Positions 1-38,175 of a stretch of 38,175 nucleotides of DNA are shown here, piece after piece. Position 1 is the first letter of the stretch, and the number at the start of each line of letters is the position of its first letter. The position numbers were made by a program, and so were the translations under genes. Under the pieces are notes generated by a model. It had not been told where the DNA came from. It worked only from the letters and a program-made list of their open reading frames with translations, and did no database searches. The DNA comes from a virus: IMG/VR virus record IMGVR_UViG_3300032024_000018, positions 1 through 38,175 of that record; one strand, 5' to 3'.

Positions 1-55
1 TTGCTCTGCGTACGCAAGAGCCAAGACTACAACCAAACCGCCGCGGACATGGATC
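1..55. repeat. 55-bp exact duplicate of 38121..38175 (contig-end overlap; circular or circularly permuted genome)
   Basis: Bases 1-55 (ttgctctgcg...ggatc) are identical to the last 55 bases. An ORF reads through the junction in frame. Confidence 0.95.
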
Positions 56-258
56 CGCACAAGATCGATCGGTCGTCGTACTTCCCATTTGGTGCAGTGA
101 GCTATGCTCAGATGCTCCATACAAAGTCTCAGCGCTTCAACTCGCTGGTCCTCAAAGAGATGCGTGGCCAAGACGCAAACTTTGAAGGCCTGCGTGACAC
201 GGCGTTGGACATCATCAACTATGCTGGCTTCTTTGCTGGCGCCTGCACAAAGGACTGA
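1..258 (+). CDS. DUF1599 / nucleotide-modification-associated-domain-like protein, 3' part (gene starts at 38007 and crosses the junction; 123 aa in total)
   Basis: The ATG at 38007 is in frame with 1..258 through the end duplication. Motifs KSQDYN, FPFG, HTKSQRFNSL and FEGLRDTALDIINYAGF match my memory of DUF1599. Stop is TGA at 256-258. Confidence 0.6.
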   Translation: MLCVRKSQDYNQTAADMDPHKIDRSSYFPFGAVSYAQMLHTKSQRFNSLVLKEMRGQDANFEGLRDTALDIINYAGFFAGACTKD

Positions 259-260
259 TC

Positions 261-1043
261 ATGGACTTCTCAAGAACTTGGCTCGATGCCATCGACGACA
301 TCTTGACCAACGGTGACCCAGTGGCGCCTCGTGGCAAGATGACTCGTGAGATGCCACAACGCACCATGGTGGTAGACATGCGCCGCCCGGTGCTTCGTGT
401 ACCTGATCGCAGCCTGAGCTACAAGTTCATGGCAGCTGAGGCCTTCTGGATCCTGTCTGGCGATGACCGTGTCGAGACCATCTCGCCTTACAACAGCCGC
501 ATCAAGGACTTCAGTGACGACGGTGAACGCTTCTTCGGTGCCTACGGCCCCAAGATCAAAGCTCAACTGCCTTACATTGTTGAGAAACTGATGGCCGATG
601 AAGACAGTCGCCAAGCTGGTCTGACAATCTGGCGTGAGTGCCCACCGCAGACAAAGGACGTGCCTTGCACGGTGGCCATCTTCTTCAACATCCGCAACGG
701 CAAACTCAATGCCCATGTGTTCATGCGGTCGAGCGATGTCTGGCTGGGCGTTCCATATGACGTCTTCAACTTCAGCATGCTCAGCCATTTGGTCTGTGGC
801 CTGCTGAATGAGCATCGGAAGTTTGAAAATGCAGTAAAGCCTGGACGCCTCTTTTTGACGGCTGCTTCAAGCCACCTGTACGAGACCAATTGGGCCGATG
901 CCAAATTGTGCTTGGCCAGTGAGGTCCTCGACCAACCTGAGACAGACACCCTGCTCTGGAACGATGCACAGCACCTGATGAAAGTCTTGGCAGCCTTGCG
1001 TGAGACCAAGGCTGGTGATTCACTACGTTGGTGGGAGAACTAA
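261..1043 (+). CDS. Thymidylate-synthase (ThyA) family enzyme with a dCMP-hydroxymethylase-like active site (pyrimidine dNMP C5 hydroxymethylase or methylase)
   Basis: ATG at 261 follows AAGGA. ThyA motifs seen: AAEAFWIL (Glu60), GAYGPK, DSRQ, VPC136T, FMRSSD159, LGVPYD167VFNF, SSHLY. Asp sits where ThyA has Asn177, and Thr follows the catalytic Cys. Confidence 0.8.
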   Translation: MDFSRTWLDAIDDILTNGDPVAPRGKMTREMPQRTMVVDMRRPVLRVPDRSLSYKFMAAEAFWILSGDDRVETISPYNSRIKDFSDDGERFFGAYGPKIKAQLPYIVEKLMADEDSRQAGLTIWRECPPQTKDVPCTVAIFFNIRNGKLNAHVFMRSSDVWLGVPYDVFNFSMLSHLVCGLLNEHRKFENAVKPGRLFLTAASSHLYETNWADAKLCLASEVLDQPETDTLLWNDAQHLMKVLAALRETKAGDSLRWWEN

Positions 1044-1044
1044 G

Positions 1045-1539
1045 ATGAGACTCAGTCGCGACGAATGGGCCCTCAAGTTGGCCTTGCTCACTGCTCAGAG
1101 AACGACCTGCTGCCGCCGTGCCGTGGGCTGTGTCTTGCTGAATGCCCGTGGCCACGTGCTCTCAACCGGGTACAACGGCGTCGCGGCTGGGCTTTCTCAC
1201 TGCAATCACATGGAGGTCGTCACTGACAATGACGGCCACAACACCTATGTGGTTGAGGTCTTCCCTCACGCCTGCTCAGGAGCCAAGGCGCCGAGCGGCA
1301 CGAATCTCGATGGCTGTCAGGCGATCCACGCAGAGCAGAATGCCTTGCTCCAGTGCCGCGACATGTATGCCATCCACACAGCCTACGTGACGGCCAGTCC
1401 ATGCATGACCTGCTGCAAGTTGCTGTTGAACACGAGCTGCCAGCGGATCGTCTACGTGGAGGAGTATCCTCACTCGGCGGCCAAGGATCTGTGGACTGGT
1501 GCCGGGAGGGCTTGGGAGCAGCTTCTTGTGGAGCTTTGA
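1045..1539 (+). CDS. dCMP deaminase (cytidine/deoxycytidylate deaminase zinc-binding family)
   Basis: HAEQNAL and PCMTCCKLL zinc-binding motifs. ATG at 1045 follows GGGAG. The ORF-track start at 1000 overlaps the upstream gene and lacks an RBS. Confidence 0.85.
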   Translation: MRLSRDEWALKLALLTAQRTTCCRRAVGCVLLNARGHVLSTGYNGVAAGLSHCNHMEVVTDNDGHNTYVVEVFPHACSGAKAPSGTNLDGCQAIHAEQNALLQCRDMYAIHTAYVTASPCMTCCKLLLNTSCQRIVYVEEYPHSAAKDLWTGAGRAWEQLLVEL

Positions 1540-1578
1540 TCAAACTTGAGCCTCAGGGATGACCCGAGGCAAACAACT

Positions 1579-1614
1579 AAGGCCTAGCCAGTAGTAAGTA
1601 CTGGACTAGGCCTT
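1579..1614. terminator. Bidirectional hairpin terminator between the convergent arms
   Basis: aaggcctag+ccagta (1579-1593), loop gtaag, then tactgg-a-ctaggcctt (1599-1614). It lies between the dCMP deaminase stop (1539) and the spanin stop (1640). Flanks are only modestly T/A rich. Confidence 0.6.
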
Positions 1615-1639
1615 TCTATTCATTCCTGCATGGTTCCTG

Positions 1640-2137
1640 TCATTCCCTGTTCAGTTGCCGGGTCCAGTCATAGCAGGTTTTGGCGTATTGGGCTGCTCTG
1701 TCAGCGTCGCGGGCGAATTCAAGAAGAAACTCCGAAGCCTCAACTGAAAGTTCGGTTCCAGTGGAGCCAGTCTCAGGCTGGGCGGAGGTTGTGGGGTCTG
1801 TGGACACGGTGCTACCACAACTCGGCCGACGTCCTGGGTCGCGCAGCCCGCCAAGCTCACGAGTGAGACGACGATTGGTAAACAGAGCCTTGTCGAGCTT
1901 TTGTTCACTTTCCACATGTTTCATCTCCAGTTGTGCTGCCAGCTCATTCTGGCGCCGTTCAGCCGAAATGGCTCTATCAGTTGCCGCTTGCAGTTGCTCT
2001 GCGGCCTCAACCTTTTGCTTCTCAATGGAAGCTGTCCATGAGGCATCTTTGTACTTGGCTGTCAGGTACCAAGAACCAAACGCCCCAACACCAAGGCCAA
2101 TGACCGCTATCAGCAAAGTTGTTTTGAGGTCAAGCAT
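1640..2137 (-). CDS. i-spanin (Rz-like)
   Basis: N-terminal TM segment LLIAVIGLGVGAFGSWYL, then a long charged coiled-coil region. It is the last gene of the lysis cassette and contains an embedded lipoprotein ORF. Confidence 0.8.
   Translation of the reverse strand: MLDLKTTLLIAVIGLGVGAFGSWYLTAKYKDASWTASIEKQKVEAAEQLQAATDRAISAERRQNELAAQLEMKHVESEQKLDKALFTNRRLTRELGGLRDPGRRPSCGSTVSTDPTTSAQPETGSTGTELSVEASEFLLEFARDADRAAQYAKTCYDWTRQLNRE
1651..1917 (-). CDS. o-spanin (Rz1-like lipoprotein), fully embedded in the i-spanin gene in another frame
   Basis: ATG at 1917 follows GGAG. Signal peptide with lipobox VSLAGC. The mature part is Pro-rich with one extra Cys (APCPQTPQPPP). Confidence 0.75.
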   Translation of the reverse strand: MWKVNKSSTRLCLPIVVSLVSLAGCATQDVGRVVVAPCPQTPQPPPSLRLAPLEPNFQLRLRSFFLNSPATLTEQPNTPKPAMTGPGN

Positions 2138-2333
2138 TTGACTTGCTCAAACTGAGCCCTTGGGTTGTCACAATACGCAGAACGGCATTGACGACAGGCA
2201 ATCCAACAGCAACAATGGTGTAAAAGTGTGGCGGCAGAAAAGGTTGGAGCATCCCAGTTCCTGCCTCGAGCGCAACCAAAGTCGCAACAATTGCGTTGAC
2301 CCAAAGGGTCTTCGATAAGTACCAAGCTTTCAT
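2130..2333 (-). CDS. Two-TM holin-like membrane protein (67 aa)
   Basis: Internal ATG at 2333 forms an ATGA overlap with the endolysin stop. Sequence MKAWYLSKTLWVNAIVATLVAL...FYTIVAVGLPVVNAVL gives two hydrophobic helices. Confidence 0.6.
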   Translation of the reverse strand: MKAWYLSKTLWVNAIVATLVALEAGTGMLQPFLPPHFYTIVAVGLPVVNAVLRIVTTQGLSLSKSNA

Positions 2334-2713
2334 GGGTATTCCTTCCAAGGTAGTTGCCAATGTGGCCCGTCTTTGAACGTCGTCCAGTCGCCGCCCCATT
2401 CAATTGGGATCTGCAACTCGGCGGCGGCCTGCTTGACGGAAACAGCAAGCTTGTGATATAAAGGCCAGTCCCAGCGAACCGAGCCGGCCACGTAAGCACC
2501 GAGATCAACGGCGTGGCCAGTCAAGTGGCGCGACCTCATGGTCTGACTGGCGCCTGCTTTGACGAGTTGATCTTGACGAGTCTTGGAGCGAACTCCTTCG
2601 AGCACGGCAAAATCAATCTCAGTTATCTCGATGGCGCGCTCAACAACCTTGACAAGGTCCGGGTGGACCCCAGCAAGGCGGTCTTGCGACTTTTTGCTGA
2701 GGTTGTAGGTCAT
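2330..2713 (-). CDS. Endolysin, peptidase M15 (L-alanyl-D-glutamate / VanY-like zinc peptidase)
   Basis: Zn-ligand motifs SRHLTGHAVDL and DGPHWQL. It sits inside the lysis cassette with ATGA overlaps on both sides. Confidence 0.85.
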   Translation of the reverse strand: MTYNLSKKSQDRLAGVHPDLVKVVERAIEITEIDFAVLEGVRSKTRQDQLVKAGASQTMRSRHLTGHAVDLGAYVAGSVRWDWPLYHKLAVSVKQAAAELQIPIEWGGDWTTFKDGPHWQLPWKEYP

Positions 2714-2964
2714 GGCTTGTCTGCCTTCTTATCGATTTTGTCCTCGATGCGATCAAGCTTTGTGAACAAGGCCGTGACCGCAGTTGAGAACTCCTCCTTT
2801 TTGACGTAGGCTCCGGCCACCAACACCTCAATTTCAGAGACCTTGTTTGCGAGCTCCTTGTCTGCAACTTGGAGGTCCTTGACAGCTTGCCAAACAGCGT
2901 TTAGCAAGAACCCAATCAACCCACCAAACCCAGTGAGCATCCAATTGACTATTGTCTGGTCCAT
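2710..2964 (-). CDS. Single-TM membrane protein with a coiled-coil, charged C-terminus (holin/antiholin candidate)
   Basis: TM segment VNWMLTGFGGLIGFLLNAVW. AAGGAG RBS. Translationally coupled to the endolysin. Confidence 0.45.
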   Translation of the reverse strand: MDQTIVNWMLTGFGGLIGFLLNAVWQAVKDLQVADKELANKVSEIEVLVAGAYVKKEEFSTAVTALFTKLDRIEDKIDKKADKP

Positions 2965-2967
2965 GTG

Positions 2968-3315
2968 TTACACTCCTTGACCTGGAGTGATGTAAACTGT
3001 CGCGGCAGCTGAGGCAAGTCCACTAAAAAATGCCGCTTCGCCAAAACTTAAAATCTCAACGGCGCCTGGCACGAGCACAATGGCTGGTGATGGCGTACCA
3101 GCCACAGGGGCGGTAGCATTACTTTGGGCAATTGTCGCAGTAGAACCAACCCCTAGAAAAACATTGACTGAACCTGAGTTAACAACTCGGTATTGCCCAG
3201 AATTTAATTGGGCACTATTTGCAACGGCTTGGATACCAAGTGGGGCGACGGCGTCCGCAGACACAGCAATGGGTTTTCCCAGTGGGCTGAATGCAATTTG
3301 TGAATTGGCTGACAT
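2968..3315 (-). CDS. Hypothetical protein, Ala/Gly/Ser/Val-rich and beta-rich (probable virion-associated)
   Basis: ATG at 3315 follows AAGGAG. The ORF-track start at 3417 would overlap the upstream gene. Confidence 0.5.
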   Translation of the reverse strand: MSANSQIAFSPLGKPIAVSADAVAPLGIQAVANSAQLNSGQYRVVNSGSVNVFLGVGSTATIAQSNATAPVAGTPSPAIVLVPGAVEILSFGEAAFFSGLASAAATVYITPGQGV

Positions 3316-3316
3316 G

Positions 3317-3556
3317 TTAAGCTCCTTGTGATATTTTGTAAGACGCAATGACGTCGTTAGTGTGTACTGCTGCGCATATGGCCTTAATGCGCGTGTCATC
3401 ACCTTCATAATTTTCACCGGGCGCTATCACACGGCGGTGAAACGACTGGCTGAGGACGTTGCCATCCTCCACGACGCGGGTCGCGGTGCGAACTTGCACG
3501 CAGCCATTTTCTTTGACTTCGATACTGTCAACAATAGTGAGTTTTTCGAGTGCCAT
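3317..3556 (-). CDS. Small protein following the tail-fibre gene (MALEK... N-terminus; possible fibre accessory/chaperone)
   Basis: It shares the initiation region ATGGCACTCGAAAA with the gene at 4336. It lies immediately downstream of a fibre gene. Confidence 0.5.
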   Translation of the reverse strand: MALEKLTIVDSIEVKENGCVQVRTATRVVEDGNVLSQSFHRRVIAPGENYEGDDTRIKAICAAVHTNDVIASYKISQGA

Positions 3557-3566
3557 TTTGATTTCC

Positions 3567-4076
3567 TTAAGCTGTTTGGTAGACGACCATGCCGTCGATG
3601 ATTTTTGAAGAAAAAGAAGAGTTTACTATTGCAGAACCGTCGTAGCGAAACGGCACAAACTCGGTTGATCCTCCAGAGTTTGCAAGACTGAATGCGATGT
3701 TTGAGTCTGTGTACCGCAGACCACTTCCTTGATGCTGTTGTGCTCCACCAGACCCCGAAACAAATGGAAGGCCTCCGATTGTCGATGCGCTTGCATTTGC
3801 AGTTGCTGGATAAATAATCCTGAATGTTGCAACGACAAGTCTTCCGACTTTTGTATACCAACCAGCGGCAGTTGCAAACGCCAGCCCTGCACCACTTGCA
3901 TCGGTTGGCGTCCAAGTTCCCTCTTCGTAATCGTCCAGAAGTTCACTGGTCATTCCAGGTGCGGACGGGTCAATCGAAAAGTCGATTCCTTTTCCTGCAG
4001 TGCCGATGACAAGGTTACCGTTGGTGATTGTCTGATCACCAAATCTTGTTGATGGGTTTCCGACTGTTTTCAACAT
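3567..4076 (-). CDS. Tail fibre / receptor-binding protein (short)
   Basis: The LLDDYEEGTWTPT motif and Gly/Ser-rich beta-type composition are common in phage fibre distal domains. Adjacent to the tailspike gene. Confidence 0.6.
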   Translation of the reverse strand: MLKTVGNPSTRFGDQTITNGNLVIGTAGKGIDFSIDPSAPGMTSELLDDYEEGTWTPTDASGAGLAFATAAGWYTKVGRLVVATFRIIYPATANASASTIGGLPFVSGSGGAQQHQGSGLRYTDSNIAFSLANSGGSTEFVPFRYDGSAIVNSSFSSKIIDGMVVYQTA

Positions 4077-4078
4077 GA

Positions 4079-4336
4079 TCAGCAGTCCTTTGCGTTTTCA
4101 AACTCTGGCAGCGTTTTCAGATGCTCATATGCTTGAGCAATCGGATTCTCGCCTGCCAGGTCATATGCAGACTCGTATGGGGAATCAACAAACGCCGGCA
4201 CTCCAGAATCATCTTTGTACGACCTGACCATGTAGGAGATGGTTGTTTTGCTTTTCACTTGCAAACCTTCTACCCTGTGATAAGCGTTTTGCGCCTCAAA
4301 ACCTTGTGGAGCTTGAACTGTCTTTTCGAGTGCCAT
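4079..4336 (-). CDS. Small protein following the tailspike gene (MALEK... N-terminus; possible accessory/chaperone)
   Basis: ATG at 4336. The upstream extension in the ORF track overlaps the tailspike 3' end. Same initiation region as the gene at 3556. Confidence 0.5.
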   Translation of the reverse strand: MALEKTVQAPQGFEAQNAYHRVEGLQVKSKTTISYMVRSYKDDSGVPAFVDSPYESAYDLAGENPIAQAYEHLKTLPEFENAKDC

Positions 4337-4350
4337 GATTTTCCTTTCGA

Positions 4351-6474
4351 TTAAGCTGCAACGTTTGCCATTGCTTTCCAAGTGCCGGGTGTGCCACCAG
4401 TAGTGCAAACCCACCCAGGTGTACCACCGGCAGATGGTGTGTTGTTCCAGATGATGTCACCACGCGACCACTCGCCAGCAGCAGGCGTAGAGGCCGCGTA
4501 GGTCTGCACGTTCTGCGGGTAGCTGGGCATTGTGACGCTGGGCAGACTCTTGCCGATCCAGAGTTCAAGCTGGTACAACTTTAGAGCAGCGGTATCCGCA
4601 GAGCCAGAAAACTGCACACCCATTGTGGTCGGGTTGACTGTCTGCGCTGTTACAGGCAATGCAAGACGAAAGTCAGTATTTGAATCAACCGGTGCCCATA
4701 CCTTGCCGCCGCCAATGCTGCTGCCGTTGAACAAGAACGACATTTCCAATGTGCCAGACGGGATGTTTGGCAACGTGCCTCGCACGACCACGAATATCTG
4801 ACCACCCTGCGGAAAGTTACCACGCAGACGGCCTTGAAACAACGCCTGCAATGTGCCAGCACTTGGGTTGATGTAGAGGCCACGACCAAATGCTGCATCG
4901 ACAGTGGGAACGATTGTCGTACCGCCGAATGCCTGAGCCAGCACCTTGCCCGGATCAGGATACCCACCGTCAAATGCCCACAGCAACTCAGACTGCTGGT
5001 TGTTGTGGCTGGTAGCCGTGAACGGCTCATTCCCAACGCCTGCTGCTGGAGAGTTTGAACAGTTGTCGAACGTAAATTGCGGGTTGTTGATTGCCGTACC
5101 GGGGACGCGGTAATTGCAATTGGTCAACTTTACCTGACACATGTAGTCAGACAAAATAAAGTAATTTTGCAGCGGGTCAGTAGTTCCAGAAAAAGTTGTG
5201 TCGTGGAACTCAATCGCTGCTTTTTCATCAAGGCGAAACGGTGCTGCTGCTCCATTATTTAAAACTGGAGCAATGAACAACGAACGTCCACTGACTTGAT
5301 AGACCGAGTACAGAAGTGGGTTGCCAGTGACCTCAATCCAGAATCCCCTGAATGTAGCCGTAATGAAACGAACCCAGTCAACGTCGTGTGCATTTTGCAA
5401 GAACAGCGCAATCCATCCACTGGATGGAACAGATGGCTCAATCAGGAAATTTGTCGCTTGCAACTGACGAACGCCAGTCAACTTGCAGATGACCTTTTCT
5501 GTGTTTGCTGGCATCGAACCTTCAACGTCACAGTTCTCAATCAGCATAAACGTGGCGATGAGCGCCGTGGTTGTCGAGTGAAAGCTGCCAGAGTTTGTGA
5601 AACGAATGTTTCGGTAAGTGCTCAGTTGGAAATAGGTTCCAGCAAGGTAAACGAACGGGCGTTCAACAGCGACGAAGTGGACGTTGTCGAACACGTGCTT
5701 AACCGAACCCGCAGACTGAACAAAGAACTTACGATCCAGCACATACTGAGCGCAAGCAAACTGAAGGTTGTTGACCGTCAGTTGGTTTCCAGCAGATTGA
5801 TGGTAGAAAAAGCTGTTCGGGTCAATGCTGTCAAGCAAAACACAAGAGCCTTCAATGGTGTTGGCGGTGTTGGCGGCGTAGTCAAGACTCTCACCAAACA
5901 TCACCACACTGCCAGTGGACGAATTGGTGTACCCAGACGTGATTCGATACTTTCCCGCCGGGAAGTACACAGCACCACCGACCGCCTTAGCAGCATCAAT
6001 AGCCGCATGAACAGCCACAGTATCGTCGGCTACACCATCACCGACTGCATTGAACGGTGCGTTCTTGACGTTGATGATGGCCTGCAAAGCCAGGCCTGCA
6101 GAGCCTTGCGGATACGATGCAGACTGGTCGAAGGTGACACTACCAGCATCGACTCCAGAAACCACGATTTCGTTGTAGCGCTCGGTTGCTGTCGGCGCGC
6201 TGTAGACCATGCTGCCTTTCTTGCTCATCACGCGAATGCTGTAGTCGCTGTTGACATACAAGCGTGCAGGCGTGCCGCTGTTGGCCGGGTAGCCAGCCAG
6301 CGTGTGAATGGGCTGCGCAGCAGGCAGCGTCAACGCAGCGTCCCAATACACGTTGATTGGGTTGGTTTGAGGGTCAAGATTAGCCGTGCCGATCCAGACA
6401 TAGCCATCCTCAAGAGGTTGGCCATCAATGTCCGTAAAAATCGGGTAAGTTGGTTGAATACTAAGCGCTGACAT
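4351..6474 (-). CDS. Tailspike with P22-gp9-like head-binding N-terminus and pectate-lyase-type beta-helix (probable polysaccharide depolymerase)
   Basis: N-terminus PIFTDIDGQPLEDGYVWIGTANLDPQTNPINVY resembles the P22 tailspike N-domain. NAVGDGVADDTVAVHAAIDAAKAVGGAVYFPAGKYRI is the pectate_lyase_3 signature. C-terminus has GWVCTTGGTPGTW. Confidence 0.85.
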   Translation of the reverse strand: MSALSIQPTYPIFTDIDGQPLEDGYVWIGTANLDPQTNPINVYWDAALTLPAAQPIHTLAGYPANSGTPARLYVNSDYSIRVMSKKGSMVYSAPTATERYNEIVVSGVDAGSVTFDQSASYPQGSAGLALQAIINVKNAPFNAVGDGVADDTVAVHAAIDAAKAVGGAVYFPAGKYRITSGYTNSSTGSVVMFGESLDYAANTANTIEGSCVLLDSIDPNSFFYHQSAGNQLTVNNLQFACAQYVLDRKFFVQSAGSVKHVFDNVHFVAVERPFVYLAGTYFQLSTYRNIRFTNSGSFHSTTTALIATFMLIENCDVEGSMPANTEKVICKLTGVRQLQATNFLIEPSVPSSGWIALFLQNAHDVDWVRFITATFRGFWIEVTGNPLLYSVYQVSGRSLFIAPVLNNGAAAPFRLDEKAAIEFHDTTFSGTTDPLQNYFILSDYMCQVKLTNCNYRVPGTAINNPQFTFDNCSNSPAAGVGNEPFTATSHNNQQSELLWAFDGGYPDPGKVLAQAFGGTTIVPTVDAAFGRGLYINPSAGTLQALFQGRLRGNFPQGGQIFVVVRGTLPNIPSGTLEMSFLFNGSSIGGGKVWAPVDSNTDFRLALPVTAQTVNPTTMGVQFSGSADTAALKLYQLELWIGKSLPSVTMPSYPQNVQTYAASTPAAGEWSRGDIIWNNTPSAGGTPGWVCTTGGTPGTWKAMANVAA

Positions 6475-6492
6475 TATTGGTTCTCCTTATGG

Positions 6493-8391
6493 TTATTCGC
6501 CAAGAGCCTTCTTGACTTTTGCACGTGTTTTTGCATCTTTAATACCTTTCGTCAATAATCTAAAACTTGTCATAACAGGTGCTGGGACTCCAGCCGTCCC
6601 ACTAATAGCAATGTCCATCATGCCCGCCAAAACACTTGCAGTGTTGCTTGTGTTTACGCTACCAGGAGGCGCGACAAGCACGTCTTTGGCCACGTCGTTG
6701 ATGATACGAAGTTGCTCAGCTCCTTTCTTGCCAAACACAAAGTCAAGTTTCCCAGACTTGTCAAGTTGGGTAAGGACGCGGTCAAGCTGACCTGGTGACA
6801 GAATTGGGTTTCCAAGTTCATCTCGGCCCACGCCTTTAGTGGCCTCGTCACGCAAGAACTTGAGCGTACCGCCTTGAAGTTCTTTCCATGCCTGCTGGCC
6901 GTTTGGTCCTTCAGTTTGAAGCAGGCGACGAACTTGACGGACCGTGTCAAGAGATGTTGATGGGTCGATGACTGAGCGGCGTAGGACGTCCTCCATGGCA
7001 ATGGAACGATCATTTGAGCCGCGCTTTTGACCAAGAAGATTTTTCACCAGACCGATGTTCTCATAATCACTGCCAAACCGGGCTCTTGCTGCGCGAGCTT
7101 GCTTGTACATGTTACCACCCAGACCTTCAGTTGAAGCGTCAATGAGACTGCGCATCTGTGAGGCTTGCATGATGTTGGTTGGCTCAGCGTTCGTGGCGCC
7201 ACCGATCGATCGGCGGAACAACTCGGCGGTCTTCAAAGTGACAGGCTGGGCAATCAAAGTACCGTCTGGAGCTTCAGTTGCCACACCAAGCTGCAAGGCT
7301 TTGGCACGAGTTGCTTTGAGTACGTTGGCAACCTCAGCTTCAGGCGCGTTGTCGACCAAATGCTGGACTACCGTGTCAAGTTTGACAGGTGCTTCCATCT
7401 CGCCAGCCTTTTCAGCCTCCTTGTACAAGGTGCGTATACGCGTCTTATCGCGGGCAGCTCGATCACGAAGCGCCTTGTCCACGGTCAAGCCAATGGAACG
7501 CAAGTCAGGAGCTTCGGCTCCAGTCATGTCAATGAAAGTCTCAAGGTTTTGCTGAAGCTGCTTGTTCTGAGTGGCGAAGCGCTCACGGATGGGCGCCCCA
7601 ACCTCAGGCAGCTTGGCAGTCTCGCGCTCGAAGCGCTGCTGCTCAAACTGGCGCATCTTCTGGCCTTCAGTCAGCTTGATTGGCACAGGCAACTCATCGG
7701 CTTTGGCTTGGCGCAGAGTGGCCATATCCACACCAGCTGAACCACCAGATGCCTGAGTGCCAGGGGTGGGTTTCTTGGCAGTTGCGCCAGGCATGATTTC
7801 GCGGATTGGTTCGGCAGCTTTGGCCACAGCCTGGCCAGCTCGCTTGGTGGCCGCCACGACAGGAGCGGCTACACGACCTGCAGTTGCTGCGACAACTGGC
7901 GCTGCCATCTTGGTGCTGGCTGCCACGGCTCCGATTGGACCAACAACTGGGATGACAGGAGGGACGTTCTGGAGCACTTCGCCGACCGCCTGTACTTGTT
8001 CTTGACCTGACTGAGTGCGAGGAGCGTAGGTCAATGCCTGAGCTCCCTGCATGGCTGACTTTTGGACCAGGTTTGCCGCCTCTTGACTGCCGAATTGGCC
8101 TGACAGGATCTGCTCAGCCAAACCTTTCAGCGTGCCGCCAATAAGACCTGCGGTACCACCGACGGCACCAGTTCCTATGGTCAATGCAGCTTCACCGGCA
8201 CCGACGATCTTCTCACCAATAGAAGGTTCAACGTACTCAGGAGTCGTTCCTGGCACGATGGTATCTGGGATCTGGTTCGTGGTGTCTTGGCGCGCCTTGA
8301 CAAGCACAGCCGCCAAGCGCCGAGCAGCATCAAGGTCGCCAGCCTTGTCGGCGTTGACCAAGGCTTGCTCAAGTTCTTGGAGTGTTGCCAT
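6493..8391 (-). CDS. Large internal virion / ejection-type protein (632 aa)
   Basis: Position is between the tailspike and other ejection-like genes. Ala/Gly-rich segments and long helical regions. No enzymatic motif recognised. Confidence 0.4.
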   Translation of the reverse strand: MATLQELEQALVNADKAGDLDAARRLAAVLVKARQDTTNQIPDTIVPGTTPEYVEPSIGEKIVGAGEAALTIGTGAVGGTAGLIGGTLKGLAEQILSGQFGSQEAANLVQKSAMQGAQALTYAPRTQSGQEQVQAVGEVLQNVPPVIPVVGPIGAVAASTKMAAPVVAATAGRVAAPVVAATKRAGQAVAKAAEPIREIMPGATAKKPTPGTQASGGSAGVDMATLRQAKADELPVPIKLTEGQKMRQFEQQRFERETAKLPEVGAPIRERFATQNKQLQQNLETFIDMTGAEAPDLRSIGLTVDKALRDRAARDKTRIRTLYKEAEKAGEMEAPVKLDTVVQHLVDNAPEAEVANVLKATRAKALQLGVATEAPDGTLIAQPVTLKTAELFRRSIGGATNAEPTNIMQASQMRSLIDASTEGLGGNMYKQARAARARFGSDYENIGLVKNLLGQKRGSNDRSIAMEDVLRRSVIDPSTSLDTVRQVRRLLQTEGPNGQQAWKELQGGTLKFLRDEATKGVGRDELGNPILSPGQLDRVLTQLDKSGKLDFVFGKKGAEQLRIINDVAKDVLVAPPGSVNTSNTASVLAGMMDIAISGTAGVPAPVMTSFRLLTKGIKDAKTRAKVKKALGE

Positions 8392-9686
8392 TAGCGGGCT
8401 CCCCGCGTGTACTTCTTCACAAGCGCGTCGATGTCACCACCAGACGTACTCACAGCTGGCGTGTCAGGAATGGTCTCCGGTAGACCTGCGCGCGCAGTCA
8501 TGTTCTTGCGTGCCTTCATGACCAGGCGCTGGGCTTCCTTAACATTCTCAAGCAGGCGTTCAGGAGACTGCTTCAAACTGAAGTTCTGCAAGGCAGCTTG
8601 AAGCTTGTCACCTTCGGCGTTGGACAGGGCGCCCATGCCTTTGATGTTCGGGATCTGGGCCATGAAAGCCTGTGAACCAAGCGTCTCAACCAAGGCCTCG
8701 AAGTCAGCAGTGTCCTGTGTGAGGGTGGGCATGCGCGACGACACTGGGCCGGCAGCCGAACCAATCACGCCGATGGGAGTCTTTAAGATGCGGTCAGCAG
8801 TGTTGAGCATGTTGTCCATGCCAGACCGAACAGCTTCAAGGTCGGCAGCCTTGGCTCGCACGGCATCATCGCGCTTCTGAATGTGCTCTTGAAGCTTGAT
8901 CTGGTTTTCCTCGCGTTTGACCTGGTTGCCCTCGCGAGCAATCTGAGCATTGAGGGCGGCGATCGAAGCGTTCTGCTTGGCGATCTTGATGTCCTCTTGA
9001 ATCTTGGTGATGTCCCAACCTTTCTTCTGCAGGTCAAGCACGGCACCTGACTCAGCAAACTTGGCATCGACTGCGGCCTTCTGGGCTTTGGCCTGAGATT
9101 CAGTCAGTTTCGACGGTTGAAGTTCTGCATCACGTTGCTCGCCTTGAAGCTTAGTGAATGTTTCTGTGAACTTGTCAGGACCCATGGCCGATGCCAGGAA
9201 GAGACCTATGGAAGTCTTGGCCGTCTCGGGACTGGTCTTGATCAACACACCAAGGTCCTCAAGCGTCTTGGCTTTGCGCTCCTGTCCGGAGTTGCGGTAG
9301 GCTGTGGCTTGCTCAGTCAACAATTGTTGGGCAATCTCGGGTTTACCAGATTGGAGTGCGGCGTAGACCTGGGTGGCTTGACCCAAACGTGAATCCTTCT
9401 GCTCGGTGCTCAGCACATCGTAGGTGCGCTTGAAGTTCTCGCTCAGGCTGGGGTACTTGACCATCATGCTGGCCAAGGCCGACGGCGTCGGATTTTTAGA
9501 CAAGGTGCCGAGGTCGGCTTCCATCTGCGCCTGAGTCTCGCGAGCCTTTTGTAAGTCAAGAGCTTTTTGCTCAGCCAGATTGCGCTGCGACATCATGTTG
9601 GAAATGTTTAAGGCGTTTTGAACGCCACCCATGACCGATTGCGTCGGGTCTGGGACGTTGAGCATGTAGTTAAATGGTTGGGCCAT
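8391..9686 (-). CDS. Coiled-coil internal virion / ejection-type protein (431 aa)
   Basis: Highly helical, Gln/Ala/Lys/Glu-rich sequence. TAATG coupling to the downstream gene. Confidence 0.4.
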   Translation of the reverse strand: MAQPFNYMLNVPDPTQSVMGGVQNALNISNMMSQRNLAEQKALDLQKARETQAQMEADLGTLSKNPTPSALASMMVKYPSLSENFKRTYDVLSTEQKDSRLGQATQVYAALQSGKPEIAQQLLTEQATAYRNSGQERKAKTLEDLGVLIKTSPETAKTSIGLFLASAMGPDKFTETFTKLQGEQRDAELQPSKLTESQAKAQKAAVDAKFAESGAVLDLQKKGWDITKIQEDIKIAKQNASIAALNAQIAREGNQVKREENQIKLQEHIQKRDDAVRAKAADLEAVRSGMDNMLNTADRILKTPIGVIGSAAGPVSSRMPTLTQDTADFEALVETLGSQAFMAQIPNIKGMGALSNAEGDKLQAALQNFSLKQSPERLLENVKEAQRLVMKARKNMTARAGLPETIPDTPAVSTSGGDIDALVKKYTRGAR

Positions 9687-9688
9687 GA

Positions 9689-10333
9689 TTAGAACACCTT
9701 CAAAGCTTTGAGCGTGGCGATATTGCCGATGGTTCCGCCGATGTTACCCCACATCTGTGCTTGCGCCTGACCCTGGGCCAAAGCTGCACCAGCGGCTGCC
9801 TGGCCTTGCTGAGTCAGGGCATTGCCGATGTTGGCGCCCGTCTGCTGGGCTGCAGCTGCTTGGCCAGCAGCCGAAGCTTGGCCAAGGCCGGAGATGGTAC
9901 CAAGTTTGCTAAACTGTGACTCGATCAACTGACTGAGCAACTGCGGCCGAAATTGAGCAAGTGTTGCTTGGACGTTACCGCCGCGCAATCCGCCAGTAGC
10001 TGAGGCATTCTGCAAAATGGCGTTCTCACCTTGCTTCATCATGGACTGGAACTGAAGACCAGACTCAAGTGCTGAGATGGCTTGTTGCTGAGCTGCTGGT
10101 CCTGCAAGACCAAGAAGACCTTGTTGACCACCTATGGCTTGTTCACCTGCACCAACGTAAGGTGCCAACAGTTTCTGAACGGCGTCAAATTGGCGGCGTT
10201 GCTCCTCGATTGATGCTTGGCTAGATGCCGTCTGGGCACCTGCTGCTGCCGACGCCGCATCAGACTGGGCGTTGCTGGCCATCGCACCTGTGATGACCGA
10301 TCCGGCCACAACGGCCGTTGCGATTCCACTCAT
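9689..10333 (-). CDS. Gly/Ala/Gln-rich protein with an N-terminal hydrophobic segment (ejection-protein candidate, 214 aa)
   Basis: ATG at 10333 forms an ATGA overlap with the upstream stop. IATAVVAGSVITGAM is followed by AQ/GQ repeats. Confidence 0.45.
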   Translation of the reverse strand: MSGIATAVVAGSVITGAMASNAQSDAASAAAGAQTASSQASIEEQRRQFDAVQKLLAPYVGAGEQAIGGQQGLLGLAGPAAQQQAISALESGLQFQSMMKQGENAILQNASATGGLRGGNVQATLAQFRPQLLSQLIESQFSKLGTISGLGQASAAGQAAAAQQTGANIGNALTQQGQAAAGAALAQGQAQAQMWGNIGGTIGNIATLKALKVF

Positions 10334-11196
10334 TGGGTTTCTCCTTCGATTAAATTGATGCCCGAGAGGGCGAGGGCTTGGCGGTAGTCGACTGTGACCT
10401 CTTCGCCTTGGCTGCCACCAGCGCAACCAGCAATTCGCCGAATGGCCACAAGCCAGATGTCGCCGCTTTCGTCCTTGACAAACTTGGCGTTGGGGTCCTT
10501 TGCGTGGTTAGTGTACCGGCCAGCAGGTGTGCGCATGCCGTCAATCCGAGCCGGCGCAATGACTTCACCACTGTCAACTGGTGCGCTTAAAAAGACGCCT
10601 TTGCCCTCAATGGCCGAGTCTCGCACAGTGAACTTTGCAGCAAAGCCACTTGGCATGGGTATTTGGTCATGAGGATTTTCTGACTGGGCTCGCACCGAAG
10701 CTGGGGTAAAACCGGCAAGTCGAACAACAAGTTCAAAGTCCTCGCGGTCCTCGCGGCGATGGTATGTCTCAAGCTGCTTGGCAACTTCGGCATGAGCCTG
10801 CCACGTGGCACTTTTGTCAAGGAACATGGACTCAAGCTTGTCGATGTCGCGCTCCTCAGTGGCGTAGACGTTTTGCCAAATGCATGTCTCGAGGACGTAA
10901 CCAAGCTTGCGGCCAGGCTTACCCACAAAGATCATTGGTGCGCGCAGCACCTTGGTTTGGCCGTCGTCGCCGACCATGGCAACTGCGCCAGTCAGCATGA
11001 TGTTGAGGTGGTCAAACCGTTGCGCGTGGCCGATGGCAAGAGTGCCGGCAGGCAAGGTGACTTCGCGGATGTAGATACCCGGGCCGAAGTGGTGGACAAC
11101 TGGGCACTCGACTTGAGGCAAGTCCAGAAAATGTGACTCAACCTGCTCAATCTTGGCAGGGTCCGCAATAATGTGGGATTTGGCTTCAGCCAGCAT
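10330..11196 (-). CDS. Cupin-like N-terminal domain fused to a C-terminal SET domain (putative protein lysine methyltransferase)
   Basis: Strong RBS AAAAGGAGAG. SET motifs IEGKGVFLSAPVDSGEVI, YTNHAKDPNAKF (NHxxxPN) and GEEVTVDY (aa ~186-272, nt ~10381-10641). N-terminal HHFGPGIYIREVTLPAGTLAIGHAQRFDHLN is cupin-like (nt ~10882-11109). Confidence 0.75.
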   Translation of the reverse strand: MLAEAKSHIIADPAKIEQVESHFLDLPQVECPVVHHFGPGIYIREVTLPAGTLAIGHAQRFDHLNIMLTGAVAMVGDDGQTKVLRAPMIFVGKPGRKLGYVLETCIWQNVYATEERDIDKLESMFLDKSATWQAHAEVAKQLETYHRREDREDFELVVRLAGFTPASVRAQSENPHDQIPMPSGFAAKFTVRDSAIEGKGVFLSAPVDSGEVIAPARIDGMRTPAGRYTNHAKDPNAKFVKDESGDIWLVAIRRIAGCAGGSQGEEVTVDYRQALALSGINLIEGETQ

Positions 11197-11253
11197 TCAA
11201 ACTCTCCTTTTCAGGGCGGTATGAGCTGCTGGCTGCTCGTTAGGCTCAGCTGC

Positions 11254-11304
11254 TGTGGTATCTAGTACCACAGGTGGTCAGATACTAACACGCATCTGAC
11301 CACC
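11254..11304 (-). terminator. Two adjacent hairpins in the 118-bp gap upstream of the cupin-SET gene (attenuator or processing/stability element)
   Basis: tgtggta-tctag-taccaca (11254-11272), then ggtggtcagat-actaacacgc-atctgaccacc (11273-11304; 11-bp stem). There is no clear U-tract on the minus strand. Confidence 0.4.
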
Positions 11305-11314
11305 TTGTAAACCA

Positions 11315-11650
11315 TCAGGTTATTTCGCGGCCACTAGCTCGGATTGTCAAAGACGTGACGGCCCCGGCTATTGTGGAAATGAAGCCGCCTGGCTCTAACA
11401 CCTGGCCCACAAGTTCTGGGAAGGTGTATGTCTCACCTGGTGCCACAGCCCTGGCATTCACAACCAAGTTACTGACTCCAGCAGTCCCACCAGATGCCAC
11501 AAGATTAACGCTCAGAGTGACGTTGGCTGCACTTGTGTTTGTGGCAGTAAACTTGTCAATGATGGTTTTACAGTTTGTGGCCGTATACTGAGTGGTTTGA
11601 GCATTTTCAGCCTGCTTTGATTGGACGAGTGTTTTGACTAGGACTGACAT
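11315..11650 (-). CDS. 111-aa beta-rich protein, paralogue A of a tandem pair (tail/virion-associated?)
   Basis: AAGGAG RBS. Shares NT..., V.V.LV.SGGTAG.SN and LTI.ASG.E with the neighbouring 111-aa ORF. Confidence 0.55.
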   Translation of the reverse strand: MSVLVKTLVQSKQAENAQTTQYTATNCKTIIDKFTATNTSAANVTLSVNLVASGGTAGVSNLVVNARAVAPGETYTFPELVGQVLEPGGFISTIAGAVTSLTIRASGREIT

Positions 11651-11660
11651 TTCATTCTCC

Positions 11661-11996
11661 TTAAATTGCTTCAGCGCCGCTGGCTGTGATTGTCAAGCCG
11701 GCCGAAGCCGCTTGGATTTGAATAGTCTCACCCGCATTCATAACCTGGACGCCGTTGTATTGAAGCGAGTTGTTGGCAGGTACGGCGACGTCATATAGAA
11801 ACGCATTACTAGTTCCAGCAGTTCCAGCCGATGGAACCAAGAACACGCGTACATTGATGGATGCGCCAGTTGTGTTGGCAATGCTGAACTCCTTAAGCAT
11901 TGTACGTGTACTGGCCGGGACAGTGTAAAGTATGGTTACACCTGTTGTGACGGCCGCCTGGCCAAGTTTTGTTGGTACGATGTTTTGATAGGTCAT
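11661..11996 (-). CDS. 111-aa beta-rich protein, paralogue B of a tandem pair
   Basis: ATG at 11996 overlaps the upstream TAA by 1 nt. Same length and conserved blocks as 11315-11650. Confidence 0.55.
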   Translation of the reverse strand: MTYQNIVPTKLGQAAVTTGVTILYTVPASTRTMLKEFSIANTTGASINVRVFLVPSAGTAGTSNAFLYDVAVPANNSLQYNGVQVMNAGETIQIQAASAGLTITASGAEAI

Positions 11997-13003
11997 TACA
12001 TGCTCATCCATTCAAGCACCTGCACAGCAGATGCCGGTCTATTTTCCCACCGACTTTGGCTTGCGTCATAGACAAGCAGGTCAAATTCGTTGGGGCCTCC
12101 ACCATTCAGATAAACGTCTTGAAGATTGCTTAGTGACTTACTTAACTCCATGCGGACAAAGACAGACCCTGGACCACCTGATCCGGCATTCACCACAACT
12201 GCAACTGGGACAGCTATATTTGGTGCTACAGGTTGGACGTTTGTCCAAGTGCCTGGTATTGCAGGATCGAAGTACAACAGGTCACCGTCGCTCCAGACCT
12301 CTCCGTATGGGGCGCCAGTCGTGTTAAAGCCACGCACCAAACCAAAGCTGGTCACGTAGCCAAAAGCATTGTCGTCAATGTCCTGAGTGGCCACGCCCAT
12401 CATGTATTCAACAGGAACTGACCCGTCGGCAACGGCCAGGCCAAATGTCAACTTACCAGAGGCCCCAATGGTACCAGTGAACATCACTGTGGAACCGTTG
12501 GTGATCAACGCACCGCTTGTGTTCTTGGCGTAGTAGTGAATCTCTTGTCCTACTTGTAGCACGCTGCCACCATACAACCCGACATCCATGGTGCCATCAT
12601 CACGGTTCCATTGCACTCGGCGTGCCTGAGTGATATGCGGTCCGATCTCAGACAGGTCAATGTAATCCGTCACAACCGAGTTGTTGTTCTGGATAACGGG
12701 GGCAGTGGCCAACATCTCTAGCGCGTTGGCAATGCGGCCAAGTGCGTCAAGAGCTTGTACGGCTTTTTGGTCAGCTGCGCCACTGTCGATGGCGGCATCT
12801 TGAGCAAGTCTGACAATCTGAGCCAAGGCTTCATTTGCAACCGCTCCAGCGTTGCCTGCTTGGATGCTGATGCCAGTTGTGTCAGAACTTGGAGACACCT
12901 CGTCGACAACTTGAATGAGTTTCTCAAACTGTTTGACCAACTCATGGTTCTTGAGGAACGTAGCAAGTTGGTCTCGAGTGAAATTAAGTTTCTGAGTGGC
13001 CAT
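11996..13003 (-). CDS. Needle/fibre-like protein: N-terminal coiled coil plus C-terminal beta domain (335 aa)
   Basis: ATG at 13003; the track start at 13009 is TTG. Helical heptad-like N-terminal ~100 aa. It follows the gp10-like gene, where P22 has gp26. Confidence 0.45.
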   Translation of the reverse strand: MATQKLNFTRDQLATFLKNHELVKQFEKLIQVVDEVSPSSDTTGISIQAGNAGAVANEALAQIVRLAQDAAIDSGAADQKAVQALDALGRIANALEMLATAPVIQNNNSVVTDYIDLSEIGPHITQARRVQWNRDDGTMDVGLYGGSVLQVGQEIHYYAKNTSGALITNGSTVMFTGTIGASGKLTFGLAVADGSVPVEYMMGVATQDIDDNAFGYVTSFGLVRGFNTTGAPYGEVWSDGDLLYFDPAIPGTWTNVQPVAPNIAVPVAVVVNAGSGGPGSVFVRMELSKSLSNLQDVYLNGGGPNEFDLLVYDASQSRWENRPASAVQVLEWMSM

Positions 13004-13005
13004 GA

Positions 13006-14409
13006 TCAATACGCCAGTGGTTCAAGTTGCGCCTCAAGGCGAACAAACGAGATGTGAGCTTGGCTGTCACCCCTGAACCGCTGTATTCTCCAATTGCGCA
13101 TGTGACCTTGTTGGAGCCACACCAATCGCTTTTTCGTATTGCCAGTCGTTCCCGCACGGATTATTCTGTCTTGGCTCCAGGCCATACCATCAACAGAATA
13201 ACTTGTTGAGATGGTGGGGTCGGCGCCAATTGCAGTGCGCCCAGTCAAAGCAACAAGTTCGAGTTCATTGAAGATGGCACCACGGCCTTCGTTGTAGACA
13301 ACCAACGTTCCAAATTCCCAACGTACAATCTGGCCCCAATGGCTGCTGATGTCTTGTGACATGTAACCAATCACTGAGGATTGAGGATCGCCAACCAACC
13401 ACTTGCCGTAGGCCCAGACAAAGTTCTTGGCTCTGAACTGATTAAATCCTGCAGTGCTTGTTGTCAATGTGAACCAAACATGCTCTTCAAGTACGCCAGA
13501 CGCTGCGGCGTCGTAGACTAAGGTTCGGTCAGGAAGGTGGACATACAGATGCTGGTGGCTTTTGTCATTACGCGCCTCAAGTTTTACAGCAGCAAGTTGG
13601 CCCTCAGTATATTGGAGCAGTATCTGGTCGATTTCTTGAGTGCTGATCTTATTTGCAGTGGCATTGGCACCAAGGTAAATGCCCGGCTCTTCATTGCGCC
13701 CACTACCAAGAAAGGCAACTGTCTCAACAAAGACACAGCAGGCAAATGTGCCGAGTACGCCCTTTTGAACCTGCGCTCCATCAATACGTTGGAATGGGAA
13801 GAAGTCGCCACCGACGTTGTCAAAAACCTCAATGGTGTTGCGGTTTAGGGCATAGATCTCATTGCGCAATTTCACAAGTGCTACAACAGGATCAGGATCA
13901 GCTTCAGAACTGCCGTACTTTAGTGGGTTGACCTGAGTTGGATCGTTTAGCTCAGTGATGACAAGACTCGACCCATCCGTCGTCATGAAGTAGCCATCAA
14001 CCCAAACAACATCAAGCACAACGCCAAGATCTGGGTCGGTCACTTGAGTAAGCGAGCCGTTCCAATAGTACAGACGACCTCCTGACGCAATGGCCAGGCG
14101 GTCAAAGCTGCAGTCAAATGAGACTAAACTGTCAACTGTCCCGCCAACGTCTCCAAGTACTATTACGGTGCCATCACCGGCTACTGTTACAAGCTTGGTC
14201 CCCATGACCCGGTAACACACGCCGTTCCAGTTGATGCCGCCGCGATCCACGCCAGGACCAGAGCCGTCAGATACCAATCCATCGGCAGGACGCAAAAACC
14301 CATTGCTGATACCAGACTGCTTCGGCACTGGAACCATGTTGACAGGGTAACTTGTACGCAGCTCAGGTTCACTCCCTGCGTAGATGCCATTTAGGATTGG
14401 GATCTGCAT
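13006..14409 (-). CDS. P22 gp10-like tail hub / packaged-DNA stabilisation protein
   Basis: N-terminus MQIPILNGIY...SYPVNMVPVPKQSGISNGFLRPADGL parallels the P22 gp10 N-terminus (PVNM...PK...GYLR..PG). Size 467 aa against ~470. Confidence 0.7.
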   Translation of the reverse strand: MQIPILNGIYAGSEPELRTSYPVNMVPVPKQSGISNGFLRPADGLVSDGSGPGVDRGGINWNGVCYRVMGTKLVTVAGDGTVIVLGDVGGTVDSLVSFDCSFDRLAIASGGRLYYWNGSLTQVTDPDLGVVLDVVWVDGYFMTTDGSSLVITELNDPTQVNPLKYGSSEADPDPVVALVKLRNEIYALNRNTIEVFDNVGGDFFPFQRIDGAQVQKGVLGTFACCVFVETVAFLGSGRNEEPGIYLGANATANKISTQEIDQILLQYTEGQLAAVKLEARNDKSHQHLYVHLPDRTLVYDAAASGVLEEHVWFTLTTSTAGFNQFRAKNFVWAYGKWLVGDPQSSVIGYMSQDISSHWGQIVRWEFGTLVVYNEGRGAIFNELELVALTGRTAIGADPTISTSYSVDGMAWSQDRIIRAGTTGNTKKRLVWLQQGHMRNWRIQRFRGDSQAHISFVRLEAQLEPLAY

Positions 14410-14419
14410 TCAGTTCACC

Positions 14420-14875
14420 TTAGGCAATGCGGTACCAGCTATTTGTGGCCGCGTAATAGCGAACGCGGAACGAACCGTTGGCAGCAAGTGTTGTGGGAGC
14501 ACCGTAAGCATTTGCAGCACCATTCAACGCCAATGTGAAGGCGGTGATGATTTGGGTTGTTGTTACAAGCACTTCAGTTCCGTCAGGAGTCTGGGTGTTC
14601 AATGGCAGTGTGACAGTACCTGACGCGAGTGTGCCAGCAGGTTGAAGGATCAACCATTGTTGTTCGCTGACTGGTGTCTGCACAGCCACATTAAATCCAG
14701 TTCCAGGAGTGGCAAGTTGGGTGGCCAACGTAGGAGACGCAAATTGCTGCTGGAAGAAGGCGAGCAGCTGGCCAATCGAGACCTTGCGCGCATCTCCATT
14801 GTTCGGCACGTAAATAGGCAGAAGGTCACCGCTGGAAAGCTGGCTCAGCCCTGAAAGTTGATTGATTGTTGGCAT
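14420..14875 (-). CDS. Tail-associated protein (151 aa) with TINQL...GDLLPIY N-terminal motif
   Basis: Strong RBS GAGGAGG. This N-terminal motif is common in phage fibre/adaptor proteins. It lies between the gp4-like and gp10-like genes. Confidence 0.45.
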   Translation of the reverse strand: MPTINQLSGLSQLSSGDLLPIYVPNNGDARKVSIGQLLAFFQQQFASPTLATQLATPGTGFNVAVQTPVSEQQWLILQPAGTLASGTVTLPLNTQTPDGTEVLVTTTQIITAFTLALNGAANAYGAPTTLAANGSFRVRYYAATNSWYRIA

Positions 14876-14884
14876 GGTGCCTCC

Positions 14885-15367
14885 TCAGTTAAATTCGATG
14901 GGACCGTCTTGGCCAGCAAGCACTGGGTCGACAGGTTTACGCAAGAACGGGTCGTCATACGTGCGCCATGGCTTGTTACCAGCACCGGACGGCATCGTAC
15001 CTGGGAACTGTTGCTCAGGTGGAAGTGCTGCACGCGACATCAGTGTGTCGTATATGGTCTTGGCAATGCCCTTGGCGTCAGGCGATACCGTCTTGCCAAA
15101 GCTTGGTGCCAGTCGCACGCCCAGGTTGGTGTAAATGGCTTCGTTGGCTGAGTCAGGCACGTTGGTCTGCTCATCAAGATCGCTATCATCAGGAGACGAG
15201 GGTGTGGGGTAACCCAGGCGGATGCCCTTAGCATTCCAAGACGCCATCATGGAGTCCAGTCGGCGAAGGGCGCTCTGCAGTTGATCAGGTGTCAGGTCGA
15301 AGACGTAAGCCGCCAACCCGATTTCCTCGAAGGCCTGTGTGACGAATTGGCGCTTAGTCCAGCCCAT
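14885..15367 (-). CDS. P22 gp4-like tail adaptor / head-completion protein
   Basis: 160 aa. The D..MM..W pattern and the C-terminal GTMPSGAGNKPW resemble P22 gp4 (RMPTGSGN). Confidence 0.7.
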   Translation of the reverse strand: MGWTKRQFVTQAFEEIGLAAYVFDLTPDQLQSALRRLDSMMASWNAKGIRLGYPTPSSPDDSDLDEQTNVPDSANEAIYTNLGVRLAPSFGKTVSPDAKGIAKTIYDTLMSRAALPPEQQFPGTMPSGAGNKPWRTYDDPFLRKPVDPVLAGQDGPIEFN

Positions 15368-15369
15368 GA

Positions 15370-15699
15370 TTACTCCTTGGCGAGAGCTGCGGTGATCGCG
15401 GCGCTGAGTTCAGCGTCGGTCGTCTTGGTGGTGAACTTGATGGCCAATTCTTTGGCTTTGGTCTCGAGTTCTTTGCGAGTTGGAGGCGTGGTGTCATCAG
15501 ACTTTACCACCGGCTTGTCCTGAGCGTCAATGGCCTCAGGCAACGTGGTGAACCAACCATCGGCCAACTTGTTGTCGAGATCGGTCTGGTCATTGGCTGC
15601 GGCGTAGTCGTACGTGCCGCCAGCGCGGGAATGTGGGCCTTTGCCCTTGTAGACGAGCGTGGGGAACTGGTCGTCAGCAGTTTTGGTTTGTTCGGTCAT
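15370..15699 (-). CDS. Hypothetical 109-aa protein with a C-terminal HeH/SAP-like helix-extended-helix motif
   Basis: Sequence PTRKELETKAKELAIKF..TDAELSAAITAAL. Located between the coat and adaptor genes. Confidence 0.4.
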   Translation of the reverse strand: MTEQTKTADDQFPTLVYKGKGPHSRAGGTYDYAAANDQTDLDNKLADGWFTTLPEAIDAQDKPVVKSDDTTPPTRKELETKAKELAIKFTTKTTDAELSAAITAALAKE

Positions 15700-15730
15700 T
15701 TGGTGTCCTCAGATGAATTGATCAACAGGT

Positions 15731-15756
15731 TGAAGAAAGGGGCCGAAGCCCCTTCC
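15731..15756 (-). terminator. Rho-independent terminator/attenuator after the coat gene
   Basis: The minus strand reads AAGGGGC-TTCG-GCCCCTT followed by TCTTCA. It starts 11 nt after the coat stop. Confidence 0.7.
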
Positions 15757-15766
15757 CTCAATCAGC

Positions 15767-17044
15767 TTAGGTTTGGCTGAACATCATCAAGCCGGCCATT
15801 TCAGGCTGCTTGCATACCACACCGAAGAGAGTGTCCAAGCGATACTTGGTCTTCATCGTGTCAATGTCGTAGAACTTCTGCATGACCAGTTCGATGCCCT
15901 GATCGGTGGAGGCGCGCATCACTGCGGTACCAGCATCGGTCGGAACGGCGTAACGGCCAGGCAGGATTTCCAGAGCATCTTTCTGCCAGAACGGGTTGGC
16001 GTAAGCTGCCACGGTGTTCAGGAAGACGATGGCCGAAGCTACCGCCTTGGTGTTCACCACGCAGTTTTGGTACTGGGCAGAAGCATCGGCAGCCACCTGG
16101 TTGCTGATAATCGGGGGGCTGATGACCAAGGTCGTGCCGCCAGCAGGTACGCTGATGACGCGGAAGGTTTTCAGCTGGCCGGTATCGCCCTTGGTGATGT
16201 GATGCACTGCGTTCACAGCAGCGATCGTGAAGGCATCACCTGCAACCACGCCGGCAGAACTAGACACAGTCACGGTCTGGTAGCGGTTGTCAACGTTGAT
16301 CTTGCCGCCAACAGAGGTGCTGGTAGCTTGAGGCGTGTAGTAGTTGACGGCAGCGTCACGAGTGTCGATCGTCAGACCAGCGCCACCACCTGCAGCGGCC
16401 ACGCGGTTTGCGTAGTCGAGCTTGTACGTGTCAAAGGATGCGATCATGCCGACGTAGGCACGGCGGTATGCTTCTTTGGGCATGTCAGTCACGTTCTGAC
16501 GACCAGCCAAGTTGCTTGCCATGCCGTTGTAGTCGCGCGTGCTGAGGGCCAGGTAGCGGTCATACGAAGGCACGCCTTGCTCGTTCATGATGGCTTCGCA
16601 CTGGGCGACGTCATCAAAACCAGATGCGGCAGCCGAACGCTTCACAAACAGGGTACCTTGAGCAGATGCCACGTTCATGAGAGCCACGTTGATGTCACTG
16701 GCCAGCTTCTGCTTGGCGCTGTCGCCGAGACGACCTTCTTGCAGGGCATCACGCAGCTCTTTGGCATTCAAAGTCCATGGCACAGTCTTGCTGAAGCCGA
16801 TGGTGGCCGGCACAGAAAGCTGAGCCATGTTTTTGTACAGCGCGGAGATGTCCGTACCAGGCGCACCGTCGATCGACGTGGCGATGTACGGCTGAGGACG
16901 CCAGATGATGTCGTTGGTGCGCTCCATCATTGTCGAGTCAGTCGCGTAGGTGGCGACATTGCGGCTCAGGACCAAGGCGTCATTGAAGCCTTCGAGGATG
17001 TCTTCAAACGCGACGCGCTCTTCTTTGGAAAATGCATTTGCCAT
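15767..17044 (-). CDS. Major capsid protein, P22 gp5 coat type
   Basis: 425 aa. Blocks resemble P22 coat (SN.IW.P, EAYR). AGGAG RBS. Followed by a terminator hairpin and preceded by the scaffold gene. Confidence 0.8.
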   Translation of the reverse strand: MANAFSKEERVAFEDILEGFNDALVLSRNVATYATDSTMMERTNDIIWRPQPYIATSIDGAPGTDISALYKNMAQLSVPATIGFSKTVPWTLNAKELRDALQEGRLGDSAKQKLASDINVALMNVASAQGTLFVKRSAAASGFDDVAQCEAIMNEQGVPSYDRYLALSTRDYNGMASNLAGRQNVTDMPKEAYRRAYVGMIASFDTYKLDYANRVAAAGGGAGLTIDTRDAAVNYYTPQATSTSVGGKINVDNRYQTVTVSSSAGVVAGDAFTIAAVNAVHHITKGDTGQLKTFRVISVPAGGTTLVISPPIISNQVAADASAQYQNCVVNTKAVASAIVFLNTVAAYANPFWQKDALEILPGRYAVPTDAGTAVMRASTDQGIELVMQKFYDIDTMKTKYRLDTLFGVVCKQPEMAGLMMFSQT

Positions 17045-17067
17045 GATTGGCTCCTATTTAATGTGGT

Positions 17068-17967
17068 TTACTTGGCTGCTTGCTTCGACTTCTTGTACTG
17101 GATGACTTTGGTGAAGTCGCCAGACTTTGCCGCCTCAGTGCGCAGCCGCTCGAGGGTTGAGTCCACAGTACCGGACTTGTTGCCAGTTCCCTGGACAGTG
17201 CGTTCTGGTGCCGTGGCTGCTTTGCGTTGCGTAACTTTCAATTGAGTCTCCAGTTTAGCCACCGCGAAAGCAAATTTCACGGGGTCGGTGATGGTCGAGA
17301 TTTCCTTGGCCTTCTTCGGGTTCTTGCCCAGCGCGTAGATAACCAGTGCGGGGTTCTCAGCTCCTTGCAGCACGATGCCTTGCTGGGTGACGTTGAAGAC
17401 GTCCTGGGCAGTTGCCTCGGCGTCATCGAAGTCCTTGACCTTCAGCTCAGCTTTCGCTTTGCCGTAGGCGTCCAGTTTGGCCTGCCAAGCTTTCTGCTGC
17501 TCCTTCTGAGCGGCTTCGGCCTGGTCTGCAGCTTGATCGGCTTCCCGTTTCCGGTCGTACCAAGCTGTCAGTGCTTGCTCGAATTTCTCAGTGTCGTAGT
17601 CGTGATCTTCGAGAGTGGGCTTCTTGCCCAGGGCTGCCGGCTTGGTCTCAGCAGTCTTGGTGGCGTTGAGCTTGTCTTCCAGTTCACGGATGCGACGCTT
17701 GTCCTCGCGGTTGGTCTTGCGCAGTTCACGTACCCATTCAGGCGCTTGGGTCTCTTCCTCGGTGGGCGGCGCTTCCTCACCAATGGTTACCACAACATCA
17801 TCGGACTCGGTGGCAGTTTCCTGGGTGACTTCGCCTTCGTTGCCATCGGACTGGGTTTCGCCGGTGGTTTCACCGTCTTCACCCTCGCCGTCCACAACCG
17901 TGGTTTCGTCTTCCAAGGTTACCACTTCATCGTCTGCCGTTGCTTGGCCGTCTGCCTTTTTGTTCAT
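17068..17967 (-). CDS. Scaffolding protein
   Basis: Acidic, low-complexity N-terminus and Ala/Lys/Glu-rich helical body. Positioned between portal and coat. ATG at 17967; the track start at 17985 is TTG. Confidence 0.7.
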   Translation of the reverse strand: MNKKADGQATADDEVVTLEDETTVVDGEGEDGETTGETQSDGNEGEVTQETATESDDVVVTIGEEAPPTEEETQAPEWVRELRKTNREDKRRIRELEDKLNATKTAETKPAALGKKPTLEDHDYDTEKFEQALTAWYDRKREADQAADQAEAAQKEQQKAWQAKLDAYGKAKAELKVKDFDDAEATAQDVFNVTQQGIVLQGAENPALVIYALGKNPKKAKEISTITDPVKFAFAVAKLETQLKVTQRKAATAPERTVQGTGNKSGTVDSTLERLRTEAAKSGDFTKVIQYKKSKQAAK

Positions 17968-18032
17968 TTCAATGACCCCATTCAAAACTCACCCATTAAA
18001 GCGGCTGGGTGGGAACCGCATAAACAAAGATC

Positions 18033-20111
18033 TTACAGTGGAGTGCCGTTCTGTGATACAGTTTCGGCCCCTTGAGGTTGCACTTGGCCCAAACCACCGA
18101 ACTTTTCAATGACCTCCATGGCCTGGCGCTGTTCTGTCGAGCCCACCTCAGCCAGGGTCTTCATGGTCTTGGCCTTGGTTTCGTCTGCCTGGGCCACAGT
18201 GAGGATGGTCTTGGCACGAGCCTGGGTGGCGTTGGCTGTGGCTTCGTCGGCCGCTGCCTGCAGGTACTGGGTATTCGGATCAGGCTTCTGGTTGGCCTGC
18301 TCTTCAGCCATGGTCTGCCGTTCTTCCTCTGTGGGCTTGACGACTCCCATGCGGAGCAGCTTCTTGCGGAAGTAGTCGCGCACCTCAGTGATGCCCTCTC
18401 CTTCCATGTTCATCATGGCCATGGCGCCCAGGACCTGCTTGGTCTCAGCGTCATCGGTCAGGGAAGCCATGCCAGTCAGGGCGCGGACCGTAGCTGCACG
18501 CTTGCTCGAAGACGATGGGCCAACGTCCACATTGACGTCGAACTCGGCTTCAGACAGGTCGTTCTCAGTCTCAATCTCGCCCTTCTCATTGACCACAGGC
18601 TTGGCCAGCTCGACCGACTGCATCTCGTTCTGTGGGCCGATGGACTTCATCTTGCGTCCTTCTTCGACCAGCACGTCGCGGGCCATGCTCAACCAGATTT
18701 CGCCTGAGCGCTTGACAGCCTTGCTCATGTTGCTCATGTAGATGAAGGTCTGCATGTCGAGCTTGTTCTGGATCAGCTCAACTGCCTTACCGCTGATGTT
18801 CGGCTGCAGTTCTTCACCTGCCTGCTGGTTACCCAAGAGGTCTTGCATGTCCTGCTCGGTAATCTGCAGCAGGGCAGCCAAGGCCTGAGGGATCTGAGGC
18901 GGCTTGGTGTAGCCGATCGGACCCGAGATGGCTTGGTTGCCATTGGCATCGGTGATGGAGTTGACCAGCAGATACGGGTAGTTCTTGATATTGTCATCGG
19001 CCCACATCATCTGGTGGCCAGCGACTTGCTCAGGCGTCAGGATCGGCTTCTCAACCGAGGACAGAGCGCTGAGCTCGCCGAGCTTTGACAGCTGCATGTT
19101 CTTCAGGCGCTGAGCGTCCTTGGCCAAGCGGACATGACCCATACAGCGCTCCACATTGTCGACGAACCAGCGCTTGCCGTACATGGGCACGATGGGGATG
19201 CACTTGCCAGCGATGAAGCCGCAGTCCTCGAGGATCTTGGCGCCTGACAGGATGTACTTGCGGACACGGCGACGCTTGATGTTCTTCTGGCGAACCTCAC
19301 GACTGCCGACAGCAAGTAGGCGTTCTTCCAAGGTCTCATCAGCCTCGAAGTCGGCGTCCTTGTAGCGTTCCTCATCGCCGCTCAGGGTCTCCCAGACGTA
19401 GACGGTCTCGCGTGTCTCCTCGACGCGGTAGTACTCGGCCACGAAGACGACGTCGGGCGTCAGCCAGTCGAACTCGTACTGGTGGACTTCCTTCGGCCAC
19501 GAGGCAGGATCATCGCCCCACTCATCCTTGTAGGCTTGGCGCGTCATGGACGTGATGACGAAGCAGCGCTTGGCATCGGCCTTGTCTTGGTGCTTGGCGT
19601 TCAGGTCGAAGAACACAGACGAGTCGGCATCGAAGATCGGCTCAATGCGGATCCGCTGTTTCTCGTCTTCCTCGTCCTCTTCATTCTCGTACACGGTGCG
19701 CAGACGCCAGGCTCCAAAGCCTCCGGCCACACCTTCCTCAAAGGCGTTGTCATAAGCTTCCTCGGCTCCACTGTCCTGCTCATCAGCGCGGTACAGGCCG
19801 TCGCACGTATCAGCCAGCTTGTCGTACTCCTTGCCTTCCTTGCTTACGAAGTCAACGGTGATGCGGTTGTTGCGGTACTCGTTGATGATGCGAATGACGG
19901 CCAAGTGGATCTTATTGACCTCGAACTTGGGCTTGTTCTCGAACTGATCGCCCAACGGGCCTTCCCACTGAGCACCTGCGATCGAGTAGAAGCGCCTGTC
20001 TTGGAGGCACTGCAGTCGCTCGTCGCGCATGGCAGATTGGATGTTGTCAAACTCAGCGAGCGCCTCCTGGTGGATGGCTGCAAGTCGTTGCTCTTTGGAT
20101 GGTCGGGCCAT
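18033..20111 (-). CDS. Portal protein, P22 gp1 type
   Basis: Blocks GAWRLRT, KRRRVRKYILSG, IPIVPMYG, VRLAKDAQRLKN and RDYFRKKLLRMGVVKP parallel P22 portal blocks. Long helical C-terminal barrel-like tail. Confidence 0.9.
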   Translation of the reverse strand: MARPSKEQRLAAIHQEALAEFDNIQSAMRDERLQCLQDRRFYSIAGAQWEGPLGDQFENKPKFEVNKIHLAVIRIINEYRNNRITVDFVSKEGKEYDKLADTCDGLYRADEQDSGAEEAYDNAFEEGVAGGFGAWRLRTVYENEEDEEDEKQRIRIEPIFDADSSVFFDLNAKHQDKADAKRCFVITSMTRQAYKDEWGDDPASWPKEVHQYEFDWLTPDVVFVAEYYRVEETRETVYVWETLSGDEERYKDADFEADETLEERLLAVGSREVRQKNIKRRRVRKYILSGAKILEDCGFIAGKCIPIVPMYGKRWFVDNVERCMGHVRLAKDAQRLKNMQLSKLGELSALSSVEKPILTPEQVAGHQMMWADDNIKNYPYLLVNSITDANGNQAISGPIGYTKPPQIPQALAALLQITEQDMQDLLGNQQAGEELQPNISGKAVELIQNKLDMQTFIYMSNMSKAVKRSGEIWLSMARDVLVEEGRKMKSIGPQNEMQSVELAKPVVNEKGEIETENDLSEAEFDVNVDVGPSSSSKRAATVRALTGMASLTDDAETKQVLGAMAMMNMEGEGITEVRDYFRKKLLRMGVVKPTEEERQTMAEEQANQKPDPNTQYLQAAADEATANATQARAKTILTVAQADETKAKTMKTLAEVGSTEQRQAMEVIEKFGGLGQVQPQGAETVSQNGTPL

Positions 20112-20120
20112 GGTGGTTCC

Positions 20121-21446
20121 TTATCGATTGAAGTGATGGGTGGACGCGATCGGCTCGACCTTGACGTCCTTCTTGAAGTTGATCGGCCATTCGTAGTCGA
20201 CGCAGTAACCGACTGCGGTGGTGATGTGCTGGTACTCGCTATCCTCTTCCAGGAAGGTGCTGCCCTTCTTGATCTGCACGGTGGCAAAGCCCTTGTGAAC
20301 GTACTTGGCCTTCTCAATGTTCACGAACAGGCTGACCTCGCCCTTGGCGTTCTTGATCTTGGCGCGCACAGCGTTCTGCCGGTCCTTGATGGCCGGTGCC
20401 ACGTTCTTCACCTTGCGGGTCACTGTCCAGTTGTTGGAGCGAAGCACCTGTTCCATCTCGGTGTAGTCTGAGGCGTGACCATGCTTCTCACCAGCTCGGC
20501 CTGCTGGGTCACCGTAGATGATGACGCTGCGGTTCTGGTGGTTCTTGAACTTCTCCACGAACTCAAGCGCTGACTGCCTGGCCACTGCGGACTGGAGGAC
20601 AATCTCATCAAGAATGAAGAAGTCATTGCCACGACGTACACCAACACCTGAGCTCATGGGCGTGAAGTTGAAGTCATGGTGCCACATCAGCTGCTCATTG
20701 GGCTTGATGACCTCGTTCGTATAGTTGTCTGGGCTGTAGTCCTCATACACGCGGCCGGATGCGGTCTCGAAGCTGGCCTCGTACTCTTGACGGTACTGAC
20801 GGGGCGACATGCGGCGCTTGGCGGCATCGATCACGTCCTTGGGCAGGATGTCGGCTGACTTCCACGTGTACAACTTCCAGTCAGGGTCACCACCGGTCCG
20901 AGCGTACTCAGCCATCTCGAAGTAGTGGTTCAAGCCGTCAGGAACCCCGATCAGCCAGCACCATGGACGGTAGTCAGGCTTCAGCGGGTTGAAGGTATCT
21001 AGCGCAGGGCTGATGTTCTCCTGCCATGCTCCTTCGCGTACGTCGGCAATCTCATCGATGGCGCCTCCGATCCAGAGCACGCCTTCCATGCGCTGAGGTT
21101 GATCGAGGCCGATGAGGCTGATCGTGCTCCCGTTGGGCAGGCGGATCTGAAGCTCGGACTCGCTGACTGAGCGGTCGCCGAGCACAGAGGTAAAGCACAG
21201 ACGCTTGAGGTCTTGCCAGTAGATCCGCTTGACCTGGTCCCGAGTGGGAGCAGCAACGAAGTAGGGTCCTGGTTCCCGCATGGCCTCACGCACCACAAAG
21301 CGCTTGGCCCGTTCAGTCTTGCCAGACCGCCGCCCTGCTGGGACAACCTTGAACCGCACCTTGTCATTGACCAAAGCGGTTTGAACTGAGTGCTCGGTCA
21401 GTGGGTACCAGCGTTCCATGTCCTTTTGATGGGCGAGGTCGATCAT
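20121..21446 (-). CDS. terL: Terminase large subunit
   Basis: Walker A-like PAGRRSGKTE, Walker B-like WIGGAIDE, C-terminal nuclease-type region. ATGA coupling to the terS gene. Confidence 0.85.
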   Translation of the reverse strand: MIDLAHQKDMERWYPLTEHSVQTALVNDKVRFKVVPAGRRSGKTERAKRFVVREAMREPGPYFVAAPTRDQVKRIYWQDLKRLCFTSVLGDRSVSESELQIRLPNGSTISLIGLDQPQRMEGVLWIGGAIDEIADVREGAWQENISPALDTFNPLKPDYRPWCWLIGVPDGLNHYFEMAEYARTGGDPDWKLYTWKSADILPKDVIDAAKRRMSPRQYRQEYEASFETASGRVYEDYSPDNYTNEVIKPNEQLMWHHDFNFTPMSSGVGVRRGNDFFILDEIVLQSAVARQSALEFVEKFKNHQNRSVIIYGDPAGRAGEKHGHASDYTEMEQVLRSNNWTVTRKVKNVAPAIKDRQNAVRAKIKNAKGEVSLFVNIEKAKYVHKGFATVQIKKGSTFLEEDSEYQHITTAVGYCVDYEWPINFKKDVKVEPIASTHHFNR

Positions 21447-21811
21447 ACTGGAAGCTTCTCCGCGATCGACTTGAGGGTCTCGGACACGGCGTCTGAGTTG
21501 CCGCTGACTGAGACGGTTTGCACAGCAAGGCGCGGTGCGTAAAACGGAGCTGCTGCTTTCGCGGCATCGATGCGGGTAGGAAAGTCAACGTAGACTTCTT
21601 CTTCCACAAGATCGCGGCTCTTCTCATTGCCCTTGGCGTCATACTTGATGACCCAGCGCTTGTGCTTGATACCTTCACCACGGCTGACCATCAGCAACCA
21701 CTCATGTGGAAGCAATCCGGTTTCCATGGCGGCTTGTTTCGCTTTTGCGGTGACCTTGGACAATGCGCCTTTCGGCCGTCCAGCACCTGGTTGTCGTCCA
21801 CCACCTGCCAT
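21443..21811 (-). CDS. terS: Terminase small subunit
   Basis: 122 aa. GRPKG N-terminus, R.DAAKAAAPFYAPRL motif. Immediately upstream of terL. Confidence 0.7.
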   Translation of the reverse strand: MAGGGRQPGAGRPKGALSKVTAKAKQAAMETGLLPHEWLLMVSRGEGIKHKRWVIKYDAKGNEKSRDLVEEEVYVDFPTRIDAAKAAAPFYAPRLAVQTVSVSGNSDAVSETLKSIAEKLPV

Positions 21812-21859
21812 TGTTCAACTCCACAAAAGATTTGGAGATAGGAAATCTCAATGGTGTGG

Positions 21860-21888
21860 ATCGTAAACCGTTTCACTGGCGACGTAAA
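21860..21888 (-). promoter_or_regulatory. Candidate promoter of the late (minus) arm, built from phased repeats
   Basis: The minus strand reads TTTACG-N17-TACGAT, about 45 nt upstream of the terS ATG. It is part of three GtAAACCG repeats spaced exactly 21 bp apart (AAACCG at 21865, 21886, 21907). Confidence 0.35.
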
Positions 21889-21958
21889 CCGCTCTACCAC
21901 GTGTGGAAACCGTCGTACACCCTCTAAATGGGCGAACACTCACTCTGATGGAGCGGCC

Positions 21959-22168
21959 TGTGTAGCGAGTTGTGTAGCAACCTAAGTTGTTGATTTATAA
22001 GACAAACTACAGATACTACATCTACTATAGTCTCTTTTTAACTAAAGAAGAAGAAGAAGAAGAAGAAGTATAGAGAGAAGAGAGAATAGAGATTGGTGTA
22101 GCGTGTAGCGACCGCTTTGTTGTGTAGTAGAGTGCCAAGAGCCATAAATAACACCTAAGTGGTTGATT
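21959..22168. repeat. Origin-like repeat array: GTGTAGC iterons and 15-bp direct repeats flanking an AT-rich core
   Basis: TGTGTAGC at 21959 and 21971. GTGTAGC at 22096 and 22103. TGTGTAG at 22121. CCTAAGT(T/G)GTTGATT at 21981 and 22154. Three tandem 9-mers ACTA(C/T)A... at 22006-22032. Confidence 0.6.
22045..22068. repeat. (AAG)8 microsatellite inside a ~50-bp polypurine tract
   Basis: aagaagaagaagaagaagaagaag followed by tatagagagaagagagaatagag. Non-coding. Confidence 0.95.
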
Positions 22169-22202
22169 CTGAACGGCTTTTCACCTCACTGGTAACCCAT
22201 TG

Positions 22203-22231
22203 TTTACAACTCATCCGCTACAGATTACAAT
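22203..22231 (+). promoter_or_regulatory. Sigma70-type promoter P1 (primase/helicase operon)
   Basis: TGTTTACA, with TTTACA at 22203-22208, then a 17-nt spacer, then TACAAT at 22226-22231. Confidence 0.7.
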
Positions 22232-22402
22232 CTCGACTGTCCGCCTCGCTGTGTCGTGTCTCCTTCGGTTGCCCACAACCTTGGTCCGCGTCGATCGCCC
22301 TCAGCAAGTGATGTAGCGAGGCGGACACCTTTTCATGTGGCTGAGCACATGGTTGGCCGATGCTGAGGCGGCTATGATCGACGAATTGAGGACCGAAACA
22401 AG

Positions 22403-24505
22403 ATGGCAACAACTAAGAAGAAGGCAGCACCAGCTGCCGACCACAAAGCACTTTCTCTAGGGGAAACCAAACTCAAGTCCAGCGGGCTCACGCTCGAGGA
22501 CGCCAAGCTGCTTAGTATGCACTGCTTGGGCCAGCAGCAGACTGCGGCTCAGCACCAAGCATTCAAGCAGCTTTGTAGTTTGCGCATCGATTACTTAGGG
22601 CCTGACGGCAAGTCGATCGGCGACTGGCCAGGTTCCAAACCCTTCTACCGCATCAGGTACCTTGAGACGCCGACGGACTTCGCCAGCATGACTGATAAGA
22701 AGCCGGTCAGGTACGTGCAGGAGCCCAATACCGCACCGGTTGCCTACTACCCAGCCAATCAGGACTGGGCAGCTTTGCTCCAAGACACCGACCAACCGCT
22801 GATTCTGACCGAGGGCGAGCTCAAAGCAGCCAAGGCCTGCAAGGAAGGCTTCCCCACCATCGGGCTGGGTGGCGTGTACAACTGGCGCAGCCACAAGCTG
22901 GGGCTCGACTGGCTCCCTAGTCTGGACCTAGTCAAGTGGGCCAAGCGCAACGTCTACATCTGCTTCGACTCCGACTACAAGACCAACCCCATGGTCTGCG
23001 CCGCTTTAAAGGAACTTGGTGACGAGCTTCATCGCCGTGGTTGCTTTGTCCATCTCGTCTCGTTGCCTCAGCTGCCTGGCCTTGAAAAGGTGGGACTAGA
23101 CGACTTCCTTGTTCACGCCGGACCCTCAGCCGTTTCGATGTTCCGCGGCTTGCTCACTGAAGCCGAGCCGCTGGGCCTGACCGCACCGCTTTGGGGGCTC
23201 AATGAGAAGTACGTCTACGTCCAAGACCCTGGCCTCATCGTCGATCAAGACACTCGGTTCAAGGCCTCGCCATCTGCGTTCAAGGAGCATCTGCAGGCGC
23301 CTCTGAACTACCATGAGCGCAGTCTCAAGCAAGACGGCTCAGTCTCCTTCAAGGCGGTCTCAGCAGCTGCTGCGTGGCTCAAGTGGCCATTGCGCACTGA
23401 GGTCACGAAGATCACGTACAAGCCGGGCGATGGCCGCTTCATTGCTGAGCCGCGCCCCATGTTCAACATCTGGCCTGGCTGGGGTGTCGAGCCGGTTGAG
23501 GACGATGTCACACCGTTCCTTGAACTGGTTGCTCACATCTTCAAGGGCTCCGAGCCTCAGGCCATGGAGTGGTTCCTCAACTGGTGTTCGTATCCGCTTC
23601 AACATCCCGGCACGAAGCTGTTCAGCTCAGCAGTCCTGCACGGCATTCGCCACGGCACGGGCAAGTCGCTGATCGGCTACACTTTGGGCAGGATCTACGG
23701 CCAGAACTTCACTGAGATTAGCCAGATGGACTTGCACAACAGCTTCAACGAGTGGGCTGAGGGCAAGCAGTTTGTCATGGGTGACGACGTGACTGGATCC
23801 AACAAGCGGGCCGATGCCGACTTCTTAAAGAAGCTCATCACGCAGCGAGAACTCAGAGTCAATGGAAAGTACGTGCCGACCTACGTGGTGCCTGACTGCA
23901 TCAACTACTTCTTCACGGCCAACCACCCAGACTCGTTCTTCCTTGAAGACGACGACCGCCGCTTCTTCATCCACGAGGTGCAGGTTGGTCCCATGGAAGA
24001 AGAGTTCTACATGAACTATGACCTGTGGCTGGATACCGGCGGGAGCAAGGCAGTTTTCCACTACCTGCTGAACCGTGACACTGGCGACTTCAACCCAGCA
24101 GCCCCTGCCTTCAAGACAGCAGCCAAGGAGCGCATGATCGCGAACGTGCAGTCTGACCTAGCCGGTTGGGTGCGTCAGCTCTTGGCCACGCCGAACCACG
24201 TCCTCAAGGTGGGGGAGATTGTCGTCGACAAGGACCTATTCACCTCGAAGGAACTGCTGCAGTTCTACGACCCAAGTGGAAAGACTGGCACGACAGCAAA
24301 TGGACTAGGTCGCGAGCTGGCCAGGGCAGGCGTCCGTCAGATATGCGGCGGCAAGCCGATCCGCCTGGCAGATGGTGGGCAAGGCCGCTTGTACGCATTG
24401 AAGAACATCGAGTTCTGGATGACTGAGGCTGCTCCTCAAGCTGCTGTGAAGCATCTCGAAGACTGGTCGAAGAAACAAAGCGGCCAAAAAGCCGCAAAAT
24501 ATTGA
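22403..24505 (+). CDS. Bifunctional DNA primase/helicase (Toprim/DUF3854-like N-terminal part plus D5/P4-type SF3 helicase)
   Basis: Toprim-like ILTEGELKA...YICFDSDY...GLDDFL. Walker A HGIRHGTGKSLIG, Walker B FVMGDDV. FNIWPGWG block typical of D5/VirE-type primase-helicases. Confidence 0.8.
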   Translation: MATTKKKAAPAADHKALSLGETKLKSSGLTLEDAKLLSMHCLGQQQTAAQHQAFKQLCSLRIDYLGPDGKSIGDWPGSKPFYRIRYLETPTDFASMTDKKPVRYVQEPNTAPVAYYPANQDWAALLQDTDQPLILTEGELKAAKACKEGFPTIGLGGVYNWRSHKLGLDWLPSLDLVKWAKRNVYICFDSDYKTNPMVCAALKELGDELHRRGCFVHLVSLPQLPGLEKVGLDDFLVHAGPSAVSMFRGLLTEAEPLGLTAPLWGLNEKYVYVQDPGLIVDQDTRFKASPSAFKEHLQAPLNYHERSLKQDGSVSFKAVSAAAAWLKWPLRTEVTKITYKPGDGRFIAEPRPMFNIWPGWGVEPVEDDVTPFLELVAHIFKGSEPQAMEWFLNWCSYPLQHPGTKLFSSAVLHGIRHGTGKSLIGYTLGRIYGQNFTEISQMDLHNSFNEWAEGKQFVMGDDVTGSNKRADADFLKKLITQRELRVNGKYVPTYVVPDCINYFFTANHPDSFFLEDDDRRFFIHEVQVGPMEEEFYMNYDLWLDTGGSKAVFHYLLNRDTGDFNPAAPAFKTAAKERMIANVQSDLAGWVRQLLATPNHVLKVGEIVVDKDLFTSKELLQFYDPSGKTGTTANGLGRELARAGVRQICGGKPIRLADGGQGRLYALKNIEFWMTEAAPQAAVKHLEDWSKKQSGQKAAKY

Positions 24506-24514
24506 AACCACATG

Positions 24515-24543
24515 TTTACAACTGCGATGGCGCAGACTAAAAT
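24515..24543 (+). promoter_or_regulatory. Sigma70-type promoter P2
   Basis: TTTACA at 24515-24520, 17-nt spacer, TAAAAT at 24538-24543. TTGAAA lies 6 nt upstream of TGTTTACA. Confidence 0.75.
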
Positions 24544-24600
24544 AGCAACTGCTGAGGGAATTGTCCCAACGCGTTATCCAACCACTTGAAGGAGTGAATC

Positions 24601-24807
24601 ATGAATGCAAAAGAGATCAAGGCCGCTTTGGCCGACGAAGGCATGCAAGCTGCTGTTGAGAAGCAAGTTGCTGCTGCTGTGAAGGCCGAAACCAAGCGCG
24701 TCCTGGCTGTGGTCAAGGAAGCCGAGCTGCCTGAAGACAAGGCTGCTGCCAAGGCAACCAAGGCCGTGCTCAAGTCCATCGTGGACGGCATCAAGGAAGC
24801 TGCGTAA
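24601..24807 (+). CDS. Small Ala/Lys/Glu-rich helical protein (68 aa), unknown function
   Basis: AAGGAG RBS. Its own promoter (P2) and terminator bracket it. Confidence 0.6.
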   Translation: MNAKEIKAALADEGMQAAVEKQVAAAVKAETKRVLAVVKEAELPEDKAAAKATKAVLKSIVDGIKEAA

Positions 24808-24826
24808 GCAGTTTATCCAAGTGGAT

Positions 24827-24851
24827 AGGAGACTGCGGTCTCCTTTATTTT
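24827..24851 (+). terminator. Rho-independent terminator
   Basis: aggagac-tgcg-gtctcct followed by ttatttt. Confidence 0.8.
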
Positions 24852-24878
24852 CATCCAAATGTAAGTGAGGAGTTTCAC

Positions 24879-25259
24879 ATGACAGACAAAGACATCGAGC
24901 AGGAGATGCAGGACAAGGGCCTGACTGCTCCGCGCATCACACCAGACGACATCGAAGCCAACATTGTTGCTGAGCATTACTTCACAGCTGCTGATGGTCG
25001 CAATGGCGCACTTGCAGCTGAGACCTACGTCGGCCGTGAAAAGCCTGAAGCTGGTGACGTTGATTTGGTGCCACTCAAGCTGCTGACCTTCTGTGTCTTG
25101 GTGCTAAGCAATGGCTTCACAGTGACAGGCGAATCTGCTTGTGCCAGCCCTGAGAACTTCAATGCTGAGATTGGCAACAAGATTGCGCGCACCAACGCAG
25201 TCAACAAGGTGTGGCCTCTCATGGGCTACGCACTTCGCAACAAACTGGCGGGAGTCTAA
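24879..25259 (+). CDS. Gp49-like family protein (N4 gp49/gp66-type), unknown function
   Basis: LTFCVLVLSNGFTVTGESACASPENFNAEIG...A...W.LMGYAL matches my memory of the Phage_gp49_66 signature. GAGGAG RBS. Confidence 0.55.
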   Translation: MTDKDIEQEMQDKGLTAPRITPDDIEANIVAEHYFTAADGRNGALAAETYVGREKPEAGDVDLVPLKLLTFCVLVLSNGFTVTGESACASPENFNAEIGNKIARTNAVNKVWPLMGYALRNKLAGV

Positions 25260-25261
25260 TC

Positions 25262-25477
25262 ATGCGTTGTTATCTCGTTCAAGGCGGTGGCCGCAAGCGC
25301 TACGCCAGCACAAATGCCGATGCGACGGCCACCCGCAACACCATCGTCGAAGAGACGGGCGCCAAGAAGAAGGACGTCACCATTGAGCAGACCGACATCC
25401 CAGTCGCCAAGGCTGACCTGCTCGAGTTCATCAACACCTTGTGCGCCGAGACCGACGCAAAGGACGCTGAAGAATGA
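25262..25477 (+). CDS. Hypothetical protein (71 aa)
   Basis: ATG at 25262 follows GGGAGT. ATGA coupling to thyX. Confidence 0.5.
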   Translation: MRCYLVQGGGRKRYASTNADATATRNTIVEETGAKKKDVTIEQTDIPVAKADLLEFINTLCAETDAKDAEE

Positions 25478-26139
25478 GCCAAGTCCGTCTGATCGCATTC
25501 ACCCAGCCGATTGAGCTGGAAGGTGTTCAGACGGGCGAGGAGCTGGTGGCCTACTGCGCACGGGTCTCGAACCCTGCCAACCAGGCCAACCATGAAACAG
25601 CTCCTCGTCTGCTTAGCTACCTTGTCCGCAACCAACACTGGTCACCCTTCGAAATGGCTCATGCTGTCATTGAGATACAAACAACTCGCGACATCGCCCG
25701 GCAGATTTTGCGCCATCGGTCCTTCAGCTTTCAAGAGTTCAGTCAACGCTACGCCGAGGTTGTGGCCGATCCTGTTTTGCGCGAAGCACGTCTGCAAGAT
25801 ACCACAAACCGCCAGAATAGTCTTGACTTTGGCGAAGAGAACTTTGCGCTTGTTGACTGGTGGGAACGGCAACAGTCATTGGTTGCAACTGCTGCGCTCA
25901 ATGTCTACAACGAAGCCCTGCTTCAAGGCATCGCCAAGGAAGTTGCTCGTGCTGTTCTGCCTGAAGGCCTGACGCCATCGCATCTGTACATGTCAGGCTC
26001 TATTCGTAGTTGGATCCACTACATCCAATTGCGGACTGGCAACGGCACACAGAAGGAGCACCGTAAGATTGCCGCCATGTGCAAACTGGCCTTGCTCCAC
26101 GTCATGCCGTCACTCACGGAGATGCTCGATGCGTCGTAG
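25474..26139 (+). CDS. thyX: FAD-dependent thymidylate synthase ThyX
   Basis: Exact ThyX motif RHRSFSFQEFSQRY (RHRxxSxxxxSxR). 221 aa. Confidence 0.9.
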   Translation: MSQVRLIAFTQPIELEGVQTGEELVAYCARVSNPANQANHETAPRLLSYLVRNQHWSPFEMAHAVIEIQTTRDIARQILRHRSFSFQEFSQRYAEVVADPVLREARLQDTTNRQNSLDFGEENFALVDWWERQQSLVATAALNVYNEALLQGIAKEVARAVLPEGLTPSHLYMSGSIRSWIHYIQLRTGNGTQKEHRKIAAMCKLALLHVMPSLTEMLDAS

Positions 26140-26290
26140 TCGTTACCTCTACACCTGGATTGACTGGACCAAGGAGATTCTGGGCTGGGGTCTTGGTCTG
26201 GTCATTGGGTTTATCTTGCTGCCAGTCCTGGGCGTCATCCTGAAGCTCCTCTGGGTCTTCTTCATGATCGGCTGGGACTTAATCAAATGA
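26129..26290 (+). CDS. Small membrane protein (53 aa)
   Basis: Hydrophobic GWGLGLVIGFILLPVLGVILKLLWVFFMIGW. The start overlaps the thyX 3' end. Confidence 0.45.
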   Translation: MRRSRYLYTWIDWTKEILGWGLGLVIGFILLPVLGVILKLLWVFFMIGWDLIK

Positions 26291-26565
26291 GCAAAGCTTT
26301 CGCGACTCTGGGCCTTCCTGATACCGCGACGCCTGACGAGGTCAAGGCGAAATGGCAGGAGCTCTGCATGATCCATCACCCAGACCGCGGAGGCAACTCT
26401 GTGGAGTTCAACACAATCAGGAAGGCCTACAAGGCTGCCATGGAAGAAGCCAGTGAGCCAAAGCCATGTAGCACTTGCAAAGGTTCTGGCAAGGTCACTC
26501 AAACAGCTGGTTGGTCTTCGATTGAGATGCCATGCCAAGTGTGTGGAGGTTCAGGTCATGCCTAA
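26287..26565 (+). CDS. J-domain protein with a DnaJ-type zinc finger (mini-DnaJ co-chaperone)
   Basis: The HPD tripeptide sits in a KWQELCMIHHPDRGG context. Two CxxCxGxG repeats (CSTCKGSG, CQVCGGSG). Confidence 0.8.
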   Translation: MSKAFATLGLPDTATPDEVKAKWQELCMIHHPDRGGNSVEFNTIRKAYKAAMEEASEPKPCSTCKGSGKVTQTAGWSSIEMPCQVCGGSGHA

Positions 26566-27034
26566 GAAGCCCAAGACTGTTCAAGTCGGCAGCCGTGAAT
26601 ACTTCGATGCATTGCTGGCCTTCTACACGAACCGGTCAACAGCCATCACTCGTGGTCGAGGCAACCTGAGTCGCGAGGACCTCGAGTACGTGGCTGAAGC
26701 TGCCTCCAAGTTGAAGGACAAGCGCCTGCAGGAATGCATCGCTGAACTAATCGGCTGGGGTGACGACGAACGGTCTGAGCTTGAGACGCTTCTAGCCATC
26801 GGCTTTGAGGCCATGAAGCTGTGCAGCCCAAGTCGTTTGCGTGAAGCGGCGATGCGGGTCAGTTTGAAATACTACATGAAGAAGGAATTTAGCCATGCCC
26901 AAGAATCAATCGACTACTCAACTGGTGGCGTATCTGGTACCCAAGCAGCTTCCGGTCATTCTGGCGAGGGTGCTCCGGTATCAACCGCCTCCGTGTCTGG
27001 CAGTGTTCAAGGACAAGGTCACTCAACAGATTGA
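26558..27034 (+). CDS. Hypothetical protein (158 aa)
   Basis: ATG at 26558 follows GGAGG. The start overlaps the J-protein stop. Confidence 0.5.
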   Translation: MPKKPKTVQVGSREYFDALLAFYTNRSTAITRGRGNLSREDLEYVAEAASKLKDKRLQECIAELIGWGDDERSELETLLAIGFEAMKLCSPSRLREAAMRVSLKYYMKKEFSHAQESIDYSTGGVSGTQAASGHSGEGAPVSTASVSGSVQGQGHSTD

Positions 27035-27052
27035 CATCGTCGACGTGCCGCT

Positions 27053-27160
27053 ATGACCTGCAACCAGAACTGCCGGCAAGGTCGCGACTGCAACTGCGGT
27101 GGCATTCATGTCATACCGGTCAATGACCTGCGTGAACATGTGGCCAACGGCAGTTGCTGA
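27053..27160 (+). CDS. Possible 35-aa Cys-rich micro-protein (MTCNQNCRQGRDCNCGG...)
   Basis: Open frame ATG at 27053 to TGA at 27160 in an otherwise unassigned gap. Seven Cys in 35 aa (five in the first 15). No clear RBS. Confidence 0.3.
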   Translation: MTCNQNCRQGRDCNCGGIHVIPVNDLREHVANGSC

Positions 27161-27258
27161 TGCAAACCAGCGCCAGACCCAGAAGAACTGTTTGTGATGA
27201 TCCACCACTCCATGGATCTTCGTGAGCAATTTGAAACCAGTGGAGGAAGGTTACCATC

Positions 27259-28128
27259 ATGAAACCTATGCTTGCATCACCGGCAGGTCCGGCCATCCCA
27301 TTCCCAATGCTGCTCAGCCCCAAGCTGGACGGCATTCGTTGCTTGATTATCGATGGCGTGGCTGTTGGCCGCAGCCTAAAGCCGATCCCCAACAAGTACG
27401 TGCGGCTGCTGTTTGGTCACCATGAATTCAATGGCCTCGATGGCGAACTGATCGTTGAGTCGCCCATTGCCAAGGAGGTGTTCCAAGTAACAACCTCTGG
27501 CGTCATGAGCATCGAGGGACAACCCAAGGTGAAGTTCTATGTGTTCGATGACTTCAGCCACGACGCTGGGTTTGCCAAGCGTCTAGACATGGCCTTCAAG
27601 CGGACTCGGCGGCACACCCACTTTGTCCAGGTGCAGCATGACAAGGTCAATCGCGAGGATGCAATCCTGACCTGGGAGGAGAACTACCTTGCTGCCGGCT
27701 ATGAAGGTGTCATGCTACGCCACCCAGATGGTCCGTACAAGCATGGCCGCTCAACTGCCAAGGAAGCATGGCTGCTGAAGGTCAAGCGCTTTGTCGACGC
27801 AGAGGCTAAGGTCATCGGGTTCAGCGAGGCTCAGCACAACGCCAATGAAGCCAAGCGCAATGAACTGGGCCAGCTCGAGCGGTCAAGCCACAAGGCAGGC
27901 AAGGTTGGCAAGCAGACACTCGGAGCCCTCATGGTCAAGGACCTAAAGACCGGAGTCGAGTTTGACATCGGCACCGGGTTCACAGAAGACCAACGCAAAT
28001 TGCTTTGGGCCATGGGTGACGGTCTGCTCGGCAAGGTGGTGAAGTACAAGAGCCAACCGACTGGTGTGAAGGACAAGCCACGGTTCCCCGTGTTCCTTGG
28101 GTTCCGCGACAAGGTGGATATGTCATGA
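27259..28128 (+). CDS. ATP-dependent DNA ligase
   Basis: Motif I SPKLDGIR, motif III LDGELIV, motif IV YEGVMLR, motif V WLLKVK. GGAGGA RBS. Confidence 0.9.
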   Translation: MKPMLASPAGPAIPFPMLLSPKLDGIRCLIIDGVAVGRSLKPIPNKYVRLLFGHHEFNGLDGELIVESPIAKEVFQVTTSGVMSIEGQPKVKFYVFDDFSHDAGFAKRLDMAFKRTRRHTHFVQVQHDKVNREDAILTWEENYLAAGYEGVMLRHPDGPYKHGRSTAKEAWLLKVKRFVDAEAKVIGFSEAQHNANEAKRNELGQLERSSHKAGKVGKQTLGALMVKDLKTGVEFDIGTGFTEDQRKLLWAMGDGLLGKVVKYKSQPTGVKDKPRFPVFLGFRDKVDMS

Positions 28129-28322
28129 CAGACACCGAACGACTTGACGCCATTGGCAAACACGGTCTTTGCATCTCACGCCACGACGTGTTAGGTCCAA
28201 ATGGTTGGGACGAGCGTTGGGTTTGCCACTACGAGGACCGCATGTCAGTGGCCACAACAATTCGTGAAGCTCTTGATGCAGCTGTCCTTGACATCACAAC
28301 AGGTGGTCAACTTCCAAATTAA
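28125..28322 (+). CDS. Hypothetical protein (65 aa)
   Basis: ATGA coupling to the ligase gene. The TERLD...W...REALDAA pattern is seen in many small phage proteins. Confidence 0.5.
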   Translation: MTDTERLDAIGKHGLCISRHDVLGPNGWDERWVCHYEDRMSVATTIREALDAAVLDITTGGQLPN

Positions 28323-28337
28323 ATTTGAAATTACCTG

Positions 28338-28366
28338 TTTATACCGCTCTCGTTTCACTCTAGAAT
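28338..28366 (+). promoter_or_regulatory. Sigma70-type promoter P3
   Basis: TTTATA at 28338-28343, 17-nt spacer, TAGAAT at 28361-28366. Upstream TTGAAA. Followed by CTAATCACGGTCAA, identical to the sequence after P4. Confidence 0.7.
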
Positions 28367-28417
28367 CTAATCACGGTCAAACAACGGCCGCAACCAAACT
28401 TGCTGAGGAGTTATCAA

Positions 28418-28813
28418 ATGGCAACAGAAGTTAAGTACAAATTTCCCAAGGCGCTTGGCGCCTGCGCGGATAAACTGTTCGAGCTGCGCAACAAGCGCTT
28501 GGCCGAGCAAAAGAAGGTCGACGAGATAGCGGCTGAAGAGACTGCACTCAAGAACCATATCATCGAGAACCTGCCGAAGTCCGAAGCGTCTGGCGTGGCT
28601 GGCAAGCTGGCTCGTGTCACTGTCGTGACTAAGCAGATTCCTCAGGTCAAGGACTGGGATGCCTTCTACAAGTACGTGAAGAAGACCGGCAGCTTCGACC
28701 TCATGCAGAAGCGCCTCACTGACGCGGCCATCAAAGAGCGTTGGGAAGCAGGCAAGGAAGTTCCAGGCGTCGAGCACTTCAATGCTGTTTCGGTGTCCAT
28801 CAACAAGGTTTAA
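28418..28813 (+). CDS. Hypothetical protein (131 aa), first gene of the replication operon
   Basis: ATG at 28418 follows GAGGAG. No motif recognised. Confidence 0.5.
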   Translation: MATEVKYKFPKALGACADKLFELRNKRLAEQKKVDEIAAEETALKNHIIENLPKSEASGVAGKLARVTVVTKQIPQVKDWDAFYKYVKKTGSFDLMQKRLTDAAIKERWEAGKEVPGVEHFNAVSVSINKV

Positions 28814-28896
28814 CAAATCAGGATCTTGGGGCGCGGCTCAAGGTTCTGATCTTTCAACTCCGCGCACTCGTTACTAACTACTAAGGAACCATCATC

Positions 28897-29721
28897 ATGG
28901 CAACTAAGAAAACACAATCGACCGCCCTCGTCCGTTGGGATGAAGAACTCGCCAAGCAAGCTGAAGTCGCTGCCGGCATGGAAGCCAACACTGGAGGCGG
29001 ACAATTCTTCAGCGCCAAAGGTGGCATCCTGTCCTGGCAAGATGCTCCGCTGCCTGGCAACCAGATGGCAGTCGTCATCTTGGACAGCATCTTTGAGACC
29101 ACCTACTACGAGGGCAAGTACGATCCTGACACTCCTCAGACGCCGACTGCTTTTGCATTCGGCCGTGATGAGAAAACCATGACTTGGCATGAGAACTCGG
29201 ACCCTGAGTTTGCTGGCCAGTTGTGCAGCGAAAGCGAAGTCTGTGAGTGGGGTTCTGCAGATACAGGACGCGGCAAAGCTGCTCGTGAGACTCGCCGTCT
29301 GGCGATGATCCCTGCAGGCAACTTCGACCAAGCTGGCAAGTTCGTGATGTTTGAAGATGAAGACCACTTCGCTTCAACGGCCATCGGCTTCATGAAGCTG
29401 CCGGTCACATCGGTCAAGGGCTACGCCTCGTTTGTCAAGCAGGTGGCTGGTGCTTTGCGCCGTCCTCCGTTTGGCATCGTGACCAAGGTCAAGGTTGTGC
29501 CAGACCCGAAGACCCAGTTCAAGGTCGTCTTTGAGCCGATCATGAACATCCCTGACGAGTTCATGGGTGCCATCATGCAACGCCATGAAGAAGCCAAGTC
29601 GACCATCGACTTCCCGTACCAACCTGCCGAAGAAGTCGCACCGATTCCAAAGCGTGGCAGCCGTGCAGCAGCAAAGCCAGCTGCTAAACCTGTGGCCAAG
29701 CGCGGCGCCCGCAAGTACTGA
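28897..29721 (+). CDS. Hypothetical 274-aa protein with a basic AKPAAKP tail (possible ssDNA-binding protein by position only)
   Basis: AAGGAA RBS. It lies upstream of the polymerase in a module that otherwise lacks an SSB. C-terminus is KRGSRAAAKPAAKPVAKRGARKY. Confidence 0.3.
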   Translation: MATKKTQSTALVRWDEELAKQAEVAAGMEANTGGGQFFSAKGGILSWQDAPLPGNQMAVVILDSIFETTYYEGKYDPDTPQTPTAFAFGRDEKTMTWHENSDPEFAGQLCSESEVCEWGSADTGRGKAARETRRLAMIPAGNFDQAGKFVMFEDEDHFASTAIGFMKLPVTSVKGYASFVKQVAGALRRPPFGIVTKVKVVPDPKTQFKVVFEPIMNIPDEFMGAIMQRHEEAKSTIDFPYQPAEEVAPIPKRGSRAAAKPAAKPVAKRGARKY

Positions 29722-29741
29722 TCCTTTGCAGGAGCCTTTGC

Positions 29742-29781
29742 CCCGACGTGCTGAACTAACCCTTGGCCGTCGGGCCTTTTT
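29742..29781 (+). terminator. Possible terminator/attenuator
   Basis: cccgacg ... cgtcggg (7-bp stem, 19-nt loop) followed by ccttttt. Confidence 0.35.
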
Positions 29782-29799
29782 GACTCAGGAGCAACAATT

Positions 29800-30003
29800 A
29801 TGAAGAAACTAGTGACGAACCCAGCGCTCCAGTCTTGGCTGGCTCTGAATGACGTCCTGCGCGAAGCTGATGAGCCTGCGTGCCAAGCCCTCCTGAAGGA
29901 GGAGCTCAAAGGCCGCAAGCGCAAGCAGTTCATCAAGCGCATCCACAGCCGACTGAACAAGGTCCGCGCTGATCGTGAACGCATGGAGCTGGGCGCATCA
30001 TGA
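29800..30003 (+). CDS. Hypothetical protein (67 aa)
   Basis: AGGAG RBS. ATGA coupling to the polymerase gene. Confidence 0.5.
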   Translation: MKKLVTNPALQSWLALNDVLREADEPACQALLKEELKGRKRKQFIKRIHSRLNKVRADRERMELGAS

Positions 30004-31916
30004 AACAACCCAAACCAGTGGCCGTTGACTTTGAAACATTTGGCATCGAGGGTAGACCAAAGTATCCTCCAATGCCTGTCGGCGTGTCCATCAAGTATCC
30101 TGGCAAAAAGTCCAAGTACTACGCCTGGGGACACCCCACTGGCAACAACTGCTGCTGGTCAGACGGAGCTGCTGAACTGAAGAAGGCTTGGGCGCACAAA
30201 GATGGCGTCCTCTTCCAAAACGGCAAGTTCGACGTTGACGTGGCTGAAGTGCATTTTGGTCTGCCGGTCCCCGCATGGGACAAGATCCATGACACGATGT
30301 TCCTGCTGTTCCTTGATGATCCGCACCAGATGGAACTCGGTCTAAAGCCATCGGCCACTCGGCTACTTGGCTTGCCTGCTGATGAGCAAGATGCCGTCGG
30401 TGAATGGCTCATTGCCAACCAGCCGGTCAAAGGCGTCAAGATCAGCAAGAGCAAATCGTCTGAACACTACTTCGTCAGGTACATCGCCTACGCGCCTGGC
30501 GACCTTGTTGGTAAGTATGCCAACGGCGACGTGGACCGCACTGAGGCCATCTTCAACCTGCTCTGGAAGAAGACTCTTGACCGTGACATGCTGGTCTCCT
30601 ATGACCGTGAACGCAAGCTCATGCCCATCCTGCTGGAGATGGAGCGCCAAGGCTTGCAGATGGACCACAGGCGATTGGCCGATGATGTGGCCATGTACAA
30701 CGACTGGCGTGTCAAGATCGATGCTTGGATCATCAAGACCCTCAAGGCCGATGCTGACATCAATCTCGACTCAGGCGCCCAGTTGGTTGAGGCCATGGTC
30801 AACGCAGGCAAAGCCGATCCTGATCTGCTGCCCAAGACACCGACGGGCAAGTTCCAAACGAACAAAGAAGCCCTGCTGCAAGGAGTCACCGACAAGGTTC
30901 TGCTGGCGGTCCTCAAGTACAGGACTCAGCTCAACACCTGCTTGAACACCTTCATGCAGCCATGGCTTGCAACGGCCAATGCATCTGGCGGCCTGATCTT
31001 CACGACCTGGAACCAAATCAAGTCTCCGTCTGGTGACCACAACGTTGGTACACGGACGGGTCGGCTGTCGTCGACACCGAACTTCCAGAACATCCCCAAG
31101 GAGTTCGCAGCCATCTTCCACCACGAGGCGCCAACGAAGAAGCTGCCCAAGTCTCCCTTTAAGGAAGTCTTGCCGCCACTGCCCAAGGTGCGCAGCTACA
31201 TCACGCCGTTCAAAGGCGAGATCTTCATCGACCGAGATTACTCACAGCAAGAACCCCGCATCTTGGCCCACTTCGACGGTGGAGCCCTGATGGACAAGTA
31301 CGTCGAGAATCCTTGGATCGACTTCCACGACTACGCCAAGGCTGAACTCGAGAAGATGGGCAAGTTCTACGATCGCAAGCCGGTGAAAAACACCAACCTT
31401 GGTCTGATTTACGGCATGGGCGTCGGCAAGTTGGCTGAGCGCAACGGCATGACGGTCGAGGAGTCCAGCGAGTTGAAGAAGGCTATTCTGATGCTCTATC
31501 CAGGGCTCAAGCAGATGTACAGCGACATGAAGCTGCGGGCCAAGAACAAAGAGCCCATCCGCACTTGGGGTGGTCGTGAATACTACTGTGAAGAACCGAA
31601 GCTCATCGATGGTCGCATCCGTGAGTTCGACTACAAGCTGGTCAACGTGCTCATTCAAGGTTCGGCTGCTGACTGCACCAAGGAAGCCTTGATCAGGTAC
31701 CATGCAATCAAGCACCCATCAGCCCGCATCGTGCTCAACGTCCATGACCAAGTCACGGTCAGCGTGCCGAAGAAGCTCCTGAAGCCTGAAATGGAAGTGC
31801 TGCGTCAAACAATGGAGTCGGTTGAGTTCGACGTCTCCATCCTAAGCGAGGGAGCAATCTCCTCAACCAACTGGGATGAACTCCAGGACTACGACAAGAA
31901 AGGCAAGGTGCTCTAA
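30000..31916 (+). CDS. Family A DNA polymerase with 3'-5' exonuclease domain (no 5' nuclease domain)
   Basis: Exo I VAVDFET. Motif A DYSQQEPRILAH, motif B KPVKNTNLGLIYGMG, motif C NVHDQV. RTGRLSSTPNFQNIP block. Confidence 0.95.
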   Translation: MKQPKPVAVDFETFGIEGRPKYPPMPVGVSIKYPGKKSKYYAWGHPTGNNCCWSDGAAELKKAWAHKDGVLFQNGKFDVDVAEVHFGLPVPAWDKIHDTMFLLFLDDPHQMELGLKPSATRLLGLPADEQDAVGEWLIANQPVKGVKISKSKSSEHYFVRYIAYAPGDLVGKYANGDVDRTEAIFNLLWKKTLDRDMLVSYDRERKLMPILLEMERQGLQMDHRRLADDVAMYNDWRVKIDAWIIKTLKADADINLDSGAQLVEAMVNAGKADPDLLPKTPTGKFQTNKEALLQGVTDKVLLAVLKYRTQLNTCLNTFMQPWLATANASGGLIFTTWNQIKSPSGDHNVGTRTGRLSSTPNFQNIPKEFAAIFHHEAPTKKLPKSPFKEVLPPLPKVRSYITPFKGEIFIDRDYSQQEPRILAHFDGGALMDKYVENPWIDFHDYAKAELEKMGKFYDRKPVKNTNLGLIYGMGVGKLAERNGMTVEESSELKKAILMLYPGLKQMYSDMKLRAKNKEPIRTWGGREYYCEEPKLIDGRIREFDYKLVNVLIQGSAADCTKEALIRYHAIKHPSARIVLNVHDQVTVSVPKKLLKPEMEVLRQTMESVEFDVSILSEGAISSTNWDELQDYDKKGKVL

Positions 31917-32641
31917 TGGCTACCAAGAAAGTGATTCCAATCAAGCAGGCCACCAGTTGGTCATTCAGCCGGTACAGTGACTACAAGCAGTGCCCATTGA
32001 AGTTCAAACTGAAGCACATCGACAAGATCAAGGAGCCACCAAACCCAGCCATGGCTCGTGGTGCTGCGATTCACACACTGGCTGAGGAGTACATCAAGGG
32101 CAAAGGTCGCACCATCCCACCTGAGCTGAAGCTGTTCAGTGATGAGCTCAAGGCGCTGCGCAAGCAGTTCAAGAAGTCGATCAACGGTATGGTGGTCGAA
32201 GACAACTGGTCCTTCACCAAGGACTGGGAAGAAACCGAGTGGAACAACTGGGTTCACTGCTGGGTTCGCATCAAGCTTGACTGCGCCCACCACGAAGGCG
32301 ACGACATCCTCATCGTGACTGACTGGAAGACAGGGAAGTTCCGCGCTGAGATGAATGAAGAATACATGGAGCAGCTCGAGCTCTATGCACTGGCGGCTCT
32401 CCTGTTGCGCCCGCACCTTAAAGAAGTCCGTCCCCGCCTGGCCTACCTCGACCAGGGTACCATCTACCCAGACGCTGACAAGCCGTTGATCTTCACGCCG
32501 AAGGACATCGACCGCCTGAAGAAGGTCTGGGCCAAACGCACAAAGGCCATGATGAATGACACAACCTTTGCGCCGCGCCCCAATGACAAATGCCGTTGGT
32601 GCTTCTTCAGCGCCAGCAAGAACGGTCCCTGCAAATACTAA
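31916..32641 (+). CDS. PD-(D/E)XK nuclease, Cas4/RecB-like, with four-Cys Fe-S signature
   Basis: N-terminal YKQCP. IKLDC...IVTDWKTGK (D...DxK). QLELYALA (QxxxY). C-terminal CRWCFF...GPC. Confidence 0.8.
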   Translation: MATKKVIPIKQATSWSFSRYSDYKQCPLKFKLKHIDKIKEPPNPAMARGAAIHTLAEEYIKGKGRTIPPELKLFSDELKALRKQFKKSINGMVVEDNWSFTKDWEETEWNNWVHCWVRIKLDCAHHEGDDILIVTDWKTGKFRAEMNEEYMEQLELYALAALLLRPHLKEVRPRLAYLDQGTIYPDADKPLIFTPKDIDRLKKVWAKRTKAMMNDTTFAPRPNDKCRWCFFSASKNGPCKY

Positions 32642-32651
32642 GGAGATGAAA

Positions 32652-33176
32652 ATGGAACACGTGATGATTGACCTCGAGACTCTTGGCCGCCGTGCCGGGT
32701 GCTCCATCCTCTCGATTGGCGCTGTCGCCTTCGACCCCAAAACCAAGCAGCTTGGCGCTGAGTTCTACGTGGTTGTGAACCGTCTCAGTTGCTTCAAGCT
32801 CGGCCTTCATGAGGACCCAGAGACGGTGAAATGGTGGGAAGGTCAGAATGCCGAGGCCAAGAAGATCCTTGCCGAGGTCGACGGTGGTGGCGAGCATCTG
32901 CATGACGCCTTGAACAAGCTCACTGAGTACCTCAACCAGTTTGGACTGAAGAAAGTCAAAGTCTGGGGTAATGGTTCAGACTTTGACAACGCCATCTTGG
33001 CCAACTGCTACGCGGCCATTGGCAGCAACCAACCGTGGGGCTTCTGGAACAACCGCTGCTACCGTACCTTGAAGAGACTTCAGCCTCAAATCAAGCTGGC
33101 TCGCCAAGGTACTTACCACAACGCGCTCGATGACGCCAAGTCGCAGGCCACTCACGCGCTTCAGTTGATGGGGTGA
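32652..33176 (+). CDS. DEDDh 3'-5' exonuclease (DnaQ-like)
   Basis: Exo I MIDLETLG, Exo II WGNGSDFDNAIL, Exo III YHNALDDA. The ATG at 32652 is 6 nt after GGAG. Confidence 0.8.
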   Translation: MEHVMIDLETLGRRAGCSILSIGAVAFDPKTKQLGAEFYVVVNRLSCFKLGLHEDPETVKWWEGQNAEAKKILAEVDGGGEHLHDALNKLTEYLNQFGLKKVKVWGNGSDFDNAILANCYAAIGSNQPWGFWNNRCYRTLKRLQPQIKLARQGTYHNALDDAKSQATHALQLMG

Positions 33177-33180
33177 CGAG

Positions 33181-33366
33181 ATGGATGAAGTCGATCGCCA
33201 ACTTGACCGCGACGCCCCATGGGACGAAGCGATGATCAAGACTCGCGAGGAAGCGGCCAAGATACCTGTAGGGCGTCCTGGTGATTGTGATCTTTGCGGC
33301 GAGTGGTCCGGGCGCCTGGTGAACGGTGTCTGCGCTCCTTGCCGTGATCTTCACAAGCTCCCATGA
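33181..33366 (+). CDS. Small zinc-ribbon protein (61 aa)
   Basis: CDLC...14 residues...CAPC. Confidence 0.5.
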   Translation: MDEVDRQLDRDAPWDEAMIKTREEAAKIPVGRPGDCDLCGEWSGRLVNGVCAPCRDLHKLP

Positions 33367-33731
33367 GAGAATCGAAGATTGAACGTGATGCCGTTGACCT
33401 GGCGTGGAAACACCTCGGGATCATCGGCTCTAAACTCGTGACGCCGGGCGACACAGGGTACCCAGACAGAATTTTCTGGATTCCCGGTGGTCGTCCGTTG
33501 TTGATTGAGTTTAAGCGGCCAGGCGAAGAGCCTGAGCCAAAACAAGAATACATCCATGCTCAGCTTAAGCAGCTAGGCTACCAAGTAGAGGTACACGACA
33601 ATGCAATCAGAGCTTTTTCCGCCGTCATCGAAGCCGTGGCAACCACACGCCTACCAAAAGAAGGCCGCCAAATTCTTGCTCGAGCACGCAGCATCTGCTC
33701 TGTTCTTAGATCCAGGGCTGGGCAAGACTAG
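33363..33731 (+). CDS. VRR-NUC domain nuclease
   Basis: GYPDRIFWIPGGRPLLIEFKRPG...Q (D...ExK...Q pattern). The last 131 nt overlap the SNF2 gene. Confidence 0.7.
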   Translation: MRESKIERDAVDLAWKHLGIIGSKLVTPGDTGYPDRIFWIPGGRPLLIEFKRPGEEPEPKQEYIHAQLKQLGYQVEVHDNAIRAFSAVIEAVATTRLPKEGRQILARARSICSVLRSRAGQD

Positions 33732-35070
33732 TATCACGCTGGCTGCCATTAAACTGCTCAAGCAAAAGAAGTTGCTGGACAAGGTCCTGCTCATCGCCCC
33801 ATTGCGCGTCTGCTACAGCGTGTGGCCCAAGGAGGTCAGCAAGTGGACAGACTTCGGCGGGCTCAAGGTAGCTGTGCTGCATGGCCCCAAGAAGGAAGAA
33901 GCATTGAAGTCTGACGCAGACGTCTACGTCATCAATCCTGAGGGCCTCGATTGGCTCCTGCAAGCCAAGAAGACCAAGACTGCGCAGGGCAAGACCAAGG
34001 TCGAAGTCGATCTACGCCGCTTTAAGAATCTCGGTTTCGACACGCTGGTCGTTGACGAGCTGTCCAAGTTCAAGCACACCAACACCAACCGCTTCAAGGG
34101 TCTGAAGCTGGTGCTCAACACATTCCGTCGTCGCTGGGGCCTGACTGGCTCGCCGGCGTCTAATGGCCTGCTCGATCTGTTCGGCCAGTGCTACATCCTT
34201 GACCAAGGCCGCACGCTGGGTCCGTACATCAGCCACTACCGCATGAAGTACTTCGTGCCGAGCCATGACGGCTTCAGCTGGAACATCCGCGAAGGTGCTG
34301 AGGATGAGATCTACGAGCGCATCAGTCCACTCGCTTTGCGCATGGCGGCCGACGACTACCTCGACATGCCTGCCCTCATCGAGAACAACATCCGCATCGA
34401 CCTGCCGGCTGACGTGATGACCATGTACAACCAGCTTGAAGAAGACCTGATCGCCAAGCTCGATGCCAAGATCATCGTCGCATCAACGGCAGCAGCTGCC
34501 TCCATGAAGTGCCGGCAAGTGGCCAACGGCGGCATCTACCTCGATCCTGACGTGCAAGCCCTGATCAAGCTGCCCAAGTCCAAGCGTGAATGGGTGAACC
34601 TGCACACCGAGAAGGTTGACGCCTTGGCTGACCTGATCGATGAGCTGCAAGGCAGCCCGCTCCTCGTGGCCTACCACTTCGAGCACGACCTCGATCGATT
34701 GCGCGAGAAGCTTGGCCAAGATGTGCCGTACATCGGCGGAGGCGTGAGCGCCAAGCGTTCGGCCGAACTCGAGCACCTTTGGAACGCCGGCAAGCTGCCT
34801 GTGCTGCTCGGCCACCCGCAAGCCATGGCCCACGGTCTGAACCTGCAGGAGATGGGGAACCACGTCTGCTGGCACTCACTGACCTGGGACTACGAGCTCT
34901 ACGACCAGTTTATCCGTCGTGTGCTTCGTCAGGGCAACAAGAGCAAGAAGGTCTTCGTGCACCACATCATGGCTCGTGGGACAGTCGATGAAGTGGTCTT
35001 GGCTGCTGTGAAGTCTAAGCGCCGTGGGCAGAACGCTTTGTTTGACGCCCTCAAAAAATTGCGGAAATAG
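33601..35070 (+). CDS. SNF2-family (SF2) helicase/translocase
   Basis: Motif I DPGLGKTS, motif II VVDELSKFK, GSPASNGLLDL, motif V GHPQAMAHGLNLQ, motif VI QFIRRVLRQGN. Confidence 0.9.
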   Translation: MQSELFPPSSKPWQPHAYQKKAAKFLLEHAASALFLDPGLGKTSITLAAIKLLKQKKLLDKVLLIAPLRVCYSVWPKEVSKWTDFGGLKVAVLHGPKKEEALKSDADVYVINPEGLDWLLQAKKTKTAQGKTKVEVDLRRFKNLGFDTLVVDELSKFKHTNTNRFKGLKLVLNTFRRRWGLTGSPASNGLLDLFGQCYILDQGRTLGPYISHYRMKYFVPSHDGFSWNIREGAEDEIYERISPLALRMAADDYLDMPALIENNIRIDLPADVMTMYNQLEEDLIAKLDAKIIVASTAAAASMKCRQVANGGIYLDPDVQALIKLPKSKREWVNLHTEKVDALADLIDELQGSPLLVAYHFEHDLDRLREKLGQDVPYIGGGVSAKRSAELEHLWNAGKLPVLLGHPQAMAHGLNLQEMGNHVCWHSLTWDYELYDQFIRRVLRQGNKSKKVFVHHIMARGTVDEVVLAAVKSKRRGQNALFDALKKLRK

Positions 35071-35093
35071 TTTGGTTATTTTGAAAATAGGTG

Positions 35094-35122
35094 TTTACAA
35101 GCCCATCGTGGCACACTAAAAT
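35094..35122 (+). promoter_or_regulatory. Sigma70-type promoter P4
   Basis: TTTACA at 35094-35099, 17-nt spacer, TAAAAT at 35117-35122. Upstream TTGAAA. Followed by CTAATCACGGTCAA. Confidence 0.75.
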
Positions 35123-35179
35123 CTAATCACGGTCAACGCAATGGTGCTTGACCGAACAAACCTTGCTGAGGACCTTACC

Positions 35180-35605
35180 ATGACGACCAAGACCTACACC
35201 GCTCGCGACTCCGCCACTTCTGCCCTGAGTAAGCTCGGCCTCCAAGCTCGCGACTACAACCTCTTCATCACGAAGGTGGGCGACAAGTTCGAGTGCAAAC
35301 TCGGCGCAGCTGCCGCCCACCTCGAGTCGCTGAAGAACCCTAAGCCCGCTGAGACCAAAGTTGCTGAGCCTAGGGCTAAAGCCGTTAAGGCAGGCCGCCG
35401 TGCTGCAGACCCAGTTGTTGAAGCCAAGCCGAAGAAGATGGGCATCTCTGCCACGGCACGTGAGTTGATTCTGTCTGGCAAGACCAACCAAGAAGTCTGG
35501 GAAACGCTCAAGCAGCAGTTCAACCTCGACGATTCTAAGAAGCGCTACCCCACTTGGTATCGCTGCGAGATGAAGCGCACTGGCCTGCTGCCTAAGGAAG
35601 CTTGA
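35180..35605 (+). CDS. Hypothetical 141-aa protein; its C-terminal domain is paralogous to that of 36038-36697
   Basis: ATG at 35180 follows GAGGA. Shared blocks VKAGRRA.DPVV...KKM... and F.LD..KK.Y..WYR..K..G..P.EA. Confidence 0.55.
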   Translation: MTTKTYTARDSATSALSKLGLQARDYNLFITKVGDKFECKLGAAAAHLESLKNPKPAETKVAEPRAKAVKAGRRAADPVVEAKPKKMGISATARELILSGKTNQEVWETLKQQFNLDDSKKRYPTWYRCEMKRTGLLPKEA

Positions 35606-35607
35606 TC

Positions 35608-35808
35608 ATGACGAGCTTGGGCAAGGCGGCTCTGGCCGTCTCATTCCTGATCTTGGTTGGCGTACTTGGGCACTTTGACGCTCAGGACGCCGACGACCAG
35701 CACAACCTTTACTGCACCATGGTTGCTACTTGGAAGGCCGAGGCGAAAGCCGGCGTGCCAGTTAACGACCGCACCGGGTGGCCTCCGTACGATGGGGAAT
35801 GCAAATGA
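35608..35808 (+). CDS. Small signal-anchor/secreted protein (66 aa)
   Basis: ATG at 35608 follows AAGGAAG; the track start at 35602 is TTG. Hydrophobic AALAVSFLILVGVLG. Confidence 0.45.
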   Translation: MTSLGKAALAVSFLILVGVLGHFDAQDADDQHNLYCTMVATWKAEAKAGVPVNDRTGWPPYDGECK

Positions 35809-36038
35809 CCATCAGCAACCCGGACACCATCGAGATTATTGACGAGAGCACGCACGAGGAGATTCGCTTCCAGCTGTACATTGACGGCGGCAGGCGTGCT
35901 CTCGTGAGCAAGAAGAGCGGCACAGTACAGATTCACTGGCAGGTCTACGGACCGCAGTACTGGCCTGAAGCCAAGGTCTTAATGCAAGGCCTTCTTGAAC
36001 TGTCCGTCATCGCTGACAAACTATCTGGAGACAAGTAA
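35805..36038 (+). CDS. Hypothetical protein (77 aa)
   Basis: ATGA overlap with the upstream stop. TAATG coupling downstream. Confidence 0.45.
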   Translation: MTISNPDTIEIIDESTHEEIRFQLYIDGGRRALVSKKSGTVQIHWQVYGPQYWPEAKVLMQGLLELSVIADKLSGDK

Positions 36039-36697
36039 TGGCAACTAAGAAGCAAGCATCGGCAGTCATGCCATGCCACGACCACAACAGACGTACTTGC
36101 ATCCAAGTGGAGCGTAGTGCAGGTCTCGTCAAGTTCATCCCGCTGGACATCATCTTGGGCCTTGAGGTCCATTCGACGTCAGCGGACTCATTCGACCAGC
36201 GGTTCACACCAATGGAAGGATACCCCGTTGAGAAGGCATGTCAACTCTTCGTGAACTACAGCCAGACTCTCGGGGCAGCAAAGGAGGCCATGGATTACCT
36301 TGGCCAAGTCATCAACGTGAGTAAACAGGAGCTTGAAATGGCTACTACCAAGAAGCAAATCGTGGCTGAAAAGCCGGCTGCCGCCAAAGCAGTGAAGCCT
36401 GTCGCAAAGAAGGCGGCAGTAAAACCGACCGAGGTCAAAGCCGGTCGTCGTGCCGTCGACCCAGTGGTAAAAGCAACGCCTGCAGAAAAACCTGCAAAGC
36501 CTGGCGAGAAGAAGATGTCTGTGGCTCAGATGTTCCAAGATCTGATCATGGCCGGCAAGTTGACCGATGACCAAATCTTCGAGAAAGTCCAAGCCGAGTT
36601 CGGTCTGGACGAGAAGAAGCGCGGCTACGTCAAATGGTACCGCAACCACCTGAAGAAACAAGGGCAGAACCCGCCCGAAGCCAAGGTGGCCAAGTAA
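36038..36697 (+). CDS. Hypothetical 219-aa protein with a strong in-frame internal start at 36338 (119-aa C-terminal isoform possible)
   Basis: Internal AGGAG-N7-ATG at codon 101 begins MATTKKQ. The C-terminal domain is paralogous to the protein at 35180-35605. Confidence 0.55.
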   Translation: MATKKQASAVMPCHDHNRRTCIQVERSAGLVKFIPLDIILGLEVHSTSADSFDQRFTPMEGYPVEKACQLFVNYSQTLGAAKEAMDYLGQVINVSKQELEMATTKKQIVAEKPAAAKAVKPVAKKAAVKPTEVKAGRRAVDPVVKATPAEKPAKPGEKKMSVAQMFQDLIMAGKLTDDQIFEKVQAEFGLDEKKRGYVKWYRNHLKKQGQNPPEAKVAK

Positions 36698-36706
36698 CAC
36701 GGTACC

Positions 36707-36730
36707 GAGGAGCCACCGATAAGGCTCCTC
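36707..36730 (+). other. Stem-loop between the 219-aa gene and the methyltransferase gene
   Basis: gaggagcc-accgataa-ggctcctc (8-bp stem), no U-tract. Confidence 0.4.
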
Positions 36731-36763
36731 ACCAATGGCATCCATCAACGCAAAGGAATTACC

Positions 36764-37597
36764 ATGCCCAAATCCGCCAAAGAGATTACCCGCGACGACC
36801 GCAAGTACGACACAACACAACTGCATGAAGCTGGCCATGGCCGCACCCTGCACCGCGACTACTCTGCCCACTTCTGGCGCTGGAGCTTTGCACGTCGCTT
36901 CATCAATGCCAAGCACAATGTCCTCGAAGTCGGCTGCGGCGAAGATAAACCACTCTGCAAAATTCTCACCGGCGGCGCAGCTGCTCATGTCAACCACTAC
37001 ACTGGTGTTGATCTGAACAAGCTGAAGCCATCTGCTTCCCAGCGTCTGACATTCCATGGCGAGTTCAACTTTGTTGAGCGCTACAAGGAACTCCTGAAGG
37101 CACGCCCTGAGGGCTTCGATGTTGTTGTCAACTACGAAGTCATCGAGCACATGAAGGTCGAGCACGGCACCAGCCTGCTCAAAGCCATGTTTGCTGCCAC
37201 TAAGCCCGGTGGTGTTCTGCTGCTCTCAACTCCAGTTTACGACGGCAAGCGCCATGCCAAGAACCACATCCATGAATACACCGTTCCTGAGTTGCAGGCT
37301 GCCATTGAGAAGGCTGGCTACGTCATTGAGCGTCGCTTCGGCACGTTCATGGACATCAAACACATCGGCAAGGTTGAGCCGCAGGTTCCGGGCATGGACG
37401 GCAAGAAGATGCTGGACGCTATCAAGCTGGTCCGCCAAGGCCTTGAGCAGTACTTCGACAGTGACGCCATCAGCAACATCTTTGGCTCGCTATACCCTGA
37501 CCATGCCCGCAACAATCTGTGGGTGTGCCGCAAAGCAGCTGATGGTAAGCCAGTCAAGCCAGTTGCTCGCAAAGCCACGAAAGGAGCGCCGTTCTGA
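36764..37597 (+). CDS. Class I SAM-dependent methyltransferase (small-molecule type; no canonical DNA-MTase motifs)
   Basis: Motif I VLEVGCGED, post-I GVDLN, motif II FDVVVNYEVIEH, motif III KPGGVLLLSTP. No DPPY/NPPY or PC/ENV motifs seen. Confidence 0.75.
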   Translation: MPKSAKEITRDDRKYDTTQLHEAGHGRTLHRDYSAHFWRWSFARRFINAKHNVLEVGCGEDKPLCKILTGGAAAHVNHYTGVDLNKLKPSASQRLTFHGEFNFVERYKELLKARPEGFDVVVNYEVIEHMKVEHGTSLLKAMFAATKPGGVLLLSTPVYDGKRHAKNHIHEYTVPELQAAIEKAGYVIERRFGTFMDIKHIGKVEPQVPGMDGKKMLDAIKLVRQGLEQYFDSDAISNIFGSLYPDHARNNLWVCRKAADGKPVKPVARKATKGAPF

Positions 37598-37989
37598 TGA
37601 TTGGAAATGTCGCTGAATTCCATGAGAAGTTTGGTCTCCCATTGGGCACCGATGACCAACTCATGCAAGATCCTACAGCGCAGGAATTTCGTGTCAAGTT
37701 CCTCCAAGAAGAACTCGATGAGCTCAAAGAGGCTTTGGCTACTGGGGACAAGGTTGGGGCCTTCGATGCTCTGCTCGATCTGGCTTACGTGGCCTACGGC
37801 ACAGCACTCTTTGCTGGCATTGATGCTGCTCAGTGGCACGCCGGCATGCACGCAGTTCATTCTGCTAATATGGCCAAGGTCCGCGTAGCCAAGGCCGAAG
37901 ACTCGAAACGCGGCAGCGCATTTGACGTCAAGAAGCCGGCAGGCTGGGTAGGTCCTGAATCTCGCTTGAAGGAAATTTTGTCATGGTAA
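37597..37989 (+). CDS. MazG-like all-alpha nucleoside triphosphate pyrophosphohydrolase
   Basis: VAEFHEKFGLP, acidic metal-binding helices FLQEELDELKEA and FDALLDLAYVAYG, then HSANMAK. TGATG coupling to the MTase gene. Confidence 0.7.
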   Translation: MIGNVAEFHEKFGLPLGTDDQLMQDPTAQEFRVKFLQEELDELKEALATGDKVGAFDALLDLAYVAYGTALFAGIDAAQWHAGMHAVHSANMAKVRVAKAEDSKRGSAFDVKKPAGWVGPESRLKEILSW

Positions 37990-38006
37990 CTCGTAAAGGA
38001 ACTGAT

Positions 38007-38175
38007 ATGAAGACCAAGTCTTTGTTGCCCGCCACTCAGTTGGCTGAATGCTCGACCGTTGAACTGCTGGAAGAACTCCAGTCTCGTGGTGGTCATCCCG
38101 GCGCTTTGGCAGAAGCAGCTTTGCTCTGCGTACGCAAGAGCCAAGACTACAACCAAACCGCCGCGGACATGGATC
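38007..38175 (+). CDS. DUF1599-like protein, 5' part (continues in 1..258 across the junction)
   Basis: ATG at 38007 follows AAAGGAA. 114 nt lie before the repeat, so the frame matches ORF 1..258. Confidence 0.6.
   Translation, partial: MKTKSLLPATQLAECSTVELLEELQSRGGHPGALAEAALLCVRKSQDYNQTAADMD

Follow-up and report, generated by a model that had tools for sequence, protein, structure and literature searches.

A ThyA-family protein with a T4 gp42-like active site as a predicted deoxycytidylate 5-hydroxymethylase in a phage that also encodes ThyX

The presence of a ThyA-like gene in a phage genome that also encodes ThyX raises the question of what the ThyA-like enzyme makes. The DNA analysed here, which we call the window, is the whole stretch of 38,175 nucleotides of IMG/VR virus record IMGVR_UViG_3300032024_000018, from an uncultured phage, and at positions 261..1043 of its plus strand it carries an ATG-to-TAA open reading frame for a ThyA-family protein of 260 residues. 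The flavin-dependent thymidylate synthase ThyX is encoded on the same strand (25474..26139) and was recognised by PF02511 (E 1.6e-37), by the TIGR02170 equivalog (154.6 bits, cutoff 87.9) and by the motif RHRSFSFQEFSQRY. A preliminary description of this DNA had already pointed to a bona fide ThyX, which is hereby confirmed, and the ThyA-like enzyme is therefore dispensable for dTMP synthesis, as had been proposed. The analysis suggests that the product of ORF 261..1043 is probably a 5hm-dCMP synthase, a deoxycytidylate 5-hydroxymethylase that uses folate and works like T4 gp42, with a substrate and a product that we infer. Enzymes of this class, which is well understood, have been described before in T4 and in recent metagenome screens, and the protein adds one member to them. 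Regarding the rest of the genome, the minus-strand block 1640..21811 is made up entirely of P22-like structural and lysis genes, and there is no close cultured relative at the DNA level, as querying 50,697 phage records with the first 12 kb for near-identical DNA returned only a 45-bp match in a spanin gene.

Both profile score and fold place the 260-residue protein in the ThyA superfamily. It matches PF00303 (Thymidylat_synt) with 80.4 bits (E 1.5e-22, cutoff 24.3) and the PHROG thymidylate-synthase families with an E value of 4e-41, and the protein collection holds 1945 homologues at E<=1e-5, with 607 clusters (50% identity) matching at E<=1e-30. It does not score as a canonical dTMP-forming ThyA, since it stays under every NCBIfam thymidylate-synthase equivalog cutoff, the best two giving 63 bits (cutoff 174.55) and 58 bits (cutoff 327). 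The best sequence match in the PDB is MilA (E 9e-18), and a Foldseek search with the AF2 model (pLDDT 90.6) returned MilA at ranks 1-7 (E 8e-20, TM 0.77, 29% identity), with all thymidylate synthases ranking below it, in a range of TM values of 0.72-0.77 across MilA and the thymidylate synthases.

The residue register was obtained from MAFFT L-INS-i alignments including E. coli ThyA and T4 gp42, whose sequences were checked to be identical to PDB chains 1AOB and 1B49, and an HMMER alignment to MilA agreed with it. In this register, Glu60 of the query corresponds to ThyA E58, Tyr95 to Y94, Arg117 to R126, Asp133 to L143, Cys136 to C146, Thr137 to H147, Met155 to Q165, Arg156 to R166, Ser157 to S167, Asp159 to D169, Asp167 to N177, His205 to H207 and Tyr207 to Y209. 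The ThyA catalytic set (Cys146, Glu58, Tyr94, Arg166, His207 and Tyr209) is thus kept in full as Cys136, Glu60, Tyr95, Arg156, His205 and Tyr207, all invariant across 34 close homologues. The stretch Asp133-Val-Pro-Cys136-Thr137 is encoded at 657..671 of the plus strand (gac 657-659, tgc 666-668, acg 669-671), whereas Met155-Arg-Ser157-Ser-Asp159 and Asp167 lie within 723..761 of the same strand (atg 723-725, tcg 729-731, gat 735-737, gac 759-761), and Arg117 is encoded by cgc at 609-611. Every motif and codon that the preliminary description had cited for this ORF was found in its place by direct reading of the sequence. Its two specificity claims also held, since the rigorous alignment puts Asp167 at ThyA N177, excluding Asn there, and Thr137, next to Cys136, in place of His147, and at both positions the query is identical to T4 gp42, as had been stated there.

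At the six positions ThyA 143, 146, 147, 165, 169 and 177, the query reads D-C-T-M-D-D, with Leu143, His147, Gln165 and Asn177 of E. coli ThyA (L-C-H-Q-D-N) replaced by D, T, M and D, respectively. The same signature is found in T4 gp42, which makes 5hm-dCMP, and in MilA, which makes 5hm-CMP, and it is unlike that of every other characterised class, namely the Xp12/PaMx74 dCMP methylases (N-C-P-L-D-D), the RB69 5-hydroxy-dCMP synthase (E-C-T-M-N-D) and the SPO1/M6 dUMP hydroxymethylases (D-C-N-N-D-N). Moreover, the signature residues are invariant in the 34 close homologues and, among the 150 nearest representatives of clusters at 50% identity, they are kept in 139 (R126 and S167 in 145). Previous work gives a meaning to most of these positions. 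Residues 147 and 177 separate cytosine-modified from unmodified phage contigs in the MetaGPA study (PMC8670742), and N177D turns the enzyme to dCMP (PMC8670742; PMC13326640), in agreement with the shift from dUMP to dCMP on which the preliminary description had relied. In T4 dCH, Asp145, three residues before the cysteine, activates water and its D145N mutant is inactive (PMC6400193), and an acidic residue at this point is also given as a hydroxymethylase rule in PMC13326640; in the query it is Asp133. Preference for deoxyribose comes from Ser167 and Arg126, and for ribose from Lys and Ala at the same positions (PMC5175136), and the query has the deoxyribose pair, Arg117 and Ser157. As the active site matches those of makers of 5-hydroxymethyl-cytosine nucleotides, the DNA of this phage very likely carries modified cytosine.

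A first alternative within this cytosine-specific group would be a 5-hydroxy-dCMP synthase that depends on flavin, of the type of RB69 gp48 or DLP3 gp80, providing 5-hydroxycytosine for glycosylation. The query has Asp177, Thr147, Met165 and an acidic residue at 143 in common with RB69 gp48, but the mark of the 5ho-dCMP synthases, D169N (PMC13326640), is absent: Asp159, which is invariant in the family, is retained at this position, and the query is therefore not expected to be such a synthase. Glycosyltransferase and NDP-sugar genes are also absent from the genome in Pfam/PHROG scans, and we regard this reading as highly improbable.

T4 gp42 (PDB 1B5E, 6A9A) belongs to the same fold family, is identical to the query at ThyA positions 58, 94, 126, 143, 146, 147, 165, 166, 167, 169, 177, 207 and 209, and likewise lacks a ThyA-like closing C-terminus (the query ends in LRWWEN). 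However, overall identity is only about 23%, and the query has neither a Trp at ThyA Trp80 nor the Ser94-x-Tyr96 feature linked to hydroxymethylation in T4, reading Gly93-Ala94-Tyr95 instead. A Ser94-type residue is also missing in SPO1 gp29, a characterised dUMP hydroxymethylase (A-P-Y), and in M6 gp58 (G-A-Y), taken here as another one, so a Ser/Thr two residues before the tyrosine is not universal. On the other hand, MilA, which with BcmA forms the CMP 5-hydroxymethylases (PDB 5B6D, 5JNH), is the closest solved structure in both sequence and fold, and has the D-C-T-M-D-D signature and the xSxDG...AYGP region in common with the query (identity about 30-36%). Nevertheless, MilA is about 60 residues longer, belongs to a Streptomyces antibiotic pathway and not to a phage, and carries Lys133 and Ala176, responsible for ribose preference, where Arg117 and Ser157 of the query match the deoxyribose enzymes; the Lys and Ala expected for the MilA/BcmA type at ThyA positions 126 and 167, respectively, are thus not found.

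The gene belongs to a cassette that is tightly packed in the order SAM methyltransferase, MazG-like NTP pyrophosphatase, DUF1599-like small protein, ThyA-like enzyme and dCMP deaminase. The deaminase (1045..1539, plus strand; PF00383 E 7.4e-19, phrog_174 E 1.5e-34) starts 2 nt past the ThyA-like stop codon and lies directly 3' of the ThyA-like gene in all relatives with the five-gene cassette, while a primase takes its position in phage HTVC200P. The MazG-like protein (37597..37989, plus strand; PF01503 E 4.2e-12, phrog_671 E 1.5e-24) is an all-alpha NTP pyrophosphohydrolase of the PRA-PH family that would act as a dCTPase analogue, supplying dCMP and depleting dCTP; in one family member, P0242, the ThyA-like enzyme is naturally fused to a MazG domain. 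The DUF1599-like gene is split by the ends of the record, where window positions 1..55 repeat 38121..38175 as a 55-bp exact terminal overlap. Its 5' part was reconstructed at 37983..38175 (plus strand; phrog_18404 C-terminal half, E 4.8e-18) and its 3' part at 1..258 (plus strand; weak DUF1599 likeness and slot comparison), giving a 131-residue protein, X131, that runs over the circular junction into window 56..258. The DUF1599 match is sub-threshold (E 0.0096, and 0.059 for the homologue of the close relative L017), and literature on this domain yielded unrelated material only.

This layout parallels T4, which also combines an all-alpha NTP pyrophosphatase (gp56, the analogue of the MazG-like protein), a dCMP deaminase and a separate thymidylate synthase, although the latter is the ThyA-type td in T4 and ThyX here, and this genome has neither a gp1-type dNMP kinase nor glucosyltransferases. 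It is also in line with the combination of N177D thymidylate-synthase homologue, dCMP deaminase, PRA-PH and Pol A described as a signature of cytosine-modified contigs (bioRxiv 10.1101/2024.12.05.627091). The N177D homologues of the MetaGPA and IMG/VR screens (Yang et al. 2021; 5mC-deaminase preprint 2024; Lee et al. 2026) lie in the same neighbourhood, and the reasoning from positions 147 and 177 is already published in them; in contrast to those homologues, the clade studied here is accompanied by a SAM methyltransferase and by no carbamoyltransferase or glycosyltransferase. Glycosylation or carbamoylation of 5hmC was considered and discarded, as the genome has no gene for either type of transferase.

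The same layout also resembles that of the 5mC phages Xp12 and PaMx74, and a dCMP 5-methyltransferase of their kind would replace C by 5mC, with the deaminase drawing on the pool of 5-methyl-dC nucleotides to make those of thymidine. Asp at N177 and the order MazG, DUF1599-like domain, thymidylate-synthase homologue and deaminase are common to all three phages, X131 shares 40% identity with the C-terminal domain of the 'hydrolase', a MazG fusion encoded ahead of the Xp12/PaMx74 methylase (BLASTP E 3e-21 and 2e-18, respectively), and in tests by NEB of seven N177D thymidylate synthases linked to a deaminase, five gave 5mdCMP (bioRxiv 10.1101/2024.12.05.627091). However, the Xp12/PaMx74 enzymes carry N143, P147 and L165, keep Trp80 and a ThyA C-terminus (YNPKPEVIE) and are followed by DHFR, none of which is found in the query or next to it. 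Moreover, these phages have no ThyX and no cassette methyltransferase, both present here, and ThyX, which itself needs no DHFR, would make a route from 5mdC to dT unnecessary. The preliminary description had proposed a dCMP 5-hydroxymethylase or a 5-methylase; the signature favours the former part and speaks against the latter, a call that Asp133, Met155, Asp159 and the missing Trp80 and C-terminus would sharpen, bearing in mind that the rule of Asp versus Asn at 143 for a hydroxymethyl versus a methyl product is drawn from few characterised enzymes.

Additional evidence comes from Stenotrophomonas phage AXL3, which has the same cassette and ThyX, and a ThyA-like enzyme 56% identical to the query. 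Its DNA resisted 35 of 37 restriction enzymes, only the AATT and TTAA cutters being active, and among the enzymes with G/C in their site all those tested failed, including KpnI and Eam1105I, of the AhdI type (PMC7504290). KpnI and AhdI-type enzymes cut the 5mC DNA of Xp12 completely and the 5hmC DNA of T4gt not at all (PMC7653180). The AXL3 pattern thus appears to resemble T4gt and not Xp12, which is indirect evidence, as the modification of AXL3 is known from restriction digests, and with it the methylase reading becomes decidedly unlikely. A 7-deazaguanine modification was also considered as the cause of resistance at G/C sites and discarded, as Pfam/PHROG scans of the window proteins gave no FolE, QueC, QueD, QueE or DpdA.

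The restriction data bear as well on a dUMP hydroxymethylase feeding 5hmU or thymidine hypermodification in the manner of SPO1, M6 or ViI. The PW916 homologue is named deoxyuridylate hydroxymethyltransferase in GenBank (restriction or modification data were not found in the PW916 paper), a deaminase that makes dUMP adjoins the gene, and SPO1 gp29, M6 gp58 and the ViI-like enzymes have Asp143 and the FSDDG...AYG region in common with the query at 27-30% identity. SPO1 gp29 and M6 gp58 also have Gly or Ala two residues before the tyrosine and lack Trp80 as the query does, features that put it among the hydroxymethylases of the family in the broad sense. However, the aligned SPO1, M6 and ViI-like enzymes keep Asn at 147, 165 and 177, which confers uracil specificity, whereas the query has Thr137, Met155 and Asp167; ThyX is kept, so the phage still makes dTMP; and Pfam/PHROG scans of the window gave no 5-HMUDK or other downstream thymidine-hypermodification gene. 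Finally, about 92% of enzymes cut the 5hmU DNA of SP8 (PMC7653180), whereas AXL3 DNA is cut at AATT and TTAA and at no site with G/C. The chance that the enzyme works on dUMP therefore seems very remote.

For the preferred reading, a dCMP 5-hydroxymethylase, the following mechanism can be proposed. Cys136 would attack C6 of dCMP, with Asp167 reading and protonating the N3/N4 edge of cytosine, and the methylene of 5,10-CH2-THF would move to C5, whose proton would be removed by Tyr95 and water. The exocyclic methylene would then be hydrated by an Asp133-activated water instead of being reduced by hydride, giving 5hm-dCMP and THF. As this hydration regenerates THF, no DHFR would be needed, and none was found in the genome by Pfam/PHROG scans. 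Upstream, the MazG-like enzyme would convert dCTP to dCMP, both supplying the substrate and excluding canonical dC, while the deaminase would turn part of the dCMP into dUMP for conversion to dTMP by ThyX. Downstream, 5hm-dCMP would be phosphorylated, presumably by a host kinase, and the phage family-A polymerase would incorporate the 5hmC nucleotide, so that 5hmC or a derivative would stand for C in virion DNA and host restriction would be blocked; the specificity of the MazG-like enzyme, the phosphorylation and how far C is replaced are what we infer. The analysis shows the family to which the protein belongs, the signature of its active site, the neighbouring genes, the presence of ThyX and, in a cultured relative, DNA that resists restriction.

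The conversion of 5hm-dCMP to 5hm-dCTP is a point against this scheme, since in T4 and most relatives a kinase adjoins the gene. Kinase-like genes are carried by AXL3, PW916, MW202621, MW202510, HTVC200P, L010, L012, L016, L018 and L019. In the window, tblastn with AXL3 gp29 found no dNMP kinase homologue, an HMM of seven kinase-like slot proteins of relatives, run with --max, gave no match (best E 0.47), and a regular expression for Walker A found none in any ORF of at least 35 aa. In most relatives the slot of X131 holds the dNMP-kinase-like gene, and X131 may possibly stand in for it functionally. 5hm-dCMP could also be made with 5hmC being either not the final or not the full replacement, because incorporation is partial for want of a phage kinase or because further processing occurs, for instance by the cassette methyltransferase. 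The kinase is, however, also absent from L017, so that its absence is tolerated in a close relative, and we give this variant a modest chance of being correct.

The methyltransferase itself (36764..37597, plus strand) is the first gene of the cassette and a class I SAM-dependent enzyme (PF13489 Methyltransf_23, E 1e-14). It occupies the same slot in 11 of 12 contexts, from unrelated podo- and siphoviruses, with identities of 70-85% across the seven nearer ones that were compared and of 29% in the distant MW202510, and it is better conserved than the ThyA-like enzyme in six of those seven. Moreover, AXL3 DNA resisted XbaI and PdmI, an XmnI isoschizomer (PMC7504290), and XbaI and XmnI partially cut the 5hmC DNA of T4gt (PMC7653180), as would fit further processing; this difference is weak evidence, given that digestion conditions differed and that T4gt has 17% glucosyl-hmC. 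However, similarity of the methyltransferase is to generic class I enzymes, with no known nucleotide or DNA target: the nearest NCBIfam models (UbiG, Hen1 and CmoB) score far under cutoff, a search of PDB sequences yielded nothing beyond the methyltransferase domain of Hen1 (E 0.0025), and Foldseek with a mediocre AF2 model (pLDDT 70.5) gave only small-molecule and RNA methyltransferases at TM about 0.48. That this O-methyltransferase-like enzyme acts on a 5hm-dC nucleotide or on 5hmC in DNA, generating an undescribed hypermodification such as 5-methoxymethylcytosine or N4-methyl-5hmC, is a speculative proposal that we consider unlikely; no report of methoxymethyl-cytosine in phage DNA was found in the literature.

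A literature search found no tests of the clade formed by AXL3, PW916 and this contig. If the prediction of a dCMP 5-hydroxymethylase holds, an abundant group of environmental phages, comprising the 607 clusters that match at E<=1e-30 and including phages of Stenotrophomonas and Pseudoxanthomonas that are in culture and have been considered for therapy, would carry 5hmC or a derivative at every C. Such a replacement would bear on the outcome of restriction and Type IV defence, and hence on host range, as well as on the sequencing and cloning of these phages, and it would account for the reported restriction resistance of AXL3.

The gene at 261..1043 (plus strand) is a clean open reading frame, with an ATG start and a TAA stop, for a ThyA-like enzyme of 260 aa. 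The protein matches the thymidylate synthase family PF00303 of Pfam (E 1.5e-22, well over the curated cutoff) and phage thymidylate-synthase PHROGs (E 4e-41), and falls far under all cutoffs of the NCBIfam equivalogs for true thymidylate synthases (e.g., 63 bits vs 174.55). A collection of 5.8 billion proteins held 1945 homologues at E<=1e-5, mostly from phage-like contigs of 38-50 kb.

The MAFFT L-INS-i alignment set the enzyme beside others whose product is known or reported, and beside one ViI-like homologue. The sequences of E. coli ThyA and T4 gp42 match PDB chains 1AOB and 1B49 exactly, MilA was represented by residues 9-194 from HMMER output, and the enzymes of RB69 (gp48), SPO1 (gp29), M6 (gp58), a ViI-like Dickeya phage, PaMx74 and Xp12 were translated from GenBank records. 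At ThyA positions 143, 146, 147, 165, 169 and 177 the predicted enzyme reads D-C-T-M-D-D, as do T4 gp42 (5hm-dCMP) and MilA (5hm-CMP). The other signatures are E-C-T-M-N-D for RB69 gp48 (5-hydroxy-dCMP), N-C-P-L-D-D for Xp12 and PaMx74 (5m-dCMP), D-C-N-N-D-N for SPO1 gp29, M6 gp58 and the ViI-like enzyme (5hm-dUMP) and L-C-H-Q-D-N for E. coli ThyA (dTMP). The motifs and codons cited in the preliminary description were all found (tgc 666-668, Cys136; acg 669-671, Thr137; gac 759-761, Asp167), and the two switched positions on which it relied, 147 and 177, are real in this alignment, where three more signature positions agree with them in direction.

Several of these positions have a meaning known from experiments. 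N177D switches a thymidylate synthase to dCMP, and phage contigs with modified cytosine are best told apart from unmodified ones by positions 147 and 177 (PMC8670742). In T4, the hydrating water for the exocyclic methylene is activated by Asp145, which lies at the third position ahead of the catalytic Cys; D145N is inactive (PMC6400193). Flavin-dependent 5-hydroxy-dCMP synthases are marked by D169N (PMC13326640). Ser167 and Arg126 confer deoxyribose preference, and Ala176 and Lys133 of MilA ribose preference (PMC5175136); the phage enzyme carries Ser157 and Arg117 there. At the second position ahead of the catalytic Tyr, where T4 has Ser, the phage enzyme has Gly93, but this Ser is not universal, since SPO1 gp29 (A-P-Y) and M6 gp58 (G-A-Y) also lack it.

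Trp80 and a C-terminus resembling that of ThyA, YNPKPEVIE (cf. E. coli YDPHPGIKAPVAI), are retained in the dCMP methylases of Xp12 and PaMx74, whereas in the phage enzyme Ile replaces Trp80 and the C-terminal sequence is unrelated. In ThyA, Trp80 and the C-terminus have roles in active-site closure and hydride transfer. A hydroxymethylase is the clearly favoured prediction over a methylase. The structural comparison, built on a confident AlphaFold2 model (34 homologues, pLDDT 90.6, pTM 0.90), gave MilA chains as the best seven Foldseek hits in the PDB (E 8e-20, TM 0.77, 29% identity), followed by canonical thymidylate synthases (E ~4e-17, ~20% identity), and a PDB sequence search ranked them in the same way. 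The alignment and Foldseek checks suggested earlier came out with Asp at ThyA 177 and MilA first, respectively.

The signature residues are invariant across 34 homologues (68-100% identity). HMMER, run exhaustively against 1.84 billion cluster representatives, recovered 607 clusters at E<=1e-30. D-C-T-M-D-D is kept by 139 of the nearest 150 (41-78% identity) and Arg126/Ser167 by 145, which makes the enzyme a typical member of a large and coherent clade. The family members listed with unusual architectures were P0242, P0254, P0352, P0363, P0263, P0265, P0350 and P0387. P0242 is a natural fusion of the ThyA-like enzyme with a MazG domain, GIY-YIG-like extensions precede the enzyme in P0263, P0265 and P0350, and P0387 is extended at its N-terminus by ~190 aa of uncharacterised sequence. 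In three members an intein-like sequence interrupts the protein precisely at the catalytic Cys, with DVPC followed by LSGDT.

Positions 1-55 and 38121-38175 form an exact 55-bp terminal direct repeat; the phage genome in the window is circular and complete, with 38,120 bp. The gene belongs to a tightly packed, co-directional plus-strand cassette crossing the circular junction: a class I SAM-dependent methyltransferase (36764-37597), a MazG-like PRA-PH NTP pyrophosphohydrolase (37597-37989), the 131-aa protein X131 (37983-38175, then 56-258), the ThyA-like gene and, last, a dCMP deaminase (1045-1539). This context and the signature shared with T4 gp42 and MilA support the dCMP hydroxymethylase reading first proposed; the bona fide ThyX invoked with it (25474-26139) indeed scores over the TIGR02170 equivalog cutoff. 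The remaining plus-strand genes encode a primase-helicase, ligase, Pol A, PD-(D/E)XK nuclease, exonuclease and SNF2 helicase, and structural and lysis genes of P22-like type make up a minus-strand block (1640-21811). The window showed no gene for a glycosyltransferase, a carbamoyltransferase or DHFR, nor any 7-deazaguanine gene.

Other features of the genome are worth recording. The called frames of the PD-(D/E)XK nuclease (31916-32641) and the Rv2179c-like exonuclease (32556-33176) share 86 nt; the latter probably starts at an internal Met (MKMEHVM...). The neighbours 35141-35605 and 36038-36697 share a ~55-aa C-terminal domain (phrog_17205, unknown function) placed after Lys/Ala/Pro-rich linkers. 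At the DNA level, the sole near-identity match to the collected phages, 45 bp at 91% to Pseudomonas phages Ab18/Ab20 (1833-1877), falls inside an Rz-like spanin gene.

Ten further contexts have the same cassette, namely those in Stenotrophomonas phage AXL3, in Pseudoxanthomonas phage PW916, in the genomes of two Manatee Spring phages (in one of these, a podovirus, the enzyme shares just 42% identity) and in six metagenomic contigs, two of them reached from the methyltransferase. The latter is the first cassette gene in 11 of 12 contexts. Of the seven closer contexts compared, six show it as more conserved than any other cassette protein (70-85% identity vs 56-83% for the ThyA-like enzyme). With this gene present, 5hmC might be modified further, which we consider improbable. 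One relative has a dUTPase_2 (dimeric dUTPase-like) gene (L018:5355-5714) where the PRA-PH/MazG gene normally sits. Presumably dUTPase_2 and MazG/PRA-PH are members of one all-alpha NTP-pyrophosphatase superfamily; the role of this position looks conserved and the gene exchangeable. Another full-cassette relative encodes a PF00145 C5-cytosine DNA methyltransferase (L019:267-1328), odd if cytosines are already C5-substituted, and in a third the cassette is closely followed, on its downstream side, by an Acb2/Tad1-hairpin (anti-CBASS/anti-Thoeris sponge-like) gene (L010:7927-8184). An N177D thymidylate-synthase homologue with dCMP deaminase, PRA-PH and Pol A was published as typical of cytosine-modified phage contigs (bioRxiv 10.1101/2024.12.05.627091); enzyme class, diagnostic residues and gene neighbourhood have all been described before.

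Between the MazG and ThyA-like genes, most relatives encode a ~300-aa Walker-A thymidylate/cytidylate-kinase-like fusion protein. In the window and one close relative (L017:3552-3992), a DUF1599-like protein of 131-146 aa fills the slot instead, which could be a non-orthologous replacement or plain kinase loss; the comparison also covered L009:31207-31980 and L008:41389-42126. Its homologue is the C-terminal domain of a MazG-fusion 'hydrolase' encoded ahead of the dCMP methylase in Xp12/PaMx74, to which X131 shows 40% identity. No kinase was detectable anywhere in the window, so that either a host kinase serves to phosphorylate 5hm-dCMP or X131 has a role.

With family, signature, gene context and the resistant DNA of a relative established, a route can be proposed. 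The MazG-like enzyme would convert dCTP to dCMP, as T4 gp56 does, and the ThyA-like enzyme would hydroxymethylate dCMP with CH2-THF, releasing THF, with Cys136 as the nucleophile, Asp167 recognising cytosine and Asp133 activating water. Part of the dCMP would pass through the deaminase to dUMP and through ThyX to dTMP, steps expected to yield no DHF, consistent with the absent DHFR gene. Phosphorylated 5hm-dCMP would then be incorporated by the phage Pol A.

The resistant DNA is that of AXL3, a cultured phage with the same cassette, an enzyme 56% identical and also a ThyX. It resisted 35 of 37 restriction enzymes and was cut by TasI (AATT) and Tru1I (TTAA) only; its authors took the gene for a normal thymidylate synthase and left the resistance unexplained (PMC7504290). 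A uracil-based modification was ruled out as the cause, because ~92% of enzymes cut the 5hmU DNA of SP8 (PMC7653180). KpnI and AhdI fully cut the 5mC DNA of Xp12 and do not cut the 5hmC DNA of T4gt (PMC7653180), and since AXL3 DNA was cut neither by KpnI nor by Eam1105I, an isoschizomer of AhdI (PMC7504290), its pattern matches 5hmC or something bulkier, not 5mC. The cytosine-hydroxymethylase reading would account for the published and so far unexplained restriction resistance of AXL3.

Follow-up and report, generated by a model that had tools for sequence, protein, structure and literature searches.

The five genes that close the plus arm of this phage genome, and that run on across the junction of a circular contig, raise the question of whether a short set of nucleotide-metabolism genes resembling those of phage T4 is used to replace a DNA base, and of what a class I methyltransferase is doing at the head of that set. 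The corresponding features, within the window (that is, the whole stretch of 38,175 nucleotides that was analysed), are as follows:

36764 to 37597, plus strand: class I SAM-dependent methyltransferase, 277 amino acids (Methyltransf_23 in Pfam, E 1e-14)
37597 to 37989, plus strand: MazG/PRA-PH all-alpha nucleoside triphosphate pyrophosphohydrolase, 130 amino acids (PF01503, E 4e-12; phrog_671, E 1.5e-24)
38007 to 38120, plus strand: 5' part of a DUF1599-like (Nmad1-like) gene, joined to bases 1 to 258 in a 123-amino-acid reading frame
1 to 258, plus strand: 3' part of the same gene, encoding an all-alpha protein, partner of the MazG domain
261 to 1043, plus strand: enzyme of the ThyA family, predicted to hydroxymethylate dCMP (5-hydroxymethyl-dCMP synthase; PF00303, E 1.5e-22)
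1045 to 1539, plus strand: zinc-dependent dCMP deaminase with an insertion of about 35 amino acids (PF00383, E 7e-19; phrog_174, E 1.5e-34)
38121 to 38175, no strand: 55-bp terminal direct repeat, identical to bases 1 to 55; an overlap left by assembly, which shows the contig to be circular

All five reading frames that had been described as crossing the circular junction were found at these coordinates, with a one-base overlap between the first two and gaps of 17, 2 and 1 bases thereafter. Because the terminal 55 bases duplicate the start, the true circle measures 38,120 bp, and the frame that spans the junction is correct (at 123 amino acids) only once one copy of the repeat is dropped. The phage itself, with a 38-kb genome, is unrelated to the Straboviridae. 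The reading of the block that we favour, with a confidence only slightly better than even, is that it encodes a T4-type pre-replicative pathway of cytosine replacement to which a single methyltransferase step has been added. Modified bases of this sort allow phages to escape restriction and CRISPR, and have been a source of 5hmC and 5mC enzyme tools for epigenomics.

The block is conserved in approximately 100 phage loci, including that of Stenotrophomonas phage AXL3, and a co-occurrence survey demonstrated that methyltransferase, ThyA-like and MazG genes are kept as a unit in these related phages. The linkage of the methyltransferase to a ThyA-like enzyme of the hydroxymethylase type holds at 37-56% identity, and persists in four loci where the gene order has been shuffled (L046, L065, L093 and L094); these observations support the conclusion that the methyltransferase belongs with the block. 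The module is correspondingly widespread, with approximately 100 loci fetched and a methyltransferase family of 600-900 members in metagenomes.

Two cultured relatives, AXL3 (Axeltriavirus) and Pseudoxanthomonas phage PW916, provide an experimental handle on the system. Both display the same order of genes (SNF2, proteins rich in K, A and P, methyltransferase, MazG, a variable slot, ThyA-like enzyme and deaminase), with identities to the window's proteins of 74% for the methyltransferase, 56-57% for the ThyA-like enzyme and 64-65% for the deaminase, and both encode ThyX elsewhere in the genome (gp50 in AXL3). They differ in that the slot is occupied by a 327-amino-acid kinase-like protein in place of the DUF1599-like protein, and in having longer genomes (47.5 kb) of higher GC content; the authors who described them took the block to serve thymidylate synthesis. 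The DNA of AXL3 is known to be heavily modified: when 37 restriction enzymes were tested, only those recognizing AATT and TTAA cut, and the 35 with G or C in their sites failed. A search of the literature found no report of the identity of the modified base in AXL3.

The nature of the base that is made can be approached through the residues of the ThyA-like enzyme. This protein has the thymidylate synthase fold, and when it is aligned with its E. coli and T4 counterparts (ThyA and gp42), the catalytic Cys146 (in E. coli numbering) proves to be retained together with E58, R166, H207 and Y209; the other residues of interest are R126, D143, T147, S167, D169 and D177. At every diagnostic position (D143/C146/T147/S167/D169/D177) the enzyme agrees with T4 gp42, whereas E. 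coli ThyA differs from it in carrying L143, H147 and N177. The same set is common to all 85 methyltransferase-linked orthologues and to four of six distant ones, and the enzyme of locus L095 departs from it at position 147 only. The substitution of Asp for Asn177, visible where 'VPYDVFNF' aligns with 'LPFNIAS', confers specificity for a cytosine rather than a uracil substrate (Hardy & Nalivaika 1992, as cited in PMC8670742), and an acidic residue in place of L143, which would admit water, correlates with a hydroxymethyl product (PMC13326640). That second rule is correlative; Asp occupies the position both here and in T4 gp42, and Asn occupies it in the 5mdCMP synthase of Xanthomonas phage Xp12. 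Taken together, these residues predict that the ThyA-like enzyme is a dCMP hydroxymethylase of the T4 type.

Two further products were considered and rejected on the same grounds. MilA, a CMP hydroxymethylase, is the top PDB match of the ThyA-like enzyme (9e-18), and this match, along with the activity of Hen1 upon ribose, had raised CMP as a possible substrate; Ser167 and Arg126, which mark a deoxyribose rather than a ribose substrate (MilA study, PMC5175136), are both present, and the ribonucleotide was rejected for this reason. Formation of 5-hydroxy-dCMP followed by O-methylation to 5-methoxycytosine (compare ho5U to mo5U in tRNA) was likewise rejected in view of the retention of Asp169, in the window's enzyme and in all 85 linked orthologues, since D169N is the mark of 5-hydroxy-dCMP synthases such as RB69 gp48 (PMC13326640).

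An additional gene, which was absent from the earlier note, bears on the interpretation of the block as a whole:

25474 to 26139, plus strand: ThyX, flavin-dependent thymidylate synthase (PF02511, E 1.6e-37; phrog_85, E 1.4e-64)

Fed by the dCMP deaminase, we infer, ThyX covers the synthesis of dTMP. The deaminase (68 bits on PF00383, against a cut-off of 25) displays the expected zinc motifs HAE and PCxxC in its translation ('IHAEQNA' and 'SPCMTCC'), and in almost every related locus its gene comes directly after that of the ThyA-like enzyme. While deaminases that act on modified dCMP exist, their selectivity for 5mC is polyphyletic and has no published residue signature (bioRxiv 10.1101/2024.12.05.627091), and because the phage's ThyX needs dUMP, the role of an ordinary dCMP deaminase is favoured here.

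These observations bear upon two alternative accounts of the core enzymes. It is very improbable that the block is an ordinary one for thymidylate synthesis (dCMP to dUMP to dTMP) in which no base is modified, as the database names of the AXL3 and PW916 proteins would have it: the Asn177 that specifies uracil has been replaced by Asp, ThyX already provides dTMP, and the DNA of AXL3 is refractory to all of those enzymes that read G or C. The second account, which would make the ThyA-like enzyme an Xp12-like dCMP methylase, with 5-methylcytosine in the DNA and a deaminase that is perhaps 5mC-selective and converts 5m-dCMP to dTMP, appears unlikely. Asp177 is common to the Xp12 enzyme and that of the window; of seven Asp177 enzymes linked to a deaminase, five were found to make 5mdCMP, and 5mC is the preferred substrate of many of the linked deaminases (Yang et al., bioRxiv 10.1101/2024.12.05.627091); and complete replacement by 5mC would also stop most enzymes with G or C in their sites. 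The pattern of Xp12, the one experimentally confirmed 5mdCMP synthase that was compared (a single reference sequence, and so a weak comparison), is N143, P147 and D177, however, and at the first two of these positions the window's enzyme carries D and T, as does T4 gp42. Moreover, a phage with its own ThyX has no need of a route from 5mdCMP to dTMP, and no DHFR was found among the scanned proteins, whereas Xp12 encodes one beside its synthase.

The MazG-like protein exceeds the curated Pfam threshold (46.7 bits on PF01503, against a cut-off of 21.3), and its PHROG family is annotated as 'nucleotide pyrophosphohydrolase'. The earlier note had heard in it an echo of T4 gp56. As a functional analogue the comparison stands, since from its context the protein would be a dCTPase; as a homologue it does not, no similarity to gp56 being detectable by BLASTP (E 0.34). 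PRA-PH domains have been published as one of the markers that accompany cytosine modification in phage contigs (Yang et al. eLife 2021; bioRxiv 2024).

The DUF1599-like protein that follows is more difficult to place. It has 238 close homologues and many invariant polar residues, and falls below the Pfam threshold for the name it was given (its PF07659 score is 15.1 bits, where 25 are required, at E 0.03), with no precomputed Pfam domain in any of 120 close homologues. The label nonetheless gains indirect support: a profile search with the protein returned 556 matches, among them proteins fused to PRA-PH and proteins that clear the threshold of PF07659 (one of these, P0301, was reached at E 1.6e-23, has a PF07659 score of 28.6 bits and contains PRA-PH); phrog_18404 spans both the DUF1599-like and the MazG reading frames; and the matches of its AlphaFold model (pLDDT 85) in a Foldseek search of BFVD are phage proteins named 'Nucleotide modification associated domain'. 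The same model found no significant fold match in the PDB by Foldseek, and a PDB profile search returned only a chance match to a GAF domain. The possibility that the protein is a diverged MazG was rejected, as hhalign assigned a probability of 0.4% to its alignment with that family. A literature search for the function of DUF1599/Nmad1 found no report.

The position of this gene provides a further clue. The slot between the MazG and ThyA-like genes holds a kinase-like gene in 58 loci and a DUF1599-like gene in 26, and in none does it hold both; the breakpoints of the exchange lie at 37986 and 250 in the window. The missing kinase is a clean cassette swap, between a nucleotide-kinase-like and a DUF1599-like gene in one slot, and this strict alternation is the first functional clue to the 'nucleotide modification associated' domain. 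The absence of a dNMP kinase from the genome was confirmed, as no tblastn match to the kinase-like protein of the relatives was found. The earlier note had seen P-loops in the primase-helicase, SNF2 and TerL proteins only; the sole strict Walker A motif is in the reading frame of TerL. In T4, gene 1 is needed for the kinase step that acts on 5hm-dCMP. That this phage does not encode a kinase for 5hm-dCMP is a point against the core pathway.

The remaining question concerns the methyltransferase. Pfam profiles Methyltransf_23, _11, _12 and _25 all match it above threshold, and the AlphaFold model displays the alternation of strands and helices of a Rossmann-type fold, with low confidence in a conserved N-terminal motif. 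Foldseek against the PDB returned approximately 800 generic class I methyltransferases at a TM-score near 0.5, and no specific relative. The family (879 homologues listed, the best 120 at least 70% identical) is highly conserved, with an invariant glycine-rich motif I ('VLEVGCGED'), an acidic motif II ('GVDLN', equally invariant), a His-rich N-terminal motif, EVIEH, STP..RH..NHIHEY, and a tail rich in Lys whose last residues are GAPF. As had been noted previously, the catalytic motifs of DNA methyltransferases are absent, with neither (D/N/S)PP(Y/F/W) nor the PCQ and ENV motifs of C5-methyltransferases present.

The further description of the protein as a 'small-molecule-type' enzyme proved too specific, since its best relatives in sequence are Hen1 RNA 2'-O-methyltransferases and some members of the family adjoin, or are fused to, a C5-cytosine DNA methylase. 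The methyltransferase domains of Hen1 (3JWG and 3JWI) are the top PDB sequence matches (E 1.3e-4), with 3JWJ, 5WY0 and 4XCX also listed, and E125, E128, H129 and H168, all invariant, align with the corresponding stretch of 3JWG. We take the E-x-x-E-H sequence and the downstream His to be the metal-ligand motif of Hen1; E-x-x-E-H is also found in UbiG-like enzymes. Among NCBIfam profiles, UbiG and Hen1 match weakly (approximately 2e-8) and far under their cut-offs, the Hen1 equivalog TIGR04074 scoring 32.9 bits where 340 are demanded. Weak matches to CmoB were obtained in both NCBIfam and the PDB. The protein thus appears, by sequence, to be a class I enzyme most like the O-methyltransferases of the Hen1 and UbiG type, with some likeness to CmoB and CmoM. 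Compared with Hen1 itself (bacterial Pnkp/Hen1, and HENMT1), it shares the class I fold, and EVIEH and the His of 'STP...H..H.EYT' align with the putative metal-binding region; it differs in having a conserved His-rich N-terminal motif of its own while the N-terminal domain of Hen1 is missing, in the absence of a Pnkp partner from the plus-arm proteins that were scanned, and in a deoxynucleotide context that offers no 2'-OH. The best relatives of the methyltransferase act on the ribose 2'-OH, which DNA lacks, and this counts against an added methyl step.

It is accordingly possible, although we consider it rather unlikely, that the DNA contains plain 5-hydroxymethylcytosine (like that of non-glucosylated T4) and that the methyltransferase has an unrelated function, either in 2'-O-methylation of RNA 3' ends in the manner of Hen1 (for protection or repair of tRNA) or in the inactivation of a nucleotide signal of host immunity. 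The affinity to Hen1 RNA 3'-end enzymes, with EVIEH and the downstream His conserved, speaks for such a function; the nearest PHROG family is named 'tRNA methyltransferase'; one homologue (45% identity) stands alone in an integrase-bearing island on a bacterial contig that has neither a ThyA nor a MazG gene; and 5hmC by itself could account for broad resistance to restriction. This account must nevertheless contend with the fact that in those approximately 100 loci, through rearrangements and down to 37% identity, only a few genes separate the methyltransferase from MazG and from a ThyA of the hydroxymethylase type, with its recurrence beside C5-cytosine DNA methylases, with a scan of plus-arm proteins that found neither an RNA ligase nor a Pnkp partner, and with a Hen1 score so far below its cut-off. 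Apart from two, the bacterial homologues of the methyltransferase proved to be phage-sized contigs binned into unrelated MAGs.

The C5-cytosine DNA methylases just mentioned are adjacent to, or fused with, the methyltransferase in at least 12 loci belonging to several lineages; the fusion was seen once (L094) and was found in none of 120 listed family clusters when it was sought again, so that only adjacency recurs. This neighborhood recalls the CmoA/CmoX/CmoY system for 5-carboxymethylcytosine (Synechococcus phage S-B43, Nat Commun 2025), in which a protein of methyltransferase fold again lies beside a C5-methylase homologue in phage genomes and cytosine receives a hypermodification 'handle'. 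By analogy with phage CmoA, which works with the C5-methyltransferase homologue CmoX to form 5-carboxymethylcytosine, the protein might make or use a modified SAM cofactor, or it might methylate a phosphate or a further intermediate rather than the base. The weak CmoB matches are compatible with such a role, but it remains quite improbable: no CmoA was found among the matches to E 0.01 (NCBIfam) or E 5 (PDB), which led to the rejection of a CmoA-like carboxy-SAM synthase, and the lineage of the window has no C5-methyltransferase homologue, yet retains the methyltransferase at 57-99% identity. The window also differs from that system in lacking an amide ligase and in a pathway whose first modification would be made on a nucleotide, by a ThyA homologue.

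The favoured pathway of cytosine replacement with an added methyl step would proceed as follows: (i) the MazG-like pyrophosphohydrolase, with its DUF1599-like partner, would convert dCTP (its assumed substrate) to dCMP, keeping plain cytosine out of the DNA and feeding the pathway; (ii) the ThyA-like enzyme, judging from its active-site residues, would convert dCMP to 5-hydroxymethyl-dCMP; (iii) a kinase would raise the product to the triphosphate, a step probably performed by the kinase-like protein in most relatives and here by a host kinase, unless the DUF1599-like protein substitutes for it; (iv) the phage's family-A DNA polymerase would incorporate the modified nucleotide; (v) the deaminase would divert some dCMP to dUMP, from which ThyX would form dTMP; and (vi) the SAM-dependent methyltransferase is predicted to act next on hydroxymethylcytosine, whether this is still a nucleotide or already part of DNA. 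The resulting DNA would be resistant to restriction enzymes that read G or C, as is that of AXL3.

The residue analysis thereby predicts a 5hmC intermediate and singles out one conserved enzyme for the step that follows. The likeliest reaction of that enzyme, as a prediction, would be O-methylation, yielding 5-methoxymethylcytosine, for which a literature search found no report in nature. We put forward tentatively, as a proposal that is well short of probable, that the methyltransferase makes this base from 5hmC in these phages, and separately that the DUF1599-like protein takes the place of the kinase-like protein as a non-orthologous substitute, perhaps acting with MazG to bring modified dCMP to the triphosphate. 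If the O-methylation reading is true, widespread phages carry a DNA base unreported in nature.

The pathway of T4 comprises the gp56 dCTPase, gp42, the cd deaminase, the td thymidylate synthase, the gp1 dNMP kinase and the alpha- and beta-glucosyltransferases. The window corresponds to it in the diagnostic residues of its ThyA-family enzyme, and in encoding a dCMP deaminase, an NTP pyrophosphohydrolase of all-alpha type and a thymidylate synthase dedicated to dTMP. It differs in that the pyrophosphohydrolase is of the PRA-PH/MazG type, the thymidylate synthase is ThyX rather than ThyA, no dNMP kinase is encoded, no glycosyltransferase was found among the plus-arm proteins scanned, and two proteins are added, one DUF1599-like and the other the conserved class I methyltransferase. 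The analogy with T4 that was drawn in the earlier note is thus upheld, by the cytosine-specific residues of gp42 type, by the phage's own ThyX, and by a restriction-refractory relative that bears the same block, and its report of no glycosyltransferase agrees with a scan of the plus-arm proteins. Its claim of a composition unlike that of T4 is sustained for this genome, where the kinase is absent, but not for most relatives, which have a kinase-like gene in the DUF1599-like slot.

A thymidylate synthase with Asp177, together with PRA-PH and dCMP deaminase, is also the MetaGPA signature, derived by experiment, of phage contigs whose cytosine is modified (Yang et al. eLife 2021; bioRxiv 2024). 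The window shares with that signature the clustering of the three Pfam families and the differences from ThyA at positions 177 (Asp) and 147; in those papers tailoring was by a 5hmC carbamoyltransferase or did not occur, and a Methyltransf_23 partner is unmentioned in the main text of either. The system is of a known kind with two undescribed features, its extra modification being a prediction.

The block ends at a structure that had been proposed as a terminator:

1579 to 1614, no strand: strong hairpin with a 15-bp stem and one bulge (dG -26.7 kcal/mol, z -4.07)

These values establish that the hairpin is real. A simple scan for terminators left it unflagged because it has no clean run of T residues; situated between the convergent deaminase gene and lysis/structural arm, it is likely to be a bidirectional terminator.

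The five plus-strand genes that span the junction of this circular phage contig have at their core a system of a known kind, namely a T4-type pre-replicative replacement of cytosine that carries the MetaGPA signature. What is new, relative to the literature searched, is the invariant coupling of that core to a methyltransferase resembling Hen1 and UbiG, and the alternation of DUF1599-like and kinase-like genes in a single position (the 'slot') flanked by the MazG and ThyA-like genes. The earlier note had proposed a T4-like nucleotide-modification block; its observation stood, while its interpretation was supported in part only. All five ORFs were present at the coordinates it had assigned, and family scans bore out its labels for the methyltransferase, MazG, ThyA-like and deaminase genes.

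Genes of the block
36764-37597, plus strand, methyltransferase (Methyltransf_23, E 1e-14)
37597-37989, plus strand, MazG (PRA-PH / MazG, E 4e-12)
38007 to 258, plus strand, DUF1599-like gene across the junction
261-1043, plus strand, ThyA-like enzyme (Thymidylat_synt, E 1.5e-22)
1045-1539, plus strand, deaminase (dCMP_cyt_deam_1, E 7e-19)

The methyltransferase gene shares 1 base with the MazG gene, and the subsequent gaps are of 17, 2 and 1 bases. The terminator proposed at 1579-1614 was recovered as a 15-bp hairpin (dG -26.7 kcal/mol, z -4.07) downstream of the block, between it and the convergent lysis and structural arm. Bases 38121-38175 of the window are an exact 55-bp direct repeat of bases 1-55, as assemblers commonly leave where a circular genome overlaps itself, and because the terminal 55 bases duplicate the first 55 the real genome length is 38,120 bp. 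With one copy of the overlap dropped, the junction ORF encodes a 123-aa protein; with both copies kept, it contains a frameshifted duplicate.

The interpretation of the ThyA-like gene as one for a base-modifying enzyme depends on a ThyX gene in the replication arm (25474-26139, plus strand; PF02511, E 1.6e-37), absent from the earlier note; since the window encodes ThyX, the ThyA-like enzyme is dispensable for dTMP. The closest solved relative of the latter is MilA, a CMP 5-hydroxymethylase (E 9e-18). The enzyme was aligned to E. coli ThyA, T4 gp42 and the Xp12 enzyme, using for the first what we take to be its reference sequence, in which the invariant catalytic residues fell at their expected positions. 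In that numbering, the window enzyme carries E58, R126, D143, C146, T147, R166, S167, D169, D177, H207 and Y209. Published rules state that replacement of Asn177 by Asp changes the substrate from dUMP to dCMP (PMC8670742), that Ser167 and Arg126 are indicative of a deoxyribose substrate (PMC5175136), that hydroxymethyl, as opposed to methyl, products correlate with an acidic residue in place of Leu143, and that 5-hydroxy-dCMP synthases are marked by Asp169 to Asn (both PMC13326640). At every one of these rule positions T4 gp42 is identical to the window enzyme, whereas E. coli ThyA differs (L143, H147, N177), as do the 5-hydroxy type (N169) and the Xp12 5-methyl-dCMP synthase. Because the rule residues match gp42 and differ from the other types, the enzyme is predicted to be of the dCMP hydroxymethylase type with 5-hydroxymethyl-dCMP as its product, the rule at position 143 being correlative. 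The second-ranked alternative, that it makes 5mC as in Xp12, is opposed by D143 and T147 in the window enzyme versus N143 and P147 in that of Xp12. Each of the 85 methyltransferase-linked ThyA-like orthologues has the combination D143/C146/T147/D169/D177.

In the predicted hydroxymethylation pathway, an obvious role of the deaminase is the supply of dUMP, and the MazG-like protein is the natural candidate for the dCTPase that gp56 provides in T4; it displays no detectable similarity to gp56, and would therefore be an analogue rather than an orthologue. A thymidylate synthase with Asp177, a PRA-PH protein and a dCMP deaminase together form the experimentally derived signature of modified-cytosine phage contigs (MetaGPA). 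The reported lack of a dNMP kinase held, in that nothing in the window matches the kinase-like protein of its relatives and the TerL ORF contains the sole strict Walker A motif; likewise, no glycosyltransferase was seen among the plus-arm proteins scanned.

The junction ORF scored below threshold against DUF1599 (PF07659, 'Nucleotide modification associated domain 1'; E 0.03), and no Pfam domain of any kind was found in the 120 homologues listed, out of 238 close ones that share many invariant polar residues. When 1.8 billion representatives were searched with a profile, 556 relatives emerged, the longer of which include many with C-terminal fusions to PRA-PH and some above the DUF1599 threshold, and phrog_18404 covers both the MazG and DUF1599-like ORFs. 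The AlphaFold model (pLDDT 85) is all-alpha and had no match in the PDB, and in BFVD it matches phage proteins annotated as 'Nucleotide modification associated domain'. Comparison with MazG rejected a diverged MazG as its identity. On the strength of these fusions, threshold-passing relatives, phrog span and BFVD matches, and of that rejection, the protein belongs to DUF1599 as a divergent member and partners MazG.

A survey of the five families in related phages, as the earlier note had suggested, found the block conserved as a unit in cultured and metagenomic loci: in Stenotrophomonas phage AXL3, Pseudoxanthomonas phage PW916, one Manatee Spring metagenomic phage, 80 IMG/VR loci, and contigs of phage size that had been binned into unrelated MAGs. 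The genes typically run from an SNF2 helicase through one or two K/A/P-rich proteins to the methyltransferase, followed by MazG, the slot gene, the ThyA-like enzyme and the deaminase. AXL3, which also encodes ThyX, has DNA that only 2 of 37 restriction enzymes cut, both with A/T-only sites, while all 35 enzymes with G/C in their sites fail (PMC7504290); no later paper naming its modified base was found. The binned contigs (L059-L065, 34-54 kb) lie in MAGs of Lentisphaera, Flavobacterium, Saccharibacteria, Nitrospira and other unrelated phyla, which is probably a binning artefact; the deposition of such module-bearing contigs in MAGs accounts for the 'Nitrospira' best hits in the AXL3 paper.

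The methyltransferase is better conserved than any other gene of the block (57-99% amino acid identity, versus 40-94% for the ThyA-like enzyme in the same loci), and its family is large, comprising 879 hits at E <= 1e-5; a distant query gave 626 at E <= 1e-10. Its linkage to the module is more than inherited synteny: gene order differs in four loci (L046, L065, L093, L094). Seven distant members (37-56% identity) were located by exact sequence, and all seven have a Thymidylat_synt gene at most a few genes away and PRA-PH annotated nearby (faintly in L101), with a deaminase in six; hydroxymethylase-type residues are present in four of six neighbouring ThyA-like genes, that of L095 deviating at position 147 only.

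As had been noted, DNA-methyltransferase motifs of both the amino and C5 types are absent from the enzyme. Its top sequence relatives are Hen1 RNA 3'-end 2'-O-methyltransferases (3JWG/3JWI, E 1.3e-4; also 3JWJ, 5WY0 and 4XCX), followed by UbiG, CmoB and phosphoethanolamine methyltransferases; CmoA was absent among its family and structure-database sequence matches, and a fold search with its model returned generic class I methyltransferases only. Its EVIEH motif and the downstream His of 'STP..RH..NHIHEY', all invariant in the family, align to a stretch of Hen1 that is presumably the metal site of that enzyme. Our reading is of an O-methyltransferase-type enzyme committed to the cytosine pathway, which would most economically act on the 5-hydroxymethylcytosine hydroxyl, at the nucleotide level or in DNA; the literature search found no report of 5-methoxymethylcytosine. 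The strongest rival, against which the recurrent linkage to the module must be set, is that the DNA carries plain 5hmC and the methyltransferase acts on something unrelated.

A C5-cytosine DNA methylase gene lies within the cluster in at least 12 loci, directly adjoins the methyltransferase in several, and overlaps it in at least three; none was found in the window lineage in the cluster comparison.

C5 methylase and methyltransferase genes in distant lineages
L094, 6732-8741, fused in one ORF (PF00145, E 1.8e-16, and Methyltransf_23)
L095, 5634-7729, overlapping
L096, 4878-7861, overlapping
L098, 5854-7825, overlapping
L099, 7001-9743, with a Dam-like gene in between

Among the matches listed, the fusion was seen in L094 alone, and weight is therefore placed on the recurrent adjacency. 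These methylases occur in genomes whose C5 is predicted to be already substituted.

The slot was examined in the 85 loci that have both a methyltransferase and a ThyA-like gene.

Occupancy of the slot
Kinase-like protein of 300-346 aa, 58 loci
DUF1599-like protein, 26 loci
Both genes, 0 loci
Neither gene, 1 locus (a 5.8-kb contig)

The near-identical phages L012 and L014 display 86-90% nucleotide identity to the window up to 37986 and from 250 on, the slot gene being the sole difference (window 37987-249 versus L012 7616-8521 and L014 9209-10114). A kinase-like gene of approximately 900 bp stands in place of a DUF1599-like gene of approximately 380 bp, with homology picking up again precisely at the borders of the adjacent genes. 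Such a clean replacement of the cassette suggests that each protein is a functional alternative to the other. In the kinase-like protein (for example, L001 5013-5996 and L093 4972-5997), the N-terminal domain is nucleotide-kinase-like and contains a P-loop (closest solved relative SPbeta YorR, E 3.5e-8), the C-terminal part gives a weak UDG-superfamily hit (E 0.0025), and the conserved C-terminal half ends in 'HPQ.WKRF'. With a base-flipping fold joined to a kinase, the protein may act on DNA, like 5-hmdU DNA kinases, rather than on dNMPs.

Several further features were observed in the window.

35141-35605, plus strand, 154-aa paralogue
36038-36697, plus strand, 219-aa paralogue
37535-37594, Lys-rich C-terminus of the methyltransferase, ending '...KGAPF', probably disordered
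24879-25259, plus strand, N4 gp49 / Sf6 gp66 family protein (PF13876, E 5e-33), between the primase-helicase and ThyX genes

The paralogues share a C-terminal region and contain Lys/Ala/Pro-rich, histone-H1-like stretches; a Pfam scan gave no convincing match, the 154-aa protein having one weak sub-threshold RA hit. In most related loci their homologues, AXL3 gp32 among them, closely precede the methyltransferase, and the proteins may bind DNA as partners of the module. The methyltransferase tail looks like a docking or nucleic-acid-binding tail: 34 of 120 close homologues end in PF or PW and approximately half have a basic tail, distant members being mostly without one. In L066, a 635-kb bacterial contig, a 45%-identical homologue (7848-8700) stands alone next to genes for a tyrosine integrase and a primase-like protein, in an integrase-bearing island near a seryl-tRNA synthetase gene with no ThyA or MazG gene nearby; it may belong to a satellite or island that uses the enzyme differently. 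Finally, the ThyA-like and C5-methylase genes of L096 (296-2509 and 4878-7055) both harbor inteins that have homing-endonuclease domains.
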